Source: Escherichia phage HY02 | Length of the DNA: 64,000 nucleotides | Reading direction: 5' to 3' (one strand) | Sequence record: KM092515 | Part shown: positions 1-64,000 of the stretch, one piece after another | Layout of the letters: the number at the start of each line of letters is the position of its first letter | How positions within the stretch are numbered: the first letter of the stretch is position 1 | Translations under genes and position numbers: made by a program | Notes under the pieces: model-generated | Told to the model about the DNA's origin: nothing | The model's database searches: none | Seen by the model: the letters and a program-made list of their open reading frames with translations, nothing else

Positions 1-25
1 AACAGTAAACTAAGAGGAAAGTATT

Positions 26-2392
26 ATGCGCATGGTAAATGACCACGCAGAAGTGATTAAGAGTTCAACTTCTTTAGAGACGTCTCAAGCACAGATTACA
101 ATGACACCTGAGATGTTCAGCCTTTTGAGTTCTGGTGTATATACCTTTAAAGAAAGGGCAGTGATTCGTGAACTGTCATGTAACGCAGTAGATGCTCAGA
201 AAGAAGCTGGAAAAGAGAACATCCCGTTCCATGTGCATTTACCTACTCGTTTTGAGCCTTACTTTGAAGTTCGTGATTTTGGAACTGGATTGACTCATGA
301 TAAAGTTATGAGTTTGTATCTAAACTACGGGGCTTCTACGAAGAATGACTCTAATGACTACATTGGTGCAATGGGTATCGGCTCAAAATCCCCATTTGCA
401 ATTGCTCAGTCATTCACAGTGTCTAGCTATGTTGACGGTGTTGTTAATAAGTACTCTGTTTATCTTGAGAATGGCATCCCTCAAGTAACTAAGCTGACAA
501 CTAACCCAACAAAAGAACCTAATGGTTTAGCTGTACGTGTGGCAGTTGCTGACCACCGTATCTCAAAGTTCTTTGAAGAAGCTGGGAATGTGTACTCATA
601 CTTCACTGTAAAACCAGAAAGTAATATTGAGTACGACGATGTATTAGCAGATATGAACGTCATTGCCCGTGAAGAAGGTGTTTATGATGCCATGATTCAT
701 AAGCAAAGCTGGCGTTCTAGTGGTAACAGGACAGAGTTTAATGTGGTGATGGGTAACATTGCCTACCCTGTTAATATGGAAGCATTACTTGGCGATGATT
801 TCTTCAAAGTATTGCCAGAATTTTTCCGTAGGAGCGTAGACCTTGTAAACATCTACATGCCTATTGGTTCAGTTGCTATTGCAGCTTCTCGTGAAGCATT
901 GCAGATGAATGACACGACAAAAAATGTTATCATTGAGGCTACTAAAAAGATAACTGAAGCCATTACAAAGGATGTTATCAAGAAAGTTAATAGCCAACCT
1001 ACACTCATGGATGCTGCACAGGCTTATGCTGAGTTACGTTTGAACTCACGAGAGATGTTTAATGCTGTGTGTCCAAAGCTAGAGTGGGGAGGCGTTAAGC
1101 TTGATTCTCTGGAAGAAGAATTGCTAAACATTCGTCGTGGGATTATCTACGCAGAAGACGGCTCAGTCATTTATGAACGTGACGGTAAAGGCAATATTAA
1201 GGTTGATAGGAACGGGAACAATATCCCTAAAGTAGATTATCTTTATAACCCAGTTGCTTATGTCAAGTTCAACTCTTTAGAGAGTAAGATTCGTGCAACA
1301 GCACTTTCCTACACTCAAGAGGCAAGTATGTTCAATATCTTTGGCGCAATGCGTAAAAGCCAAATTGAACAGTTTTTGTTCGTGATTAATGACCGTCGCA
1401 ATAAAAATGGTACTGAGAAGACTGTAGGCCGCAATCAGATTCTGCGTGGTGCATGTCGAGACTACGCCAGTGAGTCAAGTCTGTTTCACAGATATAATGG
1501 TATTGTGTTTGTATTCTCGACTGAAAAAGAGTTAGATGATTTAATCAATCTACACAAACTTGATAAAAGCTTGTTAAAGATTGTGAAGATGTCTGATAAG
1601 GAACATCACTATCAGCGTAAAGAAGCTGTAAGAGGTGTTGTAAAACTCTGGAAAGCTGTTCCAGCAGAAGGTGTAGCTTCCTATAAAGAGGTTTCAGAGG
1701 ACTTTGATACAATTGAAGAACCTCAGCTTTACATTAAGGCAGTTGGTGACACAGTTGATGGCGAATGTTTTTGCTCATCTCCAGAAGATGTGGCTAAGTC
1801 AGTTGCTAATGTTATAGGGAAGACAGTCTATGTTTTCCGAAAAGCAAATTGGAAAAAGATACCAGAAGACTGGATTGAAGTAGATGAGAAGCTCTTGAAC
1901 GACAGCTTAACTGATGTTCATTGGATTAATCATAACAGGTATATGACACGCATCTACATGAATGGTGTTCTTGACCTTACAAGTAGTTGGATTATTGCCA
2001 GAAACTTTACATTCAATAACAGGAAGATTTCTCGTGGCTATTGCTATTCACGAGATACTAGCAAAACTATCTTCCTAGAAGGTAATGAAGAGGCTGTAGA
2101 GGCTATGTTCGGTAAAATCCAGTATGTTGCTGCACCGTTTGCATACACTTACACTATTAGTAGATTGCAAACTTTGAAAGACTGCCTTGACAATGATACA
2201 AAGCTGTACAAGAAAATTAAGAAAGCTGGTGACCGCATGGTCATTAAGGTGACAAACTACCTTTCAAAAAGAAAACAAGAAAACTTCTTGCTTTCTCATT
2301 TAGATTGGAATAAAGTGTCACCCATCGAAGTGAGTAAGTTCTTAGGCTTTGATGTGAAGTGTGTTCCAGAAGGAACTACAGTTTACGATTAA
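26..2392 (+). CDS. rIIA: rIIA-like protein with N-terminal GHKL (Bergerat) ATPase motifs
   Basis: 788-aa ORF; N-box-like IRELSCNAVDA, G1-like DFGTG and G2-like GAMGIG near the N-terminus, as in the HATPase domain of phage rIIA; first gene of the + strand early block. Confidence 0.5.
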   Translation: MRMVNDHAEVIKSSTSLETSQAQITMTPEMFSLLSSGVYTFKERAVIRELSCNAVDAQKEAGKENIPFHVHLPTRFEPYFEVRDFGTGLTHDKVMSLYLNYGASTKNDSNDYIGAMGIGSKSPFAIAQSFTVSSYVDGVVNKYSVYLENGIPQVTKLTTNPTKEPNGLAVRVAVADHRISKFFEEAGNVYSYFTVKPESNIEYDDVLADMNVIAREEGVYDAMIHKQSWRSSGNRTEFNVVMGNIAYPVNMEALLGDDFFKVLPEFFRRSVDLVNIYMPIGSVAIAASREALQMNDTTKNVIIEATKKITEAITKDVIKKVNSQPTLMDAAQAYAELRLNSREMFNAVCPKLEWGGVKLDSLEEELLNIRRGIIYAEDGSVIYERDGKGNIKVDRNGNNIPKVDYLYNPVAYVKFNSLESKIRATALSYTQEASMFNIFGAMRKSQIEQFLFVINDRRNKNGTEKTVGRNQILRGACRDYASESSLFHRYNGIVFVFSTEKELDDLINLHKLDKSLLKIVKMSDKEHHYQRKEAVRGVVKLWKAVPAEGVASYKEVSEDFDTIEEPQLYIKAVGDTVDGECFCSSPEDVAKSVANVIGKTVYVFRKANWKKIPEDWIEVDEKLLNDSLTDVHWINHNRYMTRIYMNGVLDLTSSWIIARNFTFNNRKISRGYCYSRDTSKTIFLEGNEEAVEAMFGKIQYVAAPFAYTYTISRLQTLKDCLDNDTKLYKKIKKAGDRMVIKVTNYLSKRKQENFLLSHLDWNKVSPIEVSKFLGFDVKCVPEGTTVYD

Positions 2393-2471
2393 AGTGTTTG
2401 ACAAGGGGCTTCAAAGCCCCTTAGAATAGCCTTACAAAATGATTTATTAACTAACAAGAGAGAGTAATAAG

Positions 2472-3581
2472 ATGACTACTAAAACTAAAGCACAGATTGA
2501 CGCAGAAATTTACAAACTGGTTAAAGAAGGTAAGCTGACTAAAACAGCTATTGCACAGAAATTTAATACTTCAACCCGTTCAGTTGGTCGTGCTGTAGAG
2601 CGTCATGAAGCAACCTTAAAAGGGAATAAGAAGGCGACTTCTACACCAGCTACGAAAACTTTGAAGCAAGTTGCTAAGACCTTTAAGAAGAAAGCTGGCA
2701 AACCAGTTGAAAAGGCTGTTAAAGAGTCTGTACAGAAAGCTCCGGTGAATAAACTGCATGAAGCTATGCAGAAAGATGACAAGATTGAGTACATGATTAC
2801 TGGTGATTCTGTAATTATGACTTATGGTTCAGAATCTGAAATTGTTGAGTCTACTCATCCGAACTATCAAGAGATTGTAGTTCATGTTGTGAAAGGTGAG
2901 TTCAAGAAAGCATTTGAACTGATGAACATTCGTAAGTCTATCGAAAACTTCACTCAGGGTGCTATCACAATCAAAGGCGACAAGCTATTCTACGGTGCTG
3001 TTGAGATGCGTTCTACTCTGGTTGACCGTATTCTTCACATGATGAAAACTGGCGATAAAGGTTTTGAACGACTTGTAATGTTCTTCGAAAAACTGATGGA
3101 AAACCCATCTAAAGATTCTGTAGAACAACTTTGGGGATTTGTATCTCACCTTGATGTTGAAATTGATGAGGAAGGCTACATCATTGGTTGGAAGAAAGTC
3201 TCTACTTGTGAAGGTAAGCTGGTTGACTCCCACACCTACAAAGTTCCTAACGATTTGGGTAACATTGTAGAGATGCCACGTTGGATGGTTGATAATAACC
3301 GTAACGTGACTTGCTCTCAAGGTCTTCATGTTGGTGCTTGGGATTATGTTCGCAGCTTCTCAGGTGATACAATCCTGAAAGTTCGTGTCCACCCACGAGA
3401 TGTTGTATCTGTTCCAACTGATTACAACGATATGAAGATGCGTTCCTCTCGTTATGAAGTTGCAGCAATCGTTGATAATCAACGTAAAGTGCTGGAAGCA
3501 TGGGACGGTAAGACTGAAGCTTTGCATGTCATCGTTGGCACTGCTGGTGAACTTATCTCTCAACGTAAACGTGAAATCTAA
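2472..3581 (+). CDS. hypothetical protein (possible rIIB-like partner, by position only)
   Basis: 369-aa ORF directly downstream of the rIIA-like gene with RBS-like AAGAGAG upstream; no motif recognised. Confidence 0.3.
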   Translation: MTTKTKAQIDAEIYKLVKEGKLTKTAIAQKFNTSTRSVGRAVERHEATLKGNKKATSTPATKTLKQVAKTFKKKAGKPVEKAVKESVQKAPVNKLHEAMQKDDKIEYMITGDSVIMTYGSESEIVESTHPNYQEIVVHVVKGEFKKAFELMNIRKSIENFTQGAITIKGDKLFYGAVEMRSTLVDRILHMMKTGDKGFERLVMFFEKLMENPSKDSVEQLWGFVSHLDVEIDEEGYIIGWKKVSTCEGKLVDSHTYKVPNDLGNIVEMPRWMVDNNRNVTCSQGLHVGAWDYVRSFSGDTILKVRVHPRDVVSVPTDYNDMKMRSSRYEVAAIVDNQRKVLEAWDGKTEALHVIVGTAGELISQRKREI

Positions 3582-3597
3582 TAAGTAATTTCTTAAA

Positions 3598-3621
3598 AGG
3601 CTGCTTCGGCGGCCTTTTTTA
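3598..3621 (+). terminator. intrinsic terminator
   Basis: GC hairpin GGCTGC-TTCG-GCGGCC followed by TTTTTT. Confidence 0.6.
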
Positions 3622-3622
3622 T

Positions 3623-3650
3623 TTGTATTTTGTGCAGAGTGCTGTATAAT
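3623..3650 (+). promoter_or_regulatory. sigma70-like promoter
   Basis: TTGTAT, 16-bp spacer, TATAAT upstream of the SLT gene. Confidence 0.4.
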
Positions 3651-3681
3651 TGTTGTCACGATAAACTAAACAGGAGAACCA

Positions 3682-4230
3682 ATGAAGAAATTGATTCTAG
3701 GTTTGTGCTTAATGTTTACAGCACACTTATCTTATGCAGTTGACTGCCCAGAGCTATCAATTAGCCAAAAAGTGAACATGTTAAAAGCTTACCAGTATGG
3801 TGAGAATAACATGGGTAAAGGTTGGGGTATCACTCTAGCAGCTATAGCCTTACAAGAGTCAGAGTTAGGTCTGAAGGTAGAAAATAAAAAGACCCATGAC
3901 TACGGTATCTTCCAGAATCACTTGAAGACTGTTGTAAAGCGTAACAAAATTAGTCCTAATGTTGCTAAAAAGAAACTCTTAAAAGATTTTGACTATGCCG
4001 CAAAAGAAACACATAAAGAGCTTGAGTTTTGGACGAAGGTACATGGTCACCCAAAGTCAAAGAAGACTTTACAAAAAGTTTTAGCATCATATAATGCTGG
4101 GTATTCGTACAGAATCCCTAAAGCTAAGAAATACTCTCAAGATGTCTATAACAATATGAAAGTTATTGCTCAATGTGAATTTGCAACAAACATTTCTAAG
4201 GTAAACCATGAAAAAATTAAGAAAGTCTGA
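3682..4230 (+). CDS. secreted lytic transglycosylase (SLT domain)
   Basis: N-terminal signal peptide MKKLILGLCLMFTAHLSYA; SLT-like motifs QESELG (catalytic Glu-Ser), DYGIFQ and YNAGYSY. Confidence 0.55.
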   Translation: MKKLILGLCLMFTAHLSYAVDCPELSISQKVNMLKAYQYGENNMGKGWGITLAAIALQESELGLKVENKKTHDYGIFQNHLKTVVKRNKISPNVAKKKLLKDFDYAAKETHKELEFWTKVHGHPKSKKTLQKVLASYNAGYSYRIPKAKKYSQDVYNNMKVIAQCEFATNISKVNHEKIKKV

Positions 4231-4903
4231 TGAAGTCCTGTGTCATGCTTATGACTTACATCCTCATGAGTTAGGTCTTGATTCCTGTGTATGGACTCCA
4301 GAACAGTGCAGGGATTTTGAAGACACTGCAAGAGAAGTTGTATGTTCACTTGAAGAGTTCCACACATCAGAACCAATTGTGAACGTTGTGGACAAAGAGA
4401 CTGGACAAACTATAGGTGTAAGGCGTGATAGTTTAGTCATAGTCAATAAAGACCTTGTAGAAAAAGGTAACCTCATCTTAGCAGATATTGATGGCGTTCT
4501 TACAAATTTTAATCACGAAGATTGCTCAACGGAATTGACTGATGGGTCATTCTCACAGTACACTAATCTTCTTGACTCTGTAAGAGCAAAACCAACATAT
4601 GTTTTTAGTATTATTGATGCAATTGCTAATCATGCTGCCATTGGACTCTTGACAGCGAGAGGTGAATCTCAGAGAATACCTACTGAGATGTTTTTAAGGC
4701 ATAACATAGAGCATGATTACATGCTTTTTATGCGTGGTTTTGGAACTAACTCTATAAGTGCAGAAAGTTTAAAAGTGAGGATGATTCAGTCTTGCATTCT
4801 TCCTTATTTTAATATAGTATGCTTTATAGAAGATACAGAGAAGAATGTTCAGAAGGTAAACAGAATCCTTCCACACATTAAAACCATGTTAGTTAAACAT
4901 TGA
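4208..4903 (+). CDS. HAD-superfamily phosphatase-like protein
   Basis: motif I ADIDGVLTNF (DxDG[VT]L), motif II-like LLTARG and a downstream acidic ED; start uncertain because it overlaps the upstream gene. Confidence 0.4.
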   Translation: MKKLRKSDEVLCHAYDLHPHELGLDSCVWTPEQCRDFEDTAREVVCSLEEFHTSEPIVNVVDKETGQTIGVRRDSLVIVNKDLVEKGNLILADIDGVLTNFNHEDCSTELTDGSFSQYTNLLDSVRAKPTYVFSIIDAIANHAAIGLLTARGESQRIPTEMFLRHNIEHDYMLFMRGFGTNSISAESLKVRMIQSCILPYFNIVCFIEDTEKNVQKVNRILPHIKTMLVKH

Positions 4904-5379
4904 GAGAAGAACTTATGAACAATATCATTACGGTAGCACTGGACGATACGGCAAACAAATCTGAAGTAGTTCGTAAAATGATTCAAGGTAACTTTGAAGG
5001 TAAAATTTTCCGTGCTGTTAATGTAAAAGCTGATGGCAGCATTCGTGAATATCGTGCATTGTTGAATGTTAAGAAGCACGTAAAAGGTGCTGGTTCAACG
5101 ACTGCACACAAAGAAAACCTGATGACTATCTATGATATGGGTAAGGCTTCAGAGTTAGGTGCTGAGGGTATCGTTAAAGAAGGTGCTCCGTATCGCTCTT
5201 TCAATCTGGAAACTACTCTTATGCTTTCCTTTACAAGTGGCTCTAAAACAATCACTTATCTCTTTACTGATGCTGCAACGGTATCTGCTATTAAGGATAG
5301 CACTATCAAAGCTGGCGTAGTTGCTGCTGCAAAAGCCTCTTCGATGGCTGCGAATATCCTTGCTAAAGTCCTCGGTTAA
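4900..5379 (+). CDS. hypothetical protein
   Basis: 159-aa ORF ending just before an intrinsic terminator. Confidence 0.5.
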   Translation: MREELMNNIITVALDDTANKSEVVRKMIQGNFEGKIFRAVNVKADGSIREYRALLNVKKHVKGAGSTTAHKENLMTIYDMGKASELGAEGIVKEGAPYRSFNLETTLMLSFTSGSKTITYLFTDAATVSAIKDSTIKAGVVAAAKASSMAANILAKVLG

Positions 5380-5389
5380 GGTTAAGATA

Positions 5390-5414
5390 CAGGCTCCTTC
5401 GGGAGCCTTTTTCA
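5390..5414 (+). terminator. intrinsic terminator
   Basis: AGGCTCC-TTCG-GGAGCCT hairpin followed by TTTTTC. Confidence 0.7.
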
Positions 5415-5431
5415 TTTCAGGAGATTTCTAA

Positions 5432-5779
5432 ATGACATTTAAAGAGTTCTGTCAAGCCACTTTCATAATTGTTTTCTTAGTTGGGGCGGGTGTCTGGGGA
5501 GGATACTCTTACAGAGACTACCAAGTTGCTGAAGCTGAGTTAAGCAATGAGAAGCTAATAAGTGTTGCTAAAGATGCTTATCAGGAAGGATTAGTTACAC
5601 TGAGCACCAATTACAAAAATGATTTGAAAGATGTGCTTGCTAAGAATAAGCACACAAAAGAGGTACTAACATATGAAAAAACTAAGCCAGAGTTTTATAA
5701 TGTTTGTGTTACTGATAATTATGTCAGGGTGTTCAACGAACAAAGTGAGCAGTACATTCAAAAACTCCCAAGTAAGTGA
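5432..5779 (+). CDS. membrane protein, i-spanin-like (N-terminal TM helix, periplasmic helical domain)
   Basis: hydrophobic segment FIIVFLVGAGVWGGYSY then charged helical region; a lipoprotein ORF overlaps its 3' end in another frame. Confidence 0.4.
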   Translation: MTFKEFCQATFIIVFLVGAGVWGGYSYRDYQVAEAELSNEKLISVAKDAYQEGLVTLSTNYKNDLKDVLAKNKHTKEVLTYEKTKPEFYNVCVTDNYVRVFNEQSEQYIQKLPSK

Positions 5780-5942
5780 GAGTGATAAGTACACTCAAGA
5801 AGAATCACGGTATATCATCAAAGGCAACACAGGCAGTGATGTAGCAGCAGCACTTGAGTTCTACCGTGACGGCTTTTACCAGTGTACAATTAAAGCTAAT
5901 AACCTTATTGACATGATTTTATTAGGGAATAAGCAGCAATGA
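5673..5942 (+). CDS. putative lipoprotein, o-spanin-like
   Basis: signal peptide with lipobox IIMSGC; starts inside 5432..5779 in a different frame. Confidence 0.4.
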   Translation: MKKLSQSFIMFVLLIIMSGCSTNKVSSTFKNSQVSESDKYTQEESRYIIKGNTGSDVAAALEFYRDGFYQCTIKANNLIDMILLGNKQQ

Positions 5943-6208
5943 CAGAGAATCAAGACACTTTCTATGTAGAAGGTTACTTACTGTTACCACGACCAAAAGA
6001 AACTTATATGCGAATTGACTTCTTGCCAACCATTATGGATAATGTGATGTGTCATATCTTTATGCAAGGTGTCACAGCACAGCTTAAGCATGTTGGTAAA
6101 GAGTGCAAAATAAAGGTTGACACTCATCCAGAAATCAAAGAGAATCACTACACATGGTTCTTACCAGATTCTAAAGAAATCTTAGCAGTTCTTAAAACGA
6201 GGAAATGA
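5939..6208 (+). CDS. hypothetical protein
   Basis: 89-aa ORF, start overlaps upstream stop. Confidence 0.45.
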   Translation: MTENQDTFYVEGYLLLPRPKETYMRIDFLPTIMDNVMCHIFMQGVTAQLKHVGKECKIKVDTHPEIKENHYTWFLPDSKEILAVLKTRK

Positions 6209-6519
6209 TTATGCAATTCCAGCCAACAAATCGTGGATTTTCTTATGCAGAATTTAAAGATGCTAAAGGGGAAATTTGTACTTTACAAGAAAGTTCATCA
6301 TACGAACCATGTATCTGGTTAGGTGCTAAAGAGGTCTCTGTTCAGTACCTAGATAATGGCTGGAAAACACTTGATATACCAGCATTAGTTGGTAAAGATT
6401 TTGTAGGTAATCAAAGAATGAAGCTCAATCAAGAACAGGTAAAAGAGTTGTTGCCGTACCTCCAATACTTTGCTGAAAATGGTGAATTACCAACAGAGGA
6501 ACTTACAAATGCAGATTAA
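6205..6519 (+). CDS. hypothetical protein
   Basis: 104-aa ORF, start overlaps upstream stop. Confidence 0.45.
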   Translation: MIMQFQPTNRGFSYAEFKDAKGEICTLQESSSYEPCIWLGAKEVSVQYLDNGWKTLDIPALVGKDFVGNQRMKLNQEQVKELLPYLQYFAENGELPTEELTNAD

Positions 6520-6835
6520 TGGAAGAGACTTTGTAGCCGTTTACTACGAGAAAGGTAAAGAAGTTGGTGTAGCACAAGTATCTTATGGCAATGGTAAGTG
6601 GCTATATGGAACAATCGCAGTAGTAGGGACAAGAAGTGATACAAAAACTTTTAAAGATTGTGTTGACCTTCTTGAAGAATCCATCCAGAATCATTGGTGT
6701 CTGATATGGATGACTGATAACGAAGTGATGGAGCGTTTCAAAAAGATTGATATCAACATTGACAGTATCGAGCATGTTGATTTATATGAGCTAACTGAGA
6801 AGGTAAACTATGAAAGTAATACTAGCCAGAGATAA
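6509..6835 (+). CDS. hypothetical protein
   Basis: ORF track start is 6470; internal ATG at 6509 abuts the upstream stop and is the more likely start. Confidence 0.4.
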   Translation: MQINGRDFVAVYYEKGKEVGVAQVSYGNGKWLYGTIAVVGTRSDTKTFKDCVDLLEESIQNHWCLIWMTDNEVMERFKKIDINIDSIEHVDLYELTEKVNYESNTSQR

Positions 6836-7043
6836 AAAGACCCGTAAAATTGTAAGTTCAGCAGTATTCATAGGGAGAGATGAAGTCATCCCGTTTGCAG
6901 GAGAAGATGTGTTAACTTACAAGAAGGTGATGAAACGTGAGTTCAGTAACCGTTTCCGTGACTTCTTCTCTGAACCATTGGAAGACTTTAAAAGTCGTTG
7001 TGGTAAAGGCATCATCATTCAAGAGGCAATTATTCATGGCTGA
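6810..7043 (+). CDS. hypothetical protein
   Basis: 77-aa ORF in a chain of coupled small genes. Confidence 0.4.
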   Translation: MKVILARDKKTRKIVSSAVFIGRDEVIPFAGEDVLTYKKVMKREFSNRFRDFFSEPLEDFKSRCGKGIIIQEAIIHG

Positions 7044-7236
7044 CTTCTGCAAAGACTGTTCTATCGAAATGTTCGGACGTGATACAGGTGACTTAAAAGG
7101 TCTTATCACTGAAGATGACTTTAAAGCTGGCTATGCAATGCCAGTAATCTGTGAAGGTTGTGGGTGCATCTGGGTAGACCACGAAGGACAGCGTGTAAAA
7201 CCTTCAGAAGATAAAGAATCTTGGGAGAGATGTTAA
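7037..7236 (+). CDS. small Cys-rich protein (possible zinc-binding)
   Basis: MADFCKDCSIE...ICEGCGC; ORF track start 6937 overlaps the previous gene, ATG at 7037 preferred. Confidence 0.4.
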
Positions 7237-8022
7237 ATGGGTATTGTAAAAATCATCAATGGTGATATCTTTGCTGCATTTGATAAAGGTAAGTTTGACA
7301 TCATTGGTCATGGTTGTAACTGCATGAACCTAATGGGTGCAGGTATCGCTGACAAGATTTCTAAACTTTACCCAAAAGCATATGAGACCGATACAGAAGT
7401 TTATCTCTATGCAGGTGGTATAGGCCACAAACCCTGTGAGAATTTACTAGGTAATTTCTCTGTAGCACGTTTAAAACAAGGTCGTATAGCTAACCTTTAC
7501 ACTCAGCTTAAGACTGGTAAAGATGCCCGATACAGTGCTTTAGAGTCATCTTTGAAACAGCTTAACAGATACTGTGAAGTTAACCAGTTGAAGAAGGTTG
7601 GTCTACCTATGATTGGTGCAGGTATCGGTGGACTTGACCCTCAAGCTGTCACAGTTATCATCAATCAGGTGATGAAGAGTGTAGATGTTTATCTGTATGT
7701 CTATGAAGGCGAGATGTACCACAAGTTACGCTCAGGTTGGAAGAACTACTGTGAACCAGAATACTTTGCAGGTGTAGCAGTGTTCACGGATAACGCAGTT
7801 ACCCTCTTCAGACGAAGAAAAGGTAAGATACATCAAAGTAACCCTCCGGTTGAAAAGATGTCTCTAGGTAATGCTCTAGTTACCCACCTGTCGAAGAGCA
7901 ATCACAGAATGGCTGTGACATTTGGTAGTGATGCAGAAGCTTATATCTATGCAAGAACTGATGAGGATATCGAGGCAATCTTCTCTTCACCAGAAGTTAC
8001 CTTCTTAGACGCAAAGAACTAA
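7237..8022 (+). CDS. macro-domain (ADP-ribose binding/processing) protein
   Basis: N-terminal GDIF...DIIGHGCNCMNLMGAGIADKI and GLPMIGAGIGG loops resemble macro-domain glycine-rich motifs; C-terminal about 110 aa of unknown fold. Confidence 0.55.
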   Translation: MGIVKIINGDIFAAFDKGKFDIIGHGCNCMNLMGAGIADKISKLYPKAYETDTEVYLYAGGIGHKPCENLLGNFSVARLKQGRIANLYTQLKTGKDARYSALESSLKQLNRYCEVNQLKKVGLPMIGAGIGGLDPQAVTVIINQVMKSVDVYLYVYEGEMYHKLRSGWKNYCEPEYFAGVAVFTDNAVTLFRRRKGKIHQSNPPVEKMSLGNALVTHLSKSNHRMAVTFGSDAEAYIYARTDEDIEAIFSSPEVTFLDAKN

Positions 8023-8087
8023 GAAACTCTGTAGAATATTCACAATAGACTAAGCCTTTCTTATCTGGTAAATTTTTCAGGTAAGGG

Positions 8088-8277
8088 GGGCTTTTTCATT
8101 TCAGGATTGTGCAGGTATATTTCTATAGAGAAATCTGTAGAGAAAATTTTGAACTCCAAAGAGAAAATTCATTTTCAAACTGTGCAGGTAATCTCCAAAG
8201 GGCTTTTTCATTTTCAAAACGTGCAGACCCCGCTCAGGTCGGGCAAGAAAAATCATTTTAGAATCGTGCAGGTAGGT
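8088..8277. repeat. four direct copies of a roughly 22-bp motif TCATTTTCAAANNGTGCAGGTA
   Basis: GTGCAGGTA/GTGCAGACC at 8109, 8182, 8221 and 8266, each preceded by TTTTCATTTT. Confidence 0.6.
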
Positions 8278-8298
8278 TTTTATAGAGAGCCAGACCAA

Positions 8299-8329
8299 CC
8301 CCTCTCCCCCTCTTACTCCCCCTCTCCCC
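8299..8329 (-). repeat. C-rich tract; G-quadruplex-prone on the minus strand
   Basis: CCCCTCTCCCCCTCTTACTCCCCCTCTCCCC gives four G-runs of 4 or more on the complementary strand. Confidence 0.5.
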
Positions 8330-8451
8330 AAAAGTCAAGAGAAAAATTTGTAGCGGATTGAAAAATAATTCTTGATTTGTGTTCTGTTTTGTGGTAGTCG
8401 TGTGCGCCCGTTTCATTACAGTTTCGCCAAAGATATTTTTAAAATTTTTCT

Positions 8452-8480
8452 TGACTCTTTGAACGGGGTTATCTAGTATT
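8452..8480 (+). promoter_or_regulatory. sigma70-like promoter for the small-gene array
   Basis: TTGACT, 17-bp spacer, TAGTAT, immediately before the conserved leader. Confidence 0.4.
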
Positions 8481-8485
8481 TGCAT

Positions 8486-8542
8486 CAACGGGGAGGGAAT
8501 GACCTTCCCCACTAAATAAAGTCCTAAACTGGAGATTCAAAA
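8486..8542 (+). promoter_or_regulatory. conserved 5' leader (type A): stem-loop GGGGAGG-N8-CCTTCCCC, ACTAAATAAAGTCCTAAACTGGAGATTCAAAA, then ATG
   Basis: near-identical copies before ORFs at 8543, 10328, 11198, 12419, 12981, 13578 and 13907. Confidence 0.6.
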
Positions 8543-8923
8543 ATGAAATATCGTGCGCCTAAATTCATCAACAAAGACAACTTTCGTAGCGTACTGGAGA
8601 AGTCACTTGATGAAAATTTCAAAGGTAATGTGATTGTTGTTCACTCGTTCAATTTTAAGTATGATATCAACGGGAATAAAATTAACCATTACACGGCAAC
8701 CATGTTAGATGGTACTCTTTCAAGTGAAAAAACAATTCTACATGCACTTGCTGGGCGTGGTAAAAACCTGATAAGCTGCAATAAGAGACGTTATCAAGGT
8801 GGCGCATATGGTTATGATGATGCTGTTTACCATCTTGAAAATATGGGCTATTCAGTGGAGAAAGCTGGAGCGTCTCAAATAATTGGTAGTGATGGTTATG
8901 TGACAATATTCAAAATTAACTGA
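8543..8923 (+). CDS. hypothetical small early protein
   Basis: ORF preceded by conserved leader with GGAG RBS. Confidence 0.65.
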   Translation: MKYRAPKFINKDNFRSVLEKSLDENFKGNVIVVHSFNFKYDINGNKINHYTATMLDGTLSSEKTILHALAGRGKNLISCNKRRYQGGAYGYDDAVYHLENMGYSVEKAGASQIIGSDGYVTIFKIN

Positions 8924-8937
8924 TAAAGTACTTTACA

Positions 8938-8966
8938 GGGGGCTTATAGTTCGATAAAGTAAGCCC
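8938..8966 (+). other. conserved intergenic hairpin (type B) GGGGCTTA...TAAGCCCC
   Basis: GC-clamped hairpin followed by AGATAAAGAGCTTTACC, not U-rich; four copies with compensatory loop changes. Confidence 0.5.
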
Positions 8967-9011
8967 CAGATAAAGAGCTTTACCACTAAATCCTAAATTG
9001 GAGATTCAAAA

Positions 9012-9302
9012 ATGGCTATTATCAAAAACGTTGTAATTCCTGCAAAAACTCGTGATGACGCTCGCATTATGGCGAAAAAGTTAGGCGGGAAAGTGGTTGA
9101 CAACGGAAAACAATCTGCTGTAAGATGGGGTGTGAAGGCTGATAAACAGTTGAAGCTAAAAAATTCACCAATAAACCTTTTTGCATGTGTAAACACTATC
9201 GGGAAGACAAATGTATACACGAAAAAGGCATATATTAGACGCGTAGTCTTAACATCCCCCATTCGTACAATGAGAGGTTATGCAAAGCTGAAAATTAACT
9301 GA
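9012..9302 (+). CDS. hypothetical small early protein
   Basis: ORF preceded by CCTAAATTGGAGATTCAAAAATG. Confidence 0.6.
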   Translation: MAIIKNVVIPAKTRDDARIMAKKLGGKVVDNGKQSAVRWGVKADKQLKLKNSPINLFACVNTIGKTNVYTKKAYIRRVVLTSPIRTMRGYAKLKIN

Positions 9303-9316
9303 GAAAGTACTTTACA

Positions 9317-9346
9317 GGGGGCTTAAAAGTTGGTATCTTAAGCCCC
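9317..9346 (+). other. conserved intergenic hairpin (type B)
   Basis: GGGGCTTAA...TTAAGCCCC followed by AGATAAAGAGCTTTAC. Confidence 0.5.
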
Positions 9347-9387
9347 AGATAAAGAGCTTTACATAATCCTAAACTGGAGATTCAAAA

Positions 9388-9600
9388 ATGAACATTAATC
9401 AAAAACTGAAAACCGCCTCACAAGTCCTATTCACAGATGATGACTATTTCAATAAAGACCTCACAGGTTTGAAATCTCTTAAAGAGATTAAAGAGCGCAT
9501 GAAAATTTATGGAAAACCTCGGTTAGTTGGTGTATTCTCTAACTGTTATGTTTATCAGCTTAATGGTCATTACAATTTTACGATTACTATTTTATCCTAA
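9388..9600 (+). CDS. hypothetical small early protein
   Basis: ORF preceded by CCTAAACTGGAGATTCAAAAATG. Confidence 0.6.
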   Translation: MNINQKLKTASQVLFTDDDYFNKDLTGLKSLKEIKERMKIYGKPRLVGVFSNCYVYQLNGHYNFTITILS

Positions 9601-9615
9601 ACTGGAGATTCAAAA

Positions 9616-9912
9616 ATGAAATTATCAAATAAAGTCCGTGAAAACCTAAGCAAGTTACTCAACAAAATTGATTTTATCGAGACATCAAGGAATAGTCATG
9701 ATGTTATGGAATGGTTACACGGCAAAATAAAAGGCCGTCGTGTAGTGATTTGCTTATGGAATAGTTGCAGGGAGTATAAAAAACCTGTATTGCAAATTAA
9801 TGTTTATGATGATACTTATAAAAGCCCTGTTAAGTCTGAAAGTGATTTACTAGACTCTTATGAGATAACTGTAAATGGCAAAGTATCACGTAAAGAGGAA
9901 GCACTATGTTAA
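9616..9912 (+). CDS. hypothetical small early protein
   Basis: RBS motif CCTAAACTGGAGATTCAAAAATG overlaps the upstream stop codon. Confidence 0.6.
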   Translation: MKLSNKVRENLSKLLNKIDFIETSRNSHDVMEWLHGKIKGRRVVICLWNSCREYKKPVLQINVYDDTYKSPVKSESDLLDSYEITVNGKVSRKEEALC

Positions 9913-10238
9913 TGATGGGTATCACTGCAATCATCGCCATTATGGCACTATACAAGGCTTATAGCGCCTATAATCTGGCAAGTAAGGCAATCACCCAACA
10001 GGTTGATAATAGCCTTGTAATGAGCTTTCTAGAGCGTTTAAGCGATGAGCAAATAAAGCGGCTAGAAATGAGCTTCAGATTTAAATCGAGAACTTATCAA
10101 ATCAGCGACATTTTCAAAGATGATTTTCAGCTAGTGGATGATTATAATTCTCTGATAAATGCTTTAAATATCAGTGATTTAAAAGATTATCACGCTGTAA
10201 TTGTTCAAGAATTGAGCAAACGAAAACAAAACTGTTGA
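9906..10238 (+). CDS. hypothetical small early protein
   Basis: start overlaps upstream stop (translational coupling); no separate leader. Confidence 0.45.
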   Translation: MLMMGITAIIAIMALYKAYSAYNLASKAITQQVDNSLVMSFLERLSDEQIKRLEMSFRFKSRTYQISDIFKDDFQLVDDYNSLINALNISDLKDYHAVIVQELSKRKQNC

Positions 10239-10263
10239 CACTGATTTTTAGATAGATTAAATT
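10235..10263 (+). promoter_or_regulatory. sigma70-like early promoter
   Basis: TTGACA, 17-bp spacer, TAAATT; identical copy at 11104-11132. Confidence 0.5.
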
Positions 10264-10327
10264 ACACATCAACGGGGAGGCAATAACCTCCCTACTAAAT
10301 AAAGTCCTTAAACTAGGAGATTCAAAA

Positions 10328-10600
10328 ATGTATACTACTAACAACGGTCGTACTTTGAACGTAACACTGCGTCACTATGTGAATGGTGTAATGCACTTTG
10401 ATGATTTACAAGCTGAGCAACATATCTTAGATTGGCAAGTAGCAGGACTCCAAAAAACTGCTACAGGATACGGGAAAAAGATTCCAACTAGTTGGAAAGT
10501 ATACTATGAAGGACGTTTGCGCAGAATTTATCAAGATGTATGCAGTAATAGCGCATCAAGTTACATCATAGTAAAAGGTAAAAAACTGCATTTAGTATAA
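10328..10600 (+). CDS. hypothetical small early protein
   Basis: conserved type A leader upstream. Confidence 0.65.
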   Translation: MYTTNNGRTLNVTLRHYVNGVMHFDDLQAEQHILDWQVAGLQKTATGYGKKIPTSWKVYYEGRLRRIYQDVCSNSASSYIIVKGKKLHLV

Positions 10601-10612
10601 AGTACTTTACAA

Positions 10613-10641
10613 GGGGCTTATAGTTCGATAAAGTAAGCCCC
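10613..10641 (+). other. conserved intergenic hairpin (type B)
   Basis: GGGGCTTA...TAAGCCCC; near-identical to 8938-8966. Confidence 0.5.
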
Positions 10642-10685
10642 AGATAAAGAGCTTTACCACTAAATCCTAAATTGGAGATTCTAAA

Positions 10686-11090
10686 ATGACTATTAATAAT
10701 CGTGAGTTATCAATCTTAAAAGCACGTTTGACTGTCAACCGGATTAATGTTATTACATCATCAGCACCTGATGAGACATTGCACAATATTATCGGGAAGA
10801 TTCAAAGTGTTATCTTAGACGTTGAAAGTGTAAAAAACTCATTGGCTGACGTTGCAGCAGGTATCACGCTAGATGGTGCACAATATGAAATGGCAGACAT
10901 GTTAGGCAAATCAAAGGTAATGAATAAAGAGTTAGATTTGAAAATGTTTAGATTTGCTGTTAAAGTGTGGCTATCTGTCGAGTATGATGCTAATTTTGCA
11001 ATCGCTGATTTCTTTGCCACTTGGTTGCAACGTAATTTGGCAAATCATGATTTTCGTGATATCTGTGATGCAATTTATGCAGAACTCTGA
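10686..11090 (+). CDS. hypothetical small early protein
   Basis: preceded by CCTAAATTGGAGATTCTAAAATG. Confidence 0.6.
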   Translation: MTINNRELSILKARLTVNRINVITSSAPDETLHNIIGKIQSVILDVESVKNSLADVAAGITLDGAQYEMADMLGKSKVMNKELDLKMFRFAVKVWLSVEYDANFAIADFFATWLQRNLANHDFRDICDAIYAEL

Positions 11091-11103
11091 AAAAAAAAAA
11101 CTG

Positions 11104-11132
11104 TTGACACTGATTTTTAGATAGATTAAATT
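11104..11132 (+). promoter_or_regulatory. sigma70-like early promoter (duplicate of 10235-10263)
   Basis: TTGACACTGATTTTTAGATAGATTAAATT repeated verbatim. Confidence 0.5.
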
Positions 11133-11197
11133 ACACATCAACGGGGAGGGAATGACCTTCCCCACTAAGTAAAGTCCTTAAACTAGGAGATTCAAAA

Positions 11198-11401
11198 ATG
11201 GCTATTATTAACGGCTTAAACATTGAAACAACACACATCAAAGACATCAAAGTTGGTGATGTAGTCCTTTCCCACGGCGTAGAGAAAACTGTTACTGCAA
11301 AGGATATTAAAGAGGATTCTTTCATGGGTAGAACTCTCTTCGGTGATTCTTATTGCTTAGGTTATCTTGCAGTTTTAAAAGTTGTCAAAAATAATCGTTA
11401 A
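11198..11401 (+). CDS. hypothetical small early protein
   Basis: conserved type A leader upstream. Confidence 0.65.
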   Translation: MAIINGLNIETTHIKDIKVGDVVLSHGVEKTVTAKDIKEDSFMGRTLFGDSYCLGYLAVLKVVKNNR

Positions 11402-11413
11402 AGTACTTTACAA

Positions 11414-11442
11414 GGGGCTTAAAAGCTGATATCTTAAGCCCC
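11414..11442 (+). other. conserved intergenic hairpin (type B)
   Basis: GGGGCTTAA...CTTAAGCCCC. Confidence 0.5.
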
Positions 11443-11486
11443 AGATAAAGAGCTTTACCACTAAATCCTAAACTGGAGATTCAAAA

Positions 11487-12029
11487 ATGAAATGCTTTCA
11501 CGGTACTACTCAAGAAAACTTCATCAACCTGATTAATAACGGTGATAAACCATCAGGCGCATGGAATTGTTCGGATATGGACGGCAATTTTTACGTGTAT
11601 CCAGAAAATAAAATCTATGGCGACGATGAGGAAGAAATAGCATCAGAAGGTATCCAACAAGCTCTAGGAAATGCCACTATCACCGCAGCTTTCCAGATGA
11701 AAACCCAAAATATTGTTATCTTAGAACTAGATATTCCAGAGGATGAGCTAAATGATGATTATTCTTGTGATAATATGTCGAGTGTAGCAAGTTTTACAGA
11801 GTACTTTGATGTAAATTGGATTAAAAAGGTCTATACAACAGAGTTTAACGCTATGTATTCACCTTTTTGTCTTCCTTCATTGGATAACCCAAATTTAAAC
11901 TATCTTGATGAGTCTCTGGAGCTTCTCGCTAAAAGTGTTCAACATTCAGACAGTATTCAGGTTTTTTGTGACATCATGGATACACTGACAGGAAACATTG
12001 CAGAAGAGGATTTAAAGAGCTTTTTCTAA
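11487..12029 (+). CDS. hypothetical acidic early protein
   Basis: 180-aa ORF preceded by CCTAAACTGGAGATTCAAAAATG. Confidence 0.6.
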   Translation: MKCFHGTTQENFINLINNGDKPSGAWNCSDMDGNFYVYPENKIYGDDEEEIASEGIQQALGNATITAAFQMKTQNIVILELDIPEDELNDDYSCDNMSSVASFTEYFDVNWIKKVYTTEFNAMYSPFCLPSLDNPNLNYLDESLELLAKSVQHSDSIQVFCDIMDTLTGNIAEEDLKSFF

Positions 12030-12061
12030 AAACCTATGCAATCACCTTATAAACACTAATC

Positions 12062-12083
12062 AGCCCCTTGTAGGGGCTTTTAG
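12062..12083 (+). terminator. intrinsic terminator (weak U-tract)
   Basis: AGCCCC-TTGT-AGGGGCT followed by TTTAG. Confidence 0.45.
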
Positions 12084-12095
12084 AGGGCTTAAATC

Positions 12096-12329
12096 ATGTT
12101 GACAACCGTTTATCTCATCCTTTCTATTTGTAATGGTCATTCATGCGATTTTAAAGGGCTTGAGGAGTTTACAGGGAGTAAAGAAAATGCTATTCAAGTT
12201 TGCCAGATAGCAAGGCAAGACTATCCCGCCAGTGATGATATACAATGTTACTTTAAGACAGAAGATAGCGACGGCGTTTATTTTGATAGCGTCGATGGTC
12301 AATATGAAATTATCATTGAAAAAGACTAG
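12096..12329 (+). CDS. hypothetical protein
   Basis: 77-aa ORF; lacks the conserved leader and overlaps a TTGACA motif, so coding status is uncertain. Confidence 0.3.
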   Translation: MLTTVYLILSICNGHSCDFKGLEEFTGSKENAIQVCQIARQDYPASDDIQCYFKTEDSDGVYFDSVDGQYEIIIEKD

Positions 12330-12418
12330 ACAAGCCTGATAAAAATCTGTAAATTGTCAATCAACGGGGAGGGAATGAACTTCCCCACTAAACAAAGTCC
12401 TAAACTGGAGATTCAAAA

Positions 12419-12760
12419 ATGGCTTATGTAACCGTAATTACCGATAAAGCTGACTCATCTTGGTCAACTCAAGTCAGTGATAAGATGTCGCCTATGCAGT
12501 GCCTAAAATACTTTGAGCAGTGGAACAAAGGCGAGGATGTAAGCCCCTTTCAGGTAATGCAAATCATCCATACAGATAACGAAGGGAATAAAACTACCTT
12601 AAACAGTGAATACTACGCAAGCCGTTTTGAAACGAGAAGTAAAACAATGAAGATTTTACGTGAATCCGGCTATTCTCATATTGCCGCGCTAATCTGGGAT
12701 GACCTGCTAAAAAGCCAGCGTATCAGCTATGTAAAACCTGAAAAAATATTCATCAGTTAA
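12419..12760 (+). CDS. hypothetical small early protein
   Basis: conserved type A leader upstream. Confidence 0.65.
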   Translation: MAYVTVITDKADSSWSTQVSDKMSPMQCLKYFEQWNKGEDVSPFQVMQIIHTDNEGNKTTLNSEYYASRFETRSKTMKILRESGYSHIAALIWDDLLKSQRISYVKPEKIFIS

Positions 12761-12980
12761 TCAACAACTTACAAAAAACTTTTAAAAAAGTGTTGACAAC
12801 TCCCCTTGACATTGGTAACTTTGTTCGAGGGGGTTTATCTAAAAGGGATTAACTTAAAAGATTCTTTATAGATAAACTTAAAAAATTGCTTGCAATCAGC
12901 TATCAAAACAAGTAAATTACTAATCAACGGGAAGGCAATAACCTCCCCACTAAATAAAGTCCTAAACTGGAGATTCTAAA

Positions 12981-13511
12981 ATGAACAAATTTCAAGCTAT
13001 CAACTTCATTCGTTCAAATGCTGTAATGTCTAAGCCTGTTAAAGATACCTATGAATTTCGTTGCAATGGTGTACACTTTGCAACCATTACCAAATCAGAA
13101 AACGGGGCTTATTACGTCCATCGTCGTAATGTTTCCACCGTTGTAGTCTCTCACTTTATGCAAGCTGTCGCGGAACTTCTCCCGATGTTTTTAGGTCTTT
13201 ACTTAGATGATTGTAAAAACGTTCACAATCACGTTAAAAACCTTTTAAATGGTTATAAAATGGCTTATGAACGTTCTATCAAGTCCTTGAACAAGTTCTA
13301 TAAAGCACCTGTAAATACCGTTTCAATGGCCTACGGCATAGGTGGCTGGACTGTTAACCTTTCTCTAGTGGAAGAAATCGAGCTTTATGATTTACGTCCT
13401 AGCGGTTACTCTAAGACACTGGGAGAAGGTTTAACGTTCAATATCAAGAACTTAGAAAAAACTTTAAAAGATATTGAAAAAGACATTGACGAGACAATCA
13501 AAAATCTGTAA
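12981..13511 (+). CDS. hypothetical small early protein
   Basis: conserved type A leader upstream. Confidence 0.65.
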   Translation: MNKFQAINFIRSNAVMSKPVKDTYEFRCNGVHFATITKSENGAYYVHRRNVSTVVVSHFMQAVAELLPMFLGLYLDDCKNVHNHVKNLLNGYKMAYERSIKSLNKFYKAPVNTVSMAYGIGGWTVNLSLVEEIELYDLRPSGYSKTLGEGLTFNIKNLEKTLKDIEKDIDETIKNL

Positions 13512-13577
13512 ATTGTCAATCAACGGGGAGGGGATGACCTTCCCCACTAAATAAAGTCCTAAACTGGAGTTATCAAG

Positions 13578-13841
13578 ATGGAAAACGTAGAATTAACCAC
13601 ACTATTGCAAATTGCAACTGACAAAGAAGACGTAGCACTGTTTCACCGCATCGAAAGCGATTTGTTCAATGGTGAAATCATCAAAGAATCTTATGAAGTT
13701 GTCGGATTCAAAGATGGTAAAGCGTTTGGATTCTTTGACCTCGACAAAAGCAACGCGGTTATAAAATATGATGTTTTATCTTGTGAGATTCTTACAAAAT
13801 ACAACGAAAAAAGGCTTGCAACATACGCCAACATGCAGTAA
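13578..13841 (+). CDS. hypothetical small early protein
   Basis: type A leader with variant RBS CTGGAGTTATCAAGATG. Confidence 0.6.
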   Translation: MENVELTTLLQIATDKEDVALFHRIESDLFNGEIIKESYEVVGFKDGKAFGFFDLDKSNAVIKYDVLSCEILTKYNEKRLATYANMQ

Positions 13842-13906
13842 ATTACTAATCAACGGGGAGGGATGGCCTCCCTACTAAATAAAACCTTAAACTAGGAGAT
13901 TCTAAA

Positions 13907-14155
13907 ATGGCTACTATCCGCGCAACTGTTAACGAATTCGGCTTTTGCTCTCTGGATGTTAAATTTGACCTTGTAGGCACTGATAACGCCTTTGAGATGG
14001 TGAAAGGTCTTATCTGTCAGACCATCAAAGACTATAACCCTTCTGATGAGTTCTGGAAAGAAACAAAACAGGAAGTTCTTAAAGAGGGTTATTCTTATCA
14101 CTATTGGGGTGAAAAAATTGTCTCCCTGTACTACGACAAAGAAGGTACTAACTAA
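13907..14155 (+). CDS. hypothetical small early protein
   Basis: conserved type A leader upstream; last gene before the terminator. Confidence 0.6.
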   Translation: MATIRATVNEFGFCSLDVKFDLVGTDNAFEMVKGLICQTIKDYNPSDEFWKETKQEVLKEGYSYHYWGEKIVSLYYDKEGTN

Positions 14156-14195
14156 ACGCCGCAACGGGGCTAAATAGCCCCAGATACCTTTATAC

Positions 14196-14218
14196 AGCCC
14201 CTCACAGGGGCTTTTTTA
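14196..14218 (+). terminator. intrinsic terminator ending the early + strand block
   Basis: AGCCCCT-CACA-GGGGCT followed by TTTTTT; a second hairpin GGGGCTAAATAGCCCC lies at 14166-14181. Confidence 0.7.
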
Positions 14219-14219
14219 C

Positions 14220-15849
14220 GTCTATCCAATCCTTATACAATACCTTTCCTCACCTTTTCAGAATCTTATCAGACCTTAAAAGCAATAACTCTATAGTCTA
14301 CTCTATAGCCTTTTATCAAATCAACTTAAATATAAGCCAATAACCCCAGAAAGGGGATGGCCCATTTAAACGCTCTATAAAGCGCTATAACAGCCTTATC
14401 AACCTAACTTAAGGGATTGCATTAACTCACCCTTAAAAGCTCTTTACAGGGCTTTATAGAGGCTTAAAAGAATCTTATAAGGGTATAAGCTAATAGGTTG
14501 GCTAGTATCTTGTGAATAACTAAACAATCCCCTTGATAGTCACTAAAAAGTATGTTATAGGGGGCTATAAAGTTACTTCAAAGTTACGTGATAGATAGCT
14601 TAAAAGTTACGTAAATGCTAGCCCCCTTAACATTTTCTTAACAATTTCTTAACAATCCCCTACATAGTTATGCTTGTTAGAGACTTGTTAGCCCCTTGTT
14701 AAATCTCTGTTACAACCACGTAAAAGCCTTGTAAGAACCTTTGGCATAGCCTTAAAAGCCCCTGTAAAGCCCTATAAAGAGCTATCCATACAGTTGAGGG
14801 GTAAATACTAGGAAGAGGCTTAAAAGAACTTATAAGGGGCTATAGAGAGCTTTTAAGAGGCATGTTTAAGGAATCACTAAGAAATAAAGGGAACTATAAG
14901 AAAAGAGATAGTGACCATGTTAATAGCTTGTTAAAAAGATTAAACACTTGTTAGAAACTTGTTAATTATCTTAACAAAAATAACTCTTTAAAATTAACTT
15001 GTTAGCTCTTGTTAGTCATCTGTTAAGATTCTGTAAAGCCTATTCAGCACTTGTTAGAAAACTGTTACAGCCTTGTTAGTTCTGTTAAGAACCTGTTAAT
15101 ACCTTTGAAGAGTTGTTAAGAAGATGTGAGAACTGTTAAGAGATTGTTAAGGATATTTTAAAATTTTGCAAAGTACTTGTAAGGGAGCTGTTAAGGGCTA
15201 CCAAGCAGATATACATCTTCTACAGATATTTTTCAGTTCCTTCAAAGACCCTAAAAAATGACTTGATAGCCCTATTTTATAAAAATTTTAAAATTCTGAA
15301 TAATTACCTAGACAGTCTTTTAAAAATACAGGCATAAACAGGCTTATAAGATACCTTGTTAGTACCGTGTTAGACCTTGTGGGGTAAGGTCTGCAAAGAT
15401 ATTCCTGTTAAGTTTGTTAAAACAGTCTATATAGAGGCTTAGTATCCCCTAGTGAACACCTATAGAGGGTAACATAGCTAACCTAATGGGTTACTGTTAA
15501 GTAACACAGATAACCTAGAGATTAAGAGGTGTATAGGAGCTTCTAAGATGGTGTAGAGAGATGGTTAAGGTGATTGTATAGGTTGTTAAGAAGGCTTGTT
15601 AGAGGGCTTGTTAGAAGGGCTATACAGAGGGGCTATTAAGACCACTAGATAGATACTAAGATACTATATAGTACTATATAACTATATATAGAGAGTAAGC
15701 TTAAGAAGGTTGTTAAGAAGGGTAGATATTTTATTCACATATGATGGTGACCCAGAGGTTGGGACAACCGATAAAATTTTATAAAAAATATAAATTTCGT
15801 AAATTTTACTCAATAAAAAGCCCCCAATTAAGGAGGCTCTTAAGATATT
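14220..15849. repeat. ORF-free region with dense short direct repeats (CTTGTTAG / CTGTTAAG family) and an AT-rich CTATATA tract; candidate origin or regulatory hub
   Basis: no ORF over 1.6 kb; more than 25 copies of (C/G)TTGTTA(G/A) and CTGTTAAG, densest at 14930-15200; CTATATA three times at 15661-15695; recurring CTTAAAAG/CTTATAAG/CTATAAAG words at 14340-14870. Confidence 0.6.
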
Positions 15850-16443
15850 TTAAATCAGTGTTTCCAGAACTGTTTTTAATGATGACTTGGTTGTCTGATA
15901 AAAATGAGTGAATCCATTGTTGTTATCGAATATCTGCATCATGATATCATCTCCCTTGATTGGGTACACTCGGATATCATAGTGAAAACCATTAAAGACA
16001 CAAGAACCACTACAGAATGCTCTAAAGTCATCCACTGAGATATACTCTTCATGACCTGTGATTTTTATACAGACGCCTTTACTCGGCCTCTTAGGGTTGA
16101 TATCTTCCATCACAGACATACTCTGCCCACCAAGAGATACCATAGTGACTACTTTACGGTTCTTCTGTCTAAAGTACATCTTAACTTTCTGTAAAGTGTC
16201 TTCATAGAACGGATAAGACTTCTCTACAAAGATTCCTTCTAATGGCTCTTTACCGTTTACAATACCTCTGGTATGACGTACTGAGAAGATAAGTTGCTCT
16301 AGTATGTCAAGGCTTTCTTCGGATAGTGCTTCCCGAATATCATTCCAGTCAAGGACTAGATAGTTGCCTTCAACTTCTTTTAAGTTATCTTTTTCCATAT
16401 CTATCACACCATTATCGTAAAACTTGGTAATCTGGAACAGCAA
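15850..16443 (-). CDS. hypothetical protein
   Basis: 197-aa ORF at the 3' end of the - strand block. Confidence 0.5.
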   Translation of the reverse strand: MLFQITKFYDNGVIDMEKDNLKEVEGNYLVLDWNDIREALSEESLDILEQLIFSVRHTRGIVNGKEPLEGIFVEKSYPFYEDTLQKVKMYFRQKNRKVVTMVSLGGQSMSVMEDINPKRPSKGVCIKITGHEEYISVDDFRAFCSGSCVFNGFHYDIRVYPIKGDDIMMQIFDNNNGFTHFYQTTKSSLKTVLETLI

Positions 16444-16876
16444 ACTTGTTATCGTTGTTCTTAATGAGGTCTTCTTCTGTTACTAAGAATGTAAGACCAC
16501 ACAAGTGTGTATATCTGCTATCATACTCAAATATTTTAAGTAAGTATTTACCATCGTGATAAACAGATTCTACTACACCTTTTGCAACAATCTTTCCAGT
16601 CTTGAAGTCTTTAAGAGGGTATACGTTACCAACTTTAGGAACTGTTTTCATCTCAGGTTCTTTTAGCTTCTCACCAACTTCTACATCACCTAGTAAGTGA
16701 GAACTTTCAAAAGCTACATGTTGCATATAAGCCTCTGAGCATTCCCAGATAAAGCAACTTACAAGAGCCTTAGCAGCATGTCTTGAACAATTCAACTTAT
16801 CACAAATCTCTTTGTACATTTCATCTTTAGTTGAGTTGTTAAGCATTGCTTTTTGAACTACTTCTTTAATTTTCAT
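16412..16876 (-). CDS. hypothetical protein
   Basis: 154-aa ORF. Confidence 0.5.
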   Translation of the reverse strand: MKIKEVVQKAMLNNSTKDEMYKEICDKLNCSRHAAKALVSCFIWECSEAYMQHVAFESSHLLGDVEVGEKLKEPEMKTVPKVGNVYPLKDFKTGKIVAKGVVESVYHDGKYLLKIFEYDSRYTHLCGLTFLVTEEDLIKNNDNKFAVPDYQVLR

Positions 16877-16929
16877 TTCGCTACCTTCTAAGTTCCTACA
16901 AAGGGGCTATCAAGTAACCCCTCGAGTTA

Positions 16930-17154
16930 CTACTCAGACTTTTCAGTCTTCTTATCAGATTTCTTACTAGTCTTCTTCTCAGCTTTCTGCTCAGGTTCCT
17001 TCTCAGAAGTTGCCTTGATAACCGTATCAAGAAGCTCTGATAAGTCACTCTTCAGCAAAGTAACAGGCTGCTCATTGTAGAAGTTTTTGTCAAGATAAAC
17101 TTTAAATTCTTCTATAGAAGGGAATCCAAAAATTGGTACAGGTGTCTTAATCAT
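16930..17154 (-). CDS. hypothetical lysine-rich small protein
   Basis: 74-aa ORF with KK-rich C-terminus. Confidence 0.4.
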   Translation of the reverse strand: MIKTPVPIFGFPSIEEFKVYLDKNFYNEQPVTLLKSDLSELLDTVIKATSEKEPEQKAEKKTSKKSDKKTEKSE

Positions 17155-17230
17155 TACTTAGTTTCTCCATAGGCATCTTTTAAGATTGCCTTGTTAATCA
17201 TTTCAGCGATTGCAAAACGAACACATACAG

Positions 17231-17764
17231 CTATAATTGTAGGTTGCATTCTTTACTTACCTCTTCCAGTTTAACCTCAGAATCCTTAAGACGTTTCTTA
17301 TGAACTCTGAATCTCATTAGTGCGATGATGATACCAACTAAAGGAACAGCATACAAGTACCAAACATCATATACCTTTGCATTAATCTGTGTAATGGTTA
17401 AGTCTTGAGCTATGGAACTGATTGCTGATACTGCCAGTAATGTTGCTAGGAAAAATGCCAGTACCATAACAATACTTAAACAACCTCTGGCATGGTGTTC
17501 ATGCTTAATGCACTTATTCTTTTCGTCAACAACCCTGTTGTAGTCATTTGTAAAGTCTCTGTAGAAAGCTTTCAAGTATTCTTGACTGTAGCCTTCAAAG
17601 CAACCTGTACCGTACCAATAATCACCACCAAAATGTGCTATAATACCGGTATCTCCATTTGGTTTGGTTACTCTCAAAGAAGTATGATGACGAGTATCCT
17701 GATAATCTATTTTATATCTTTCTTCGTAAATCATTTTCCAACCCCTCTCAATCGTTTGTTCCAC
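17231..17764 (-). CDS. hypothetical membrane protein
   Basis: two hydrophobic segments (LSIVMVLAFFLATLLAVSAI, VPLVGIIIALM). Confidence 0.5.
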   Translation of the reverse strand: MEQTIERGWKMIYEERYKIDYQDTRHHTSLRVTKPNGDTGIIAHFGGDYWYGTGCFEGYSQEYLKAFYRDFTNDYNRVVDEKNKCIKHEHHARGCLSIVMVLAFFLATLLAVSAISSIAQDLTITQINAKVYDVWYLYAVPLVGIIIALMRFRVHKKRLKDSEVKLEEVSKECNLQL

Positions 17765-17964
17765 TCAAGGTCAACAAGTCTTTGTAGGACTTTACCTCTA
17801 GGTGTTACACCTTTTAAATCTGCATCGTAGCAACGGTAAAAGTCACCTTCAGCGTGTTTACCATAGCATTTTCTGATATTCTGACTTCTACGGTATTGTT
17901 CTAATAGAGACAGTCTGTAGTAATCTTCAACTGTAGTTAGTTTTTTCATTCTTTCACCACGCAT
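17731..17964 (-). CDS. hypothetical protein
   Basis: 77-aa ORF. Confidence 0.4.
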   Translation of the reverse strand: MRGERMKKLTTVEDYYRLSLLEQYRRSQNIRKCYGKHAEGDFYRCYDADLKGVTPRGKVLQRLVDLEWNKRLRGVGK

Positions 17965-18032
17965 CTTCTTAAGAAACTAAAAAGGGAACTACCTCTCGAT
18001 AGCTCCCATCATAGTTAACATTGTATATTCGG

Positions 18033-18614
18033 TCAAGAGTATTTTTTAGGCAGTAATGCGCTACGTTTGTTACTCTCTTCACTCAACAGTGCGATGAAGT
18101 CATCACCTTTGCCTTTCCACGGGCTGAATGAAGGGATATGTTCACGAATAGCCTCAATAACCGTCTTAAGTGCTGTATTTTTCATCCACCAATCAGAGTC
18201 TGCTGATGCCACTACGTAGTATCCACCTTCATCAGTCAGAATTGGCTCTGAGATACATGGTGAAATCAGAGTGGTGACGATTGAACCATTATTCATGTAG
18301 TATGTGCGCTTCATAACCTTTTCAAGAAGCTTGTGAAGGTCACCAAACAGTGTTACAAGCTCTTTATGGTCAATGTCTTTTTCGAGATTTGCTCGATACT
18401 TCAAAAGTGCAGCATCAACTTCTCTGTCATTAAACTTGAAGTACTGGACTTCCTCAACAAGACAAACACTGATGTTGTTGACATTCATAGTCAACTTGCA
18501 GACTTTTGCAGAAGAATTGATATTTGGTTGAAAAAGTGCAATACACCCTTCAATGTTTCCAAAATGTTGTACTAATGTCACTTGTGGAGTGATACTCTGT
18601 TGCTCTTCGGACAT
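18033..18614 (-). CDS. hypothetical protein
   Basis: 193-aa ORF. Confidence 0.5.
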   Translation of the reverse strand: MSEEQQSITPQVTLVQHFGNIEGCIALFQPNINSSAKVCKLTMNVNNISVCLVEEVQYFKFNDREVDAALLKYRANLEKDIDHKELVTLFGDLHKLLEKVMKRTYYMNNGSIVTTLISPCISEPILTDEGGYYVVASADSDWWMKNTALKTVIEAIREHIPSFSPWKGKGDDFIALLSEESNKRSALLPKKYS

Positions 18615-18958
18615 TACAGTTTCCTCATTAAATACTTTTTAAGTTGTGTGTTAGGTTTCTCAAAAACTTCTATAGAAGATATCTTGACAGACTCACCACG
18701 CATACCTGTATGTTTAAATATGTAATACTCTAACATCCCTATGTACTTTGCTGGTAAGTCATGTTTGACATACACTGTTACAGAATCTTCAAACTCAACA
18801 ACCTTTGTACCATCTTTGTAGTTGAACTCTTTAGGATGGTTGTAGTTGTCTATGTCATACATTAAAAAGAGTCTTTTACGTTGTAAGTCAAGCTTATTGG
18901 TTAAAGACTCTTTAATATCTGAGAAGTTTTTGTACACTGTGACATGGAGCTTACTCAT
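18614..18958 (-). CDS. hypothetical protein
   Basis: 114-aa ORF, coupled to neighbours. Confidence 0.5.
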   Translation of the reverse strand: MSKLHVTVYKNFSDIKESLTNKLDLQRKRLFLMYDIDNYNHPKEFNYKDGTKVVEFEDSVTVYVKHDLPAKYIGMLEYYIFKHTGMRGESVKISSIEVFEKPNTQLKKYLMRKL

Positions 18959-19244
18959 CGTTAAACTCTCTGACGAAGAAATAGTTGACTTTATTATTAC
19001 CTACCATAAGGTCAAAGCAGGTATTCTCAAAAGGTTTGTTGTAGGCATCGTATGAAGTGTACGTATCAGCTACTTGTTTAGTATTGAGCTTTTTACTTGA
19101 TGGGTTTAAGAGGCCACCATACAGCTTCTTGATAGCCTCTTCTACAACAGACCAGATGATTTCGTCAGTAATTTCTTCGTACAGGTCAAGTTCACGCTCT
19201 AGTGAGAAGTCACAAATAGGGAAGATAACCTGTACTTTGCTCAT
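18951..19244 (-). CDS. hypothetical protein
   Basis: 97-aa ORF. Confidence 0.5.
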   Translation of the reverse strand: MSKVQVIFPICDFSLERELDLYEEITDEIIWSVVEEAIKKLYGGLLNPSSKKLNTKQVADTYTSYDAYNKPFENTCFDLMVGNNKVNYFFVREFNDE

Positions 19245-19639
19245 TAACGAATAACCTGTGAAACTTGAATTGCTTCAGTTACAGACAAATCACCAACTTT
19301 CTCTTCTTTGATGAAAGTAAAGGTGAGTTCAACAGGTTCTTGCTCTTCTTGCTCAACTGGAATACCGTTAAGCTCATCAAAGATTGATTGGGTAGTCCAG
19401 TCTTCTCCACCATCTGGATAGTGGATGGCATAAAGAGGAAACTCTAAATTATACCAAGCAAAAACAGGGCAACCATCTGCATCATCTCGACATCTGTGGA
19501 GATATGTGTTTGTACCTTCAAAATGCAAATGGAGATTACCATTCTTCTCAAAGAGAAGAGCATCTTTCAGGTCTAGTTCCTCATTTTTGCTGTAACGGCT
19601 GACATCAACTTTAACGTGAATATGACTGTTATTATTCAT
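19244..19639 (-). CDS. hypothetical protein
   Basis: 131-aa ORF. Confidence 0.5.
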   Translation of the reverse strand: MNNNSHIHVKVDVSRYSKNEELDLKDALLFEKNGNLHLHFEGTNTYLHRCRDDADGCPVFAWYNLEFPLYAIHYPDGGEDWTTQSIFDELNGIPVEQEEQEPVELTFTFIKEEKVGDLSVTEAIQVSQVIR

Positions 19640-20030
19640 AAAAACCTCTCTCTGCTTGTTCGATTTTTGCTTTTAGAACTTCACACCGTTCAATGTGATA
19701 TCTGGCTTCATGTTCATGTGTCGCCAAAGTTCTTTCAAGAATGGTTTTATAGTAACCTGCAAGCTGACCTCTTGTCAATGGGTTCTCTGAAATAATATCG
19801 AGACCACTTTCACCCAGAGTATTAAACTGCCCATGTTCATTTACATGATAAGTCTCAAACTTGAATAAACCATTATTAGCAGCCTCAATAGGTGAGAGTT
19901 CAACCAACTCAACGGTGAACATTGTGTGCACCCTATCACCAACTGTAACAATGTTACTTCCAATGATACGTACAAGCGAACCATTACGAGTGTACTTAAA
20001 AGTCCCGAAGTCACTAGCCCAAAGCTTCAT
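19632..20030 (-). CDS. hypothetical protein
   Basis: 132-aa ORF. Confidence 0.5.
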   Translation of the reverse strand: MKLWASDFGTFKYTRNGSLVRIIGSNIVTVGDRVHTMFTVELVELSPIEAANNGLFKFETYHVNEHGQFNTLGESGLDIISENPLTRGQLAGYYKTILERTLATHEHEARYHIERCEVLKAKIEQAERGFYE

Positions 20031-20044
20031 AGTTTTCTCCTTAG

Positions 20045-20073
20045 AAAATAAAAAAGGCTCCAGAAGGAGCCTA
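20045..20073 (-). terminator. intrinsic terminator downstream of the endolysin gene
   Basis: AGGCTCC-AGAA-GGAGCCT hairpin with an A-run on the + strand (U-run on the - strand transcript). Confidence 0.6.
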
Positions 20074-20081
20074 TGAAGATA

Positions 20082-20546
20082 TTACTTTGGGTATACACTG
20101 TCAAGATAAATGTCAGCTTCCATTCTACGTCTGTTTTTCAGACCGTTTGAAGTGACCTTCTTACCTTTGACTGTAACCTTGTTCCACCACTGCATAGCTT
20201 CTGCACAACCCACCTTATTACCAGCATTGTGGCGCTTGATAAATGTAGAATCCTGCATAGCTGTGATACCGATGTTGTATGTTTCACTTACAAGTGCATC
20301 GAACTCATTCTGAGAAGTTGGAACCTTGATAGCTTTGTTCACTGCTGCAACAAACTTCTCAACATCTGCAAGAAGATACTGTTCAGCTTGTTCAGCAGTA
20401 ATTTTCATACCCATCTTAACAGGTTTTCCGTCAATACGGATTGTACCATACCCGATTGTCGGGATTCCGGCAGAGTCTTCGTAAGCCTCTAACTTCAGAC
20501 CTTCAAAGAACTTAATAGCTTCTAAACCTTTTCTTGAGAGTTGCAT
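20082..20546 (-). CDS. endolysin, T4-type lysozyme (GH24)
   Basis: N-terminal EGLKLEAYEDSAGIPTIGYG matches the T4 lysozyme catalytic-region pattern. Confidence 0.8.
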   Translation of the reverse strand: MQLSRKGLEAIKFFEGLKLEAYEDSAGIPTIGYGTIRIDGKPVKMGMKITAEQAEQYLLADVEKFVAAVNKAIKVPTSQNEFDALVSETYNIGITAMQDSTFIKRHNAGNKVGCAEAMQWWNKVTVKGKKVTSNGLKNRRRMEADIYLDSVYPK

Positions 20547-21679
20547 TATGCCTCCCCTGCTGGGTTAACAGTAACTGTTGCCGCATTAGATGTCACAGAG
20601 CCACCTGCACCAGTAACTACACAGGTGTATGCACCAGCATCAGCAGGGGCTGCTTTAGCTTTCGTGTAAGTTGCACCAGTTGCGCTAGGGATGTTCACAT
20701 TGTCTTTCTTCCATTGGTAACCTGTTGCACCTGTAGCCTCAACGCTCAGCGTCAAACTACTACCTTCGTTGACTGCTTGATTGGTTGGCTGCTTGGTAAT
20801 CACTGGTAGAGCGTTTACTACAACAGTCGCAGGGCTAGAAGTAACAGAACCACCTGCACCCGTTACAACGCAAGTGTATGAACCTGCATCTGCTGGCAGT
20901 GCGCCAGACTTGCTATAAGTAGCTTCTGTAGCTGAAGGGATGTCAGAGCCATCTTTTTTCCATTGGTAACCTGTTGCACCTGTTGCAGCCACTTCCAAGT
21001 TGATATTCCCACCCTCATTGATGGTCTGGCTAGAAGGTTGCTGTGTAATCACAGGTAGTGCATTAACAGTAACTGTTGCCGCGTCTGAAGTAACACTTGT
21101 CCCAGCCTCTCCAGATACAACACAAGTATATGAACCAGCATCGGCAGGTACTACAGATTGTTTTGTGTAAGTTGCAGAAGTGGCACTGGAGATGTCCTCA
21201 CCATCCTTCTTCCACTGATATCCAGTGGCGTTATTTGCGAGAACGCTTAGAGTGAGTGTACCACCCTCATTAACTGTTTGGTTTGTTGGTTGCTGAGTAA
21301 TTGCTGGTGGCTTAATTGCATCCTTCAGCTTAGCATTCAACATTGAGAACGGCTTAACTCTTGCCAACCATTCACAATACACTGTATCAACATCTTTACC
21401 ATTGATAATTGCATATTGTAAATCCATGAAGAAGTCAGAAGTTCTCATTTGAGCACCGACGCTGTAAAGCAAATCATCACTAAAAGGGACTTTATAGTCT
21501 GGTTTGTAGTCAAACTTCTCAACTTCTGCGATATCAGCTTCAGGCCAATATGAGCTATAGGTTAGTGGTAAAATAGCTTCTTGATATGTTCTAAAATCAT
21601 ATCTCTTACCAGCCTTTACGTTTGCAATGAAGCCCTTCACAAACTCTTTGAAGTCTGGGTAAGTCTTTGCTTTAATCAT
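20546..21679 (-). CDS. protein with three tandem Ig-like domains and an N-terminal domain shared with the upstream gene
   Basis: three repeats of roughly 90 aa (PVITQQP..Q.INEGG...L.V.ATGATGYQWKKDG.DI.SAT.ATY...AG.YTCVV.GAGGSVTS..ATV.VN). Confidence 0.6.
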   Translation of the reverse strand: MIKAKTYPDFKEFVKGFIANVKAGKRYDFRTYQEAILPLTYSSYWPEADIAEVEKFDYKPDYKVPFSDDLLYSVGAQMRTSDFFMDLQYAIINGKDVDTVYCEWLARVKPFSMLNAKLKDAIKPPAITQQPTNQTVNEGGTLTLSVLANNATGYQWKKDGEDISSATSATYTKQSVVPADAGSYTCVVSGEAGTSVTSDAATVTVNALPVITQQPSSQTINEGGNINLEVAATGATGYQWKKDGSDIPSATEATYSKSGALPADAGSYTCVVTGAGGSVTSSPATVVVNALPVITKQPTNQAVNEGSSLTLSVEATGATGYQWKKDNVNIPSATGATYTKAKAAPADAGAYTCVVTGAGGSVTSNAATVTVNPAGEA

Positions 21680-22047
21680 TTCTTTTTAGCCTCTAAATGT
21701 GCGTTTAGTCTAAAATAACCTTTATGATGTGAAGATACATCGCCAACAATAATACCTTTAATCTCATAACCCTTACCAATCACATATTGGATATCCATAA
21801 GAAATCTACCAAGACCAACAATATGAAACATTGGATATAATAGATTTTCAGAATCTGGAATGTGCATTTCAGGGTTGTAGGCAGGTTGTTCACTCGTTGG
21901 TGTGATATCTTCTTCAGGCCATTTACTTAGTCTCCATGTCAAAGGTGTTGGGATAACATCACTAAGATTGTACCTCTCACCCTTTTTCACAGAATTGATG
22001 TAGGATTGTAGGAAGCAGTAAAAGTCTTTTGCACTCTTAGCCTTCAT
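21676..22047 (-). CDS. hypothetical protein, paralogous to the N-terminal domain of 20546..21679
   Basis: shared pattern K.K....F..F....I..VK.G.RY...........L....WPE.DI in both N-termini. Confidence 0.5.
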   Translation of the reverse strand: MKAKSAKDFYCFLQSYINSVKKGERYNLSDVIPTPLTWRLSKWPEEDITPTSEQPAYNPEMHIPDSENLLYPMFHIVGLGRFLMDIQYVIGKGYEIKGIIVGDVSSHHKGYFRLNAHLEAKKK

Positions 22048-22056
22048 TAAATATCC

Positions 22057-22088
22057 TTATAAATAGTAAAAGGGGTAATAACCCCCCT
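22057..22088 (-). terminator. intrinsic terminator (- strand)
   Basis: GGGG-TAATAA-CCCC hairpin with A-run upstream on the + strand. Confidence 0.45.
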
Positions 22089-22096
22089 ATCTACAC

Positions 22097-22687
22097 TTAA
22101 GCTTTAGTCTTAAGTAGGTTCTTAAGTTTTTTGAGATTCATACTCTCATCGAACTTAAAACCAAATCCATTGACATAATCAATGAACTCGGATTTTTTAC
22201 TAAGTGATAGCGCATAATCCATATCAAAGTTGTTACTTGTTTCTGCGTCTGGACTAGAGTTCACATCAAATGAAATTTCTGTAGGCTCTTGCTTACTCTT
22301 TCTCATGTTATCAACTAATAAACAGGTATAGTTTGCTGGATAGAAGTTCACGCTCCCATCAACGTAACTGTACTTATTATTGTGGATAAGGTTGGAAAAT
22401 ACCTTAAGAAATGTTTCTGAGTCGTGGCATACAAGCTTGAATTGACTAGACTCTCCAAGAGCAACCAATGAGTACGGACTTTCACTATCAAAGTCATAGT
22501 TTGGATTCGATGCCGTCACTGTTACACGCATCAGGTTATTGGCGATAGTTTTCTGCTTAAAAGAATTTGGAACATAGTGAAGACCTCTGTCACACTGGTT
22601 AACTAGCTCTTTCAAGAGGTCATTTGCATATGGTGAATTAATTGATACAGAGCCATCACTATTGTAATTAAAAGTTACTGTTAACAT
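22097..22687 (-). CDS. hypothetical protein
   Basis: 196-aa ORF. Confidence 0.5.
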   Translation of the reverse strand: MLTVTFNYNSDGSVSINSPYANDLLKELVNQCDRGLHYVPNSFKQKTIANNLMRVTVTASNPNYDFDSESPYSLVALGESSQFKLVCHDSETFLKVFSNLIHNNKYSYVDGSVNFYPANYTCLLVDNMRKSKQEPTEISFDVNSSPDAETSNNFDMDYALSLSKKSEFIDYVNGFGFKFDESMNLKKLKNLLKTKA

Positions 22688-22914
22688 TTTTCAGTTCTCC
22701 TGCGATTTATAATTTTGCTGCAATAGAGAAACGAAGTAAACTCACTGGAAGAAACCATCAAGTGTTGTTCACTAGATTGAGCCATTGCCCTGAAATACAT
22801 TCCAGTCAAAGCATCATAGTGACTATTCTTTCCAATTGAGGTTATATAGCCATGACTCTTTGCAGTTTGATATAAATCTATAATATCTGCGATTTCTAAT
22901 TTGGAACTACACAT
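22681..22914 (-). CDS. hypothetical protein
   Basis: 77-aa ORF, first gene of the - strand block. Confidence 0.35.
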   Translation of the reverse strand: MCSSKLEIADIIDLYQTAKSHGYITSIGKNSHYDALTGMYFRAMAQSSEQHLMVSSSEFTSFLYCSKIINRRRTEKC

Positions 22915-23306
22915 AGATAATCCTCTTGTCTTCTGTAATTTTGAAAGAACAGGTACAGACCAATTTCAGAGGATGAATAGTAGAGTAACTCTACCCTTTT
23001 TGATTCCTTACAGTGATTGGTATTTTTACCTTTCTTCGGGTTATTTGATTTTCTCATTAAGTCTCCTTTGTAGAACAAGGCAGACCTACAGCTTTAAGTA
23101 AGATGGTACAGTAATCCATACAACAAGTCAAGAACTATTACAAGTTAAAAAAGTTGTTGACAAAGTACTTGACAAGGTGTAGGCTTATAAATACTTAGAA
23201 GATAACTTAAAAGGTTCCTCTAAAAAGGCTATTTAAACAGATATCTTTCTGGATATCTATCTTTTATCTTAAAAGCCTTTTAAGAGGTCTTATAAGAGGC
23301 ATACCA

Positions 23307-23678
23307 ATGAAAAACAGAACAAACAAAGGCCAGTTTAAAAAAGGCCAATCTGGAAACCCATCTGGAAGACCAAAAGGCTCTCGTAACAAAAGCTCACTTG
23401 TAAAAGCTCAACTGACCATTGATAATTCTGCTGAGTTTGCTGCAAAGCTGTTTGAGGCAATTGTTACAAGGGACGCTGCTAAGCTTGCAGAGTTCGGGTT
23501 AAACACAGACGACGTAACCATCAAGAGTATGATTGAGGTCGGTAAAACTATCTTTACTCACTCAGCAGGTGAGATGAAAGCACTTGCAGCAGACACTAAG
23601 AAGACTCCTGATAATGGTGGTCAACCACAGACAGATAACAAACCAACGTTCTCTGCTGTAGCGACTCTCAAAAAATAA
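23307..23678 (+). CDS. hypothetical protein with GNPSGRPKG motif
   Basis: N-terminal KKGQSGNPSGRPKGSRNK basic motif. Confidence 0.5.
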   Translation: MKNRTNKGQFKKGQSGNPSGRPKGSRNKSSLVKAQLTIDNSAEFAAKLFEAIVTRDAAKLAEFGLNTDDVTIKSMIEVGKTIFTHSAGEMKALAADTKKTPDNGGQPQTDNKPTFSAVATLKK

Positions 23679-23690
23679 TTTTAAAAGGTG

Positions 23691-23720
23691 TTGACAGACT
23701 ATACAAAGTTGCTCTAAAGT
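23691..23720 (+). promoter_or_regulatory. sigma70-like promoter upstream of the Ro60-like gene
   Basis: TTGACA, 18-bp spacer, TAAAGT. Confidence 0.4.
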
Positions 23721-23759
23721 CTGTCACATCAAACAACAAATGAGAGAAGAGAGTAAAAT

Positions 23760-25175
23760 ATGAGCGAGTTATTTAAACATGCGCACCTTCATGCAGGTCG
23801 AACTGAAAATGGTGCTGTAAACCATACTTCATCAATGTCTGCTCTGGTAGACTTCTACAAAGCCGCTGGTTCAAGCCGTAGCAATGTAGAAATCTTACCA
23901 GACCTGTTCTACAAAGCTTTGCGTGAGGATGTTGATGTTGCAGTTCGTATTTTACTGCATATGCGAGATGTACGAGAAGGTATGGGCGAGCGTAAAGCTT
24001 TCCGAACTGTTTTACTTCAAGCGATTGAAGATAAAGTTTTAGAACCTACACAGGTTCTTCGCATTATGGATAAGATTGTAGAACTTGGTCGTTTTGATGA
24101 CTTCAAAATCTTCGTAGGTACTCGTTTCGAGACAGATGCCTTCAAACATTTAGAAGCAGCATTACTAGACCCTGCAACAGCAGGTTTAGCAGCTAAGTGG
24201 TTACCACGAGTAAAACCACGCCACAAACAGTTTGTAAAACGTTTCTGCAAGTTTGCAAACTTAAGCGAGAAAGAGTACCGCACACTGTTATCTGCACTAT
24301 CTGATACAGTTGAACAAAAAATCTCTGCTAATGAGTTTGGTAAGATTGACTACAGTAAGATTCCTTCACTTGCTGCTGCACGTTACCAAAAGCTCTTTAA
24401 CCGCAAAGATGGAGAACGCTACAAAGCTTACATCGAGTCCTTATCAAAGGGTGAGGCTAAGATTAACGCTGGTGCTGTTTACCCATACGATGTGATTAAA
24501 TCTATTAAGTATGGTAATGCAGATGTTGCTAATGAGCAGTGGAAAGCACTTCCAAACTGGATGGCAGAAGGTGAAAACATCTTGTGTATGACTGATGTTT
24601 CAAGCTCAATGTCTTGGGTGAATCTTGGTTCAATCACTGCTCTGGATATTGGTGTATCACTTGCCTTGTATGTAGCAGAACGTAATACAGGTTGCTTTAA
24701 AGATGAGTTAATGGTTTATTCAACAAACCCTCATTTCATTGAACTGAGTGGTGATTTACGAAACCGTCATCGTCAGGTAATGCGTCATGTTGAATATGGT
24801 TCAACTAACTTACAAGCAGCTTTTGACCGTATTCTTGAGGTAGGCAAGAGAAACAACTTGACTCAGAAAGATATGCCAAGTAAGCTTATTATCTTCTCTG
24901 ATATGGAGTTTAATCAGGTTGATGGTGCAAATGGTCGTACAAACTTTGAAGCAATTCAGAGTAAGTACAAAAAAGCTGGATACGAAATGCCACAACTGGT
25001 ATTCTGGTACTTAGCAAACCGTAATGGTACTTGCGAAGTATCCGTTAAGGATAACGGTGTAGCAATGGTATCAGGGTTCTCTCCAGCAACTTTAAAAGCT
25101 CTGCTTGGTGGTGAGAAGTTTGACCCAATCAGCGTAATGCTTAAAGCAGTAATGATTGACCGTTATATCTGGTAA
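23760..25175 (+). CDS. rsr: Ro60/TROVE-like protein with C-terminal vWA domain (Rsr-like)
   Basis: vWA MIDAS motif DVSSSM (Ro60 has DVSASM); YPYDVIKSIKYG resembles Ro60 HPFHILIALETYK; FSDMEF resembles Ro60 FTDNET; C-terminal GFSPATLKAL resembles Ro60 GFDTGALDVI (from recalled Ro60 sequence, not a search). Confidence 0.65.
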   Translation: MSELFKHAHLHAGRTENGAVNHTSSMSALVDFYKAAGSSRSNVEILPDLFYKALREDVDVAVRILLHMRDVREGMGERKAFRTVLLQAIEDKVLEPTQVLRIMDKIVELGRFDDFKIFVGTRFETDAFKHLEAALLDPATAGLAAKWLPRVKPRHKQFVKRFCKFANLSEKEYRTLLSALSDTVEQKISANEFGKIDYSKIPSLAAARYQKLFNRKDGERYKAYIESLSKGEAKINAGAVYPYDVIKSIKYGNADVANEQWKALPNWMAEGENILCMTDVSSSMSWVNLGSITALDIGVSLALYVAERNTGCFKDELMVYSTNPHFIELSGDLRNRHRQVMRHVEYGSTNLQAAFDRILEVGKRNNLTQKDMPSKLIIFSDMEFNQVDGANGRTNFEAIQSKYKKAGYEMPQLVFWYLANRNGTCEVSVKDNGVAMVSGFSPATLKALLGGEKFDPISVMLKAVMIDRYIW

Positions 25176-25193
25176 AAAGTTTTAAAAAGGGTA

Positions 25194-25222
25194 TTGACAA
25201 TGTGTTTGATACCCTTTAATAT
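25194..25222 (+). promoter_or_regulatory. sigma70-like promoter upstream of the tRNA cluster
   Basis: TTGACA, 17-bp spacer, TAATAT; overlaps an inverted repeat AAGGGTAT...ATACCCTT. Confidence 0.5.
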
Positions 25223-25284
25223 GTTCTACATAGAAACGAAATGAGAGCTTTCCTAAGATACTGAAAAATATTTTAAAAAAGTTC

Positions 25285-25313
25285 TTGACAACCACTAAAA
25301 AATAATGTTAAAG
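25285..25313 (+). promoter_or_regulatory. sigma70-like promoter upstream of the tRNA cluster
   Basis: TTGACA, 17-bp spacer, TTAAAG. Confidence 0.4.
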
Positions 25314-25340
25314 TGGTTACATAGAGTTTGAAAAGTTTAT

Positions 25341-25417
25341 CTCTGTTTAGCTCAGCTTGGTAGAGCGTTCCGTTTGGGGCGGTAAGGCCGGAGGTTCAAG
25401 TCCTCCAACAGAGACCA
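25341..25417 (+). tRNA. tRNA-Pro (UGG)
   Basis: acceptor CTCTGTT/AACAGAG, T-arm GGAGG-TTCAAGT-CCTCC, encoded CCA; anticodon loop TTTGGGG. Confidence 0.55.
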
Positions 25418-25424
25418 AATTAAT

Positions 25425-25502
25425 GTTCCAGTAGACAAAATGGTATAGTCACCACTCTTTCAAAGTGGATATTTGAGGGTTCAAATCCATTCTGGAACGC
25501 CA
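25425..25502 (+). tRNA. tRNA-Glu (UUC)
   Basis: acceptor GTTCCAG/CTGGAAC, anticodon arm CCACT-CTTTCAA-AGTGG, TTCAAAT T-loop with imperfect T-stem. Confidence 0.5.
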
Positions 25503-25509
25503 GTTTTGA

Positions 25510-25582
25510 CAGAAGACCAATTACAGCAAACTTAATCTTATTCATCTGAAGGTAAATCGGACAAAGAAGAGATTTGGTCTGG
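25510..25582 (+). ncRNA. Y-RNA-like element 1 (stem-closed, no tRNA-like domain)
   Basis: 5' CAGAAGACC-AATT...ACAGCAAA and 3' ATTT-GGTCTGG can pair as a terminal stem. Confidence 0.4.
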
Positions 25583-25593
25583 TCATTAAGAAT

Positions 25594-25670
25594 TGCGGGT
25601 ATAGAGAAAGGGCGTCTCACATGTCTCATTAGCATGGTATCGGCAGGTTCGACTCCTGCACCCGCCTCCA
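25594..25670 (+). tRNA. tRNA with CAU anticodon (Met or Ile2), atypical D region
   Basis: T-arm GCAGG-TTCGACT-CCTGC, acceptor TGCGGGT/ACCCGCC with 1-72 mismatch, anticodon arm CATGT-CTCATTA-GCATG, encoded CCA. Confidence 0.4.
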
Positions 25671-25676
25671 ATTTTG

Positions 25677-25736
25677 CAGAAGACCGTATTCAGCAATAAA
25701 CTACTTTTTGCGGATAAAAGAAAAAACACGGTCTGG
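25677..25736 (+). ncRNA. Y-RNA-like element 2
   Basis: 5' CAGAAGACC-GTAT...TCAGCAA and 3' ACAC-GGTCTGG; stem bases co-vary relative to element 1. Confidence 0.4.
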
Positions 25737-25747
25737 CAACGTATTAA

Positions 25748-25821
25748 GGTTAGGAAGCACATGAGGTATGTGCGGTCGCCTGTTAAGCGAATGGCACAGG
25801 GTTCGAATCCCTGACTAACCG
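25748..25821 (+). tRNA. tRNA-Asn (GUU)
   Basis: acceptor GGTTAGG/ACTAACC, D-arm GCAC..GTGC, anticodon loop CTGTTAA, T-arm CAGGG-TTCGAAT-CCCTG. Confidence 0.6.
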
Positions 25822-25832
25822 CAAATTTAAAT

Positions 25833-25920
25833 GTGTCGTTATCCCGTAGATGGTAGCGGTGGGGACTGTAAATCCCTTGTCATTGAGACTCGGTAGGTTC
25901 GACTCCTACACGGCACACCA
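25833..25920 (+). tRNA. tRNA-Tyr (GUA), long variable arm
   Basis: acceptor GTGTCGT/ACGGCAC, anticodon arm GGGGA-CTGTAAA-TCCCT, T-arm GTAGG-TTCGACT-CCTAC, encoded CCA. Confidence 0.6.
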
Positions 25921-25981
25921 ATTTTGAGAGGGCTATTTAGCCCCTCCCTTAAAGGGTTCTTACGAGTATCCTTTAAAGGAG

Positions 25982-26054
25982 CAGAAGACCAAATACAGCA
26001 AGTTATTTAAAATTTCAAGCCAATTCAATTTTGAAAATTTAAAACTTGGTCTGG
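25982..26054 (+). ncRNA. Y-RNA-like element 3 (YrlB-like, no tRNA-like domain)
   Basis: 5' CAGAAGACC-AAAT...ACAGCAAG and 3' CTT-GGTCTGG; interior holds an AT-rich palindrome. Confidence 0.4.
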
Positions 26055-26067
26055 CTCAACAAATTTA

Positions 26068-26199
26068 CAGAAGACCGTTTACAGCAAAACTTAAACAATC
26101 TATTTCTCCGGTAAAGAAAAGGCGAAGGTTCGATTCCTTCACTCGGCAGATGTCGAGTTGGTGTAATGGTAGCACTTAAGATGATAAACAACGGTCTGG
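26068..26199 (+). ncRNA. Y-RNA-like element 4 (YrlA-like) with permuted tRNA-like domain
   Basis: terminal stem AGACCGTT/AACGGTCT; internally T-arm GAAGG-TTCGATT-CCTTC (26124-26140), acceptor-like helix ACTCGGC/GTCGAGT capped by AGAT (26141-26158), D-arm GTGT-AATGGTA-GCAC (26161-26175); T-arm precedes D-arm. Confidence 0.55.
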
Positions 26200-26204
26200 T
26201 AATT

Positions 26205-26339
26205 ATCTTTGTAGATAAGTTATTAAGCTTACCTGTGAGTATGCGACCACAAAGGTGAAAGGGTAAATTCTAGATTTAAACCCAAAAAGACACATCGCTA
26301 CAGACCTTAAGCAAGTCTGGGTAGCTTATCTACAAAGAT
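26205..26339 (+). repeat. structured element closed by a perfect 15-bp inverted repeat
   Basis: ATCTTTGTAGATAAG (26205-26219) and CTTATCTACAAAGAT (26325-26339) flank about 105 nt containing hairpin CAGAC-CTTAAGCAA-GTCTG. Confidence 0.5.
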
Positions 26340-26347
26340 AATTTAAT

Positions 26348-26423
26348 GGAAGTGTAGCAGAATGGTGATGCGGCAGACTTTTAATCTGACAGGCGATGGG
26401 TTCGAATCCCTCCACTTCTACCA
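26348..26423 (+). tRNA. tRNA-Lys (UUU)
   Basis: acceptor GGAAGTG/CACTTCT, anticodon stem CAGA/TCTG with loop CTTTTAA, encoded CCA; T-stem has two mismatches shared with the CUU paralogue. Confidence 0.5.
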
Positions 26424-26427
26424 ATAT

Positions 26428-26504
26428 GGTTCAGTCGCAGATAAGGTAATGCAAGGGTCTCATAAGCCCTATGAATGTGGGTTCGATTCCCATCTGAACC
26501 TCCA
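26428..26504 (+). tRNA. tRNA-Met (CAU)
   Basis: acceptor GGTTCAG/CTGAACC, anticodon arm AGGGT-CTCATAA-GCCCT, T-arm GTGGG-TTCGATT-CCCAT, encoded CCA. Confidence 0.65.
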
Positions 26505-26505
26505 A

Positions 26506-26581
26506 GCTGGTATAGTTAAGAAGGTTATAACACTCCCCTGATAAGGGAACATCGGTGGTTCGATTCCACCTACCAGTACCA
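26506..26581 (+). tRNA. tRNA-Ile (GAU)
   Basis: acceptor GCTGGTA/TACCAGT, D-arm GTTA..TAAC, anticodon loop CTGATAA, T-arm GGTGG-TTCGATT-CCACC, encoded CCA. Confidence 0.65.
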
Positions 26582-26596
26582 ATTTCAATAAAGTTG

Positions 26597-26625
26597 TTGA
26601 CATTGAGATGTGACTACTTTATAGT
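26597..26625 (+). promoter_or_regulatory. internal sigma70-like promoter within the tRNA cluster
   Basis: TTGACA, 17-bp spacer, TATAGT. Confidence 0.5.
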
Positions 26626-26828
26626 AACCTTAGTTTTCGTTGCGTAGCGTCTATTTTGCAAATTTAAAATAAATGCAAACGACAATGTTTTTCTGGCAGT
26701 AGCTTGATAGGCTAAACACCAGTGAGGTCTTCCAATCCCTCATCAAAGAATTTGGCGTACTCGCCCACGGTATGATTAATAAGGTGGGCATCTTTAAGGG
26801 CTTTCTAAGAGAGTCTTTAAAGATTAAT

Positions 26829-26905
26829 GCACCCTTAGTTCAATTGGATAGAGCAACGGTCTTCTAAATCGTTAGTTACAGGTTCGAATCCTGTAGGGTG
26901 TGCCA
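26829..26905 (+). tRNA. tRNA-Arg (UCU)
   Basis: acceptor GCACCCT/AGGGTGT, anticodon arm ACGGT-CTTCTAA-ATCGT, T-arm ACAGG-TTCGAAT-CCTGT, encoded CCA. Confidence 0.65.
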
Positions 26906-27047
26906 ATTAGTTAGCAGATTACTTAGACGACCTAAGCGGGTCTTCCTGTAGGGAGGTGGTCTGTATCTCATGTTTTCCAGAACATGTAAATAATCTGAGA
27001 AGGGGCTTTACAGTGTTGAGATAATACGGTAAGCTTCGAATTATAGT

Positions 27048-27130
27048 ATGGGACGATGTTAAGACTCTAAGGCATGAGCAACGGCCTCCAAAACCGTTTC
27101 AAAGGGGTTCAACTCCTCCGTCCCATGCCA
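27048..27130 (+). tRNA. tRNA-like gene, possibly Trp (CCA); oversized D region
   Basis: acceptor ATGGGAC/GTCCCAT, T-loop TTCAACT, anticodon-like loop CTCCAAA, encoded CCA; 83 nt and D-arm not foldable by eye. Confidence 0.35.
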
Positions 27131-27143
27131 AAGTCTTATTAGG

Positions 27144-27231
27144 GGTAGGTAGCGGCTAATGGTAGCCAAACTGTCTTGAAAACAGTTGCCACTGTAGAGA
27201 TACGGTGAGGGTTCGACTCCTTTACTTACCG
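27144..27231 (+). tRNA. tRNA-Ser (UGA), long variable arm
   Basis: acceptor GGTAGGT/ACTTACC, D-stem GGC/GCC, anticodon arm AACTGT-CTTGAAA-ACAGTT, T-loop TTCGACT. Confidence 0.55.
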
Positions 27232-27489
27232 CCTAATAAGATTTTAAAGCCAAGCTTCATTCGGATGTTGCTTTGGTATCCCTCGTGTATTGTCGTACAC
27301 ACTGATAAAACACCTAGTAGGTGTCACGGAGAAGAGATAATATCAAGCTCTCCAAAGGTTCTAGTCACCGGATTAAACAAGACTATGCAAAGGCCTTTTT
27401 AGGTCTTTTTAGAGGGCTTCTAAGGTTATTACGGCTTGTTGTGGAACCTTGTTGCTTAGGTTCTTAGAAGTTCTCTAAAAAGATTTAAT

Positions 27490-27567
27490 GGGAGATTGAC
27501 GGTAATTGGTAAACCTACCATCCTTAGAAGTTGGTGTTTGAGGGTTCGAATCCCTTGTCTCCCACCA
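27490..27567 (+). tRNA. tRNA with UAG anticodon (Leu-type) but short variable arm
   Basis: acceptor GGGAGAT/GTCTCCC, T-arm GAGGG-TTCGAAT-CCCTT, anticodon loop CTTAGAA, encoded CCA. Confidence 0.4.
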
Positions 27568-27574
27568 AATTAAT

Positions 27575-27650
27575 GCAGGTGTAGCAAAATGGTTATGCGG
27601 CTGACTCTTAATCAGTAAGACGATGGGTTCAATTCCCTCCACCTGTACCA
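27575..27650 (+). tRNA. tRNA-Lys (CUU)
   Basis: acceptor GCAGGTG/CACCTGT, anticodon stem CTGA/TCAG with loop CTCTTAA, encoded CCA; body paralogous to 26348-26423. Confidence 0.5.
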
Positions 27651-27656
27651 AACAAT

Positions 27657-27732
27657 GGGGTCATAGTTTATATGGTTAAAATTCGAGTTTTGCAAACTTG
27701 GGAACTGAGTTCAATTCTCAGTGACTCCACCA
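27657..27732 (+). tRNA. tRNA-Ala (UGC)
   Basis: acceptor GGGGTCA/TGACTCC, anticodon loop TTTGCAA, T-arm CTGAG-TTCAATT-CTCAG, encoded CCA. Confidence 0.6.
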
Positions 27733-27738
27733 ATTAGT

Positions 27739-27813
27739 GCATCCATAGTTTAAACGGGAAAATTACAGTCTTCCAAACTGAGGTTGAGGGTTCGATTCCC
27801 TCTGGATGCTCCA
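27739..27813 (+). tRNA. tRNA-Gly (UCC)
   Basis: acceptor GCATCCA/TGGATGC, anticodon stem CAGT/ACTG with loop CTTCCAA, T-arm GAGGG-TTCGATT-CCCTC, encoded CCA. Confidence 0.65.
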
Positions 27814-27820
27814 AATTAAT

Positions 27821-27896
27821 GCTCCTATCGTATAATTGGCTATTACGGTTGCCTTGTAAGCAACTTATCAGGGTTCGAATCCTTGTGGGAGCACCA
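27821..27896 (+). tRNA. tRNA-Thr (UGU)
   Basis: acceptor GCTCCTA/TGGGAGC, anticodon arm GTTGC-CTTGTAA-GCAAC, T-arm CAGGG-TTCGAAT-CCTTG, encoded CCA. Confidence 0.7.
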
Positions 27897-27993
27897 ATTT
27901 AGAGGTCAAGTGAAAGACCGCTTTGAGTCAACTGAAGACCGTAACAAATTCCACGGAGTTGAGTTAGCGGCACAACTTCAGACCTCTTTTCAC

Positions 27994-28068
27994 ACTCGCT
28001 TAGTTTATATGGTAAAACATCACCCTTACAAGATGAAGAAAAAGGTTCAAGTCCTTTAGTGAGTACCA
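27994..28068 (+). tRNA. tRNA-Val (UAC)
   Basis: acceptor ACTCGCT/AGTGAGT, anticodon loop CTTACAA, T-arm AAAGG-TTCAAGT-CCTTT, encoded CCA. Confidence 0.6.
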
Positions 28069-28069
28069 T

Positions 28070-28147
28070 GTTCCAGTATCCCAATTGGCAGAGGATGCAA
28101 GCTCAAACCTTGTACTAGTGACGGTTCGAATCCGTCTTGGAACACCA
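28070..28147 (+). tRNA. tRNA with CAA anticodon (Leu-type) but short variable arm
   Basis: acceptor GTTCCAG/TTGGAAC, anticodon arm GCAAG-CTCAAAC-CTTGT, T-arm GACGG-TTCGAAT-CCGTC, encoded CCA. Confidence 0.45.
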
Positions 28148-28152
28148 ATTTT

Positions 28153-28228
28153 GCAGGATTAGTTCAAATGGATAGAGCAACAGTCTACGAAGCTGTTAAT
28201 AGGGGTTCGAATCCCTTATCCTGCGCCA
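28153..28228 (+). tRNA. tRNA-Arg (ACG)
   Basis: acceptor GCAGGAT/ATCCTGC, anticodon arm ACAGT-CTACGAA-GCTGT, T-arm AGGGG-TTCGAAT-CCCTT, encoded CCA. Confidence 0.65.
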
Positions 28229-28247
28229 ATTTAAAGAGGCTATTTAA

Positions 28248-28805
28248 ATGAGATACTTGAAGTATGCTTCATGGATTTTCTTAGCTTTGCTAGAACCATT
28301 GGCAGCAATCTTAGCAGTTATCTTAGCACCTTTTGTAGTTCCATTTTACAGTGAGAAGAAAGGACACTTACCTTTTGGATTCAGATGGATGGAGACATAT
28401 GACAACCTGATTGATGGTGATGAAGGTCACGTTAAAAGATGGGCTAAGATTAGAAAGATTGGTAAGCTTGGTGTCTATTTGCAGAGAGTTGGATGGCTCT
28501 GGAGAAACAAAGCTTATAACTTCTCTTACCATGTGTTAGGAAGAGATGTAAAAGATGTTACTAAGTGGAAAGGTAATATCAACGTAAGTTCTGACCCTGA
28601 AGATAATCAGACAGGTTATCTCCTAATGTGGAACAGTAATGCTTGGGGATTATTCGCTTTTATCCCATCAATTAAAGTCTTTGGTAAACAATTCTACTGG
28701 AGAATTTATGTTGGATGGAAGCTAAAAAGTGTTGTCCCAGAAGAAAGAGCATTCTCAAGGGAAAGAGTTATGTTGGCATTCTTTATTCATCCACTGAGAA
28801 AGTAA
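28248..28805 (+). CDS. hypothetical membrane protein embedded in the tRNA cluster
   Basis: 185-aa ORF with N-terminal hydrophobic helix (IFLALLEPLAAILAVILAPFVVPF); lies between tRNA-Arg and tRNA-Gln. Confidence 0.5.
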   Translation: MRYLKYASWIFLALLEPLAAILAVILAPFVVPFYSEKKGHLPFGFRWMETYDNLIDGDEGHVKRWAKIRKIGKLGVYLQRVGWLWRNKAYNFSYHVLGRDVKDVTKWKGNINVSSDPEDNQTGYLLMWNSNAWGLFAFIPSIKVFGKQFYWRIYVGWKLKSVVPEERAFSRERVMLAFFIHPLRK

Positions 28806-28813
28806 AGATTTAA

Positions 28814-28889
28814 AGGGGATTAGTTTACAAGGTTAAAACCTCGGTCTTTGAAATCGAAGAAGTTGGTTCAATTCCAACATCCCCCGCCA
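28814..28889 (+). tRNA. tRNA-Gln (UUG)
   Basis: acceptor AGGGGAT/ATCCCCC with unpaired 1-72, D-arm GTTT..AAAC, anticodon arm TCGGT-CTTTGAA-ATCGA, T-arm GTTGG-TTCAATT-CCAAC, encoded CCA. Confidence 0.65.
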
Positions 28890-28891
28890 AT

Positions 28892-28970
28892 GCTCCATTA
28901 CTCCAATTGGCAGAGAGGCCAGACTTAAAATCTGTGTTATGTATCGGTTCGAATCCGATATGGAGTACCA
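28892..28970 (+). tRNA. tRNA with UAA anticodon (Leu-type), atypical architecture
   Basis: acceptor GCTCCAT/ATGGAGT (alternative TACTCCA/TGGAGTA), anticodon stem CAGA/TCTG with loop CTTAAAA, T-arm ATCGG-TTCGAAT-CCGAT, encoded CCA. Confidence 0.45.
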
Positions 28971-28975
28971 AATTT

Positions 28976-29051
28976 AGCGGTATAGCATAACTGGCAATGC
29001 AGCAGTCTCTGAAGCTGTCTTATTAAGGTTCAAATCCTTATGCCGCTGCCA
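28976..29051 (+). tRNA. tRNA-Gln (CUG)
   Basis: acceptor AGCGGTA/TGCCGCT (A1-U72), D-arm GCAT..ATGC, anticodon arm GCAGT-CTCTGAA-GCTGT, T-arm TAAGG-TTCAAAT-CCTTA, encoded CCA. Confidence 0.55.
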
Positions 29052-29082
29052 CTTCTAAGGATTCTTACGAGAGTCCTTAGAA

Positions 29083-29158
29083 GTGGCCTTATCATAAATG
29101 GTAATGACCCATGCTGTGAACATGGTCTATACGGGTTCAAATCCCGTAGGTCACCCCA
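29083..29158 (+). tRNA. tRNA-His (GUG)
   Basis: acceptor GTGGCCT/AGGTCAC, anticodon arm CCATG-CTGTGAA-CATGG, T-arm ACGGG-TTCAAAT-CCCGT, encoded CCA. Confidence 0.7.
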
Positions 29159-29163
29159 ATTTA

Positions 29164-29240
29164 TAGTCCAAGTAGCTTATATGGTTAAAGCGCGTGTCTG
29201 AAAAACATGAGAAGAGGGTTCAAATCCCACTGGACTACCA
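29164..29240 (+). tRNA. tRNA-Phe (GAA)
   Basis: acceptor TAGTCCA/TGGACTA, D-stem GCTT/AAGC, anticodon arm CGTGT-CTGAAAA-ACATG, TTCAAAT T-loop; spacing between acceptor and D-stem is non-canonical. Confidence 0.5.
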
Positions 29241-29256
29241 ATTTCAAAGGTGCTTA

Positions 29257-29991
29257 ATGAAAGAGATGACAGAACAAGGTAAGGAGATTTTTAATCTCTT
29301 AAAAACTGGTAAAGGGTTTTCTAACCCCCTTATTACTGGTGCAGCAGTTCTCGGTGGAACCGTAGCTGCCTCTACATCACTTGTAAGCTCTATTAGCTCT
29401 GTATCAGACCCTACAGTAAAGGATAAGCTTGTTGCTGCTGGACTTACAACAGTTCTGCTTAACAGCTTTACCACGAGTCTGACAAGCACTACATCAACTA
29501 CCAAAACACTAACAGATTACGGTCAAAAGTCCATTGATGAGTTTTCATCACGTATGCAGGTAGCAAAAGGTTACTCTAATGTTATGGGTGCAGCAGGTGA
29601 ACAAGTTGGCTGTACACCATTTAGTGGTATTATGGGTGTTGCTACAGAGTATGGTCAAAAAGCTATTGATACGATTAACAGTGCACTAGATAGTGTTAAT
29701 GGTGTGTTAAGTGACTTACAAGATGCTATTGACAAAGGTCTTGATACTATTTCTGATTTAGCTGAGCAAGCTGTTAGTAAGATTAATGAAGGTATTTCAA
29801 AAATTACAGCTTATGCAGATGAAGTTGTGCAGATGATTGAAGAAGAAGCTGCTCTTATTGCAGAGTACCTTAAAACGAATATCAATGGGTTCTTAGCAGG
29901 TATCTTACCAGACTGGTTTGATGATGCTTGTAAAACTGGTGTGATTGACACTATTGCAACACCAGAAATGAAGAACGCATTACAGAAATAA
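29257..29991 (+). CDS. hypothetical Ser/Thr-rich protein
   Basis: ORF track start 29194 overlaps tRNA-Phe; in-frame ATG at 29257 follows GGTGCTTA, the same context as the terminase start. Confidence 0.5.
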   Translation: MKEMTEQGKEIFNLLKTGKGFSNPLITGAAVLGGTVAASTSLVSSISSVSDPTVKDKLVAAGLTTVLLNSFTTSLTSTTSTTKTLTDYGQKSIDEFSSRMQVAKGYSNVMGAAGEQVGCTPFSGIMGVATEYGQKAIDTINSALDSVNGVLSDLQDAIDKGLDTISDLAEQAVSKINEGISKITAYADEVVQMIEEEAALIAEYLKTNINGFLAGILPDWFDDACKTGVIDTIATPEMKNALQK

Positions 29992-29992
29992 T

Positions 29993-30085
29993 GGAAGATT
30001 AACCCTAAAAGGTAAGGGAGCAGTTTGCTAAACTGCCAGTAGCTGAGAAATCGGTGTACCAGTTCAAGTCTGGTATCTTCCTCCA
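29993..30085 (+). tRNA. tRNA-Ser (GCU), long variable arm
   Basis: acceptor GGAAGAT/ATCTTCC, D-stem CCC/GGG, anticodon arm GCAGT-TTGCTAA-ACTGC, T-arm ACCAG-TTCAAGT-CTGGT, encoded CCA. Confidence 0.65.
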
Positions 30086-30089
30086 ATTT

Positions 30090-30165
30090 GAATCCGTGAC
30101 AGAAATGGCTATGTGCCTGTCTGCAAAACAGGTTTATAAGGGTTCGAGTCCCTTCGGATTCTCCA
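30090..30165 (+). tRNA. tRNA-Cys (GCA)
   Basis: acceptor GAATCCG/CGGATTC, anticodon arm CCTGT-CTGCAAA-ACAGG, T-arm AAGGG-TTCGAGT-CCCTT, encoded CCA. Confidence 0.65.
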
Positions 30166-30201
30166 AGTTATTTTACTCTCTCTCAATTAAAATAATAATA
30201 A

Positions 30202-30261
30202 TGCCCTGCTATAAGTATTCTTCCTTTCGCTACCGAAGAGTATTTTTAGACAGGGCTTTTT
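30202..30261 (+). terminator. compound hairpin terminator after the tRNA cluster
   Basis: outer stem GCCCTG/CAGGGC enclosing inner hairpin AGTATTCTTC...GAAGAGTATT, followed by TTTTTT. Confidence 0.5.
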
Positions 30262-30387
30262 TACAGAGTTATACTTTATAAGAAGCCTTATACAGTATGT
30301 CTCTGACGTACATTGTGGTTTCTCCTTGACGGTCTCTGTACCGTCTTTTTTAAGGGGGAACATGATTAATTATTTGGAGAAAACATA

Positions 30388-30588
30388 ATGAGCGAAAACA
30401 TCTATAAAGAACTTTATGAAGCTAATAAGAAGCTAGAATTTATGCAGAACACTATCATGGCAATTGCAGATAGATTGTCTGTAGCAACAGGTATTGATAT
30501 CAAAGAAGCCTCTATGGATGCACTTCTTGATGCTGTTGATGCAAAGTTCGAAGTTAAGAAAGAAGAGACTGCTACAGACTCTGAATAA
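30388..30588 (+). CDS. hypothetical small protein upstream of terminase
   Basis: 66-aa acidic ORF with RBS GGAGAAAA; position suggests a possible small terminase subunit but no motif supports it. Confidence 0.35.
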   Translation: MSENIYKELYEANKKLEFMQNTIMAIADRLSVATGIDIKEASMDALLDAVDAKFEVKKEETATDSE

Positions 30589-30609
30589 TTCTATTTGCGG
30601 AGGTGCTTA

Positions 30610-32211
30610 ATGGACTTAAACGCTATTAAGCAGAAGCGAGTGGAAGATGTTAGGAAAGTCCTAGCTGGAGAGTTGGGGCTTTCTGATGAAGTAAAAGAAA
30701 TTATTAAATCATTCGGTAAAGACCCCTCTAAATTCCTTCCAACTCAAATTCTGACTTTATTAAGATACACACCAGACCAAGTTAGACTTATCTTCAAATT
30801 AATGACTGATAAGAACTATGTAGCCCCTCAACCGGGTTCTCAAGAGGTGTTTTTAAATACTAATGCTGACTTGGTTTTATATGGTGGTGCTGCTGGTGCT
30901 GGTAAAACTGCTGCATTGTTAATGGACTCTTTAAGGTTTATTGAAGACCCTAACTATAATGCTGTATATTTCCGTCGAAATACAACACAGTTACAAGGTG
31001 GTTTATGGCCTGCTGCAAAGAAACTATTTGGTAAGTTTGGTGGGGTTCCTCACGAGCAGAAGATGACTATCACGTTCCCTTCTGGGGCAACTATTAAGTT
31101 CACCTACCTAGAACTTGAAAAGCACGCTGAAGGTCATCAGGGTATTGAATACTCAGCTATCTACTTTGACGAAGGTACACACTTCTCTGCTTCACAGATT
31201 TCATACCTACAGACCCGTCTACGTTCTGGTGCTGAAGGTGATTCATACATGAAGATTTCTATGAACCCAGATAGAGACCACTTCATTTATGATTGGGTAG
31301 AACCATTCTTAGATGAAGAAGGTTACCCAGACCCTGAGAAGTGCGGTCGTATTCGTTGGTATGTTATGAATGATGGTGTGATGGTTTCTGATTGGGAGAG
31401 AGACAAGATTCTTGAAATGTTCCCTCTTGAGATTCCTCAGACATACACCTTCATCTCTGGTACGATTGATGATAACCCAATTCTTGACTTCTTAGAACCT
31501 AAATATCGTGGTAAGTTGGAAAACAACACACCTGTAAACGTTGCAAGACTTCGTTTCGGTAACTGGAAGGCTCGTGCAGAAGGTTCAAACTATTGGCAAA
31601 GACAATGGTGTGAGATTGTTGATTCACTACCAGAAGATGTGTTTGATGTCAGAGCATGGGACTTAGCAGCAACTTTACCATCTGAAATTAACCCTAACCC
31701 AGACTGGACAGCGGGTGTTAAGATGGGTAAATCTAAAAAAGACGGTTGCTATTATATCATTGATGTAGTAAGATTTAGAGATAGACCCTCTGGAGTCGAA
31801 ACACAAATTAATTTGACTGCTGAAAGTGACGGTAAGCGAACTGGTATTTTTATCCCTCAAGACCCAGGCGCTGCTGGTAAATCCTATGCAACATCCCTCA
31901 TCAGGAAACTTGCCGAGAAAGGTTATCGCGCAAGAGCTAAACCAACAAATAAAGATAAAGTTACCCGCTTTGCGGGATTTTCTGCTGCTTCTGAAGCTGG
32001 ACTTGTAAAAGTCTTGAGAGGTAGTTGGAACGAAGCTTACTTTCAAGAACTTGAAGGCTTTTGTGGTGATGGTAAAACTAAAGATGACCAAGTGGATGCT
32101 ACCAGTGATGCTTTCAACAGTCTTAACGAAGTTAAATTATTCAAGCCACCATCAATGGGTGCTCACACAGACTTAGTGAGAGGAAACCCATATGAGGGGC
32201 TTAGACGTTGA
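30610..32211 (+). CDS. terL: terminase large subunit
   Basis: Walker A LYGGAAGAGKT near N-terminus; start at ATG 30610 after GGAGG RBS (ORF track start 30595). Confidence 0.85.
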   Translation: MDLNAIKQKRVEDVRKVLAGELGLSDEVKEIIKSFGKDPSKFLPTQILTLLRYTPDQVRLIFKLMTDKNYVAPQPGSQEVFLNTNADLVLYGGAAGAGKTAALLMDSLRFIEDPNYNAVYFRRNTTQLQGGLWPAAKKLFGKFGGVPHEQKMTITFPSGATIKFTYLELEKHAEGHQGIEYSAIYFDEGTHFSASQISYLQTRLRSGAEGDSYMKISMNPDRDHFIYDWVEPFLDEEGYPDPEKCGRIRWYVMNDGVMVSDWERDKILEMFPLEIPQTYTFISGTIDDNPILDFLEPKYRGKLENNTPVNVARLRFGNWKARAEGSNYWQRQWCEIVDSLPEDVFDVRAWDLAATLPSEINPNPDWTAGVKMGKSKKDGCYYIIDVVRFRDRPSGVETQINLTAESDGKRTGIFIPQDPGAAGKSYATSLIRKLAEKGYRARAKPTNKDKVTRFAGFSAASEAGLVKVLRGSWNEAYFQELEGFCGDGKTKDDQVDATSDAFNSLNEVKLFKPPSMGAHTDLVRGNPYEGLRR

Positions 32212-32227
32212 TAGCTAGGTGAGAAGA

Positions 32228-33694
32228 ATGGCAGAAATTACAGAAACACAAGAAAGCTTACCACCATTTAGAATGGGTGAAGTAGGTTCTTTGGGTCTGA
32301 AGGTTAAGAATGGTAGAATCTATGAAGAACCTCGTCAGGCACTAAGGTTCCCTGAAAGTATTAAAACTTTCCAATTAATGATGCGTGACCCTGCTGTAGC
32401 AGCATCTGTAAATATTATTAAGATGTTTGTCAGAAAAGTCAACTGGAGATTTGTACCTCCAAAGGGAAAAGAGCAAGACCCTAAAATGCTTGAAAGAGCA
32501 GACTTCTTTAATTCTTTAATGGATGACATGGAGCATGATTGGGCAGATTTTATTAACTCTGTAATGTCATTCTGCACTTATGGGTTCTGTGTTAACGAAA
32601 AGGTTTATAAGAAACGTCAGGGTAAAAAAGGAAAGTACCAGTCAAAATTTGATGATGGTCTAATTGGGTGGGCTAAATTACCAATCAGAAACCAGTCAAC
32701 ACTTGATAAGTGGTATTTTGACGAAGACTTTAGAAAAGTTACTGGTGTCAGACAAAATCTAAGAAATGTTTCACATATTGCTGGAGCAATTAATCTTGGA
32801 GAAAGACCACTAACAAGAAAACTCCCACGAGCTAAATTCATGCTGTTTAAGTATGATGATGAGTATGGTAACCCAGAAGGTCGTTCACCATTGCTTAATG
32901 CTTATGTACCGTGGAAGTATAAAGTACAGATTGAAGAGTATGAAGCTGTTGGTGTTTCAAGAGACTTAGTAGGTATGCCAAAGATTGGTTTACCACCAGA
33001 TTATCTGGATGAAAATGCAGAACCTGAAAAGAAAGCTTTCGTACAATACTGCAAAACTGTTGTTAATGATATGATTGCTAACGACAGAGCAGGTTTAATC
33101 TGGCCTAGATATATCGACCCAGATACTAAAGAGGATATTTTCGAGTTCTCATTAGTTTCTAGACAGGGTGCTAAAGCATATGACACAGGTTCTATCATTG
33201 ACAGATATTCTAAGCAGATTATGATGGCATTTATGTCAGATGTTCTTGCTATGGGTCAGTCAAAATACGGTTCATTCTCTCTTGCAGATTCTAAGACAAG
33301 CTTATTAGCAATGTCAGTAGATATTCTGCTGAAGCAAATTAAGAACGTAATTAACCGTGACTTAGTTGCACAGACTTATGCTCTTAATATGTGGGATGAT
33401 GAAGAACATGTACAAATCACATATGATGATATCGAAACTCCAGACCTTGAAGCAATTGGTTCTTATATTCAGAAGACTGTTGCAGTAGGTGCTTTGGAAG
33501 TTGACAAAGAGCTATCTAACAAACTTAGAGAGCATATTGGTCTTCCTCCTGCTGATGAGTCTCAGCCAGTATCTGAAAAGCTTTCTCCAAATAGCCAAAG
33601 CCGCTCAGGAGATGGTTATAAGACCGCTGGAGAAGGTACTGCAAAGACACCTTCAGCGAAAGACCCAAGCACAGCAAATAAGGCAAATAAATAA
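32228..33694 (+). CDS. portal protein
   Basis: roughly 490-aa ORF immediately after terminase; ATG 32228 preferred over the track GTG 32219. Confidence 0.65.
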   Translation: MAEITETQESLPPFRMGEVGSLGLKVKNGRIYEEPRQALRFPESIKTFQLMMRDPAVAASVNIIKMFVRKVNWRFVPPKGKEQDPKMLERADFFNSLMDDMEHDWADFINSVMSFCTYGFCVNEKVYKKRQGKKGKYQSKFDDGLIGWAKLPIRNQSTLDKWYFDEDFRKVTGVRQNLRNVSHIAGAINLGERPLTRKLPRAKFMLFKYDDEYGNPEGRSPLLNAYVPWKYKVQIEEYEAVGVSRDLVGMPKIGLPPDYLDENAEPEKKAFVQYCKTVVNDMIANDRAGLIWPRYIDPDTKEDIFEFSLVSRQGAKAYDTGSIIDRYSKQIMMAFMSDVLAMGQSKYGSFSLADSKTSLLAMSVDILLKQIKNVINRDLVAQTYALNMWDDEEHVQITYDDIETPDLEAIGSYIQKTVAVGALEVDKELSNKLREHIGLPPADESQPVSEKLSPNSQSRSGDGYKTAGEGTAKTPSAKDPSTANKANK

Positions 33695-34194
33695 TGGCTG
33701 AAGTTATCTCTATTTCAAATGCTACACGAGTGCATTCGTATAGGGGTGTCCTTATCATTACTGATAAGCTATCTGTAGAGGCTGGCTCAAGGGTCAGCCT
33801 TTCAGGTTATGTTAGTGATGGTGGAATCTCTGACGTTTTCACTATTTGCAGGTTACTTGATGCACCAATGAGTGGAAAACCGTTTATTTCAGGAATTTGT
33901 AGTGAAATTGTTAAAATTCCATTTGACAGTTCATGCCTTTTGGGTGTAAAGTTATATAATTGCGAGAATAAACGTATCAATGTTAATAGCATTGAAGCCG
34001 CTTTCATTACCCTCGATACTGCATTTCAATCTCCAATGACAGTTAATAAAGAAACAAACAGACTTGAATACATTTTTTCACAAAATGATTACAAAGTACT
34101 TGTCAAAGGCAAAGTATATGATATGATTGTAAATGTGGTAGATGAATCTGGTAACCATTCAACAGTCCTTAAACAAAAAGTAAGGTTTAATTAA
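33694..34194 (+). CDS. hypothetical protein
   Basis: 166-aa ORF between portal and protease. Confidence 0.45.
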   Translation: MAEVISISNATRVHSYRGVLIITDKLSVEAGSRVSLSGYVSDGGISDVFTICRLLDAPMSGKPFISGICSEIVKIPFDSSCLLGVKLYNCENKRINVNSIEAAFITLDTAFQSPMTVNKETNRLEYIFSQNDYKVLVKGKVYDMIVNVVDESGNHSTVLKQKVRFN

Positions 34195-34526
34195 TGGGAA
34201 CATTAACTATTGATGGTAAGAATAAAATCCTCGCCACGCTAACCCCAACGACTATTATTTTACACAATGTAGACCCAACGGCAGACCCTACAGCAAATAA
34301 GGTTACTCAGCCAGTGGCTATTTATTTTTCTGAACCGGATAATGGCTTAATTGCCTCAGAAGACACAGTTAACATTACTGTTCCAGCTTCTGCAACGGTC
34401 TCACACTATAGCTTGTGGGATGCTAACGATAAATGCGTGGCAACTGGTGCTCTTAGCAAACCTCAATTCTTTGCTGAAGAAGGTATCTATGTTATCTCTT
34501 CAGTCTCTGTAGATTTAAACAAATAG
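34194..34526 (+). CDS. hypothetical protein
   Basis: 110-aa ORF. Confidence 0.45.
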   Translation: MGTLTIDGKNKILATLTPTTIILHNVDPTADPTANKVTQPVAIYFSEPDNGLIASEDTVNITVPASATVSHYSLWDANDKCVATGALSKPQFFAEEGIYVISSVSVDLNK

Positions 34527-34537
34527 GGTGAGTAAAA

Positions 34538-35884
34538 ATGAGTTCGAATATCTTCAGACTTGCTGATAGATTATTCAACCAACCTTTACTAGCCACTGAA
34601 TCATTAGCTCACTCAGCAGCAACTTATGTGAATAACAGATTGCTGGGTGATGTCCAAGCAGCAGTAAACTTTGATAAACCCAAAGGTGAAGCAAGAAGTC
34701 TTTTAAAAGTAAAAGATGATATTGCTATTATCCCCATTATGGGTGGTTTAACCCATCGTATGACATTCATTGATGCAATGTGTACAGGTGGTTTAAGCTC
34801 TTATGAAGGTTTACGTAGAGGCTTTGACGAAGCTTTAGCAGATGAGTCAATCAAGACTATTGTTCTGCATATTGATTCCGGTGGTGGTGAAGCTTCAGGT
34901 TGCTTTGAATTAGCACGTCACATTATGGCTTCAAGAGGCCAAAAGAAAATTATTGCTTATGTAGATGAGTTCGCTTGTTCCGCTGCATATGCTCTTGCAT
35001 CTTCTGCTGAAGAAATTATTGCATCACCAGATGCAGATGTTGGTTCTATTGGTGTAATTATGGTTCATCAGGAATTAACTAAGGCATTTGAAAAGAATGG
35101 CGTAACAATTAACGTCATTAAAGCTGGTGAGTTTAAAGGTATGGGTTCACCATTCCAAGCACTCTCAGAAGAAAGCAAAGAAAGACTTCAAAAGAGAATT
35201 AATGATACCTACGCAACCTTTACAGGTTTTGTAGCTGAATCTCGTAATCTTTCTGAAGAAGCTGTAAAGAATACTGAGGCGAATGTTTATTCTGCTCAGG
35301 AAGCTCTTGAACTTGGTTTAATTAACTCAATCATGTCTCAAGATGATTTCTTAAATTACTTACAAGGTTCTGAAGAGGCTCCTGTAAGTTTAAACGTTAA
35401 CAATTCAGGTGAAGAAATGACTGAACAAGAAAAGCAAGAACTAGAAGCTTTGCGTCTTCAGGTTGCTCAAATGAAAGCTAAAGAACAGGAAGCTGCTTTG
35501 TCAGATTTGACTAATAAGATTTCTGCTTCTGCTGAAGCTTTTGGATTTGATGCAAAAGAAGCTGCAACGACTATTTTAGGTGCTGGTCTTGATAACCCTC
35601 TGAGTGTTCTGTTTATGAATGCTATGGAAGGTGCTAACCAGAAACTTAATGAAACTATCGCATCCCATGCTTCTGCAATGGAAGAAAAAGAATCAGAAAT
35701 TACCAAGCTGAAAGAAACTGCTGGTGCTGTTCTTGAACATTCCAACGCTATGGAAGAAGTGGGTAATGACGGCGAAGCTGATTTGGTTGAAGAAGAAAAA
35801 GAACCAGCTAAAAATGCTTCCGAAGACACTGCTGAACAACGCAAACTGGCTCTCCAGAATGCTCTAAAATCTCTTATCAAATAA
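34538..35884 (+). CDS. prohead protease (S49/ClpP-like) fused to scaffold-like helical domain
   Basis: IPIMGG...VLHIDSGGGEASG...VDEFACSAAYALASSAEEIIASPDADVGSIGV pattern typical of SppA-like peptidases; C-terminal third is Ala/Glu-rich. Confidence 0.7.
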   Translation: MSSNIFRLADRLFNQPLLATESLAHSAATYVNNRLLGDVQAAVNFDKPKGEARSLLKVKDDIAIIPIMGGLTHRMTFIDAMCTGGLSSYEGLRRGFDEALADESIKTIVLHIDSGGGEASGCFELARHIMASRGQKKIIAYVDEFACSAAYALASSAEEIIASPDADVGSIGVIMVHQELTKAFEKNGVTINVIKAGEFKGMGSPFQALSEESKERLQKRINDTYATFTGFVAESRNLSEEAVKNTEANVYSAQEALELGLINSIMSQDDFLNYLQGSEEAPVSLNVNNSGEEMTEQEKQELEALRLQVAQMKAKEQEAALSDLTNKISASAEAFGFDAKEAATTILGAGLDNPLSVLFMNAMEGANQKLNETIASHASAMEEKESEITKLKETAGAVLEHSNAMEEVGNDGEADLVEEEKEPAKNASEDTAEQRKLALQNALKSLIK

Positions 35885-35895
35885 GGAACACAATA

Positions 35896-36273
35896 ATGGC
35901 ATATCAAGGTTTTACTAAGTTAGGTAAAAGAGAACCTCTGAATGATATCATTCTTTGGGAACAGGTTACCCCAACAGGCCACTCTCGTAAAGAGTACACT
36001 CCAGTTGCTTCAACAGAATACCGTGTAGGTGAAGTTCTGAAAGCAGATGGTACTAAAGTTACAGCAGGGCAAGAAGCTCAGGCTGATTCAGTATGTATCG
36101 TTAACTTTTATGCAGACTCACAACTGTCTTATCATGGTCAGTTGAAAGTTGTTGGTATTTACCGTGACGCAGAACTAAAAGACCTGCTTACTCTTGAATC
36201 AGATGTTGATGCTGATGAAGTCAAGAAAGCTCTGGCTGCTAAAGGTATTGATTTCGTACCAACTGGCCTGTAA
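35896..36273 (+). CDS. hypothetical protein (possible head decoration protein, by position)
   Basis: 125-aa ORF directly upstream of the capsid gene. Confidence 0.35.
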   Translation: MAYQGFTKLGKREPLNDIILWEQVTPTGHSRKEYTPVASTEYRVGEVLKADGTKVTAGQEAQADSVCIVNFYADSQLSYHGQLKVVGIYRDAELKDLLTLESDVDADEVKKALAAKGIDFVPTGL

Positions 36274-36306
36274 TAACAATAATAAGACATTCTGGAGAAT
36301 TTTACA

Positions 36307-37413
36307 ATGTTGACTAATTCTGAAAAAAGCAGATTTTTCCTTGCTGACCTGACTGGTGAAGTCCAGTCTATCCCAAATACTTATGGGTATATTTCCAACT
36401 TAGGTCTGTTCCGTTCAGCACCAATCACCCAAACTACTTTCCTGATGGACTTAACTGATTGGGATGTTAGCTTGCTTGATGCGGTAGACCGTGATAGCCG
36501 TAAAGCAGAGACTAGCGCACCTGAACGTGTTCGTCAAATCAGCTTCCCAATGATGTACTTCAAAGAAGTTGAAAGCATTACTCCTGATGAGATTCAGGGT
36601 GTACGTCAGCCAGGCACTGCAAATGAACTGACTACTGAAGCTGTAGTACGTGCTAAGAAGCTGATGAAGATTCGTACCAAGTTCGATATTACTCGTGAGT
36701 TCCTGTTTATGCAAGCTCTGAAGGGTAAAGTTGTTGATGCTCGTGGTACTCTGTATGCTGACCTGTACAAGCAGTTCGACGTTGAGAAGAAGACTATTTA
36801 CTTCGACCTTGACAATCCTAATGCTGACATTGACGCTGCTATTGAAGAACTGCGTATGCACATGGAAGACGAAGCTAAGACTGGCACTGTAATCAACGGT
36901 GAAGAAATTCACGTAGTTGTTGACCGCTTATTCTTCAGCAAACTGGTTAAACATCCTAAGATTCGTGATGCTTATCTTGCACAGCAGACTCCGCTGGCTT
37001 GGCAACAGATTACTGGTTCTCTGAGAACTGGTGGCACTGACGGCGTTCAGGCTCATATGAACACCTTCTACTACGGTGGTGTTAAGTTTGTCCAGTACAA
37101 CGGTAAGTTCAAAGACAAGCGTGGTAAGGTTCACACTCTGGTGAGCATTGATAATGTAGCAGCAACTGTTGGTGTTGGTCATGCCTTCCCTAACGTATCT
37201 ATGCTGGGTGAAGCTAACAACATCTTCGAAGTGGCATATGGTCCATGTCCTAAGATGGGTTATGCAAATACACTTGGTCAGGAACTGTACGTATTCGAAT
37301 ACGAAAAAGACCGTGACGAAGGTATTGACTTCGAAGCTCACTCTTACATGCTGCCATACTGCACACGTCCTCAGTTGCTGGTAGACGTTCGTTCTGACGC
37401 TAAATCAAACTAA
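36307..37413 (+). CDS. major capsid protein
   Basis: 368-aa ORF after protease/scaffold with strong RBS and codon usage suggesting high expression; assigned by gene order. Confidence 0.6.
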   Translation: MLTNSEKSRFFLADLTGEVQSIPNTYGYISNLGLFRSAPITQTTFLMDLTDWDVSLLDAVDRDSRKAETSAPERVRQISFPMMYFKEVESITPDEIQGVRQPGTANELTTEAVVRAKKLMKIRTKFDITREFLFMQALKGKVVDARGTLYADLYKQFDVEKKTIYFDLDNPNADIDAAIEELRMHMEDEAKTGTVINGEEIHVVVDRLFFSKLVKHPKIRDAYLAQQTPLAWQQITGSLRTGGTDGVQAHMNTFYYGGVKFVQYNGKFKDKRGKVHTLVSIDNVAATVGVGHAFPNVSMLGEANNIFEVAYGPCPKMGYANTLGQELYVFEYEKDRDEGIDFEAHSYMLPYCTRPQLLVDVRSDAKSN

Positions 37414-37434
37414 TATTCTTAAGGAGGGTTATGA

Positions 37435-37884
37435 ATGTGCTATACAGGCGACCCAGCCAATAACCCTCTTGATAGAGTAAGAATCCTCTGCACAGACACT
37501 AATAATGATGAAATTCTTATTGAGCAGTCTGTGCTAGAGTGGTTCTATCTAGAATCTGGAAAGGATGAAAAGAAAGCAGCCATCAAAGCTCTTAAATATT
37601 TACTCTTTCAAGTAGCCAAGATGGGAGATGAGAAGGTTGGTGGTGTTTATTTACGTAACTCTTCCAGATTCAAATCTCTGAAAGCTGTTTATGACGACCT
37701 TGTTAAAAGCTCTGTTTCAGGACTACCCTATGCAGGTGGTATTAATCAGTGCGACATTGATATGCGTCGTCAGAATCCTTGCTCTGTCAAGAAATACACA
37801 GAATATGGTGATGCTGCCAGATACGAAGGCAGAGATTACTGCAACCGTGTTAATGGCGTATTTATTATCGAGCGAGATGAATAA
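37435..37884 (+). CDS. head-tail joining or completion protein (by position)
   Basis: 149-aa ORF with RBS AAGGAGGG. Confidence 0.4.
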   Translation: MCYTGDPANNPLDRVRILCTDTNNDEILIEQSVLEWFYLESGKDEKKAAIKALKYLLFQVAKMGDEKVGGVYLRNSSRFKSLKAVYDDLVKSSVSGLPYAGGINQCDIDMRRQNPCSVKKYTEYGDAARYEGRDYCNRVNGVFIIERDE

Positions 37885-38366
37885 TGGTTAAAAGGGTTAT
37901 TCACCCCGCTAGAGCAAAATTAGTCGGGGCTATGAAGAACTTGCAAACGGCTAATGCTCAAGTTGGGTATTTTCAAGAACAAGGTCAACATAGCTCTGGT
38001 TTTTCTTATCCTGCTTTAATGTATTTACAAGAAGTTATTGGGGTTCCTTCAGCTTCTGGTAAAGTATATCGTAGGTTGTTTGAAATCACTATGATGCTAA
38101 ACAAACAGACCTTGTTAGAGCAGACTAAGAAGAATCTATATAAGCAACTTAGCAGTCTCGACGTAGACCCTTCAAATACCTTAGAAGCATTTGCAAAGAA
38201 TGCTCAAAAGGCAATTAAAAGAGGTTTTGGTAATTCTGCTATCCTCCCTCCTAACGCACCTTCCACAGTCAAGAAAAAAGGCTTTAACGCACCTCTTGTT
38301 GAGACAGGTGACTTAAGGGATAACCTTGCTTATAAAATTTCTACTAAGAAGGGTATTAAAAAATGA
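37884..38366 (+). CDS. head-tail joining or completion protein (by position)
   Basis: 160-aa ORF, coupled. Confidence 0.4.
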   Translation: MVKRVIHPARAKLVGAMKNLQTANAQVGYFQEQGQHSSGFSYPALMYLQEVIGVPSASGKVYRRLFEITMMLNKQTLLEQTKKNLYKQLSSLDVDPSNTLEAFAKNAQKAIKRGFGNSAILPPNAPSTVKKKGFNAPLVETGDLRDNLAYKISTKKGIKK

Positions 38367-38764
38367 GGCTCTTAAACAGACACAGCTTTGTAGTAAAGCG
38401 TAAAGTCTCTGAAGACGGTTATTATAATGATGATGGTGATTGGGTAGCTTCACAAGATATTGTTGAGGTTAACTGTAAAGGCAATATCCAACCATATATC
38501 AAAGGTTCTGTAAAGAACGGTACGCAGATTGCTTTACCGGAAGGTATTAGGCTGACCGATACAAGAATCCTGTATACTACATATAAACTTAGAACTTCAG
38601 ATGATGTAGAGTGGAATGAGTCTGATATTGTTATGATTGATGGTCATGAGTATGAAGTATTTATGACTATGGATTGGTCACAGCAATTAGCTCATACATC
38701 CCATTATGAATATATCATTATTAGAAGGGATAAAATGAATGCAGTTAGAAACAGCAGAACTTGA
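38363..38764 (+). CDS. head-tail joining or completion protein (by position)
   Basis: 133-aa ORF, coupled. Confidence 0.4.
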   Translation: MRLLNRHSFVVKRKVSEDGYYNDDGDWVASQDIVEVNCKGNIQPYIKGSVKNGTQIALPEGIRLTDTRILYTTYKLRTSDDVEWNESDIVMIDGHEYEVFMTMDWSQQLAHTSHYEYIIIRRDKMNAVRNSRT

Positions 38765-39338
38765 AAAAGGTCTAGTTAGAACCTTAGTGGATGTTATTGG
38801 TCACAGATTAGCTCGTGATAAAAATAATAGACCAAACGTAATTAGAGCTTACCCTTCTGATAACTCAAATGACAAAGGTTTAAAACCTGACCAGCCATTT
38901 ATTACCGTATATTGTCAAGACGCTGCAACACCTTATGGTTGGGTTCTTGATAAATTTGTTGAGGACGATGTAGTTTGCTACAGAATTGCTTTTCAGATTC
39001 CAGTGTTAATTACGGTGAATGGTAAAGGTGCTCACAGTATTATGCTTGAGCTTAAACAACGATTAGAGATGAGTTCAGTCAGAGATTTAATCCTTGAAGA
39101 AACAGGGGCTACAGTACTAGACACTGGAGCAATCCCGAATGACTACACTTATCTCAATACAGATTTCGAAAATTCTGCACCTCTTGTTGTAACTCTTGTA
39201 AAAAACTCAGTCCTGAAAGATGAACGTGGAAGTATTATTGAGCGTGTCATTGTTGATGGTGAGTTAGTTTATGAAGAAGGACAAGAGCCACCAGAATATA
39301 TTATCCATCTAGATGTAGACTCCAAAGGGGTAAAATAA
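38739..39338 (+). CDS. tail completion protein (by position)
   Basis: 199-aa ORF immediately before the sheath gene. Confidence 0.4.
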   Translation: MQLETAELEKGLVRTLVDVIGHRLARDKNNRPNVIRAYPSDNSNDKGLKPDQPFITVYCQDAATPYGWVLDKFVEDDVVCYRIAFQIPVLITVNGKGAHSIMLELKQRLEMSSVRDLILEETGATVLDTGAIPNDYTYLNTDFENSAPLVVTLVKNSVLKDERGSIIERVIVDGELVYEEGQEPPEYIIHLDVDSKGVK

Positions 39339-40691
39339 ATGTGGAATCCAATTGTTAATGTAGATATTACATTGAACACCGCAGGAACTACAAGAGAAGG
39401 TTTTGGTTTGCCACTATTCTTAGCTTCAACAGATAACTTTGAAGAAAGAGTACGTGGTTACACTTCCTTAACTGAAGTTGCTGAAGATTTCGATGAAAAC
39501 TCTGCTGCATATAAGGCTGCTAAACAACTTTGGAGTCAGACTCCTAAAGTAACTCAGCTTTATATTGGTAGACGTGCTATGCAGTACACTGTATCAATTC
39601 CTGATGCCGTCACCGAAAGTACAGACTACTCAATTACTGTAGCTGCTGGCGGTGGAATCTCTCAACCATACCAGTACACAGCACAAGGTTCAGACACTGC
39701 TCAGACAGTGTTGCAACAGTTTAAAACACAGATTGAAGCTGACCCAACAATCAAAGATAAGGTTTCTGTGAACGTAACTGGTAGCAATGGTTCTGCCACA
39801 ATGATTATTACCAAAGCTGGTGATAATGACTTTGTGAAAGTAACAACTACAGCACAGACTGTGTATATTGCAAGTACAACTGCCGATACAGCATCAACTG
39901 CTCTGGCAGCCATTGAAGCTTATTCTACTGACTGGTATTTCATTGCAGTAGAAGACAGAACTCAACAGTTTGTCTTAGCAATGGCTTCTGAGATTCAGGC
40001 TCGTAAGAAAATCTTCTTTACAGCCAACTCCGATGTAACAGCACTACAAGGTACAGAGTTAGCCAGTGCAAATGATGTTCCAGCACAGCTTGCTAAGAGT
40101 ATGTATACTCGCACAGTTTGCTTGTGGCATCACACAGCGGCAGAAGATTATCCAGAGATGGCATATATTGCTTATGGTGCTCCATACGATGCAGGGTCAA
40201 TTGCTTGGGGTAATGCTCAGTTGACTGGTGTAGCTGCTTCTTTACAGCCAGCTAATAAGAGACCTCTGACAAGTATTCAGAAGTCAGCTTTAGATGTACG
40301 TCACTGTAACTTTATCGACCTTGATGGTGGTGTTCCAGTGGTTCGTCGAGGGATTACTTCTGGTGGGGAATGGATTGATATCGTCCGTGGTGTTGACTGG
40401 TTAGAATCAGACCTGAAAACTTCTCTGAGAGACTTGCTAATTAACCAGAAGGGTGGTAAGATTACTTATGATGATACTGGTATTACCCGTATTCGTCAAG
40501 TCATTGAAACCTCTCTGCAAAGAGCAGTCAACAGAAACTTCCTGTCATCTTACACAGTTAATGTTCCTAAAGCCTCTCAAGTTGCTTTGGCAGACAAGAA
40601 AGCTCGTATCCTGAAAGATGTTACCTTCGCAGGTATCTTAGCAGGGGCTATCTTGGATGTTGACTTGAAAGGTACAGTGGCTTACGAATAA
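39339..40691 (+). CDS. tail sheath protein
   Basis: 450-aa ORF followed by a small tube gene, chaperone pair and tape measure: contractile-tail gene order. Confidence 0.6.
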   Translation: MWNPIVNVDITLNTAGTTREGFGLPLFLASTDNFEERVRGYTSLTEVAEDFDENSAAYKAAKQLWSQTPKVTQLYIGRRAMQYTVSIPDAVTESTDYSITVAAGGGISQPYQYTAQGSDTAQTVLQQFKTQIEADPTIKDKVSVNVTGSNGSATMIITKAGDNDFVKVTTTAQTVYIASTTADTASTALAAIEAYSTDWYFIAVEDRTQQFVLAMASEIQARKKIFFTANSDVTALQGTELASANDVPAQLAKSMYTRTVCLWHHTAAEDYPEMAYIAYGAPYDAGSIAWGNAQLTGVAASLQPANKRPLTSIQKSALDVRHCNFIDLDGGVPVVRRGITSGGEWIDIVRGVDWLESDLKTSLRDLLINQKGGKITYDDTGITRIRQVIETSLQRAVNRNFLSSYTVNVPKASQVALADKKARILKDVTFAGILAGAILDVDLKGTVAYE

Positions 40692-40706
40692 TAGAGGTAA
40701 ATTGGA

Positions 40707-41153
40707 ATGGCTATGTATCAGCAATATTCCCCTAAAGACGTTGTATGTAGCTGGAATGGTATTGCCATTGAAGGCTTTGCCCCAGACTCATTTTTACGTC
40801 TACAGAGAACATCACCACTTGTGACACCAGTTGTTGGGGCAGGTGGTCAAGTTGCTCTGACAAGAAATGCAGATAAGACAGGTACTATTGAGATTGAGCT
40901 TATGCAGACTTCTCTCTCTAACCAGATGCTTTCTGCAATTCAAGCTAAACAAGACAATATGGAACTTGAAGAAGATATCTCTTCTAACTTCGTAATCTAC
41001 GACCCATCAGGCTCTGTTCTGGCAACTGGTATTAATGCTTGGTTGCAGGAATTACCACAGATTGAACTTGGTCGTGACCAGAACTCTAAAACTTGGATTT
41101 TTGGTTGTGAGAAGCTAGACTACACTTCAACAATTCCAGCGTCAAGTGTTTAA
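40707..41153 (+). CDS. tail tube protein
   Basis: 148-aa ORF after the sheath gene, followed by a strong terminator. Confidence 0.55.
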   Translation: MAMYQQYSPKDVVCSWNGIAIEGFAPDSFLRLQRTSPLVTPVVGAGGQVALTRNADKTGTIEIELMQTSLSNQMLSAIQAKQDNMELEEDISSNFVIYDPSGSVLATGINAWLQELPQIELGRDQNSKTWIFGCEKLDYTSTIPASSV

Positions 41154-41165
41154 TAAATCCTATAA

Positions 41166-41198
41166 GGGGGAGACTTTAAAAGGTCTTCCCCTTTTTTG
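41166..41198 (+). terminator. intrinsic terminator after sheath and tube genes
   Basis: GGGGGAGAC-loop-GTCTTCCCC followed by TTTTTTG. Confidence 0.75.
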
Positions 41199-41226
41199 TT
41201 TCTTTTAAAAGTATTAAGGAATCACA

Positions 41227-41625
41227 ATGAAAACAGAATCTAGAGTAATTAATGGTAAGAAAGTAAATATCGTTCTGCTTGGGGCAAGAGATGGTATTAA
41301 GATGTCTATGAAGTTGGGTAAAATTGTTGTTCCAACCTTTGCGCAGATGCTATCAAGTTTGACTGATAAAGATAAGAAAGAAGCTCCAATGGTCCCATTT
41401 AAAGAACTTGTTGAAGCTTGTTTTGACAGAATTGAAGAAATTAACCTTGAAGAAATGGCTACCCTGTTATTTCAAGGGGCAACTGTTGATGACTTCCCAC
41501 TTAATATTGACACACACTTCCAAGCAAACTACGGTGAGTTTATTGATTACTTAGCATTTGCGCTGGAGGCAAACTTCGGAAGTTTTTTCGAAGCAAGCAT
41601 TTTCAAAAGCCTAACTTCTCAGTAA
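41227..41625 (+). CDS. tail assembly chaperone
   Basis: 132-aa acidic ORF upstream of the tape measure gene. Confidence 0.5.
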   Translation: MKTESRVINGKKVNIVLLGARDGIKMSMKLGKIVVPTFAQMLSSLTDKDKKEAPMVPFKELVEACFDRIEEINLEEMATLLFQGATVDDFPLNIDTHFQANYGEFIDYLAFALEANFGSFFEASIFKSLTSQ

Positions 41626-41627
41626 AC

Positions 41628-41866
41628 ATGGGTAACACTCTACAGACACCACTAACTGATGCTGCTGTAGAGGCAACCTATGAAGAAGCAGACGAGATGA
41701 AATTTGTGCTTGCTATTTATGGTATGGAAGGGTGTAAAGAAACACTTGACCAACTCTTTGCTATGACATTCTCTGATTTATTATCATTGAGACAATTTCT
41801 TGAAATTCAGAGGTCGTATAAAGAGGAAATTGCTTACAACGAACTTAGAAGAGCAGGAAAAATGTA

Positions 41867-41867
<1 letters not shown>
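41628..41867 (+). CDS. tail assembly chaperone (second)
   Basis: 79-aa ORF between chaperone and tape measure. Confidence 0.45.
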
Positions 41868-47257
<5,390 letters not shown>

Positions 47258-47258
<1 letters not shown>

Positions 47259-48727
47259 TGGCAGGATTAACTACAACAGGATTACAAACTCTAAGATATC
47301 AGGAAATTTTTGATAATATTAAGTCACGACTTCTTAGAGATATTTCACCCAACCTTGACGCTTCTGAAGATAGCCAATTAGGACTCTTCCTAGCTTCAAT
47401 TGCAAGGTCTTTAGCAGATACTCATGAGATTCTATCAGAAATCTACGATGGGGGTACGATTGATAAGGCTGAAGGCTTTAACCTTGATGATATTACAGCT
47501 TTAAATGCGGTATACAGATATGTTGCTCAGGCAACAAGAGGTCAAGTTGAGTTTACTGGAATGACTGGTGCTACCATTCCTTCAACAACAAGATTAAGAA
47601 GTACTGCCGGAAACATCTTTTATCCAGTTAATAACATTACCCTTACTCCATCATATTGTGTTGAAGCTATCCTTGAAGTTAACTCTTTACGAACTGATGC
47701 AGATTATGTTATTATTATTGATAACGTCATTTTCTCATATAAACCAACCTCATTAGACACAATCACCACGCTGCTAACAAAATTAGCAGAAGCTATTAAT
47801 GGTGGTATTGTAGCAAAAGCAGAAGTCATTAATGATGGAGCCGCACTAAGAGTCTATAAAGACGAGGGTGATATCATTGCAAGAACAAACCCTATGGTTG
47901 TCACTGCAACAACGTTTCTAACCTTTACAAAAATTACAACTATTTCAGATGTAGTAGCTGAAGAGGTTGGTGCTACACCTGCTTTGGCTGGTACGCTTAT
48001 TGAGATTGAGACAACTGTTGATGGTCTTGACAGTATTTATAACAGGTATGACTTAACAACTGGTAGAAACGAAGAAACTGACACAGAACTTAGACAGAGA
48101 TATTTAGAATCTTTAGCAGTTACTGGTGTAGGGACTTTGGATGCAATTGTAGCTGCTGTTAAAAGAGTTCAAGGTGTCTCAGATGCTTCAGGTGTTGAAA
48201 ATGATACTGAAGAGACAAACTCAGAAGGTCTTCCACCAAAATCTTTTAAGATTGTTGTAGTTGGTGGTCAAAATGATAATGTTGCTCAAGCAATCTGGGA
48301 TACAAAACCTGCTGGTATTAGGGCTTATGGCTCAATTTTTGGTACAGCCCATGATTTAGGTGGTTTGGCACATAATATTTATTTTAGCAGACCAACACCA
48401 AAATACGCATTTGTTAAAGTCTCTTACTCTTTATATGATGAAGAAAGCTTGACAATCCCTGAAGAGGATATCAGAGACAGCATTGTACAAGGTATTAATG
48501 CTTATGGAAGAACTCTTAAGGTTGGTAATGATGTTATCCCTAACAGAATCTATGGATATATCTATGACGTGATTAAAGGTATTGAGATTAATGAGGTTAA
48601 AGTAGCCTTATCAAACAACCAATCAGTCCCACCTAGTGACGGGCAGTATACTACAGCAAGAATTACTGTTGACGGTGACCAATATACTGTTTGGGAAAGC
48701 AGCCAGTATACCATCACTAAGGAGTAA
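47258..48727 (+). CDS. baseplate J-like protein
   Basis: 489-aa ORF in P2-like V-W-J-I order. Confidence 0.45.
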
Positions 48728-48729
48728 TA

Positions 48730-49584
48730 ATGTTTGAAAAGATTGATAGTGTTTATTACAAAACACTTGATGAAAGGACTGTAACACAGTTTAAAGATAA
48801 ATTTATCTATACAAGTATCTTGAAAGCAATCACTGATGAATTACAAACTCTAGAGGATGTTTGCTGGCAGATGCACACAGAGAGAAATATCAGGACGTCA
48901 GTAGGCCAACAACTTGATAACATTGGCTCACTGATTAAAGTTCCTAGACCTTTAGGTGCAGATGATGAAACATATAGGGCTATGCTTTATATTCAAATCT
49001 TCCTAAGACGCTCTGACACCACCCCAACATTCTTGCAAAAAGCAATTATGACGCTATACGGTGCAACTTTCTCTCAGATTTTTGAGCATATTACTCCTAA
49101 GACTGGTGGTATCGTTATCCGTATCAACACTAGAAAAAGCGTTCTAGATGCTGCATATACACTATCAAAGATTTCTGCAACAACTACTGGCTCCGCTGTT
49201 ATCTTAAGAGATGTTACTTTAAATGGGACTGCTTGGACACCTGTAGAGGTTGCTGATTCATCACTTGCTATTGTTGATGATAAAGAGAACTGGTTTGTAA
49301 CTGATGCTAACAGGGGTCTTGTCACAAATAACACTGGTGGCTCTCTGGAGTCCAACTTAGTAGGTAGTCTTGCAGATGCTGGTGTTATTGATGGTTACTT
49401 TAGGGTTGACAGAACAGCAAACTCACAGAGTGATGATTATATGACTGTAGATAGGTCCAATAATAGTGGCTATTTCATCGTTGGTAAAGAAGCTATTGCA
49501 GGTGGTGCATATGGAATCATGGCTGAGGTTGCACAAATTGTCAAAGGCAGAAAAGATAAATCACAACAAGAAGGAAATTCTTAA
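48730..49584 (+). CDS. baseplate or tail-fibre attachment protein (gpI-like, by position)
   Basis: 284-aa ORF between J-like and fibre genes. Confidence 0.4.
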
Positions 49585-49886
49585 TGGCAGTTTTAAATTG
49601 GTCTACAAATGAAGTAGATACTGATGGTAACCAGTTAAAAGTTTTACCACCACCGGAAGTTCAAGAGACAGGTCTTTTAAAGGGTGAACCTATGGGTAGA
49701 CAGTGGTTCAACTATATTATCAACTACCTGCTTAATAAAGTAAACGGCACTGTTGGTGAAGTTCGCTCATATGCAACTCAGCAACCAGATTTAGTAGCCA
49801 ATGGCTGGAAACTAATTAAGTCTGAGACAGGGACTGCAACAACAAGTACAAAGAACCTTTACACATATGAATATGTAGGAGCTTAA
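49584..49886 (+). CDS. hypothetical tail-associated protein
   Basis: 100-aa ORF. Confidence 0.4.
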
Positions 49887-49888
49887 TA

Positions 49889-51064
49889 ATGGCAGTCGGT
49901 GAAATTCAAATTAGTGCCTTGCCACAAGCGACATTACCTGTTGATTTAAGTGATATCTTCCATCTTAAGCAAGGTGTTGAGGATAAAAGATGTACGCTTG
50001 AACAGTTGTTAGCACCTCACGCATCTTTGAGGAATAATCCTCATGGTGTAACCAAATCACAAGTGGGTCTTGATAATGTTATTAACTCTCTTCAATTAGT
50101 TGCAGCTAATAACTTGTCAGACATTGTGAATGTTGCTGAGGCAAGAGCAAATCTACAAATTATGTCGTCAGAGGAAGTGAATAACTTAATTCAGCAACAT
50201 ATTGACGACAAAAGTAACCCACACAATACAACGAAAGCACAGGTCGGTTTAAGTAATGTTCAGAACTGGACAACATCTAATCTGTACAATGAAGATGCTG
50301 ATAAGTACGCCACCGCGAGAGCAGTGAATAATTTATACAAAGCTATTCAAGCATCATATCCAGTAGGGACTATTCATCTATCTGTTAACTCTGCCAACCC
50401 ATCCACTTACTTGCTTTGTGGAGGTACTTGGGAGTTAGTTTCTAAAGGTAGAGCACTAGTTGGTTACGATACAGATTCTAGACCTGTTGGTTCAATGTTT
50501 GGTTCTCAGACTGTAGCATTAACGAATAATAATTTACCAGCACACACACACTCTATCTATCTAACAGGTGGTGGTCATACACACTCTGCAAGTGTATCTA
50601 TCTCTAGTTTTGATTATGGTTCAAAGAGTACATCAACTTTTGACTACGGTACAAAAACGACTAATAGTGCTGGTGCTCATACTCACACGTTTAGTGGTAC
50701 AACAAGTAATGCTGGTAACCACAACCACAGAGTACCTATGAGGGGTAATGATAGGGGTGGTACAAATGCTATTACTGCATCTGCTGATGCTGGTGCTGGT
50801 AATGCTATGTATACTGATTTAGCTGGTGCTCACACCCATAGCTTCTCAGGCACAACTGCATCATCTGGTGCTCATAGCCATACTCTTGCAATTGGTGCTC
50901 ACAGCCACACTGTTAATATTGGTTCACACAGTCATACGGGCACTGTTACTGTTTCTAGCTCTGAGCATACACACTCAGGGACATCTGGTTCTGTTGGTGG
51001 TGGTCAAGCTTTCAGTGTTGAGCAGCCATCTTTTGTAGTATATGTGTGGCAGAGAACAGCTTAA
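49889..51064 (+). CDS. tail fibre protein with C-terminal HxH repeats
   Basis: C-terminal AHTHS, GHTHSAS, AHTHTFSG, NHNHRV, AHTHSFSG, AHSHTLAIGAHSHTVNIGSHSHTG, EHTHSG repeats as in metal-binding fibre tips. Confidence 0.7.
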   Translation: MAVGEIQISALPQATLPVDLSDIFHLKQGVEDKRCTLEQLLAPHASLRNNPHGVTKSQVGLDNVINSLQLVAANNLSDIVNVAEARANLQIMSSEEVNNLIQQHIDDKSNPHNTTKAQVGLSNVQNWTTSNLYNEDADKYATARAVNNLYKAIQASYPVGTIHLSVNSANPSTYLLCGGTWELVSKGRALVGYDTDSRPVGSMFGSQTVALTNNNLPAHTHSIYLTGGGHTHSASVSISSFDYGSKSTSTFDYGTKTTNSAGAHTHTFSGTTSNAGNHNHRVPMRGNDRGGTNAITASADAGAGNAMYTDLAGAHTHSFSGTTASSGAHSHTLAIGAHSHTVNIGSHSHTGTVTVSSSEHTHSGTSGSVGGGQAFSVEQPSFVVYVWQRTA

Positions 51065-51073
51065 TTTCTTTAC

Positions 51074-51095
51074 AGGGGCTTTGTAGCCCCTTTTA
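51074..51095 (+). terminator. intrinsic terminator (weak U-tract)
   Basis: AGGGGCT-TTGT-AGCCCCT followed by TTTTAAG. Confidence 0.5.
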
Positions 51096-51110
51096 AGAGG
51101 AAAATTTATA

Positions 51111-53654
51111 ATGGCAGATTACAAATTGAGTCAATTAAACTCAATCGACACAATTCGTTCAGAAGACCTATTGCACATCAGAGTTAAGAAAAGACCTGAA
51201 ATGCTGGGTGATGAAGACCGTAGAATGACCTATCAAGACTTCTTAGCTTCCTTCAAACTAGAAAGGTTTGTTCAGATTGCTGGGAGTACTATGACGGGAG
51301 ACTTAGGTATTGTCAAGTTACTTTACGGTGGCAAGGCTGTATTTGACCCTACAGGCTCTTCTGAGATTACTATTGGGGATATTTTAAAGACTTTTAAAAT
51401 TAACTCAAATGGTCTTAAACTCACTATTGCAGATGCCACAAGGTCGGCAACTGTTTATCATACTTTGAATAAACCAAGTCCTAATGAACTTGGCATGAGA
51501 ACTAATGAAGAGAATGATGCAAGATATGCAAGGCTTGCTGTTACAAATAACTTCAGTATTAGGCAAGCAATTATAACTGATGGTGAGCAGTTAACTCTTA
51601 AGAAGGCAACCAATGCAGGTGCTTCATATATTCAAGGTAGAGATGCTAATAACCAGCAAACTTGGTATGTTGGACAGGGAAATGCAAACAGTACTAATGT
51701 TTATTTGTACAATCATGCTACTGGTGCAATGTTGACCCTTGATGCAACAGCAGCATTTAACAAGTCACTTAGAATCACTGGTCAAGTTCAACCTTCGGAT
51801 TTCTCTAACTTAGATGCTAGGTACTTCACTCAGACAGTCGCTAATCAGAGATTTGCACAGTTAGCTGCTAATAATAATTTTACTGGAACAAACACGTTTA
51901 GTAGAAACCTACTTATCATCAGTGACAGTGCTGCTTTAAGGTTGAAAAATGCAACAGCTAGCTCACTATTCATTCAGGGTGTTGACTCCCAGAATACTAA
52001 CAGGTGGTATGTAGGAAACGGGGATAACACAGCCTCTGTGCTGCTACACAACTATGTACACGGCTCAAATATCAGGCTTGATAATGGTTATATCTCAGTC
52101 AACCAGAACTTCAGAATCACTGGTCAAGTTCAACCTTCAGATTGGGCTAACATTGACTCTAGATATATTCCAGCAGCTACTTTGAATAATCTTGCTAAGA
52201 TTAATGCTAAGAATACTTTTTCTCAAGGTCAGATTATTAAGGTTGACGGAGAGGTTATTAGACTTCAGGGGGTAAATGATACTGGTGGTTTGTTCTTGCA
52301 AGGTTATACTTCTGATGGTACTAAGAAGTGGTTTATGGGTACTAATGCTTCAGGCAACTTTACTATCAGGGAGATGGTGTTAGGTACTGAACTGTCTCTT
52401 AGAGAGAACTATATCCAGTTCAATAAGAATGTAACAATTAATGGGCAGGTTCAACCACAAGATTGGGCTAACATTGATGGGAGATACTACAACAAATCAT
52501 CTGCTGATAGTAGATATCTGAGGGTAAGAAGCACTAACTTTAACACTAGTAATGTGGAGAAATGGGCTAAGATTGCAACTGTTACTATGCGGCAGGCAAC
52601 ATCGACAGCGGTAATTGAGTTGTTTGGTGGGTCTGGGTTCAACTATGGTGCATATAACCAAGCATGTAAAACAGAGATTGTTATTAGAGCAGGGAATAAT
52701 AGTCCAAAAGGCTTAAATGTTGTTGCATGGAAAAACTCACCGAATGGTGTTGTGATGGAAATTGGGCATGTTAATACATCTGGTGATAATTATGACATCT
52801 ACTTAAAAGCTGGTCCCTACCAAAATGCTACGACAGCTAGGGTTCAGTCATCATCTAATGCAACAGTGCAGTTGTTTGAGACTCCAGAGACATCTGACAG
52901 TGCTCCATCTGGCTATGTTGCTGGGACAATTGCTTATTATTATACTAGTCTCTTGAAACCAACCCCTTCAGATATTGGTGCATACACTAAAGCAGAGACT
53001 GACCAGAAGATTGCAGATGCAATTAGTGACTCTACAGACCTGAATAAAATCTATCCAGTAGGTATTGTGACGTGGTTTAACAGTAATGTCAACCCAAACA
53101 CAGCACTTCCTGGGTTAACTTGGACGTACCTGAATAATGGTGTTGGTAGAACTATTAGAATTGCAGCAGCAAACGGTTCAGATGTTGCTACAACTGGTGG
53201 TTCAGACTCTGTAACGTTGTCTGTTGGTAACTTACCTTCACACACGCACAGCTTCTCTGCTACTACTTCATCATTTGACTATGGTACTAAGACTTCTAGC
53301 ACAACTGGTAACCACAACCACAACAGAGGTACTATGGAGATTACTGGTTCATTTGGTTACTTCAGAAGTGACGCTAGTAGCTTCTACACAGCAAGTGGTG
53401 CATTCTACCTCGGTAGTCAGGCAGGTTCTAAAGGGTATACTGGTAACAACTTTACTAATGGTATCCCTGTCAACTTCAACGCATCAAGAAACTGGTCTGG
53501 TGTAACGAATACAACAGGTAACCACAGCCACACTGTTGGTATTGGTGCTCACAGCCACACAGTTAGCGGTAACACAGGTGGTACTGGTTCTGGTTCAGCA
53601 TTTAGTGTTACTAACCAGTTCTATAAGTTAATGGCTTGGGTAAGAACTGCTTAA
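51111..53654 (+). CDS. long tail fibre protein with internal repeats and HxH tip
   Basis: three repeats of roughly 100 aa each carrying ITGQVQPSD(F/W)(S/A)N(L/I)D.RY; C-terminal HTHSFSA, NHNHNRG, NHSHTVGIGAHSHTVSG. Confidence 0.7.
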   Translation: MADYKLSQLNSIDTIRSEDLLHIRVKKRPEMLGDEDRRMTYQDFLASFKLERFVQIAGSTMTGDLGIVKLLYGGKAVFDPTGSSEITIGDILKTFKINSNGLKLTIADATRSATVYHTLNKPSPNELGMRTNEENDARYARLAVTNNFSIRQAIITDGEQLTLKKATNAGASYIQGRDANNQQTWYVGQGNANSTNVYLYNHATGAMLTLDATAAFNKSLRITGQVQPSDFSNLDARYFTQTVANQRFAQLAANNNFTGTNTFSRNLLIISDSAALRLKNATASSLFIQGVDSQNTNRWYVGNGDNTASVLLHNYVHGSNIRLDNGYISVNQNFRITGQVQPSDWANIDSRYIPAATLNNLAKINAKNTFSQGQIIKVDGEVIRLQGVNDTGGLFLQGYTSDGTKKWFMGTNASGNFTIREMVLGTELSLRENYIQFNKNVTINGQVQPQDWANIDGRYYNKSSADSRYLRVRSTNFNTSNVEKWAKIATVTMRQATSTAVIELFGGSGFNYGAYNQACKTEIVIRAGNNSPKGLNVVAWKNSPNGVVMEIGHVNTSGDNYDIYLKAGPYQNATTARVQSSSNATVQLFETPETSDSAPSGYVAGTIAYYYTSLLKPTPSDIGAYTKAETDQKIADAISDSTDLNKIYPVGIVTWFNSNVNPNTALPGLTWTYLNNGVGRTIRIAAANGSDVATTGGSDSVTLSVGNLPSHTHSFSATTSSFDYGTKTSSTTGNHNHNRGTMEITGSFGYFRSDASSFYTASGAFYLGSQAGSKGYTGNNFTNGIPVNFNASRNWSGVTNTTGNHSHTVGIGAHSHTVSGNTGGTGSGSAFSVTNQFYKLMAWVRTA

Positions 53655-53662
53655 TCCCTTGT

Positions 53663-53691
53663 TGACTGATTGTTAAGATGGTGTTAATATT
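53663..53691 (+). promoter_or_regulatory. sigma70-like promoter for the two small membrane-protein genes
   Basis: TTGACT, 17-bp spacer, TAATAT. Confidence 0.45.
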
Positions 53692-53733
53692 CTTTATGGG
53701 TATTCTCACCATCTTGGCTGATGAGGTGATTAA

Positions 53734-53931
53734 ATGCCTACAATCCTAGCAATTCTTCTAAAAAATCTAGGTAGCTTCTTCTGGAAACTCATTTTATCCC
53801 TTCTAAGTGAATACATGATTGAGAAAGTGTTCTTTAAGCTTGCAAGATATCTTGCGAGTAAGACAGACACACCTATTGATGATGAGTTCGTAGATAACTT
53901 AGAAAAAGCTTTTAAGGGGGAGAATAAATGA
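53734..53931 (+). CDS. small membrane protein (holin-like candidate)
   Basis: 65-aa ORF with N-terminal hydrophobic helix and charged C-terminus. Confidence 0.4.
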   Translation: MPTILAILLKNLGSFFWKLILSLLSEYMIEKVFFKLARYLASKTDTPIDDEFVDNLEKAFKGENK

Positions 53932-54299
53932 AGTGGCTAGAGGAAGCTTTTAAAAATAATATTGGTGCAATTGTAGTTGGTATTTTTAGTGTTATTGGGA
54001 TGTATACCACCATGCAAGTTTCGGATGGTAAGCAAGAGGTGTCTATCACAACAAAATTACAGCAGCTAGATAATTACAGTAAATCTAATTACTCAGCTAT
54101 TCGTGATTTACAGTCTGACATGAGATTGCTTCAGTTAGGGATGGAGAACCAGAAAGTTCAGTTAGAGAATGTTAAGGGTGAGAACGCAAAACTTACTAAA
54201 ACTCTTGATAAATTCTCTGACAGTGTGAACAATCTGGCTCAATCAGTATCAGCCTTGCAAGCTATTACTGAAAAGAACACAAAGAATACTGAAAAATAA
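53928..54299 (+). CDS. membrane-anchored coiled-coil protein (spanin or holin-regulator candidate)
   Basis: TM helix IGAIVVGIFSVIGMY followed by heptad-rich domain. Confidence 0.4.
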   Translation: MKWLEEAFKNNIGAIVVGIFSVIGMYTTMQVSDGKQEVSITTKLQQLDNYSKSNYSAIRDLQSDMRLLQLGMENQKVQLENVKGENAKLTKTLDKFSDSVNNLAQSVSALQAITEKNTKNTEK

Positions 54300-54305
54300 A
54301 ATTTA

Positions 54306-54337
54306 AGGCTCCCGTAAAAAGGAGCCTTTTTGTTTTA
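54306..54337 (+). terminator. intrinsic terminator closing the late + strand module
   Basis: AGGCTCC-CGTAAAAA-GGAGCCT followed by TTTTTGTTTT. Confidence 0.7.
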
Positions 54338-55234
54338 CTTACCTACTGATAAAGGTGCTTCAATCTTTCCTGCATGTTGGTAGTTGCTAATGCCACCAAT
54401 AAAATCACTTGCAGTGAGATGTTTTAAGTCACTTAAAGTGTTAAGTGGTAAGCCAATCTCAAAAGTTGGTGCATGGAAATCTTCATTGTTCATCAGTTCA
54501 TAAACCTGCTTCATATGGTTATGATAAATCTGAGTATCTCCAAAGACACCTATCAAGTACCGTGGAGTGTATCCAGTCATCTTACAAAGAACTTCCAGAA
54601 TAAAGCCATAAGATGCAATGTTAAAGGGAAGTCCTAAAAAGGTGTCTACAGAACGCTGATACCATTGTAAGTCAACTTCACCCTCATTAGTGATATAAAT
54701 CTGAAACAGAACATGACAAGGTGCTAAAGCCATTGAGTTAGCTGCAATATCTGCTGCATTCCAAGCATTAACAAGCATGTAACGGTTTGTGATATCACCT
54801 TTCATCTTCGTTACTAAGGTTTCTAACTGGTCTACAACACAACCATTATGACCTTCAAAGTTTCTCCACTGAACCCCGTAGATTCTACCACCTGCATCCT
54901 CTAACCAGTCTTGTTCAGAGGAATAATTAGAGCTTAACCAGCGTTTAAAATCATCTGACCAGATAGTCCAGCGTTCCCCGTCATTTTCACCCCAAGTACG
55001 GTAACGAAGTTCACCAAGCTTATTCTCGCCATTCAGGAACCATAAAGCTTCTCCGATAACTTGCCTTGTAAACACCTGTTTAGATGTTAAGAGTGGGAAA
55101 CCAGTACGCATATCAAAACGAAACTGAGGTGGAGCAAATGCAGAGATAACGTCTCCAGTTCGTGTAGTACGCAGTTCACCAACGGATAAAACATGGTTCA
55201 GGATATTTTTGTAACTCAAATCTGCTTGTGACAT
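54335..55234 (-). CDS. thyA: thymidylate synthase
   Basis: ALAPCH active-site Cys motif, LGLPFNIASY and DTQIYHNH motifs. Confidence 0.9.
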   Translation of the reverse strand: MSQADLSYKNILNHVLSVGELRTTRTGDVISAFAPPQFRFDMRTGFPLLTSKQVFTRQVIGEALWFLNGENKLGELRYRTWGENDGERWTIWSDDFKRWLSSNYSSEQDWLEDAGGRIYGVQWRNFEGHNGCVVDQLETLVTKMKGDITNRYMLVNAWNAADIAANSMALAPCHVLFQIYITNEGEVDLQWYQRSVDTFLGLPFNIASYGFILEVLCKMTGYTPRYLIGVFGDTQIYHNHMKQVYELMNNEDFHAPTFEIGLPLNTLSDLKHLTASDFIGGISNYQHAGKIEAPLSVGK

Positions 55235-55235
55235 A

Positions 55236-55781
55236 TCAAAAGTGTCCTTTTACTTGTGGAACATAAATTTCAAAGGTTGCTTTACCATCATCCGATGGCC
55301 TTGACTGTACCTTTGCAAATACACGGCTATCATACAGCTTATCGAAGAAGTTTTCAAAAGGTAAATACACAGTGGCCTCTTCAGTAACTTTATGGAAAAC
55401 TGTATGGAAAACTACACCAGCATACGGCAAAGCATTGACAAGAACACCTGCACCACCAATTACAAAGACATCTTCATCAATAGAGCTATCAAGATACTTC
55501 AAAAATGCTCCAAAGGACTCTTTACTAGCTTTAGCATACACTACATCATCTTTGTCAAAGTCTATACCCAAATATGGAACAGAGTTCGTTAAGACGAGGT
55601 TTGTACGTTCTGGTAATGGTTTACTACCCAGAGTCTTAAAAGTCTCATTACCCATCACTACTAAATTATCTTTAGTGAGCCTCTTGAACTCTTGCATATC
55701 CTGTTTATGTCGAGGCCACGGCATACCAGTTAGAGTACCAAACTCCCCATTTTCACCACTTGCAAAGATTAATTTAATCAT
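55236..55781 (-). CDS. folA: dihydrofolate reductase
   Basis: GMPW, VVMGNETF and PLPERTNLVLT motifs matching the DHFR core. Confidence 0.85.
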   Translation of the reverse strand: MIKLIFASGENGEFGTLTGMPWPRHKQDMQEFKRLTKDNLVVMGNETFKTLGSKPLPERTNLVLTNSVPYLGIDFDKDDVVYAKASKESFGAFLKYLDSSIDEDVFVIGGAGVLVNALPYAGVVFHTVFHKVTEEATVYLPFENFFDKLYDSRVFAKVQSRPSDDGKATFEIYVPQVKGHF

Positions 55782-56038
55782 TTTGTAAATCCTCTCTTAA
55801 TGAACCAGTTGATGACATTCTTCACAGCTTTATTACTATGGTAGATTAAGTGTGGTGTTGGTTGGTATGAACCATAAGCCCAGAAAGCAATGATTTCATT
55901 ACACCCTGTGCATCGGGTACTTTCTTCAGCAATATGACCGTTGACTATTTCACTTACCTCACCTTGTAAGTCTGTACACCCACAATGTGGACAACGGATA
56001 GGTGTTCCATCAGACTCATAGCAGTGTTCAATTTTCAT
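55778..56038 (-). CDS. zinc-ribbon protein
   Basis: CPHCGC...CTGCNE paired Cys motifs in 86 aa. Confidence 0.5.
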   Translation of the reverse strand: MKIEHCYESDGTPIRCPHCGCTDLQGEVSEIVNGHIAEESTRCTGCNEIIAFWAYGSYQPTPHLIYHSNKAVKNVINWFIKRGFTK

Positions 56039-56554
56039 TTATTTAACCTCAAAAACTGGTTCAAGAACCAATATAAAATCTACACAGTCATCTTCTTCAT
56101 CCAGAATACCATCAAAGTTCTTAGGAACGAAGTCGAAGAGGCTCATAACAAAGCAGTCAGAAGTAACCCTGATAGTTCCTCCCATATTCTCTACAGTCAA
56201 CACTGTACGACTTTCTTTTACCTCTCTCAGAAGATTACTCACAAAGTCATCTAAGAAGTACTTCATCAGTGACTTAAAGCCTTTAGGGTAATCTGTACCA
56301 GAGTATGTTTCAATTTGAGGTACAAGCTTAACATTTATACTGGTCTTTGTTAAGAATGTGCTAGAGAACATGCTATCAGGTAACTTACAAACAGTCTTTC
56401 CAGTACCTTCATGTTCAATCTCAACAAAACCAGCTTCGTCGCCACATGTAACTATTTTAAAAGATGCTTCATTCTCATACTGTGAAGCCATAAACTTTTT
56501 AAGCATTTCCTTAAGGAAATCTGCATGAGCATCTTGTAAGTAGATATCAATCAT
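56039..56554 (-). CDS. hypothetical protein
   Basis: 171-aa ORF. Confidence 0.5.
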   Translation of the reverse strand: MIDIYLQDAHADFLKEMLKKFMASQYENEASFKIVTCGDEAGFVEIEHEGTGKTVCKLPDSMFSSTFLTKTSINVKLVPQIETYSGTDYPKGFKSLMKYFLDDFVSNLLREVKESRTVLTVENMGGTIRVTSDCFVMSLFDFVPKNFDGILDEEDDCVDFILVLEPVFEVK

Positions 56555-56567
56555 AGTTAATTACCTA

Positions 56568-56927
56568 TTATGGGAACAGACACTTGATGTCATCATTTTT
56601 GAAAACGAAACTTGTGTAGTTGTGACCGTCAACATCCAACCAAACAGCCTGAACATCCACACCATCAAGATTGTGGTAAAGTTCTTTGATGAAGTGGTCT
56701 TTCACAATCTGGCTGCTAGTTGTTTCCAGCTTAATATTTGAGATTGCTGAACCTACAGCCATATAACCCATGACACGTTTCTTCTCAGTATGCTTAATCT
56801 TACCATCTTTGTAAGCCATAATGAGATTGGAGAGAATCTTTACACCATAATACTTTTCAAGGTGAGTAGGTGCACCATAAAAGCCTAATGCGAAGTTTTC
56901 AGAGTGGATAATGTTTTCACGTTTCAT
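56568..56927 (-). CDS. hypothetical protein
   Basis: 119-aa ORF. Confidence 0.5.
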   Translation of the reverse strand: MKRENIIHSENFALGFYGAPTHLEKYYGVKILSNLIMAYKDGKIKHTEKKRVMGYMAVGSAISNIKLETTSSQIVKDHFIKELYHNLDGVDVQAVWLDVDGHNYTSFVFKNDDIKCLFP

Positions 56928-56928
56928 A

Positions 56929-57258
56929 TTAATCTGCCAACCTTAAATTAAAATTAACACCAAATTTTTCACATACTTCCAACATAAACTCAAGAGAAAC
57001 ATTACCAGTGAGATTGATTATGTTGGATACACGAGCCTGAGAGATACCACAAATCTTAGCAACTTGCTCTTGAGAGAGACCTCTGGATTTAATCTCTCTC
57101 TTAAAACGATGTGCAACGAAGTCTCTCATTTCGTCTACATCCATCGGACAAATATAACTCTCCATTTCAGCCTCTCTGTCAGCCTCCCAATCATCTTGTG
57201 GAGCATAAGGGTCAAAAGCTTCATTCATCTTTCTTCTTCCGTTTGCGTGAAGTGTCAA
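56929..57258 (-). CDS. helix-turn-helix (XRE-family-like) transcriptional regulator
   Basis: LSQEQVAKICGISQARVSNII pattern typical of the XRE HTH. Confidence 0.6.
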   Translation of the reverse strand: MTLHANGRRKMNEAFDPYAPQDDWEADREAEMESYICPMDVDEMRDFVAHRFKREIKSRGLSQEQVAKICGISQARVSNIINLTGNVSLEFMLEVCEKFGVNFNLRLAD

Positions 57259-57433
57259 TCAATGAATCTATGTTTGTAGCCCGAACCTTTTCACGTTCAT
57301 CGTTAAGATAATCGTCAAGAACCTTTTCAATCTGTGAATCATCTTTACAGATGACTGTAAAAACTGTAAAGCCGTCTGTATCGTCAATTATCTTACCATA
57401 ACCGCTTCTGGGATGTAACTTTTTAAGAGCCAT
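57221..57433 (-). CDS. hypothetical protein
   Basis: 70-aa ORF. Confidence 0.4.
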   Translation of the reverse strand: MALKKLHPRSGYGKIIDDTDGFTVFTVICKDDSQIEKVLDDYLNDEREKVRATNIDSLIDTSRKRKKKDE

Positions 57434-57434
57434 A

Positions 57435-57818
57435 TCAAATACCTGTGCAGCTTCTGTTTTCTAAGAAATACTCAACACCATACATAGCTTTTTGCATCAA
57501 ATCTTCTTTAAACTGGATACGATGGTTGAGCATAGCCTGTACATCAATACCATCAGGGTGCTTTTCTTTAATATTTGCAGATTGCAGGAAATACTCTGCA
57601 AGAACACGATACTGATAGTCAGTTACTTTATCAGTCATCTCTGTTAAAGACTCTTCAGAGATTGGTTTAAGTAACTCACCATTAGCCAAAGCAACACCTT
57701 TAACAATCTGACAAGTGTCTTCTGGAACACCTGATAAGTCCACATTTGGAAGTTCTGTTGCATTGACTGGTAAATTCATTGCCATAACCATTGTAGCGGC
57801 TAATAAAATCTTTTTCAT
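57435..57818 (-). CDS. secreted or periplasmic protein
   Basis: signal peptide MKKILLAATMVMAMNLPVNA. Confidence 0.5.
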   Translation of the reverse strand: MKKILLAATMVMAMNLPVNATELPNVDLSGVPEDTCQIVKGVALANGELLKPISEESLTEMTDKVTDYQYRVLAEYFLQSANIKEKHPDGIDVQAMLNHRIQFKEDLMQKAMYGVEYFLENRSCTGI

Positions 57819-58029
57819 AATGACCTCAAAGTTATATTAAATTTTGTATTACATTGAGTATAAAAATAAGCTATAACACCTGACTTGTCAACAGATTTTA
57901 TAGCTTATTTGGCAGATTTTTTATAAGGCTACTGCCATCCTTCCATACCTAACCCAACCAGACCTAACCCCACCGAACCAAACCTTACCTTACTTCACCC
58001 TACCTTATTAAAAGACCCTCTTAAAGACC

Positions 58030-58057
58030 TTTTAAAAAGGAGCCTCCGAAGAGGCTA
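58030..58057 (-). terminator. intrinsic terminator (- strand)
   Basis: AGCCTC-CGAA-GAGGCT hairpin with A-run on the + strand just downstream of gene 58068..58508. Confidence 0.55.
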
Positions 58058-58067
58058 CCTAGTCAAC

Positions 58068-58508
58068 TTAGAAAGGTTTTCTACGTTGCTTGTTAATGTT
58101 AGCTTTCATAGCAGCTAAATGGTTTTGCTGTTCAATCAGTCGTGAACGTTCTTGATGACTAAGTGCCATAGTGTTCACATTCTCAATCGCTTGAGTGGCT
58201 TGCTTTAAAGCACGACCAATCTTACCAGACATTTTACGTTTTGCAATAGTTGCTTGATGCTTAGGTTCAACCACACGATAACCAACACCCATTGAAGCAA
58301 CCAGATAAATCTTCTCTTCTTTAAGAAGCTTTTCAATAAACTTCTCAAGTCGGTTTAGACGTGTAAGTGCATAAGCCTTCATTTCATCTTCGTACTTAAC
58401 AATGTCACCTTGATAAGTTGGCTTCACAATACCTAAGAAGGTATCCATCTCAGAGTGTGATACAGTGTCACCGTAACTAAACTTTGCTGCTAATGCTTTT
58501 GTATTCAT
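58068..58508 (-). CDS. hypothetical protein
   Basis: 146-aa ORF. Confidence 0.5.
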   Translation of the reverse strand: MNTKALAAKFSYGDTVSHSEMDTFLGIVKPTYQGDIVKYEDEMKAYALTRLNRLEKFIEKLLKEEKIYLVASMGVGYRVVEPKHQATIAKRKMSGKIGRALKQATQAIENVNTMALSHQERSRLIEQQNHLAAMKANINKQRRKPF

Positions 58509-58510
58509 AA

Positions 58511-59116
<606 letters not shown>

Positions 59117-59492
59117 TTAGTTGATTGTTAAGTTGTTTGTAAAGAACCCTCAACAGAAGACTCTTTAGAAACTTGGTAGATTTTTAACGTGGCTACTACC
59201 ATCCACCCATGCTTTACCGTACCTGACAGTACAACACTTCAACTTACCCAACCACACCTTACCTTATTAAAAGACCCTCTTAAAGACCTTTTAGAAAGGT
59301 AAGTCTCATTTTAATGTAGCTGAGACTAACTACCCACACCAAACCATAGCATACATCGCATTACCGGACAGAGCCATACTTTACCAGACATCACTTAAAA
59401 ACCCTCTTAGAAGACTCTTAAGTGATGCTGGTGAGTACCCGTCGGTTTATGCTGCTCAGTATACTCACCAAATTTTCTATGTCAACAACTTT

Positions 59493-60593
59493 TTATTCGT
59501 AATCTCGAATAACTAACCCAACAGGGAACTGTAAAGAACCCTTACGAGTCATCTTCTGGAACTGAACCGTTAAAGGCTTCCCGATAAACTCTTCAGGATG
59601 CTCAGCAAGATACTGTTTCTTCTCGTGTGTAGTTTTCCATGAGACATCTACAAAGACGTTAGGAAGAGTCTCTACAACGAACTTGCCATGACCACGTTTA
59701 TCGGTCTTTACACCAGTCACTTTAAACTCTTCAGTGTGCATCTTCTTGTGCTTAATCAAGAAGTATGAACGGTGACAACACTCATAGAAGGAGTCTTCAG
59801 AGATTGAACGGTACATTGCACCTTCAAACTTAGCTTCAACCCACTTATCATGAGCTTCATCGAATTCTTCCCAAGAATTTACACGACGAGACTTAACAGG
59901 AACAACTTTACAGCCGTCTCTAAAGTCATTCAATGGTGAAGTCTCAATAATATCTCTACGCTCAGGCCACGTCTTAGTGCTGTCACAGATATCGTACCAG
60001 TAGAACTGGAGTAGATGTCGGTCTGGATTGTCAGCATTCTTAATCATAGACACAATATCTTCTAAGTCCCAACCATGAGCATAAATCTCACCATCAAAGT
60101 CTTCGACTTGTGGATGTAATTTAAGCAACAAAAGCAAATCTGGGATTAGTTCTGCTGGGACGTTGTAAACAGTATTCTCACGAGAATAAGCCGTGAAACT
60201 AACTGAATCAGCGTCTCTTGAAATTCTACAACGAACTCCATCAAGTTTTGGTTGAGCATCAGCAGGGAACTTCAGATACTTTGCATGACTAACCTTTGCA
60301 GCATCATGAGCAAGCTGTACACCTACCTTCTCAGTATTCTGTGCAGACTCTTTTGTGTAAGCATAACCTTTGCGGTCAACTTGCTTTTTATACTTTGCAG
60401 CAACTTCAAAGAGAGCTTGCTGTTCAGCGTTACGCTCATTCTTTTTACCGATGTTCTTAGGCTCTGCTGTATACTCTTCAAACATCATCTTGCCATTTTC
60501 TTTGCCATACGTGGTAACAACTTTGTCACCTACAGCAACACATGACCAGACGTTAAAAGAGCCATCTTTATTTTGTTTGTACAGTGTTGTCAT
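59493..60593 (-). CDS. lig: ATP-dependent DNA ligase
   Basis: adenylation motif I KLDGVR (KxDG) in a 366-aa ORF. Confidence 0.75.
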   Translation of the reverse strand: MTTLYKQNKDGSFNVWSCVAVGDKVVTTYGKENGKMMFEEYTAEPKNIGKKNERNAEQQALFEVAAKYKKQVDRKGYAYTKESAQNTEKVGVQLAHDAAKVSHAKYLKFPADAQPKLDGVRCRISRDADSVSFTAYSRENTVYNVPAELIPDLLLLLKLHPQVEDFDGEIYAHGWDLEDIVSMIKNADNPDRHLLQFYWYDICDSTKTWPERRDIIETSPLNDFRDGCKVVPVKSRRVNSWEEFDEAHDKWVEAKFEGAMYRSISEDSFYECCHRSYFLIKHKKMHTEEFKVTGVKTDKRGHGKFVVETLPNVFVDVSWKTTHEKKQYLAEHPEEFIGKPLTVQFQKMTRKGSLQFPVGLVIRDYE

Positions 60594-60796
60594 TTTCTCT
60601 TACCACCAATTTCTACGTCGATAACCTGAACATCACCAGCAACATCAAACTTATGAATGATGCTTTCCACAGTGTAAGTACAACCATCAATGCGAACCAA
60701 CTCACCTTCTCGTGGGATGATGGGATTACGTTGAGCTACGGTTGTAGTGGAGTGAACAACATCATAACAGTAGATATAGTTTACTAGGACTTCCAT
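60590..60796 (-). CDS. hypothetical protein
   Basis: 68-aa ORF coupled to ligase. Confidence 0.4.
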   Translation of the reverse strand: MEVLVNYIYCYDVVHSTTTVAQRNPIIPREGELVRIDGCTYTVESIIHKFDVAGDVQVIDVEIGGKRK

Positions 60797-60805
60797 ATCT
60801 TTTCC

Positions 60806-61024
60806 TTAAAATGATAAGTTAATGCTAATACGTTCACCCTTAAGGACTCCTGTACGGTCTCTTGCAATCTTACCGTCAACGATAATGATATGCGCAAACT
60901 TTAAAGACTCACTATTAAAACCTTTTACGAACTTACTAGGCATTACCACAATACACATCTCCTGAATCAACTCTGGAGTATAGCAATTGTCGTGAAGTTG
61001 CTGAATAACGTCTGAAAGTTTCAT
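60806..61024 (-). CDS. hypothetical protein
   Basis: 72-aa ORF. Confidence 0.4.
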   Translation of the reverse strand: MKLSDVIQQLHDNCYTPELIQEMCIVVMPSKFVKGFNSESLKFAHIIIVDGKIARDRTGVLKGERISINLSF

Positions 61025-61075
61025 ATAACCTCCTATATAAGATATTGTATAAGGTACTCTTCCCTGAGCACCTTG

Positions 61076-61609
61076 TCAAGATAGTTTTGCAAACTCTCCG
61101 TGGAGTTTTATAGCAGCTTCACAGTAAGCTTTGTGGGCTTCTTCAGGTGTGTCATGATAACCTAAAAACATCTTCTTACCTCTATAACTTATCTGTGCGA
61201 CCCACTTACCAGACTTCTTCTTAAGACTTACACCCTTGTACCCAGATTTATTGGTGACTAGCTTACCTTTATTCCAAGCACTTTGAAAGTCATCTGCTTC
61301 CCTTAAGTTTACAATCCTGTTGTCAAGTGAGTCTCCGTTGATGTGGTCAATGATACCTTTTGGCATCTTGCCATACACGTAAAGCCATGCGAGTCTGTGT
61401 GCTTTATGTGCTTTCTTGTCAAAATAGATACTAATCTGTTTATGACCACTTGAATCAGTCTGGATATTACCTGCCACCTTTCCTGCATAATTACTGTTAA
61501 AAACACTAACAGCTCTTGATTTACCTTCTCTACGAAGCCAAGTAAAGACCCCTGTTTCGGGGTCATAGTGTAGCAGCTCCTTTAAACGTTTTTGTAAAAT
61601 AAAATCCAT
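61076..61609 (-). CDS. HNH homing endonuclease with AP2 DNA-binding domain
   Basis: HNH motif HINGDSLDNRIVNLR; AP2-like SGYKGVS...GKWVAQI...LGYHDTPEEAHKAY. Confidence 0.8.
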   Translation of the reverse strand: MDFILQKRLKELLHYDPETGVFTWLRREGKSRAVSVFNSNYAGKVAGNIQTDSSGHKQISIYFDKKAHKAHRLAWLYVYGKMPKGIIDHINGDSLDNRIVNLREADDFQSAWNKGKLVTNKSGYKGVSLKKKSGKWVAQISYRGKKMFLGYHDTPEEAHKAYCEAAIKLHGEFAKLS

Positions 61610-61612
61610 TAA

Positions 61613-63940
61613 TCAATGTACCTCATACCAGCTCTTACCAACCTTTGCTGTACCAGTTACAAGTGTTTCTTTCCTCAAACCTAAGTTTTTTGAAGCTTGC
61701 CCATACATCCAGTCAGCAATTGCTTTCATATCATGTGTCATACCCTCTGGGCATTCCCAACTATTTTCGTCGTGATATGCCAGAAGTAACCTTGCTCCGA
61801 TAGCTGGTTTTCGAGCATTCAGTTTTGTCAGGCCATCTTCACAGGCTTTTCTTGCTGCTAGGTTGATGGCTTCATTCTGAATCTGTGCTTCCGAACTCAT
61901 CAGGAGGTAGTTCAGTAGTTTATGTGGAGATTTGCACCATATCCATGCTCCAGCGACCCTGATATAACCACCTTTAGCAATTGAAGAGTTCTTCCCAAAA
62001 ACCTCTTCCAGAGCCTTTTTAGACGCCTTAAAATCAGCTTCTAAGCTATCAAGTAACTTCTTAATCTTTGGCAGACGCATATAGTAAGTTTGTTTCGTCA
62101 ATGCACCTTCTTCCGTAGATGATGCCTTGATAGTTTTTGCAAACTTCTCATCTCCGGCTCCAAATAACAGGGCGTAGATGCCATTTTTGCTCTTCTTACG
62201 ACCTTTTGTAATCTCGTGAAGAAGTTCCTCATCCTGTGTCTCCCTGCAACGAACAATATCCTCTTCTTTGTTAAGACCAAAGTAAATACTGTTCAGTGTA
62301 TGCGCATCAGTCCCCGTGTAGACTTCATAGAGGTCATTTTCAGCATCATAGCGCAGATACTTGTCAGTTTCTGGGTTAAGATACTTGTCAAGATGCTTAC
62401 AGTAGTATCTACCATCATCTTGCTTAGTGAACTCTACTGACTCTTTACCTTCAGTTACTGCTTTAGTGAAGTCTTTATCACCCATAAAGTTACACAGTAA
62501 AACAAGCTGTGCAGAGTTCTGGTCAACTGAAACGATATTAGTACCTTCCTCACAAATCCAAACTTCCCTCATAGGTGCTCCATAGACAGCAGCACCAGAC
62601 GGTACGTTTACAATACCATATTGTGTCATACGTCCAGTTGAAGTACCAAACACCATTGCACCAGCACTAAGGCGACCATCAGGACGAATCTGGTTCAACC
62701 AACCTTTTTCATCATCTTTTGAGTTCTCAATAGTTCTGCGTCGGTGCATCAAAGTATAGTACTTAGCAATCTTCTGTCCAAGCTCACCTTCAATCGTATC
62801 ATAAGATGATTCAGTAAGTTTTGGTGAAGTCCTAATCAGACAAGGTTCAAGTAAGTCTGTGTACTTCTTAACAGACCAGTTATGCTCTATGTACTGTACA
62901 CCTTCATGCTCAACATAACTCAAACCACACCGTTCCACCATCTCATCCCACTTAGGATGTTTTGTAATCATCTTTTTATTGTCTTTGAAACGACAAACTT
63001 TGACAGGGCGACCATCTGAGTCTTTCTTGTAGTTCCAGTCATCTGGAATCCAACCAACTGATTTCAAGTAGTCTTTAACAACTGCTACCTGAGTCATACG
63101 AGAAACTTCAAACTCGATTGGTGTATATGGTGCATCAATCAAACCTGTGTAGCGACTTGACTCAAGCTCAAAGTGGTTAACAACATGGCTGTTATAGTAC
63201 TTCACAGTTTTAACTGTTTTTACTGGCTTCCAGTCTTTGCATTTCTTACCAATCTTTGCGTTCAACTCATTGCAAATTGCACGAGCATCCTTCATTGCTA
63301 CAAAGCCTTCCTTGTACTCTTCACCAGTTACAGAGTTGGTTGGTGTATAGCAATTCCGCTTTTCAATGTTAAAAATCTTTGTAGTTGGCTTACCAAATGG
63401 CTTGATTTCATATGTCTGCATCTCACCATTACGTACCTGCTGACGATACTTTGTCTTAGGATACTTGGTAATTCTCTTCAGTCCATCTGCATGACCAAAT
63501 GCTTCAACATACTCATTCCAAGCTTTTGCAAACTCTTCTCCAGTGACTTTACCTTTAGTCTTAATAGTTGGAGGGAGATGTGGTTCCACTTCTGAAGCAA
63601 GCTCATTAGTCAACTTGTCAAGTTCCTTTACATGGAACTCCATAAGCTCTTTATCAGCCTTCCAACCATTGATAGCTTGTTGACTCATCCAGAAAGATGT
63701 TTCTTTAGCTCGCATGTAGGTTTCATAAGTATCTATGCCACACTTCTTTAGCTTCAGATATTCATTATCCAATGCACGTTTAGTTTTGGCGTTAATACGG
63801 ATATCTTCCACAACACGAGTGAAGATTTCTGCATTCCACACACCCCAATGTTCAATCTCTGGTTTACGAACACCAACACGAGCACCCCATGCTGCCAAGC
63901 CATGAGCACCTTTATAGCCTTTTGGAGTTGGTCTATCCAT
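61613..63940 (-). CDS. DNA polymerase, family A
   Basis: motif A-like VSVDQNSAQL, motif B-like RKKSKNGIYALLFG, motif C LLAYHDE; 775 aa, start near the window edge. Confidence 0.8.
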   Translation of the reverse strand: MDRPTPKGYKGAHGLAAWGARVGVRKPEIEHWGVWNAEIFTRVVEDIRINAKTKRALDNEYLKLKKCGIDTYETYMRAKETSFWMSQQAINGWKADKELMEFHVKELDKLTNELASEVEPHLPPTIKTKGKVTGEEFAKAWNEYVEAFGHADGLKRITKYPKTKYRQQVRNGEMQTYEIKPFGKPTTKIFNIEKRNCYTPTNSVTGEEYKEGFVAMKDARAICNELNAKIGKKCKDWKPVKTVKTVKYYNSHVVNHFELESSRYTGLIDAPYTPIEFEVSRMTQVAVVKDYLKSVGWIPDDWNYKKDSDGRPVKVCRFKDNKKMITKHPKWDEMVERCGLSYVEHEGVQYIEHNWSVKKYTDLLEPCLIRTSPKLTESSYDTIEGELGQKIAKYYTLMHRRRTIENSKDDEKGWLNQIRPDGRLSAGAMVFGTSTGRMTQYGIVNVPSGAAVYGAPMREVWICEEGTNIVSVDQNSAQLVLLCNFMGDKDFTKAVTEGKESVEFTKQDDGRYYCKHLDKYLNPETDKYLRYDAENDLYEVYTGTDAHTLNSIYFGLNKEEDIVRCRETQDEELLHEITKGRKKSKNGIYALLFGAGDEKFAKTIKASSTEEGALTKQTYYMRLPKIKKLLDSLEADFKASKKALEEVFGKNSSIAKGGYIRVAGAWIWCKSPHKLLNYLLMSSEAQIQNEAINLAARKACEDGLTKLNARKPAIGARLLLAYHDENSWECPEGMTHDMKAIADWMYGQASKNLGLRKETLVTGTAKVGKSWYEVH

Positions 63941-64000
63941 CCATTGAACACGAGACTGAATAAGAGAATCCTGAAAGAAATTACTCCACGGCTTACACTT

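What the first reader, a model, noticed from the sequence alone, without database searches (positions are those of the whole stretch)
3682..5942. Secreted SLT transglycosylase and overlapping TM-protein/lipoprotein pair (spanin-like), far from the GH24 endolysin
ORF 3682-4230 has a cleavable signal peptide and SLT motifs. About 1.2 kb downstream, ORF 5432-5779 (N-terminal TM helix plus helical domain) is overlapped out of frame by ORF 5673-5942 with lipobox IIMSGC, the classic overlapped i-spanin/o-spanin layout. The only clear endolysin (20082-20546) is on the opposite strand 14 kb away, so the phage may carry two murein hydrolases or a dispersed lysis system.
Basis: partly seen in the sequence, partly recalled or inferred. 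Interest (0 to 1): 0.5.

Follow-up and report, generated by a model that had tools for sequence, protein, structure and literature searches.

The report
Felix O1-type spanin pair plus exported transglycosylase
This stretch of a Felix O1-like phage genome holds a real overlapping pair of outer-membrane-disrupting lysis genes (spanins) and, separately, a secreted cell-wall-cutting enzyme related to phage T4's Vs.1; both were already annotated in near-identical phages, so the finding is correct but ordinary.

Summary
The window is a Felixounavirus, 95-98% identical to many sequenced phages. ORF 5432-5779 (N-terminal membrane helix) and ORF 5673-5942 (+1 frame, 107-nt overlap, signal MKKLSQSFIMFVLLIIMSG|C) form an overlapped two-component spanin. 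The pair keeps its membrane helix, lipobox, Shine-Dalgarno site and one periplasmic Cys each across five Ounavirinae lineages and a Kuravirus. The lipoprotein frame is under purifying selection (pN/pS 0.03-0.15), and synonymous change is suppressed in both frames of the overlap. It is the only lipoprotein-signal ORF in the window. Felix O1's pair is already listed as overlapped spanins (Kongari 2018), and identical proteins are annotated in GenBank.

Its closeness to the spanins is not conserved in T4. Scattered lysis genes (spanins 5.4 kb, endolysin 20 kb, putative holin 54 kb) are a published trait of Felix O1-like and T4-like phages. Novelty: already known.

The parts
3595..3618 (+). Intrinsic terminator after rIIB. 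It separates rIIB from the SLT-pnk-hyp gene group.
   Evidence: Terminator scan: 10-bp stem, 5 G-C pairs, T-run; sequence read.
3645..3650 (+). TATAAT box 31 nt upstream of the SLT start. There is no canonical -35, so a promoter here is not established.
   Evidence: Read directly from the sequence. The sigma-70 scan did not flag it.
3672..3676 (+). Shine-Dalgarno AGGAG, 5 nt before the SLT start codon.
   Evidence: Sequence.
3682..4230 (+). Vs.1-family exported GH23 (SLT-type) lytic transglycosylase, 182 aa. The signal peptide is aa 1-19 (nt 3682-3738). The catalytic Glu59 codon is at 3856-3858. Cys22 and Cys165 probably form a disulfide.
5391..5408 (+). Intrinsic terminator immediately upstream of the spanin pair.
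   Evidence: sequence.
5419..5423 (+). Shine-Dalgarno AGGAG, 8 nt before the i-spanin start.
   Evidence: Sequence.
5432..5779 (+). i-spanin, 115 aa. It has one N-terminal TMD (about aa 8-25), a periplasmic domain, a single periplasmic Cys92 and the conserved C-terminal motif N-x-C...Y-x-R-x-FNE.
   Evidence: (phrog_1152 E=1e-41). Annotated as i-spanin in relatives.
5658..5663 (+). Shine-Dalgarno AAGAGG for the o-spanin, embedded in i-spanin coding sequence 9 nt before the ATG. A GAGG/GGAG element is conserved at this place in all lineages.
   Evidence: Sequence; upstream sequences of relatives.
5673..5942 (+). o-spanin, 89-aa precursor. The SPase II signal is aa 1-19, and the lipobox M-S-G-C uses codons 5721-5732 with Cys20 at 5730-5732. 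Ser at +2 directs it to the outer membrane. The mature protein is 70 aa with a single further Cys71.
   Evidence: Annotated as o-spanin with this same start in Maleficent and JLBYU32. 100% identical to the annotated o-spanin of ESCO49.
5673..5779 (+). 107-nt dual-coding overlap. The i-spanin C-terminus is read in frame 0 and the o-spanin signal peptide and lipobox in frame +1.
   Evidence: pS in the overlap is 0.08-0.29, against 0.56-0.81 in flanking single-coding DNA for the same phage pairs.
20082..20546 (-). Canonical soluble GH24 endolysin with no signal or SAR sequence. Given as context: it is the murein-degrading step of the lysis pathway.
   Evidence: PF00959 E=6.6e-41; phrog_7 endolysin E=4e-58.
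53928..54299 (+). Putative holin, 123 aa, with one N-terminal TMD and a helical C-terminal domain. It is the last gene of the late tail-fibre operon. Identity is by annotation in a relative only.
   Evidence: Position-equivalent to the 'putative holin' Pr103Blw_00076; ORF; PHROG function unknown.

Best explanation
The interval holds two independent, already-recognised elements of a Felix O1-like myophage.

(1) Genes 5432-5779 and 5673-5942 encode an overlapped two-component spanin.
- The i-spanin inserts in the inner membrane by its N-terminal helix, with its C-terminal domain in the periplasm.
- The o-spanin is exported by Sec, lipidated at Cys20, cleaved by signal peptidase II and sorted by Lol to the inner leaflet of the outer membrane (Ser at +2).
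- The two periplasmic domains bind through their conserved C-terminal parts and span the periplasm through the murein mesh. Their single conserved cysteines probably form intermolecular disulfides.
- Once the holin (probably 53928-54299) has released the cytoplasmic GH24 endolysin (20082-20546) and the murein is degraded, the complexes are free to bring the inner and outer membranes together. This destroys the outer membrane as the last step of lysis.

(2) Gene 3682-4230 is the Felix O1 orthologue of T4 Vs.1.
- It is a small single-domain GH23 lytic transglycosylase, exported by Sec independently of the holin and cleaved after Ala19. In this lineage it is probably stabilised by a Cys22-Cys165 disulfide.
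- It would cleave MurNAc-GlcNAc bonds of host murein in the periplasm from mid-infection.
- It most likely acts as an accessory murein-remodelling or murein-weakening enzyme, not as the lysis endolysin.

Shown here: gene structure, dual coding, conservation, family, fold and signal features. Inferred: localisation, enzymatic activity, disulfides, membrane fusion and physiological role.

The two elements are neighbours only in Ounavirinae and are not a cassette.
For: Spanin pair:
- phrog_1152 'Rz-like spanin' E=1e-41 for the TM protein; weaker Rz-like hit phrog_456 for the lipoprotein.
- TMD, lipobox and Ser at +2 computed directly.
- It is the only lipoprotein-signal ORF in the window, with 0 in 20 shuffles.
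- The +1-frame pair keeps a 107-137 nt overlap, a conserved SD, 'C-S-T' after the lipobox and exactly one invariant periplasmic Cys per protein. This holds in Felixounavirus, Mooglevirus, Suspvirus, Kolesnikvirus and Pectobacterium phage Arno18, and in Kuravirus NJ01.
- tblastn finds the full 89 aa in 311 phage records.
- pN/pS is 0.03-0.15 in the o-spanin-only part, and pS is depressed in both frames of the overlap.
- Relatives annotate the pair as i-/o-spanin.
- Felix01/FO1a/UAB_Phi87 are listed among overlapped spanins in PMC6139136.
- ORF6 (i-spanin) peaks at 25 min, together with the lysin ORF35, in Felix O1 RT-PCR (PMC3185647).

SLT/Vs.1 protein:
- BLASTP to T4 Vs.1 gives 32% identity, E=2e-16; phrog_600 E=1e-57.
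- The catalytic motifs are invariant.
- 14 of 15 family members hit Pfam SLT. The best solved relative by profile is EtgA, E=7e-4.
- The signal peptide with a small-x-small site is conserved in every lineage examined.
- Cys22 and Cys165 are present together or absent together.
- 2,139 phage records hold a match and no plasmid does. Apparent bacterial hits are phage contigs.
- Gp3 is absent from the Felix O1 virion proteome, and ORF3 peaks at 25 min.

Dispersed layout: and PMC4319497.
Against: - No experiment on either element exists for this phage group in the literature I could search.
- The pair shows no sequence similarity to the tested spanins of T4.
- The mature o-spanin has no proline, unlike lambda Rz1.
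- The i-spanin AF2 model is low confidence, pLDDT 51, so its coiled-coil character is unverified.
- No promoter is evident between the terminator at 5391-5408 and the i-spanin start, so how and when the pair is transcribed is unclear. ORF7 (o-spanin) is not in the RT-PCR table.
- For the SLT protein, the single-sequence Pfam score is below the gathering threshold.
- A constitutively exported active murein enzyme would be expected to be harmful unless weak or regulated. Nothing here shows how that is handled.
- Holin identity is only an annotation in a relative.
Confidence: 0.85

Rival explanations
1. The SLT/Vs.1 protein is a true second endolysin. It would be a Sec-exported, holin-independent murein hydrolase needed for, or rate-limiting in, host lysis, in the manner of secreted or SAR endolysins. 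Under this reading the phage has a dual-endolysin lysis system.
For: It has an exported GH23 fold with an intact catalytic centre. In Felix O1 it peaks at 25 min, like the lysin and i-spanin. Some relatives annotate it 'putative lysin'. Nolan et al. 2006 suggested 'some role in cell lysis'.
Against: In every lineage it coexists with a canonical cytoplasmic endolysin (T4 e, Felix gp35). Its signal has a cleavage site and a short hydrophobic core, so it is not a SAR anchor. It is not linked to a holin or endolysin gene in any genome examined. From general knowledge, T4 e mutants do not lyse although vs.1 is present, so Vs.1 cannot replace the endolysin; I did not check this in a paper here.
Confidence: 0.12
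2. The SLT/Vs.1 protein is a 'space-making' specialised lytic transglycosylase, analogous to EtgA, VirB1 or IpgF. It would open local gaps in murein for a phage purpose other than bulk lysis. Examples would be threading of spanin complexes, envelope changes linked to rII or lysis inhibition, or interference with superinfecting phage.
Confidence: 0.15
3. The 89-aa lipoprotein is not a spanin component but a host-surface-modifying or superinfection-exclusion lipoprotein, like T5 Llp or the Cor proteins. Under this reading the upstream TM protein is functionally unrelated.
For: The mature lipoprotein has no proline-rich region and no similarity to tested o-spanins. Its best PHROG (phrog_4180) has 'unknown function'.
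Against: It is always paired and frame-overlapped with the same TM protein family, even in an unrelated podophage. The TM partner hits an Rz-like spanin PHROG at 1e-41. Each protein has one invariant periplasmic Cys, as is typical for spanins. There is no other spanin candidate in the 64 kb examined. The spanin curators list it as a spanin.
Confidence: 0.04
4. The 5673-5942 ORF is a chance out-of-frame ORF and is not translated.
For: Many gene callers omit or truncate it (SUSP2, Rouille and Arno18 have no CDS; others start at Met17). The AT-rich window contains many spurious ORFs of 40-110 aa.
Against: pN/pS is 0.03-0.15 in its own frame outside the overlap. The start, SD, signal peptide and lipobox are conserved down to 28-33% identity. 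The lipoprotein signal is unique in the window and absent from shuffles.
Confidence: 0.01

Closest known systems
Felix O1 ORF6/ORF7 (Felix01p014/p015) and their Ounavirinae orthologues, listed as 'overlapped' two-component spanins in SpaninDB (Kongari et al. 2018, PMC6139136)
   Same: They are the same genes. The proteins are 97-100% identical, with the same 107-nt +1 overlap, lipobox and cysteines. Identical or near-identical proteins are annotated i-spanin/o-spanin in fjerdesal, ESCO49, Maleficent and JLBYU32.
   Different: Nothing of substance differs. The one point is that many database entries start the o-spanin at an internal Met (73 or 68 aa) and so lose the signal peptide; the 89-aa form is the one supported here.
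Lambda Rz/Rz1, the paradigm two-component spanin
   Same: Both pair a type II inner-membrane protein with a small outer-membrane lipoprotein, encoded in different frames of shared DNA. Both have periplasmic cysteines, and both are presumed to act as the last step of lysis (general knowledge).
   Different: The architecture is overlapped, not fully embedded. No sequence similarity was seen. The mature o-spanin is 70 aa with no proline, whereas Rz1 is 40 aa with a penta-proline stretch. There is one periplasmic Cys in the i-spanin, not two.
T4 PseT.3/PseT.2 spanins
   Same: In both phages the spanin genes lie far from the holin and endolysin, in an early/middle region close to a pseT (polynucleotide kinase/phosphatase) gene. 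Both o-spanins are relatively large and not proline-rich.
   Different: The T4 genes are separated, not overlapped. There is no detectable sequence similarity beyond the lipoprotein signal. The cysteine pattern differs: T4 has 0 in the i-spanin and 2 in the o-spanin, while here it is 1 and 1.
T4 Vs.1 ('20.7 kDa protein in vs-regB intergenic region'; phrog_600)
   Same: It is an orthologous family: 32% identity over the full length at E=2e-16, the same length (181 against 182 aa), the same signal peptide and the same catalytic motifs. The SLT likeness of vs.1 was reported by Nolan et al. 2006, and Felix O1 ORF3 was annotated by this homology.
   Different: The Felix-type proteins carry the Cys22/Cys165 pair that Tevenvirinae proteins lack. 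The genomic neighbours also differ: rIIB and pnk here, regB and vs in T4.
EtgA, VirB1 and IpgF-type specialised lytic transglycosylases of secretion systems, and housekeeping family-1 LTs (Slt70, MltC, MltE, MltF)
   Same: They share the GH23 fold, the Glu-Ser catalytic motif, the G-x-x-Q and A/S-Y-N-x-G motifs, and, for EtgA-type enzymes, the small size and Sec export.
   Different: Sequence identity is only 13-19%. The family is found in phages only, with no secretion-system context and no plasmid homologues. It has no lipobox or accessory domains, unlike the Mlt enzymes.

Membership tests
Two-component spanin (i-spanin + o-spanin) | The i-spanin is an inner-membrane protein with a single N-terminal TMD and a periplasmic C-terminal domain. 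| tested here: met
   There is one hydrophobic segment, aa 6-24 (KD 1.75), and none elsewhere. It is conserved in all relatives.
Two-component spanin (i-spanin + o-spanin) | The o-spanin is a small protein with an SPase II signal and lipobox Cys, and no Asp at +2, so it sorts to the outer membrane. | tested here: met
   The signal is MKKLSQSFIMFVLLIIMSG|CST. 'C-S-T' is conserved in all lineages. The signal is unique in the window, with 0 in 20 shuffles.
Two-component spanin (i-spanin + o-spanin) | The two genes are adjacent in embedded, overlapped or separated architecture, with the o-spanin in the +1 frame when DNA is shared. | tested here: met
   The overlap is 107 nt in frame +1 and 107-137 nt in relatives. 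Dual-coding constraint is shown.
Two-component spanin (i-spanin + o-spanin) | At least one periplasmic cysteine is available for intermolecular disulfide bonds. Kongari et al. found this in 507 of 528 systems. | tested here: met
   i-spanin Cys92 and o-spanin Cys71 are both invariant across lineages. Bond formation itself cannot be tested here.
Two-component spanin (i-spanin + o-spanin) | The periplasmic domain of the i-spanin is helical or coiled-coil. | tested here: inconclusive
   The AF2 model is all-helical after the TMD, but its mean pLDDT is 51.
Two-component spanin (i-spanin + o-spanin) | Sequence membership of a family annotated as spanin. | tested here: met
   i-spanin: phrog_1152 'Rz-like spanin', E=1e-41. 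o-spanin: phrog_4180 (unknown function), E=7e-51, and a weak phrog_456 'Rz-like spanin' hit, E=2.5e-4.
Two-component spanin (i-spanin + o-spanin) | Function: required for outer-membrane disruption, shown by complementing lambda Rz-am Rz1-am and by knock-outs arresting as spherical cells. | not testable with these tools
   No experimental report for this spanin family was found.
Lambda Rz1-type o-spanin (sequence family) | A proline-rich region in a roughly 40-aa mature lipoprotein. | tested here: not met
   The mature protein is 70 aa with 0 Pro. It works like an o-spanin but is not an Rz1 homologue.
T4 PseT.3/PseT.2 spanin sequence families | Detectable sequence homology. | tested here: not met
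   BLASTP gives E=27 for the i-spanin pair. For the o-spanins, only the signal peptide aligns, at E=0.043.
GH23 / family-1 lytic transglycosylase (Pfam SLT, PF01464) | Pfam gathering score. | tested here: inconclusive
   This sequence scores 19.2 bits against a cut-off of 21.3. 14 of 15 family members match, with a best E of 8e-12.
GH23 / family-1 lytic transglycosylase (Pfam SLT, PF01464) | A catalytic Glu followed by Ser, plus the G-x-x-Q, A/S-Y-N-x-G and downstream Tyr motifs. I recalled the motif definition from Blackburn & Clarke 2001 and did not re-read it. | tested here: met
   E59-S60, G75-I-F-Q78, S136-Y-N-A-G140 and Y151. E59, Q78, Y137, N138, G140 and Y151 are invariant in both alignments.
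GH23 / family-1 lytic transglycosylase (Pfam SLT, PF01464) | The goose-lysozyme/SLT fold. | tested here: met
GH23 / family-1 lytic transglycosylase (Pfam SLT, PF01464) | Non-hydrolytic cleavage that yields 1,6-anhydro-MurNAc products. | not testable with these tools
   This needs enzyme assays. GH23 also contains true lysozymes, so the chemistry is inferred from motifs only.
T4 Vs.1 family (phrog_600) | Full-length homology to T4 Vs.1, with an N-terminal Sec signal peptide. | tested here: met
   E=2e-16 with 32% identity; phrog_600 E=1e-57. The signal peptide is conserved across Ounavirinae, Straboviridae, Ackermannviridae and others.
Canonical or SAR endolysin | Either cytoplasmic and holin-dependent, or carrying an uncleaved weakly hydrophobic SAR anchor; usually adjacent to a holin gene. 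| tested here: not met
   The protein has a short hydrophobic core and an S-x-A cleavage site. No holin is adjacent. A separate GH24 endolysin is present.
Secretion-system specialised lytic transglycosylases (EtgA, VirB1, IpgF) | Encoded within a T3SS, T4SS or conjugation locus and acting with that machine. | tested here: not met
   All homologues are on phage genomes and there is no plasmid match. The resemblance is in fold, size and export only.

The most novel reading that the evidence does not exclude
The Vs.1 family comprises small exported GH23 enzymes found in about 2,100 phage records (T4-like, Vi1-like, Felix O1-like, KVP40-like and a chimallin-encoding jumbo phage), always alongside a normal endolysin. 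The most novel reading left open is that the family is not a lysis enzyme at all. It would instead be a holin-independent periplasmic murein-remodelling factor with a distinct role. Possible roles are opening the murein mesh so that spanin complexes or other envelope-spanning phage structures can assemble, or changing the wall to affect superinfection or lysis inhibition.
Probability: 0.2. Interest if true: 0.55.

Novelty: already known. Interest (0 to 1): 0.2.

Why it matters
For this window it matters little. The genes are the known Felix O1 spanins and the known Vs.1 homologue, in a phage 95-98% identical to many sequenced isolates.

Two practical points do follow:
- Most public records and protein clusters hold a truncated o-spanin (73 or 68 aa, without a signal peptide) or none at all. 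Automated surveys of lysis genes in Felixounavirus therapy and biocontrol candidates will therefore under-call spanins.
- The Vs.1 family is one of the most widespread conserved phage proteins with a clear predicted activity and predicted periplasmic location but no known role. A simple knock-out study in T4 or Felix O1 would fill that gap.

Tried and rejected
- Single-sequence search of the SLT protein against PDB sequences found nothing. The profile search and the fold searches were needed instead.
- NCBIfam gave only noise for the SLT and spanin proteins.
- PADLOC found no defence-system match for any of five proteins in the interval.
- Homology of the pair to the T4 spanins was tested and rejected. 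I had expected it from the shared pseT neighbourhood.
- Looking for plasmid or conjugation homologues of the SLT protein found none. The 'Campylobacter coli' homologue turned out to be on a chimallin-encoding phage contig.
- AF2 of the i-spanin gave an unusable model, pLDDT 51.
- Promoter search: no sigma-70-like site was flagged directly upstream of the SLT gene or the spanin pair. The T4 late-promoter motif TATAAATA is not enriched in the window (3 found against 3.9 expected) and is absent near these genes.
- The membrane protein at 17231-17764 was considered as a holin, but relatives annotate it only as 'membrane protein' and its PHROG has unknown function.
- Tail and baseplate proteins were screened for a third muralytic domain and none was found.
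- Four literature searches for functional work on Vs.1 found only the 2006 comparative-genomics remark.
- The Felix O1 supplement did not yield ORF-level data for ORF7.


Full report
**Identity of the window.** A megablast of 3000-7000 finds 274 phage records, 236 of them covering at least 80% of the query. The best are 95-98% identical Felixounavirus genomes such as vB_EcoM-Ro111lw, Pr103Blw and fjerdesal. The window is therefore a Felix O1-like myophage. The local gene order on the + strand is as follows:

| Feature | Coordinates |
|---|---|
| rIIA | 26-2392 |
| rIIB | 2472-3581 |
| terminator | 3595-3618 |
| SLT-like ORF | 3682-4230 |
| polynucleotide-kinase/phosphatase-like ORF | 4208-4903 |
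| hypothetical ORF | to 5379 |
| terminator | 5391-5408 |
| TM-protein ORF | 5432-5779 |
| lipoprotein ORF | 5673-5942 |
| several small ORFs | downstream of 5942 |
| Macro/Tk.4-like protein | 7237-8022 |

**Check of the observation.** All three ORFs are present as described.
- The SLT ORF begins MKKLILGLCLMFTAHLSYA|VD and is preceded by AGGAG.
- The TM ORF has a single hydrophobic segment at residues 6-24.
- The lipoprotein ORF is in the +1 frame and shares 107 nt with the TM ORF. It begins MKKLSQSFIMFVLLIIMSG|CST and is preceded by AAGAGG nine bases upstream.
- A rule-based scan of all six frames finds this as the only lipoprotein-signal ORF of at least 40 aa in the 64 kb. Twenty shuffles of the window gave none.
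- The GH24 endolysin at 20082-20546 on the minus strand is confirmed (PF00959, E=6.6e-41).

**The overlapping pair is a spanin.**
- Family matches: the TM protein matches PHROG 1152 'Rz-like spanin' at E=1e-41. The lipoprotein matches phrog_4180 (function unknown) strongly and an Rz-like spanin PHROG weakly.
- Distribution: tblastn finds the complete 89-aa protein in 311 phage records, down to 28-33% identity in Erwinia and Pectobacterium phages.
- Comparison across lineages: I extracted the pair from ten relatives in five Ounavirinae lineages. In every case the upstream protein has an N-terminal TMD and one periplasmic Cys in a conserved N-x-C...FNE motif. The downstream ORF is in the +1 frame and overlaps by 107-137 nt. 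It has a GAGG/GGAG Shine-Dalgarno, a basic n-region, a lipobox followed by C-S-T, and one further invariant Cys.
- Presence in a podophage: a homologous but unannotated pair exists in the unrelated Kuravirus NJ01.
- Codon-level test: Nei-Gojobori estimates against seven relatives give pN/pS of 0.03-0.15 for the part of the lipoprotein frame outside the overlap. Inside the overlap, synonymous divergence falls to 0.08-0.29 in either frame, compared with 0.56-0.81 in the flanking single-coding parts. That is the expected signature of dual coding.

**The spanin assignment is already known.**
- Relatives annotate the pair as i-spanin and o-spanin. One annotated o-spanin is 100% identical.
- The spanin census of Kongari et al. 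2018 lists Felix01, FO1a and UAB_Phi87, and also phiEa21-4, among overlapped two-component spanins (PMC6139136).
- Whichard et al. 2010 noted the absence of a holin-lysin cassette. Their RT-PCR table puts ORF3, ORF6 and the lysin ORF35 together in the class that peaks at 25 min. ORF7 is not listed (PMC3185647).
- The pair is not a sequence relative of the T4 spanins. It lacks the proline-rich region of lambda Rz1. It belongs to the functional class through its own family.
- My attempt to verify a coiled-coil periplasmic domain failed, because the AF2 model has pLDDT 51.

**The SLT-like ORF is the Felix O1 orthologue of T4 Vs.1.**
- Sequence evidence: the single-sequence Pfam score is just below threshold and phmmer against PDB sequences finds nothing. 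However, an alignment of 15 homologues shows invariant E59, Q78, Y137, N138, G140 and Y151, and nearly invariant S60 and G75. Fourteen of the 15 members hit Pfam SLT. The family profile finds EtgA and goose-type lysozymes in the PDB.
- Homology to Vs.1: BLASTP against T4 Vs.1 gives 32% identity over the full length, E=2e-16. The original Felix O1 annotation already recorded this homology. Nolan et al. 2006 reported the marginal SLT match of vs.1 orthologues and suggested 'some role in cell lysis' (PMC1524935).
- Distribution: tblastn finds a match in 2,139 phage records, mostly T4-like, Vi1-like and related large myophages, and in no plasmid. Two apparently non-phage homologues are on phage contigs. 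One sits beside a chimallin gene. The other lies in an rIIB-SLT-PNKP-Macro synteny block.

**Localisation of the SLT/Vs.1 protein.**
- An alignment across Ounavirinae, Tevenvirinae, Twarogvirinae, a KVP40-like phage, Ackermannviridae and Marfavirus shows the signal peptide in every lineage. Each has a basic n-region, a short hydrophobic core and a small-x-small cleavage site.
- Cys22 and Cys165 are either both present or both absent in every full-length member. That pattern suggests a disulfide, which fits a periplasmic protein.
- Gp3 is not among the Felix O1 virion proteins, so a role in cell-wall penetration at infection is unlikely.
- I found no functional study of Vs.1.

**Relation between the two elements and the rest of lysis.**
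- A terminator and two unrelated genes lie between the SLT gene and the spanins.
- In T4 the homologues are 73 kb apart: vs.1 at 62 kb and pseT.3/pseT.2 at 135 kb. The proximity seen here therefore carries no functional weight.
- The window shares a set of T4-type early/middle genes (rIIA, rIIB, vs.1, pseT-like, tk.4-like).
- Mapping the 'putative holin' of Pr103Blw onto the window gives 53928-54299, the last gene of the late tail-fibre operon. It has one N-terminal TMD, but its PHROG has unknown function, so this remains an annotation only.
- No muralytic domain was found in the tape measure or baseplate proteins tested.
- The lysis system is thus dispersed over at least three loci on both strands, as published for this genus and for T4.

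**Mechanism, with status of each step.**
- Shown: gene structures, dual coding, conservation, signal and lipobox features, the GH23 fold and its motifs.
- Inferred from established knowledge of spanins (Young laboratory work summarised in PMC6139136): Sec/Lol routing of the lipoprotein, the periplasm-spanning complex, disulfide-linked multimers, and membrane fusion after the endolysin has removed the murein.
- Inferred for the Vs.1-like enzyme: Sec export, cleavage after Ala19, lytic transglycosylase chemistry, and an accessory role, not the endolysin role.
- The main open point is what that accessory role is. The rivals are a second endolysin, a space-making enzyme of the EtgA type, or something else.

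**Verdict.** Everything in the interval has nevertheless been described or annotated before in essentially identical phages. I score the novelty as 'already known' and the interest as low. A modest residual interest attaches to the uncharacterised but very widespread Vs.1 family.

Noticed in passing
L006:3242-3761 (Escherichia phage NJ01, NC_018835, reverse complement of 36957-44196): This Kuravirus (phiEco32-like podophage) carries an unannotated overlapped spanin pair homologous to the Felix O1 pair. The i-spanin ORF is 3242-3616 and has the same C-terminal motif (YEKTKPVFYNVCASDDYVRMFNE). The o-spanin lies inside ORF 3402-3761, with a likely start at MRKLNQFFIMSALVMTMSA|C. RefSeq has only a truncated 'hypothetical protein' at 3588-3761. 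The same spanin family is therefore shared between myophages and podophages.
   Followed up: partly
window 5673-5942; L001:4222-4443, L002:4222-4443, L009:2673-2870; protein clusters P0045-P0058: The o-spanin is systematically mis-annotated. Many GenBank records and the largest protein clusters (for example P0045, 303 members) start it at an internal Met (73 or 68 aa), which removes the signal peptide. SUSP2, Rouille and Arno18 have no CDS for it at all.
   Followed up: yes
window 4208-4903: The 'polynucleotide kinase' ORF (231 aa) aligns to the T4-type Pnk PHROGs only through the C-terminal 3'-phosphatase (HAD) part: residues 84-219 against positions 158-282 of 295 in phrog_505. It may be a phosphatase-only protein with an unrelated N-terminal 85 residues, and not a kinase.
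   Followed up: no
window 53734-54299: Two small membrane proteins end the late tail-fibre operon. One is 65 aa with an N-terminal TMD (53734-53931). The other is 123 aa with one TMD and a long helical tail (53928-54299). The second is the position-equivalent of the 'putative holin' of Pr103Blw. Both PHROGs have unknown function. The pair could be a holin with an antiholin or partner.
   Followed up: partly
L014:8019-9953 (GCA_053226485.1 contig ACBEZJ010000004.1, labelled Campylobacter coli): A 214-kb contig in a bacterial genome assembly encodes a chimallin (phiKZ-type phage nucleus shell protein) next to a Vs.1-like SLT protein. The contig is probably a jumbo phage and not chromosomal DNA.
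   Followed up: no
GU169904.1 (Staphylococcus phage SA1) 138463-138987; MG065668.1 (Campylobacter phage A126) 41344-41610: Records named for Staphylococcus and Campylobacter phages contain Felix O1-like genes at 94-96% protein identity. They look like chimeric or contaminated assemblies.
   Followed up: no
L018:1372-2052 (Vibrio phage D482): The annotated start of the Vs.1 homologue lies about 42 codons upstream of the Met that yields the conserved signal peptide (MKRFLTLMLLLASTTATA). The start is probably mis-called.
   Followed up: no
window 26-8022: This block repeats a set of T4 early/middle genes that are scattered in T4: rIIA, rIIB, vs.1, a pseT-like gene and a tk.4-like Macro protein. 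As in T4, the spanin genes lie close to the pseT-like gene, although the spanins themselves are not homologous.
   Followed up: partly

Follow-up and report, generated by a model that had tools for sequence, protein, structure and literature searches.

The macro gene and its surroundings

The window, a 64,000-nt stretch of DNA from Escherichia phage HY02 (record KM092515), encodes a two-domain product that we call the macro protein; its gene, the features within it and the signals that flank it are collected in Table 1. The ATG of this gene directly abuts the TAA of the upstream gene (7234-7236), and the same ATG is the start codon in 27 of the 27 distinct orthologous genes that were collected. 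It is likely that the upstream gene, a member of phrog_2210, and the macro gene are co-translated; their pairing is not kept in Kolesnikvirus or L003. On the other side, the hairpin that follows the stop codon closes the transcription unit of the macro gene, and the 520-nt gap downstream of the gene yielded no Rfam match to a structured RNA. The immediate neighbors are small phage genes whose PHROG families have no assigned function. In one annotated relative, the macro gene lies downstream of rIIA, rIIB, the polynucleotide kinase gene (pnk) and a spanin pair, all on the same strand, and position and synteny make its placement in the early region plausible. No second macro gene was found within the window.

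Over 200 genomes of Felixounavirus, a group of FelixO1-like myoviruses that infect E. coli, Salmonella and Shigella, carry the gene region with 93–97% DNA identity; Shigella phage JK55 comes closest (96.8%). A full-length homologue is encoded in 256 phage records. The labels on these homologues vary: “macro domain-containing protein”, “phosphatase” and “O-acetyl-ADP-ribose deacetylase” are all in use.

Table 1. Features of the macro gene and its flanks (positions are those of the window)
Feature	Position	Strand	Basis or remark
Terminator-like hairpin, ahead of the spanin genes	5391-5408		Consensus scan
Upstream gene, 66-aa CxxC...CxxCxC protein, phrog_2210	7036..7236	+	Stop abuts the ATG of the macro gene
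Shine-Dalgarno-like GGGAGAG, 7 nt before the ATG of the macro gene	7223..7229	+	Direct sequence reading
Macro-protein gene	7237..8022	+	261 codons and TAA stop, two-domain macro protein; ORF list
Macro domain, aa 1-156, Tk.4/AdfM type	7237..7704	+	PF01661, Foldseek, PADLOC DarG
Motif HGCNCMNLMGAGIA, ADP-ribose-binding loop 1, aa 25-38	7309..7350	+	Alignments
NLYTQ, invariant motif, aa 86-90	7492..7506	+	HMMER, BLASTP and MAFFT alignments
PMIGAGIGGLD, glycine-rich loop 2, aa 124-134	7606..7638	+	Alignments
Linker helix, aa 157-169	7705..7743	+	DSSP on the AlphaFold2 model: helix 158-167
Orphan beta-rich C-terminal domain, aa 170-261	7744..8019	+	Modeled as six strands plus a short helix at the C terminus
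Terminator-like hairpin with a T-run after it, 30 nt past the stop of the macro gene	8052..8093	+	Consensus scan

The macro domain and its relatives

An earlier note on this DNA had read a macro domain with glycine-rich loops in the N-terminal half of the protein, followed by an uncharacterized C-terminal extension of roughly 110 residues; it proposed a macro-domain profile search and named the lack of a profile hit as grounds against its reading. The search did return a hit: the Pfam Macro profile (PF01661) matched aa 25–141 with E = 6.7e-8 and 32.9 bits, above its gathering cut-off of 22. An AlphaFold2 model of the full-length protein, built on 19 homologues, agrees with this assignment (pLDDT 86.2, pTM 0.86). 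The model has the three-layer α/β macro fold, and its fit to solved macro domains extends over the first ~156 residues. With this model, Foldseek found 235 matches in the PDB at E ≤ 1e-3; the best matches listed were all macro domains, with target-normalized TM values of up to 0.84. The loops that the note had described are also in place. Both MGAGIA (aa 33–38) and GAGIGGLD (aa 127–134) are invariant in 19 of 19 two-domain homologues, and the residues of loop 1 that do not vary in this set are H25, G26, N28, C29, N31, M33–G36 and A38. The extension, too, is present, with a length of 105 aa (aa ~157–261) and no match in Pfam.

To which branch of the macro superfamily does the protein belong? 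The phrog_335 profile matches aa 1–260 of the macro protein (E = 2.4e-112), and Tk.4 of a T4-like phage is matched by the same profile (E = 1.6e-71). By BLASTP, the macro protein is 34% identical to T4 Tk.4 (NP_049723.1) over 160 aa (E = 3e-24). All three motifs of the Tk.4 family, HGCNC, N-L-Y-T-Q and G-x-G-I-[GA]-G, occur in it, the last in the form GAGIG that is common to both proteins. We place the macro protein in the macro superfamily and, within it, in the Tk.4/AdfM PHROG. Both it and T4 Tk.4 are encoded by orphan phage genes that have no adjoining toxin and lie among small non-structural genes. The two differ in architecture: Tk.4 is a single domain of 155 aa, whereas the macro protein has 261 aa and an extra C-terminal domain of ~105 aa.

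Two phage proteins have been given the name AdfM. In T4, tk.4 is the single gene that is conditionally required on a DarTG2 host, and a clean tk.4 knockout sensitizes the phage to DarTG2; the gene was named adfM, for anti-DarT factor macrodomain, and removal of ADP-ribose from DNA by its product was proposed from genetics, not biochemistry (bioRxiv 10.1101/2025.11.20.689424). T4 Tk.4 has a genetic anti-DarTG2 phenotype, whereas the role of the macro protein is drawn from homology. In a 2026 paper, gp104 of phage PhiKZ was also called AdfM; it strips DarT2-added ADP-ribose off an oligonucleotide in vitro, and the N23A substitution lowers its activity (PMC13309987). Like the macro protein, gp104 is a phage-encoded orphan macrodomain, with the same proposed role (removal of DarT2 ADP-ribose from phage DNA) and with a conserved Asn in the same loop; N23 of gp104 aligns with N28 of the macro protein. 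The two are 24% identical (BLASTP, E = 3e-4). Unlike the macro protein, gp104 retains the lysine of the DarG motif FPTK, consists of a single domain and is imported into the phage nucleus of a chimallivirus. Scored with the DarG model, gp104 reaches 138 bits, the macro protein 48 and Tk.4 28. Because of these scores and the Lys/Gln difference described below, the two “AdfM” proteins represent different macro subfamilies, gp104 being DarG-like, in contrast to Tk.4 and the macro protein.

The best solved relatives of the family are TARG1 and DarG. When the family profile was compared with the PDB, human TARG1 was found with E = 3.8e-11, Mycobacterium tuberculosis DarG with 7.3e-9 and Thermus aquaticus DarG with 3.1e-7; the Foldseek search likewise placed TARG1 first (E = 1.8e-9, TM 0.83), with DarG at 1.2e-8. 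TARG1 (also OARD1 or C6orf130; ALC1-like class), the best PDB match by both sequence and structure, is a single-domain eukaryotic protein that hydrolyzes thymidine-linked ADP-ribose on DNA. The macro domain of DarG, the antitoxin of DarTG2, is the other of the two closest solved folds. Robust thymidine-ADP-ribose hydrolysis is known for DarG and TARG1-type macrodomains (PMC12879935).

DarG resembles the macro protein in layout, having an N-terminal macro domain and then a second domain, and DarG models are the only matches of the macro protein in PADLOC (2.8e-13) and NCBIfam. The NCBIfam match, to the DarG equivalog NF048014, scores 48.1 bits, where the cut-off is 250, and spans model positions 4–154 of 338, the macro half only. 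The DarG second domain, a DarT-binding domain of ~200 aa, is unrelated to the C-domain of the macro protein (hhalign probability 0.35%), and darG adjoins a darT (DUF4433) toxin gene, whereas the macro gene has no adjacent darT. Four defining features of DarG were tested and none of them was found; hence the macro protein is not a DarG. Given the Gln in place of Lys and the score below the equivalog cut-off, it is better regarded as an AdfM-like relative.

The active site sets the macro protein apart from the enzymes just described. In alignments made with HMMER, BLASTP and MAFFT, Q90 lines up with the lysine that serves catalysis in TARG1 (K84, motif LITK), both DarGs and PhiKZ gp104 (FPTK); in T. 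aquaticus DarG this residue is K80, again within FPTK. G131 aligns with D125 of TARG1. The macro protein thus has Q90 and G131 where TARG1 has the catalytic dyad K84 and D125, and an invariant aspartate, D134, lies three residues past G131. The glutamine is shared by T4 Tk.4 and a Kolesnikvirus orthologue. Of the 72 distinct Tk.4-type proteins collected from viral contigs, [TS]Q stands at this position in 67 and TK in none. This TQ-type motif lay outside the search pattern with which the 72 proteins were gathered; HGCNC and loop 2 both formed part of that pattern, and counts for them are therefore biased.

The replacement of lysine by Q90 makes lysine catalysis of the DarG/TARG1 type impossible for the macro protein. 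Indeed, throughout the Tk.4-type clade, and so also in T4 AdfM with its genetic validation, the lysine that is considered essential in DarG and TARG1 is missing, so the chemistry of the clade may differ from theirs; if Tk.4-type proteins truly hydrolyze thymidine-ADP-ribose, they must do so by a different mechanism. One rather speculative possibility is that Tk.4-type macrodomains cleave the thymine-ribose bond by a lysine-independent, Gln/Asn-based mechanism. MacroD-type enzymes achieve hydrolysis without a lysine. It is mainly the missing lysine of the Tk.4 clade that keeps our confidence in the mechanism moderate.

The C-terminal domain

In the model of the full-length protein, the confidence of the C-domain (means over blocks of 10 residues) is mostly 80–92, vs. 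77 when the domain is modeled alone; this gain, together with the pTM for the whole protein, suggests that the C-domain packs against the macro domain. No relatives were detected beyond its own family. We found no PHROG match other than phrog_335 and, by sequence, no match in the PDB, and a library of viral structures returned its own family only (phage SUSP2). A word-indexed search for homologues found none from the C-terminal 102 aa by themselves and succeeded only with the full-length query. When 1.84 billion representatives were searched exhaustively with an HMM, 11 matched, and those that could be identified by id or sequence were members of the C-domain family, truncated fragments of the family or chance repeat proteins. 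P0037 and P0038, both long repeat proteins, were rejected as relatives because they are chance β-hairpin matches; P0033, P0034 and P0039, long proteins with multiple matching stretches, are presumed to be chance repeat matches as well. The hhalign comparison given above likewise dismisses homology with the DarT-binding domain of DarG. Among 7,467 stop-to-stop segments at viral and other loci, the C-domain was absent as a separate gene beside standalone macro genes. Nor does its charge identify it as a conserved mimic of single-stranded DNA or a nucleic-acid binder: family members differ in net charge, from −6 to +4, and share no consistent signature of a DNA mimic or a DNA-binding protein.

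The C-domain was seen only fused to a Tk.4-type macro domain, and only in Ounavirinae-type phages. The two-domain protein occurs in Felixounavirus, Mooglevirus and SUSP2-type phages, as an allele of 42% identity in further coliphages of ~88 kb (Si3, for example), and in metagenomic relatives that share the rIIA-rIIB-pnk synteny; the macro gene occupies the same locus across several Ounavirinae genera. A form of ~260 aa is present at 30 of 79 viral loci, all on contigs of ~84–90 kb, and nearly all of the other loci encode standalone proteins of 140–186 aa. Orthologues from Erwinia Kolesnikvirus are also 260 aa long, and their tail has no similarity to the C-domain (hhalign probability 0.07%). 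Short, acidic tails are found in a few further lineages.

How fast does the C-domain evolve? In pairs of proteins whose macro domains are 76–81% identical, the C-domains are 46–55% identical, and where the macro domains are 53% identical the figure falls to 20%. The median dN/dS (Nei-Gojobori) for close pairs is 0.04 in the macro half, a sign of strong purifying selection, vs. 0.16 in the C-domain; for distant pairs, the medians are 0.17 and 0.47. From these values, the C-domain is coding and constrained, and it evolves 3–4 times faster than the macro half. Such rapid evolution would fit an interaction surface engaged in host-phage conflict, without proving one.

Outside phages, Tk.4-type macro genes are scarce. 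Only 7 loci (bacterial or MAG) were found in 185,579 species; all have [TS]Q where the motif region is present (two of the 7 are truncated). No DarT-like neighbor of these loci was detectable by tblastn, and the idea of DarT-linked bacterial Tk.4-type macro proteins was dropped (0 of 7). The rarity of bacterial loci and the absence of DarT-like genes beside them argue that this is a phage family and not a recently captured antitoxin.

What might the C-domain do? Most likely, it is a lineage-specific accessory module that tunes the recognition of a substrate or partner. A bolder proposal, which we regard as rather doubtful, is that this new module would make the protein a two-pronged anti-toxin that arose independently of bacterial DarG: the macro domain would erase ADP-ribose, and the C-domain would bind and block a DarT-like transferase or dock on single-stranded DNA or the replisome, tracking variants of the host toxin.

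Candidate functions of the macro protein

Homology to T4 Tk.4 and the DarG-only model matches support the suggestion, made in the earlier note, that the protein reverses host ADP-ribosylation such as that by DarT-type toxins; this has become the leading hypothesis. In its specific form, to which we give about an even chance, the macro protein would be a Tk.4/AdfM-type ADP-ribosylglycohydrolase that serves counter-defense by removing DarT2-type ADP-ribose from phage DNA. DarT2 ADP-ribosylates thymidines in single-stranded phage DNA, and replication is blocked as a result. The course of events may be pictured as follows. Some E. coli, Salmonella and Shigella hosts carry DarTG2, and infection releases the DarT2 toxin. 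The macro domain would bind the ADP-ribose in its glycine-rich cleft, formed by the loops at aa 33–38 and 127–134, and, if its relationship to T4 AdfM and its resemblance to DarG and TARG1 are a guide, hydrolyze the ribose-thymine bond to yield replicable DNA. Catalysis would probably follow the scheme of MacroD-type enzymes, with N28 and a water molecule positioned by the substrate. The C-domain, of ~100 aa, would pack on the macro domain and most likely tune the recognition of substrates or partners.

Hosts do carry the proposed target: of 5,426 complete E. coli genomes, 249 contain one and the same DarTG2 allele (at ≥95% identity), an E. coli darT-darG pair that sits inside a type I restriction-modification locus. 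One related complete phage genome, in which many genes are annotated as hypothetical, has no ADP-ribosyltransferase annotation, which points to an antagonist encoded by the host and not by the phage. A literature search on Felixounavirus with DarTG or macro domains found nothing relevant. Some observations count against a DarT2 substrate: the identity to Tk.4 is only 34%, the catalytic Lys and the D125 of TARG1 are replaced, the score on the DarG equivalog is low, and macro domains of this Poa1p-like group also act on small ADP-ribose derivatives. Moreover, the function may have shifted, because the extra domain is absent from both characterized AdfMs.

If the substrate is not DNA modified by DarT2, it could be another macromolecule, such as mRNA that CmdT-type toxins have ADP-ribosylated, a host or phage protein modified by some other ADP-ribosyltransferase, or DNA that carries the mark of another DarT-like enzyme, with the C-domain setting the target. 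Macro domains are versatile erasers on protein, RNA and DNA, and the Lys-to-Gln change and the added domain set this protein apart from the proven thymidine-specific enzymes; the lineage-dependent tails (unrelated in Kolesnikvirus, short and acidic elsewhere) fit retargeting. We nevertheless consider such a target unlikely: positive evidence for one is absent, T4 Tk.4, with the same active-site motifs, gave a single, specific result with DarTG2, and the nearest folds are the DNA-active TARG1 and DarG, not those of MacroD or PARG types. It is similarly improbable, in our estimation, that small ADP-ribose derivatives rather than modified DNA are the substrate, an activity that would complement phage genes for NAD+ salvage. 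The protein might then be an ADP-ribose-1''-phosphate phosphatase or an O-acetyl-ADP-ribose deacetylase, or it might hydrolyze immune signals based on ADP-ribose, or toxic metabolites, that host defenses of the TIR, SIR2 or RES type produce. Iyer et al. argued that most phage macro domains target small ADP-ribose derivatives, predicting low-molecular-weight compounds as the main targets (PMC9503650). Related genomes have genes for a ribose-phosphate pyrophosphokinase and a nicotinamide/nicotinate phosphoribosyltransferase, located upstream of rIIA at a distance of a few kb. On the other hand, the annotated genes nearby include no partner of the Tpt1/KptA, 2H or TIR-related kind, and the sole genetic result in the Tk.4 family is the DarTG2 phenotype.

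Annotation of the family as “phosphatase” or Poa1p-like, which is traditional, would also speak for a small substrate. Yeast Poa1p, an ADP-ribose-1''-phosphate phosphatase, is similar to the macro protein in the N-terminal strand and loop 1 region (HxCNC...GxGIA), and the family profile matches it with E = 5.8e-5 over residues 1–60. That match covers the N-terminal third only; TARG1 and DarG span the whole domain with better scores. Poa1p is the source of the “phosphatase” annotation, which has been inherited rather than demonstrated, and the label passed down in GenBank is probably misleading. At the far end of the alternatives, the protein might not be an enzyme at all, acting instead as a reader, shield or sponge for ADP-ribosylated DNA or for a signal made from ADP-ribose. 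The presence of Q90 and G131 in place of the lysine essential in TARG1 and DarG and of TARG1 D125 would accord with this, as would records of some homologues that carry the label “high-affinity ADP-ribose binding module”. Such a role is very improbable: the Asn important for PhiKZ AdfM activity is invariant as N28, enzymes of the MacroD type work without the lysine, and the cleft is surrounded by invariant Gln, His and Cys residues, which speaks for a conserved active site and not for binding alone. It is, besides, implausible that many DNA lesions could be shielded stoichiometrically.

Returning to anti-DarT2 activity as the preferred reading, the macro protein is a recognizable variant of a recently described counter-defense family, not a new type of system. 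What separates it from the characterized AdfMs is its orphan, fast-evolving C-domain. Felixounaviruses are widely used for biocontrol and therapy, and knowledge of an AdfM-type counter-defense in them would help in predicting host range; the one DarTG allele counted above by itself reaches about 5% of the complete E. coli genomes. The lineage-specific C-terminal domains that the Ounavirinae have added, which evolve fast and have no known fold, are candidate modules for specificity or toxin binding.

Organization of the spanin-to-macro gene block

The macro gene lies at the end of a gene block that begins with the spanin pair and is flanked by two terminator-like hairpins. The same sequence, TTTTTCATTTCAGGA, follows both of them. 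No sigma-70-like promoter was found between the upstream hairpin and the start of the spanin; the block may therefore be transcribed by read-through from upstream.

Features surrounding the macro gene (window coordinates)
Feature	Position	Remarks
182-aa protein	3682-4230	phrog_600
Polynucleotide kinase	4208-4903	spanin pair (5432-5942) just downstream
Terminator-like hairpin	5391-5408	flanks the spanin-to-macro block
i-spanin	5432-5779	N-terminal transmembrane segment
o-spanin	5673-5942	overlaps i-spanin in another frame; lipobox LIIMSGC
66-aa CxxC...CxxCxC protein	7036-7236	phrog_2210; cysteines zinc-ribbon-like
Non-coding gap	8023-8542	520 nt, downstream of the macro gene
Terminator-like hairpin	8052-8093	flanks the spanin-to-macro block
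~34-nt repeat unit	8154, 8193, 8238	three spaced copies
Stem-loop cassettes	8465-13920	at least eight copies, 80-100 nt each

The adjacency of the kinase (pnk) and spanin genes (4208-5942) is the same arrangement as that of pseT and pseT.2/pseT.3 in T4. A second possible parallel concerns the phrog_600 protein, whose match to the SLT transglycosylase model was sub-threshold (E=9e-4; 19.2 bits, with the cut-off at 21.3). Two genes upstream of tk.4, the gene for a protein of the same PHROG family (phrog_335) as the macro protein, a T4-like phage has vs.1, which encodes a protein with an SLT domain. This arrangement may be a remnant of shared synteny.

The locus is also found in the Erwinia phages of Kolesnikvirus, in which the macro gene likewise follows pnk and the spanin. 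The orthologous protein of vEam_PM_27 (L006:3498-4280; also the comparison loci L035 and L036) is likewise 260 aa long. Its C-terminal extension of ~105 aa has no detectable similarity to that of the Felixounavirus protein in any of these three loci, and it has either been replaced or diverged past recognition. The partnership with the phrog_2210 gene, whose stop codon abuts the ATG of the macro gene in HY02, is kept neither in Kolesnikvirus nor in a distant relative (L003).

The region downstream of the macro gene

The repeat unit in the gap reads CTCCAAAGrG..TTCATTTTCAAAaCGTGCAG, and a search of the whole gap against Rfam returned no family match. The 1,801-nt stretch around the macro gene aligns in two pieces that span ~2,280 nt in several relatives (ekra, LF110P1, VpaE1_ev108), which suggests an insertion polymorphism of ~480 nt somewhere within 6800-8600.

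Each of the cassettes precedes one of a succession of small plus-strand ORFs. All contain a GC stem-loop, either GGGGAGGGAATGACCTTCCCC or GGGGGCTTATAG..TAAGCCCC, that is followed by a conserved leader, ACTAAATAAAGTCCTAAACTGGAGATTCAAAAATG; in some, a TTGACA-type -35 box is located upstream of the stem-loop. These elements are similar to the cassettes known in T4-type phages as promoter-early stem-loops (PeSL). They probably mark an early-gene block that begins directly after the macro gene.

AdfM proteins, host darTG, and NAD+ genes

The name AdfM has been given, in two independent papers, to members of different macro subfamilies, namely T4 Tk.4 (bioRxiv 10.1101/2025.11.20.689424) and PhiKZ gp104 (PMC13309987); of these, gp104 alone has been studied in a biochemical assay. 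On the DarG model, Tk.4 scores 28 bits and gp104 138 bits; the catalytic position is occupied by Gln in Tk.4 and by Lys in gp104.

With regard to the proposed target of the macro protein, E. coli STEC1012 (CP061270.1, 517-523 kb) carries darT (DUF4433) and darG flanked by genes for the S and R subunits of a type I restriction-modification system. This darTG allele was found in 249 of 5,426 complete E. coli genomes.

In Felixounavirus relatives, a ribose-phosphate pyrophosphokinase gene adjoins one for nicotinamide/nicotinate phosphoribosyltransferase just upstream of rIIA, a region outside the HY02 window (locus L005; Escherichia phage vB_EcoM-Pr103Blw, record 69.8-72.6 kb). At other positions, these relatives have genes for an “NAD synthetase” and for a nucleoside triphosphate pyrophosphohydrolase. 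Together, these genes look like a set for NAD+ salvage or reconstitution, and the phage may therefore also counter NAD-depleting defences.

What the first reader, a model, noticed from the sequence alone, without database searches (positions are those of the whole stretch)
8088..8277. Four direct repeats of a 22-bp motif ending in GTGCAGGTA
Copies at about 8093-8117, 8165-8190, 8202-8229 and 8250-8274 share TTTTCATTTT-CAAA-NN-GTGCAGG(T/A)(A/C)C and lie 200-450 bp upstream of the early gene array. They do not resemble sigma70 promoters. They could be operators for a phage or host regulator, or promoters for an alternative holoenzyme.
Basis: seen in the sequence. Interest (0 to 1): 0.5.

Follow-up and report, generated by a model that had tools for sequence, protein, structure and literature searches.

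The report
Conserved repeat array in Felix O1-like phages
Four same-direction copies of a two-part 22-bp DNA motif lie in a non-coding gap of a Felix O1-type phage genome and are kept almost unchanged in four phage lineages, so they are most likely docking sites for an unidentified DNA-binding protein at the border of the early-gene block.

Summary
Four direct copies (8096-8117, 8169-8190, 8208-8229, 8253-8274) share TCATTTy-N6-GTGCAG(GTA); none is expected by chance.

The window is a Felixounavirus (Felix O1/wV8-like). The array lies in a 520-bp non-coding spacer, after the terminator of a macro-domain gene and before the first early sigma70 promoter. It is about 6.9 kb (about 8%) from the inferred right genome end.

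The same array, with 3-5 copies, holds this position in Felixounavirus, Mooglevirus, Kolesnikvirus and a fourth lineage whose proteins are only 30-44% identical. The half-sites TCATTT and GTGCA are essentially invariant. Linkers, spacing (36-45 bp) and reading frames are not.

It is not coding, not a structured RNA, not the terminal repeat, and not a dispersed promoter class. It does not match DnaA, IHF or MarA sites in this phage.

One further related site straddles the -35/spacer of a conserved promoter downstream of rIIB, 4.5 kb upstream.

Best reading (about 40%): operator-like recognition sites for an unidentified, highly conserved DNA-binding protein acting at the middle/early boundary. 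Rivals are origin iterons, tandem factor-dependent promoters and an RNA-level motif. I found no annotation or description of it in the records and papers checked, and the function remains untested.

The parts
8096..8117 (+). Repeat copy 1 (TCATTTC-AGGATT-GTGCAGGTA). Its T-tract is the tail of the preceding terminator. It is also a weak sigma70-like site, TTTTCA-17-TATATT at 8093-8121.
8169..8190 (+). Repeat copy 2 (TCATTTT-CAAACT-GTGCAGGTA), preceded by CTCCAAAGAGAAAAT
8208..8229 (+). Repeat copy 3 (TCATTTT-CAAAAC-GTGCAGACC), preceded by CTCCAAAGGGCTTTT. The bases after GTGCAG vary between relatives.
8253..8274 (+). Repeat copy 4 (TCATTTT-AGAATC-GTGCAGGTA). The linker before it, GGTCGGGCAAGAAAAA, is homologous to a linker in the Erwinia-phage (Kolesnikvirus) array.
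8052..8093 (+). Intrinsic terminator of the upstream operon (17-pair imperfect hairpin plus T-run), directly abutting copy 1
   Evidence: annotated as a terminator in wV8, ASO1A and XTG1
3619..3650 (+). Single related site after the rIIB terminator: TTATTTG-N6-GTGCAG-N7-TATAAT. The motif straddles the poor -35 and the spacer of a promoter with a perfect -10, in front of gene 3 (ATG 3682). Conserved in Felixounavirus and Mooglevirus.
8296..8329 (+). C-rich, G-poor tract just after the array (G-quadruplex-type G-runs on the minus strand). Present in part of Felixounavirus, in Mooglevirus and, shorter, in Kolesnikvirus. Replaced in many Felixounavirus genomes.
8451..8479 (+). First early sigma70-type promoter, TTGACT-17-TAGTAT, with an A/T-rich upstream tract. 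It drives the first gene of the small early-gene array (8543-8923).
7237..8022 (+). Macro-domain (ADP-ribose-binding / phosphatase) gene. It is the upstream neighbour of the array in most genomes of all four lineages; a three-copy variant (L011/L031) has a different upstream sequence.
14621..15202 (.). Context only: homologue of the 581-bp direct terminal repeat annotated in phage Pr103Blw. It places the array about 6.9 kb from the inferred right genome end.

Best explanation
The four repeats are a conserved cis-acting array of recognition sites for a sequence-specific DNA-binding protein, of the operator or iteron type.

Each site is asymmetric and two-part. The half-sites TCATTT and GTGCA have centres about 12.5 bp apart. 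This fits one protein with two reading heads, or a head-to-tail pair, contacting two successive major grooves on one face of the DNA.

The four sites all point the same way. They fill the 180 bp between the terminator that closes the gene-3-to-macro-domain operon and the first promoter of the early-gene block.

A fifth, related site covers about -38 to -20 of the promoter that opens that same operon, 4.5 kb upstream. Occupancy there would either occlude the -35 contact or substitute for it.

I therefore read the array as an operator cluster that helps set or switch transcription at the middle/early boundary, for example as a nucleoprotein roadblock or insulator, or as a high-avidity loading site for the factor that also acts at the upstream promoter.

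Shown: the sites, their two-part conservation, their fixed genomic position, the absence of coding or RNA-structure signal, and the fifth site on a promoter.

Inferred: that a protein binds, which protein it is, and the sign of the regulation. The half-sites stay unchanged where phage proteins have drifted to 30-44% identity. This suggests a host protein or a very conserved core phage protein.
For: - The half-sites TCATTT and GTGCA are essentially invariant in 83 distinct units from three genera. The six bases between them, the linkers and the flanks vary.
- The motif has no dyad symmetry (read from the sequence).
- The array keeps the same position (macro-domain gene, terminator, array, C-rich tract, early promoter) in Felixounavirus, Mooglevirus and Kolesnikvirus. 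It does so too in a fourth lineage (L046) whose neighbouring proteins are 30-44% identical to those of the window.
- Linker homology shows descent from one ancestral array rather than independent expansions.
- Unit spacing varies (73/39/45, 75/41/45, 37/37/39, about 36-38 bp) while the core is fixed, as expected for independently read sites.
- The motif is confined to the cluster. The one other related site in the 64-kb window and the closest relative's remaining 23 kb sits on a conserved promoter with a perfect -10 and a poor -35. There GTGCAG is invariant inside the spacer while its neighbouring bases vary.
- No reading frame is free of stop codons across relatives.
- RNA folding is no better than shuffled sequence, z = 0.09 and 0.30, and there is no Rfam match.
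Against: - No binding protein is identified. The early-array proteins tested have no Pfam domain.
- The only annotated regulator in Felix O1 is an HTH_3 protein. Proteins of that type usually read palindromes, not asymmetric sites.
- The sites lie 180-360 bp upstream of the nearest strong promoter, too far for simple steric repression. The other early promoters carry no such site.
- Non-integral helical spacing argues against a cooperative, face-aligned complex.
- The geometry at the upstream promoter (GTGCAG 7 nt before the -10) differs from the TAnnnT that follows GTGCAGG by 1 nt in the array units. One mechanism may therefore not cover both.
- No matching arrays exist in bacterial genomes that would point to a host regulon.
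Confidence: 0.4

Rival explanations
1. Replication origin. The units are iterons for an initiator (phage or host). Initiation would be assisted by the flanking A/T-rich stretches as an unwinding region, by the C-rich/G-rich tract (stable R-loop or G-quadruplex) and by transcription from nearby promoters.
For: - There are 3-5 direct asymmetric units of about 20 bp in a non-coding region, next to A/T-rich DNA (8118-8168 and 8331-8395) and a polypyrimidine tract.
- In the L046 lineage the array is followed by a very A/T-rich stretch with repeated TTTTTTAACA.
- In Kolesnikvirus every unit carries a one-mismatch DnaA box, CTATGCACA or TTATGCACG.
- The phage helicase-primase is T7 gp4-like. By my knowledge of T7, such enzymes work at promoter-plus-A/T-rich origins.
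Against: - No initiator gene is known or adjacent, and the flanking genes vary.
- Unit spacing of 36-45 bp is irregular, unlike the roughly 22-bp phased iterons of lambda, P1 or R6K.
- In this window the units are three mismatches from a DnaA box. One-mismatch boxes are common anyway, 154 in 64 kb.
- GC skew shows nothing here beyond transcription direction.
- A fifth site on a promoter 4.5 kb away is not expected for an origin.
Confidence: 0.2
2. Tandem promoters, comparable to the three tandem early promoters A1-A3 of T7. They would be either weak sigma70 promoters or promoters that need a phage factor reading TCATTT/GTGCA in place of a -35. They would produce short middle-time transcripts across the spacer.
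For: - Copy 1 scores as TTTTCA-17-TATATT.
- Its -10-like hexamer keeps a TnnAnT-like form in many relatives: TATTAT, TATAGT, TAGAGT, TGTAAT.
- TAnnnT follows GTGCAGG in copies 1, 2 and 4.
- The related upstream site is part of a real-looking promoter.
- RT-PCR of Felix O1 ORF14, which overlaps copies 2-4, was positive and peaked at 25 min. ORFs 3, 4, 6 and 10 behind the upstream promoter peaked then too, while early-array ORFs 16 and 20-22 peaked at 5 min.
Against: - The invariant bases would lie in the spacer and the variable ones at -35 and -7.
- A at position 2 or T at position 6 of the -10 is not conserved in copies 2-4, nor in Kolesnikvirus.
- Copy 3 has no -10 at all.
- A factor-dependent promoter class should be dispersed, but the motif is not.
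- The register relative to the -10 differs by 6 bp between the array and the upstream promoter.
- That RT-PCR used both primers in one tube, so it is not strand-specific and could reflect terminator read-through.
Confidence: 0.15
3. RNA-level element. The region would be transcribed and the repeated linear motif would act in RNA, as a sponge for an RNA-binding protein or as an antisense seed against the ribosome-binding regions of early mRNAs.
For: - The region is transcribed in Felix O1.
- TCATTTT is the reverse complement of the AAAATGA start context of the early genes.
- Copy 4 (TCATTTTAGAATC) is perfectly complementary over 13 nt to the start region of the gene at 10686.
- Irregular spacing is irrelevant for RNA.
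Against: - There is no thermodynamic or conserved structure.
- By my estimate, a 13-nt match in A/T-rich DNA is within chance for a 64-kb window.
- The complementarity does not hold for copies 1-3.
- The CTCC anti-Shine-Dalgarno-like linker is absent in Kolesnikvirus.
- The invariant GTGCA has no partner in the early leaders.
Confidence: 0.08
4. No sequence-specific function. The units would be relics of duplicated terminator-tail and half-promoter cassettes, kept as homology for module shuffling at the edge of a variable gene block.
For: - Copies 1 and 3, and the upstream site, begin with a terminator-like GGGCTTTTT tail.
- The genes on either side of the spacer are exchanged between relatives.
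- The early array is full of repeated promoter/terminator cassettes.
Against: Neutral relics would not keep two short blocks invariant while the bases between them vary, across lineages with 30-44% protein identity and through independent changes in spacing.
Confidence: 0.05
5. A small protein gene, as annotated over this stretch in some records: Felix O1 ORF14, wV8 gp013 on the plus strand; Michonne gp098, Pr103Blw_00144 on the minus strand.
For: Short ORFs are open in the window on both strands. Several depositors annotated one.
Against: - Annotators disagree on strand and frame.
- Indels of 2 and 4 nt separate relatives.
- In nearly every relative, every one of the six frames has at least one stop within the array.
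- There is no ATG with a ribosome-binding site on the plus strand.
Confidence: 0.02

Closest known systems
Iterons of phage and plasmid origins (lambda ori, P1 oriR, R6K, pSC101)
   Same: Several direct, asymmetric units of about 20 bp lie in a non-coding region beside A/T-rich DNA. In iterons each unit is read by one protein with two DNA-reading domains.
   Different: Spacing is 36-45 bp and irregular rather than about 22 bp. No initiator gene is nearby and none is known. One related site sits on a promoter 4.5 kb away. There is no sequence similarity to any iteron I know.
T5 injection-stop-signal repeat region (Davison, bioRxiv 10.1101/866236)
   Same: Both are non-coding repeat clusters that are better conserved than the neighbouring small genes. 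Both lie about 8% of the genome from a terminally repeated end and bound a block of very early genes. The Kolesnikvirus version has DnaA-box-like units.
   Different: T5's region is 1.2 kb of nested inverted repeats and palindromes with paired consensus DnaA boxes. This one is a simple direct array with no DnaA box in this phage. Two-step DNA entry has never been reported for Felix O1-like phages. Which end enters first is unknown.
Bipartite activator sites that straddle a -35, such as lambda CII TTGC-N6-TTGC (from my knowledge of lambda)
   Same: Two short conserved blocks are separated by 6-7 variable bases. At the promoter downstream of rIIB they flank a poor -35 upstream of a good -10.
   Different: The CII half-sites are identical direct repeats, whereas here the halves differ. 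The four array units have no properly placed -10. No CII-like gene is known in these lytic phages.
T7 tandem early promoters A1, A2, A3
   Same: Three to four closely spaced, same-direction elements lie just upstream of the early gene block of a phage with terminal repeats.
   Different: The T7 elements are near-consensus sigma70 promoters. Here the conserved bases are not the sigma70 contact positions.
Repeated promoter/terminator cassettes of early regions (T4-type 'PeSL' cassettes; the 41-nt promoter repeats of PAK_P1-like phages, PMC4309531)
   Same: They occupy the same genomic neighbourhood. The early array to the right of this element is built from such cassettes (wV8 DR_1 to DR_9).
   Different: Those cassettes contain consensus TTGACA-17-TAnAAT promoters and are scattered between genes. 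The four units here lack that and are clustered with no genes between them.

Membership tests
sigma70 promoters | -35 TTGACA-like and -10 TATAAT-like hexamers 16-18 bp apart, with conservation concentrated on those hexamers | tested here: not met
   Only copy 1 passes a lenient scan, 9 of 12. Across 83 units the invariant positions fall in the would-be spacer, while the -35 and the T at -7 vary.
Phage-specific or alternative-sigma promoter class | The same motif is found upstream of many genes of one temporal class across the genome | tested here: not met
   With up to 1 mismatch the motif occurs only in the array. At 2 mismatches the count equals the shuffle background. One related site lies at 3619.
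Replication-origin iterons | Direct repeats bound by an initiator, with an adjacent A/T-rich unwinding region | tested here: inconclusive
   Direct repeats and A/T-rich flanks are present. Spacing is irregular, no initiator is identified, and skew is uninformative.
Replication-origin iterons | Replication starts here | not testable with these tools
   This needs marker-frequency analysis or 2D-gel mapping in infected cells.
DnaA boxes / T5 iss-type region | TT(A/T)TNCACA boxes, consensus or one mismatch, in a conserved arrangement | tested here: not met
   The window units read ACCTGCACA or ACCTGCACG on the minus strand, three mismatches. No box with up to 1 mismatch overlaps the units. The Kolesnikvirus units are one mismatch away.
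MarA/SoxS/Rob marbox | AYNGCACNNWNNRYYAAAYN, asymmetric 20-mer | tested here: not met
   The best unit score is 9 of 14 specified positions. That score is reached by about 3% of all window positions. The control mar site scores 13 of 14.
Direct terminal repeat / packaging site | Coincides with the physical genome ends | tested here: not met
   The terminal repeat annotated in Pr103Blw maps to window 14621-15202, 6.3 kb downstream of the array. Many relatives' records end 6-7.5 kb after the array.
Protein-coding gene (Felix O1 ORF14 / wV8 gp013) | A reading frame preserved among relatives | tested here: not met
   Frame-breaking indels and stop codons in nearly every frame across relatives.
Structured non-coding RNA | Folding energy below shuffled sequence, or a match to a known RNA family | tested here: not met
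   z = 0.09 on the plus strand and 0.30 on the minus strand. No Rfam hit near any gathering score.
Operator array for a DNA-binding regulator | Specific protein binding to the sites, with an effect on transcription | not testable with these tools
   Only indirect support: two-part conservation, clustering, and one site overlapping a promoter.

The most novel reading that the evidence does not exclude
The array is a cis-acting DNA-entry checkpoint, comparable to the injection stop signal of T5. It lies about 8% of the genome from the inferred right end and marks the inner edge of the block of small early genes. Under this reading only that terminal segment would enter first, held by a conserved host protein bound to the units, until early proteins release the rest. 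That would extend two-step genome delivery from T5-like siphoviruses to a contractile-tailed phage family.
Probability: 0.06. Interest if true: 0.85.

Novelty: new member of a known kind. Interest (0 to 1): 0.45.

Why it matters
Felix O1 and its relatives are long-used Salmonella and E. coli typing and biocontrol phages, yet the Felix O1 genome paper states that how their transcription is timed is not known. It found no phage RNA polymerase or polymerase-modifying proteins.

This array is one of the few non-coding elements conserved across the whole subfamily. It sits exactly at the junction between a middle-time operon and the early host-takeover block. In the records checked it is either unannotated or labelled as a hypothetical gene.

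Finding what binds it would give a handle on the temporal switch, on the replication origin, or on DNA entry. It would also tell genome engineers which part of this 'empty' spacer must not be disturbed.

Tried and rejected
1. Genome terminus or packaging site. I suspected the 520-bp spacer might be the roughly 600-bp terminal repeat reported for UAB_Phi87 and Pr103Blw. The annotated repeat maps 6.3 kb downstream. The UAB_Phi87 record merely carries a 542-bp assembly overlap inside the tRNA region.
2. Protein coding: rejected.
3. Structured RNA or a known RNA family: rejected.
4. Dispersed promoter class: rejected.
5. Host sites.
   - DnaA box is not met in this phage.
   - IHF is absent from the units.
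   - Marbox is not met.
   - By reading, sigma54, sigma32, sigmaE, sigma28, CRP, Fis, the RfaH ops element and the EcoKI site AAC-N6-GTGC do not fit.
6. The rrnB P1 UP-element resemblance of GAAAATTCATTTTCAAA led nowhere, because no -10 lies at the right distance.
7. Antisense pairing with early-gene start regions: only copy 4 pairs well, and the pairing is not conserved.
8. Arrays in bacterial genomes: only unrelated tandem repeats in non-enterobacterial genome assemblies from metagenomes. Metagenome hits are contigs carrying the same array, several of them 80-103 kb long like these phage genomes, or unrelated satellites.
9. Literature: I found no transcript-start data and no description of these repeats. 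The Bas63 knockout-library paper has no held supplement with scores for intergenic positions.
10. Early-array proteins have no Pfam domains that would nominate a binder.

Full report
**What is in the sequence**

The four copies are real. They are:
- 8096-8117, TCATTTCAGGATTGTGCAGGTA
- 8169-8190, TCATTTTCAAACTGTGCAGGTA
- 8208-8229, TCATTTTCAAAACGTGCAGACC
- 8253-8274, TCATTTTAGAATCGTGCAGGTA

All are on the plus strand. Each is preceded by G, one base, then a run of four or five T or A.

Copies 1 and 4 share a longer 36-nt unit. Copies 2 and 3 share a 34-nt unit that begins CTCCAAAG.

The 22-mer with up to three mismatches occurs three times, against none in 100 shuffles. GTGCAGGTA occurs five times against 0.54 expected. 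The core TCATTTT-N6-GTGCA with at most one mismatch occurs only at these four places in the window and in the remaining 23 kb of the closest relative's genome.

**Where it is**

The window is a Felixounavirus, that is, a Felix O1/wV8-like myovirus. Its closest record is Shigella phage JK55, at 99.4% identity over this spacer.

The repeats lie in a 520-bp spacer (8023-8542) with this layout:
- To the left is a macro-domain gene (7237-8022; Pfam Macro).
- Its intrinsic terminator (8052-8093) has a T-run that forms the start of copy 1.
- To the right come a C-rich tract (8296-8329) and a conserved A/T-rich stretch.
- Then comes a sigma70-type promoter, TTGACT-17-TAGTAT (8451-8479).
- Last is the first gene of an array of small genes. 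Each of these genes is preceded by repeated promoter/terminator cassettes (wV8 DR_1 to DR_9).

Physical ends are known for relatives. UAB_Phi87 has 608-bp direct terminal repeats, shown experimentally (PMC4837284). Pr103Blw has 581-bp repeats that are annotated in its record. That repeat maps to window 14621-15202.

So the array is not the terminus. It lies about 6.9 kb, roughly 8% of the genome, inside the inferred right end. The early-gene block fills the interval.

**Conservation**

The spacer matches 256 phage records, 229 of them over at least 80% of its length. In a 23-sequence alignment the units are almost unchanged, while positions just after GTGCAG, the linkers and the region 8277-8330 vary.

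Mooglevirus phages (Michonne, KMM4, ESh22 and others) have four units spaced 75/41/45. Their macro protein is about 65% identical to the window's.

Kolesnikvirus (Erwinia) phages have four units spaced 37/37/39. These read TTTTTCATTTT-N6-GTGCATAG. They sit behind the macro gene and its terminator, and in front of a C-rich tract and a TTGACT-17-TATATT promoter. The macro protein there is only 29% identical.

A fourth lineage is an 88-kb metagenomic contig, L046. It has five units in two clusters behind its macro gene. Its neighbouring proteins are 30-44% identical to those of the window.

The linker GGTC(G/T)GGCAAGAAAAATCATTTT is shared between Felixounavirus and Kolesnikvirus. The arrays therefore descend from one ancestor.

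Some genomes have three units (L011, L031, L070). I saw none with fewer.

Across 83 distinct units, TCATTT and GTGCA are essentially invariant and the six bases between them are only purine- and A/T-biased. The units were collected with a pattern that allowed two mismatches in those blocks, so the invariance is slightly favoured by the method.

Scans of 2.9 million viral contigs, of metagenomes and of 185,579 bacterial and archaeal genomes were run for two adjacent units. They return this array only on contigs of this kind, many of them 80-103 kb long like these phage genomes. Everything else is unrelated tandem repeats.

**What it is not**

- Not a gene. Annotators placed ORFs on different strands and frames (Felix O1 ORF14, wV8 gp013, Michonne gp098, Pr103Blw_00144). 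Relatives differ by 2- and 4-nt indels. No frame is stop-free across relatives.
- Not a structured RNA. Folding energies equal those of shuffled sequence on both strands, and Rfam gives nothing.
- Not a general promoter class. The motif is not dispersed. The conserved bases would lie in the sigma70 spacer. Copy 1 alone is a lenient sigma70 match.
- Not DnaA, IHF or MarA/SoxS/Rob sites in this phage.

**A fifth, informative site**

The only other related sequence in the window is at 3619-3650, immediately after the rIIB terminator (3595-3618). It reads TTATTTG-N6-GTGCAG-N7-TATAAT and is followed by a ribosome-binding site and gene 3 (ATG 3682).

It is conserved in Felixounavirus and Mooglevirus. 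TTATTTG, GTGCAG and TATAAT are fixed, while the N6 and N7 stretches vary.

A perfect -10 with a poor -35, and an invariant block inside the spacer, is what one expects where a protein reads the DNA over the -35 and spacer. This promoter opens the operon that ends at the terminator abutting copy 1. The operon is thus bracketed by the motif.

In Felix O1 RT-PCR, ORFs 3, 4, 6 and 10 of this operon and ORF14 (the array region) peaked at 25 min. Early-array ORFs 16 and 20-22 peaked at 5 min, as did the macro gene ORF13. That assay used both primers in one tube, so it is not strand-specific.

**Most likely mechanism**

I read the units as recognition sites for one sequence-specific DNA-binding protein. 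It would contact two unlike half-sites one helical turn apart.

The cluster of four, in one orientation, sits between a terminator and the first early promoter. The single site sits on the promoter of the same operon. Together these point to transcriptional control at the middle/early boundary, of the operator, roadblock or insulator type. I give this about 40%.

The half-sites persist where phage proteins have diverged to 30-44% identity. That step is inference.

**Rivals**

- Origin iterons, about 20%. Direct repeats, A/T-rich flanks, a tract prone to R-loops, and DnaA-like units in Kolesnikvirus favour this. There is no initiator, the spacing is irregular, and there is no DnaA match here.
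- Tandem promoters dependent on a factor, about 15%.
- An RNA-level motif, about 8%.
- Neutral relics, about 5%.
- A small gene, about 2%.

**Comparison with known systems**

The element works most like iteron or operator arrays, but it shares no sequence or spacing with any that I know.

Its position and its conservation relative to neighbouring genes recall the T5 injection-stop region (Davison, bioRxiv 10.1101/866236). It lacks that region's nested inverted repeats and DnaA boxes. Two-step entry is unknown for these phages. I keep this as the most novel reading that is not excluded, at about 6%.

**Novelty and verdict**

I found no annotation or description of these repeats:
- The wV8 record's repeat features do not include them.
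- Other records leave the spacer empty or call a hypothetical gene in it.

It is a genuine, strongly constrained, subfamily-wide non-coding element of unknown function. That makes it of moderate interest: a good experimental target rather than a surprise in kind.

Noticed in passing
window 8296-8329 (minus strand): The C-rich tract reads GGGGAGAGGGGGAGTAAGAGGGGGAGAGGGG on the minus strand: four G-runs in a G-quadruplex-type pattern. On the plus strand it is a C-rich, G-poor stretch of the kind Rho loads on. It is present in some Felixounavirus genomes, in Mooglevirus and, shorter, in Kolesnikvirus. Many Felixounavirus genomes have an unrelated sequence in its place.
   Followed up: partly
window 8112-8147: Straight after copy 1 there are three tandem 12-bp units: CAGGTATATTTC, TATAGAGAAATC and TGTAGAGAAAAT. 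In wV8-type relatives they read more regularly as GTAGAG-N6. A related TATAGAGAG follows copy 4.
   Followed up: no
window 7337-7345 and 7616-7624: Two more exact GTGCAGGTA 9-mers lie inside the macro-domain gene. Both read GGT GCA GGT ATC (Gly-Ala-Gly-Ile) in glycine-rich segments, and neither has the TCATTT half. This is probably coincidence, but it accounts for two of the five hits to the 9-mer.
   Followed up: partly
window 8253-8265 versus 10673-10691: Copy 4 (TCATTTTAGAATC) is the exact reverse complement of 13 nt spanning the ribosome-binding spacer and ATG of the early gene at 10686. By my estimate this is within chance for A/T-rich DNA. It is not seen for the other copies.
   Followed up: partly
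window 8483-8542 and at least five further places up to about 14 kb: The last 60 bp of the spacer (hairpin GGGGAGGGAATGACCTTCCCC plus ribosome-binding site) recur upstream of many early genes, together with promoter/terminator cassettes. These are the wV8 DR_1 to DR_9 features, resembling the shuffling cassettes of T4-type phages and the 41-nt promoter repeats of PAK_P1-like phages.
   Followed up: partly
window 14621-15202: Homologue of the 581-bp direct terminal repeat of Pr103Blw (94% identity). It lies in the gap where the rightward early genes and the leftward genes converge. Both genome ends therefore carry genes transcribed outward, towards the termini.
   Followed up: partly
JN225449.1 (L002 1-542 and L003 2459-3000): The UAB_Phi87 GenBank record begins and ends with the same roughly 542 bp inside the tRNA cluster. 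This looks like a circular-assembly overlap, not the 608-bp terminal repeat its paper reports. The record length minus this overlap plus 608 equals the published 87,669 bp.
   Followed up: partly
L043 / L089 (10.2-kb metagenomic contig), about 3890-3990 on the reverse strand: An unrelated small phage-like contig has two 50-nt tandem units containing ATCATTTTAACATAGTGCAG, upstream of a TTGTCA...TATAAT promoter and a terminase operon. This is probably a chance match carried by a tandem duplication.
   Followed up: no

Follow-up and report, generated by a model that had tools for sequence, protein, structure and literature searches.

Organization of the region downstream of the macro-domain gene

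The window analyzed here is a 64,000-nt stretch of Escherichia phage HY02 (KM092515), read on the + strand as given. The genome was assigned to the Felix O1/wV8-like phages (Ounavirinae, Felixounavirus), the region matching about 250 such phages at 90–99% identity, and is AT-rich (about 39% G+C), as a first-pass annotation of this DNA had remarked. A C-rich tract lies in a 520-bp non-coding stretch (8023–8542) between a macro-domain gene (Pfam Macro, 7237–8022) and an array of small genes. This location agrees with the first-pass annotation, as does the regulatory character of the stretch, which carries a terminator, repeats and promoter-like sites; the description of the array as “early” is an extrapolation from its host-type, sigma-70-type promoters, which would suggest such timing. 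The elements follow in the order terminator, four repeats, 52-nt cassette, A-tract block, promoters P1 and P2, hairpin, ribosome-binding site (RBS) and ORF at 8543:

7237–8022, + strand: macro-domain (“phosphatase”) gene (Pfam PF01661, E = 6.7e-8; PHROG 335)
8052–8093, + strand: intrinsic terminator of the macro-domain operon, made up of a 17-bp stem and a T-run; wV8 and ASO1A have it annotated as a rho-independent terminator
8096–8114, + strand: repeat 1, TCATTTCAGGATTGTGCAG, first of a four-copy iteron-like array
8169–8187, + strand: repeat 2 of the iteron-like array, TCATTTTCAAACTGTGCAG
8208–8226, + strand: repeat 3 of the iteron-like array, TCATTTTCAAAACGTGCAG
8253–8271, + strand: repeat 4 of the iteron-like array, TCATTTTAGAATCGTGCAG, abutting the cassette
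8278–8329: variable cassette (52 nt), here in form A, consisting of TTTTATAGAGAGCCAGACCAA and the tract, which makes up the right-hand 31 nt
8299–8329, minus strand: G-quadruplex (G4) motif; the + strand is a four-C-run i-motif candidate and the duplex, a homopurine/homopyrimidine mirror repeat, an H-DNA candidate
8330–8372: A-tract block, AAAAGTCAAGAGAAAAATTTGTAGCGGATTGAAAAATAATTC, the best-conserved intergenic segment; its AGTCAA reads TTGACT on the minus strand
8373–8401, + strand: candidate promoter P1 (TTGATT, 17 nt, TAGTCG; a TG lies two bases ahead of the -10), found by eye
8451–8479, + strand: promoter-like site P2 (TTGACT, 17 nt, TAGTAT), found by consensus scan and annotated as a promoter in ASO1A
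8484–8542, 8925–9011, 10258–10337, 11127–11197, 12349–12418, 12911–12980 and 13508–13569: promoter/GC-hairpin/CTGGAGATTCAAAAATG modules

The four repeats, 19–25 nt long with start-to-start spacings of 73, 39 and 45 nt, look like an iteron-type protein-binding array. Their direct-repeat pattern (TCATTTYMRRANNGTGCAG) gave four matches in 64 kb against 0.34 expected, all of them in this intergenic region; the repeats were also considered as a general promoter class, which was ruled out by the confinement of the pattern to this one region within the 64 kb. In reverse complement the repeats resemble the RBS/ATG module of the array (8243–8265 against 8534–8556, GATTCTAAAATGA against GATTCAAAAATGA, 78% over 23 nt), a likeness that could be left over from an inverted duplication or could allow antisense pairing.

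The right edge of the tract lies 44 bp upstream of the -35 hexamer of P1, a site that was not called by the consensus promoter scan, and 122 bp upstream of that of P2. P2 is followed by a hairpin (8484–8505), the RBS and the first of the many small array ORFs at 8543. The module of promoter, GC-hairpin and CTGGAGATTCAAAAATG recurs ahead of many small array genes and corresponds to the direct repeats annotated as DR_1 to DR_9 in wV8. Temporal control in Felix O1 was described as not understood in the Felix O1 genome paper, and a search of the literature on Felix O1 transcription, termini and quadruplexes returned nothing on the tract locus.

Sequence and structure-forming capacity of the tract

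The + strand at 8299–8329 reads CCCCTCTCCCCCTCTTACTCCCCCTCTCCCC (C4-TCT-C5-TCTTACT-C5-TCT-C4), giving GGGG-AGA-GGGGG-AGTAAGA-GGGGG-AGA-GGGG on the minus strand, exactly as first described. With runs of 4–5 G and loops of 3, 7 and 3 nt, it falls within the canonical G4 definition (four G-runs of at least 3, loops of 1–7 nt), and a regular-expression scan of both strands found no other G3+N1-7 or G4+N1-7 motif in the 64-kb window. G4Hunter scored the tract at -2.45, the highest absolute value in the window (next best 1.8) and above the propensity threshold of an absolute score of at least 1.5, with -2.36 for the best 25-nt window. The ViennaRNA G4 model gave -23.2 kcal/mol compared with 0 without a G4. 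The G4 prediction that had been proposed as a check on the motif was favorable by motif scan, G4Hunter (absolute score 2.45) and ViennaRNA alike, and the reading as a textbook intramolecular G4, with four G-runs of at least 4 and short loops, stands at the sequence level.

A motif with runs of at least 4 arose in none of 400 first-order Markov simulations of 64 kb, and a motif of some kind with runs of at least 3 in 21 of the 400. The 11-mer half-site CCCCTCTCCCC occurs twice against 0.15 expected. The tract is thus non-random and not a product of chance. It contains three copies of a CCCCCTCT unit, and an origin by local duplication is therefore suggested.

The G4, put foremost by the first-pass annotation, is not the only candidate structure. 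Pyrimidines make up 30 of the 31 bases of the + strand, and mirror symmetry holds at 29 of 31 positions, with arms of 14 nt around a 3-nt centre, in agreement with the sequence definition of H-DNA (a mirror repeat, homopurine on one strand and homopyrimidine on the other, whose arms reach about 10 nt or more on either side of a short spacer). Because it is a near-perfect pyrimidine mirror repeat, the tract is as good a candidate for H-DNA as for a G4 with an i-motif. The i-motif option raised for the + strand is equally well founded in sequence terms, the strand carrying four runs of at least 3 C separated by short loops.

The tract is 71% C in a genome of about 39% G+C, and the 54-nt cassette, measured from anchor to anchor, holds 26 C and 5 G. 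Rightward transcription through it would give C-rich, G-poor RNA that might act as a rut site, a signal made up of about 70–80 nt of such RNA, with Rho removing read-through before the array promoters. The sequence CCCCCTCTTACTCC appears to resemble the core of lambda tR1 rutA, CCCCGCTCTTACAC. However, a strong intrinsic terminator lies 200 bp upstream, with no convincing rightward promoter between terminator and tract, and the tract is outside the six highest-ranked 78-nt windows of the + strand by C/G ratio. In addition, a genome carrying the other cassette form described below (L021) has an intergenic C/G maximum of just 1.78 in 78-nt windows, over the repeats and not the cassette. A rut function is regarded as quite improbable.

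Two cassette forms among related phages

The regions downstream of the macro-domain gene were taken from 28 IMG/VR contigs, the closest 26 of which (L005–L030) were aligned with the window, and ten GenBank phages together with ten loci from a flank-sequence scan were added to the comparison. The repeats, A-tract block and promoters were kept in all compared genomes, including those of Suspvirus and Mooglevirus, the macro proteins of which share just 64–70% identity with that of the window. The cassette between them occurred in two forms. Form A, that of HY02, was found in 112 phage database records from Felixounavirus, Suspvirus and Mooglevirus at 75–100% identity over the full query, and form B, a 52-nt sequence (GGGTGCAGGTGGGGATGTCGCCATTTCTCACAAGGCTACCACATCTGAAAAG), in 140 records, all from Felixounavirus, at an identity of at least 90% to the form B query. 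Counted by position, the two forms agree at 18 of 52 positions, which is essentially random, yet both give 54 nt between identical flanking anchors. The lone form B exception, VpaE1, is 10 nt shorter, equivalent to one helical turn, and the cassettes of Mooglevirus and Suspvirus differ in length by 2–6 nt.

No paralogue of form B was found in the window, and form A had no match in 5,426 E. coli genomes. Since form A is found in three genera and form B in Felixounavirus alone, form A is probably the older, ancestral allele and form B a later replacement that is now the majority allele in Felixounavirus. Among the form B phages is Bas63, the only member of Felixounavirus to have a genome-wide insertion map. 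The tract itself is dispensable for a viable phage of this type.

The presence of two discrete alleles of equal length between conserved flanks, next to a unique repeat array, would be in keeping with a binding site for a host or phage protein, forms A and B representing alternative specificities that act together with the array. Against this, no phage gene was found to co-vary with the allele, including the first downstream gene, the identity of which showed no association with form A or B in the alignment of 26 contigs and the window, and no known binding consensus was recognized in the cassette. We consider such a protein site improbable.

The two forms also share promoter-like sequences on the minus strand. 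In all complete form A cassettes examined, a G-rich stretch of 17 nt separates TTGACT (8339–8334 in the window) from the TAAGAG (TAATAG in wV8) of the central loop, and form B has TTGACT-N14-TGG-TAGCCT at the corresponding position. A leftward promoter at this site would produce a G-rich RNA able to form an R-loop with a G4, which could prime replication or recombination through the repeats. However, sigma-70 promoters combine a 16–18-nt spacer with a -10 of the form TAnnnT, and the almost invariable last T of that hexamer is missing from form A; the consensus scan called no minus-strand promoter at the tract, no downstream gene or RNA family was found, and the G-rich start is absent from form B. 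Such a promoter in form A is judged very unlikely, and there is likewise a small probability that a leftward promoter is a feature common to forms A and B. A search with Rfam covariance models gave no match in 7900–8700 up to E = 1.

A broader proposal would make the cassettes alternative functional modules of a control region composed of repeats, cassette and back-to-back promoters, with a leftward transcript of form A that would begin within the G-runs and give a G4-stabilized R-loop, and with form B reaching the same result through an ordinary extended -10 promoter. The R-loop over the repeat array could then prime replication or recombination, as at pilE and mitochondrial CSB II. The chance allowed for this proposal, its priming step included, is very slim.

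Conservation of the G4 pattern

Four C-runs of at least 3 were retained in 13 of 14 distinct form A variants, across genera and despite changes in loop sequence and run length; a natural form A variant without the G4 motif is found in L005 (CACCTCT...). Within Felixounavirus, one of eight substitutions counted by hand fell at a motif-critical position (6 of the 31 positions of the tract) against 1.5 expected, close to the chance rate. Between genera, the identity of the cassette was 0.69–0.73, that of four-fold degenerate sites in the adjacent gene 0.57–0.70, that of the repeats 0.79–0.82 and that of the A-tract block 0.80–0.90; conservation of the repeats thus exceeds that of the four-fold degenerate sites. 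The predicted G4 energy was -23.2 kcal/mol in both the window and wV8 and -2.0 kcal/mol in the Michonne-type (Mooglevirus) tract. In the Mooglevirus tract (CCCCACCATCCCCTCTTACTCCCCTTCCTCCC) the pyrimidine strand includes purines and the arms are asymmetric, with loss of the mirror symmetry. Form B is devoid of a G4 motif on both strands, and no G4 was predicted in L005 or form B.

Weak selection on the run pattern would be compatible with its retention in 13 of the 14 variants. Taken as a whole, cassette conservation is close to the neutral level, strong G4 stability is plainly not conserved, and selection for a G4 need not be invoked. An importance of the motif to the phage is unsupported, the motif being absent from 140 of about 250 related genomes, its predicted stability lost in Mooglevirus relatives and L005, and its conservation near-neutral.

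These data bear directly on whether the tract could be a functional non-B DNA switch, in which negative supercoiling behind RNA polymerase at P1/P2 would flip it to a G4 with an i-motif, or to H-DNA, and so tune promoters about 45–150 bp downstream in the manner of c-MYC NHE III1. The very strong G4 motif and near-perfect mirror repeat, the position 44 bp and 122 bp upstream of the P1 and P2 -35 hexamers, and the four C-runs kept in 13 of the 14 variants, other genera included, all speak for such a role. On the other hand, neither strand of form B, which predominates in the genus, carries such a motif, so that a switch could not be essential. In Mooglevirus the predicted stability is down to -2 kcal/mol from -23, and the loss of the mirror symmetry there also argues against the H-DNA version; conservation is not above that of four-fold degenerate sites. 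A switch of this kind is unlikely, if less so than a protein site.

Assembly breaks and the position of the genome ends

One IMG/VR metagenome (3300045988) contains eight form A contigs, four of which terminate in or beside the tract, and five form B contigs, none of which breaks at the cassette. Contig 003641 stops at ...CTCTTACTCC and resumes with the Nextera adapter and then CCCCAAAAG, the sequence of contig 009833 breaks off at the identical base and continues into adapter sequence, contig 004180 begins with the adapter and then CTCTTACTCC, and in contig 001525 the two ends overlap by 55 nt, the overlap beginning in the tract. The record of phage Andreotti (MN850610, L033) also stops immediately short of the tract and shows an inverted-duplication artefact there.

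The adapter junctions fall at the central TCTTACT, an AT-containing centre between C-runs, and symmetrical motifs in which G and C surround an AT-rich middle are the reported preferred cutting sites of Nextera XT (PMC9330563). A Tn5 tagmentation hotspot is at least as good an explanation of the breaks as stalling of the polymerase. Because the Nextera hotspot motif matches the tract, the breaks were not counted as evidence for a G4; their use as a natural polymerase-stop assay was set aside on account of the adapters at the junctions and the reported Nextera XT preference.

Several further observations concern these records. Form A assemblies broken in the tract are L006, L007, L046, L048, L050 and L056, and Nextera adapter was left in some of the deposited ends. 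The Andreotti record, at 83,391 bp, is about 4 kb short and has its inverted-duplication artefact at the start (1–46). In L011 (3975–4198, the 3' end of contig 3300045988_004180), repeat 3 is followed by unrelated G+C-rich sequence (GATCAGCGCCGTAACGAACGCCGCC...), probably through a chimeric join with bacterial DNA.

The clustering of assembly ends could also be taken to mean that the tract is a physical genome end or packaging site, as five assemblies end in or beside it (L006/L046, L007, L048, L026/L050/L056 and Andreotti). However, the broken contigs bear Nextera adapters at the break, and the ends of two phages that both carry form A were mapped elsewhere (PMC8303462, PMC4837284). Genomes of Felixounavirus carry short direct terminal repeats, that of Pr103Blw measuring 581 bp by PhageTerm (PMC8303462) and that of UAB_Phi87 608 bp by Bal31 digestion with run-off sequencing (PMC4837284). 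The 581-bp repeat of Pr103Blw maps to 14621–15202 of the window, 6.3 kb from the tract. A genome terminus, terminal repeat or pac site at the tract was ruled out by this mapped terminal repeat, leaving the genome-end reading a practically negligible probability. The homologue of the Pr103Blw terminal repeat at 14621–15202 (93.8% identity) is non-coding, with dense CTTGTTAR/CTGTTAA repeats, many of them 11 nt apart, that are likely to form a recognition array for packaging or replication.

Small ORFs annotated across the cassette

Some records place the tract within a small protein-coding gene. Stop-free frames of 50–110 codons span the repeats and cassette on both strands, and genes are annotated there on the + strand (wV8 gp13, FO1a gp14) as well as on the minus strand (Sf15 gp10, SP107_00335). 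The evidence from related genomes is nevertheless against coding: the frame is shifted by a 2-nt deletion in wV8 and by 2- and 4-nt indels between genera, the frame in which the conserved block 3' of the tract is read changes from genus to genus, variable sites number 11, 5 and 12 by codon position with no third-position excess, and the + strand frame lacks a proper start or RBS. A coding gene on either strand was ruled out on the grounds that the frames are not conserved and show no third-position excess, and the residual chance of one is extremely small. The small ORFs given on opposite strands in GenBank records over window positions 8100–8361 are mutually incompatible and, because their frames are not conserved, are probably annotation artefacts.

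A proposed role of the cassette as a length-constrained spacer

The explanation that we favor, and to which we would give about an even chance, is that the tract represents form A, one allele of a length-constrained 52-nt spacer, its structure-forming capacity being incidental. Such a spacer would separate the four-repeat array from the block of A-tract and promoters that heads the small-gene array. Selection appears to hold its length constant, and hence the distance from the repeat array to the promoters, and apparently does not hold the C-runs themselves constant. We infer this spacer role from the comparison of the cassettes, and likewise that the tract sequence was probably born by local duplication of the CCCCCTCT unit. 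The single-stranded complement of the tract is predicted to be able to fold into a very stable four-tetrad G4, and the negatively supercoiled duplex could adopt H-DNA, or an i-motif plus a G4. These would be physical capacities, side effects of the sequence of which phage growth would be independent. Several points run counter to a spacer. Four C-runs persist in 13 of the 14 form A variants, a stretch of 71% C is odd for a neutral spacer in a genome of 39% G+C, and the equal length of the two alleles is a single observation, from which the Mooglevirus and Suspvirus cassettes depart by 2–6 nt.

The tract is best described as a putative quadruplex sequence, a genuine G4-prone motif that is most likely a spacer and for which a G4-dependent function would not be required. 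The region nevertheless offers a natural test case, with more than 250 sequenced phages carrying either a strong G4 motif or an unrelated sequence of equal length between near-identical flanks, and the allele pair could reveal directly whether a strong G4 upstream of bacterial promoters acts in vivo. On the practical side, these phages are in wide use for biocontrol and typing, and their Illumina Nextera assemblies tend to be broken at the tract. The tract also points to a previously undescribed, conserved 520-bp control region with four unique repeats, the function of which is the more interesting question.

Comparison with known systems

On present sequence evidence, the closest known kinds of element are promoter-upstream polypurine/polypyrimidine G4 elements and H-DNA mirror repeats. 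Like the promoter-upstream G4/i-motif elements of the c-MYC NHE III1 type, the tract is strand-asymmetric, G-rich on one strand and C-rich on the other, has at least four G-runs, is located about 50–150 bp upstream of promoters and could in principle absorb transcription-generated negative supercoiling. It differs from c-MYC NHE III1 in belonging to a bacterial virus and in being missing from most close relatives, with a predicted stability that is not conserved. With the H-DNA mirror repeats studied on E. coli plasmids it shares its 30 pyrimidines in 31 bases, 14-nt arms and 3-nt centre, but the symmetry and strand purity are lost in the Mooglevirus versions, and the tract is a sequence-based candidate.

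Transcription-coupled G4 and R-loop formation is known from the G4 of Neisseria gonorrhoeae pilE, with its cis sRNA promoter, and from mitochondrial CSB II. As in these systems, the G4 motif of the tract lies next to, or extends over, a promoter-like element, here a -35-like hexamer (TTGACT) of the G-rich strand with the spacing of a promoter, an arrangement suggestive of a transcription-coupled G4 and R-loop; unlike them, it has a poor -10 (TAAGAG), and form B has no counterpart of the G-runs. Finally, putative quadruplex sequences have been catalogued in the genomes of double-stranded DNA viruses and phages by statistical G4Hunter surveys (e.g. PMC8036883), and the tract has all the sequence properties by which such surveys recognize them.
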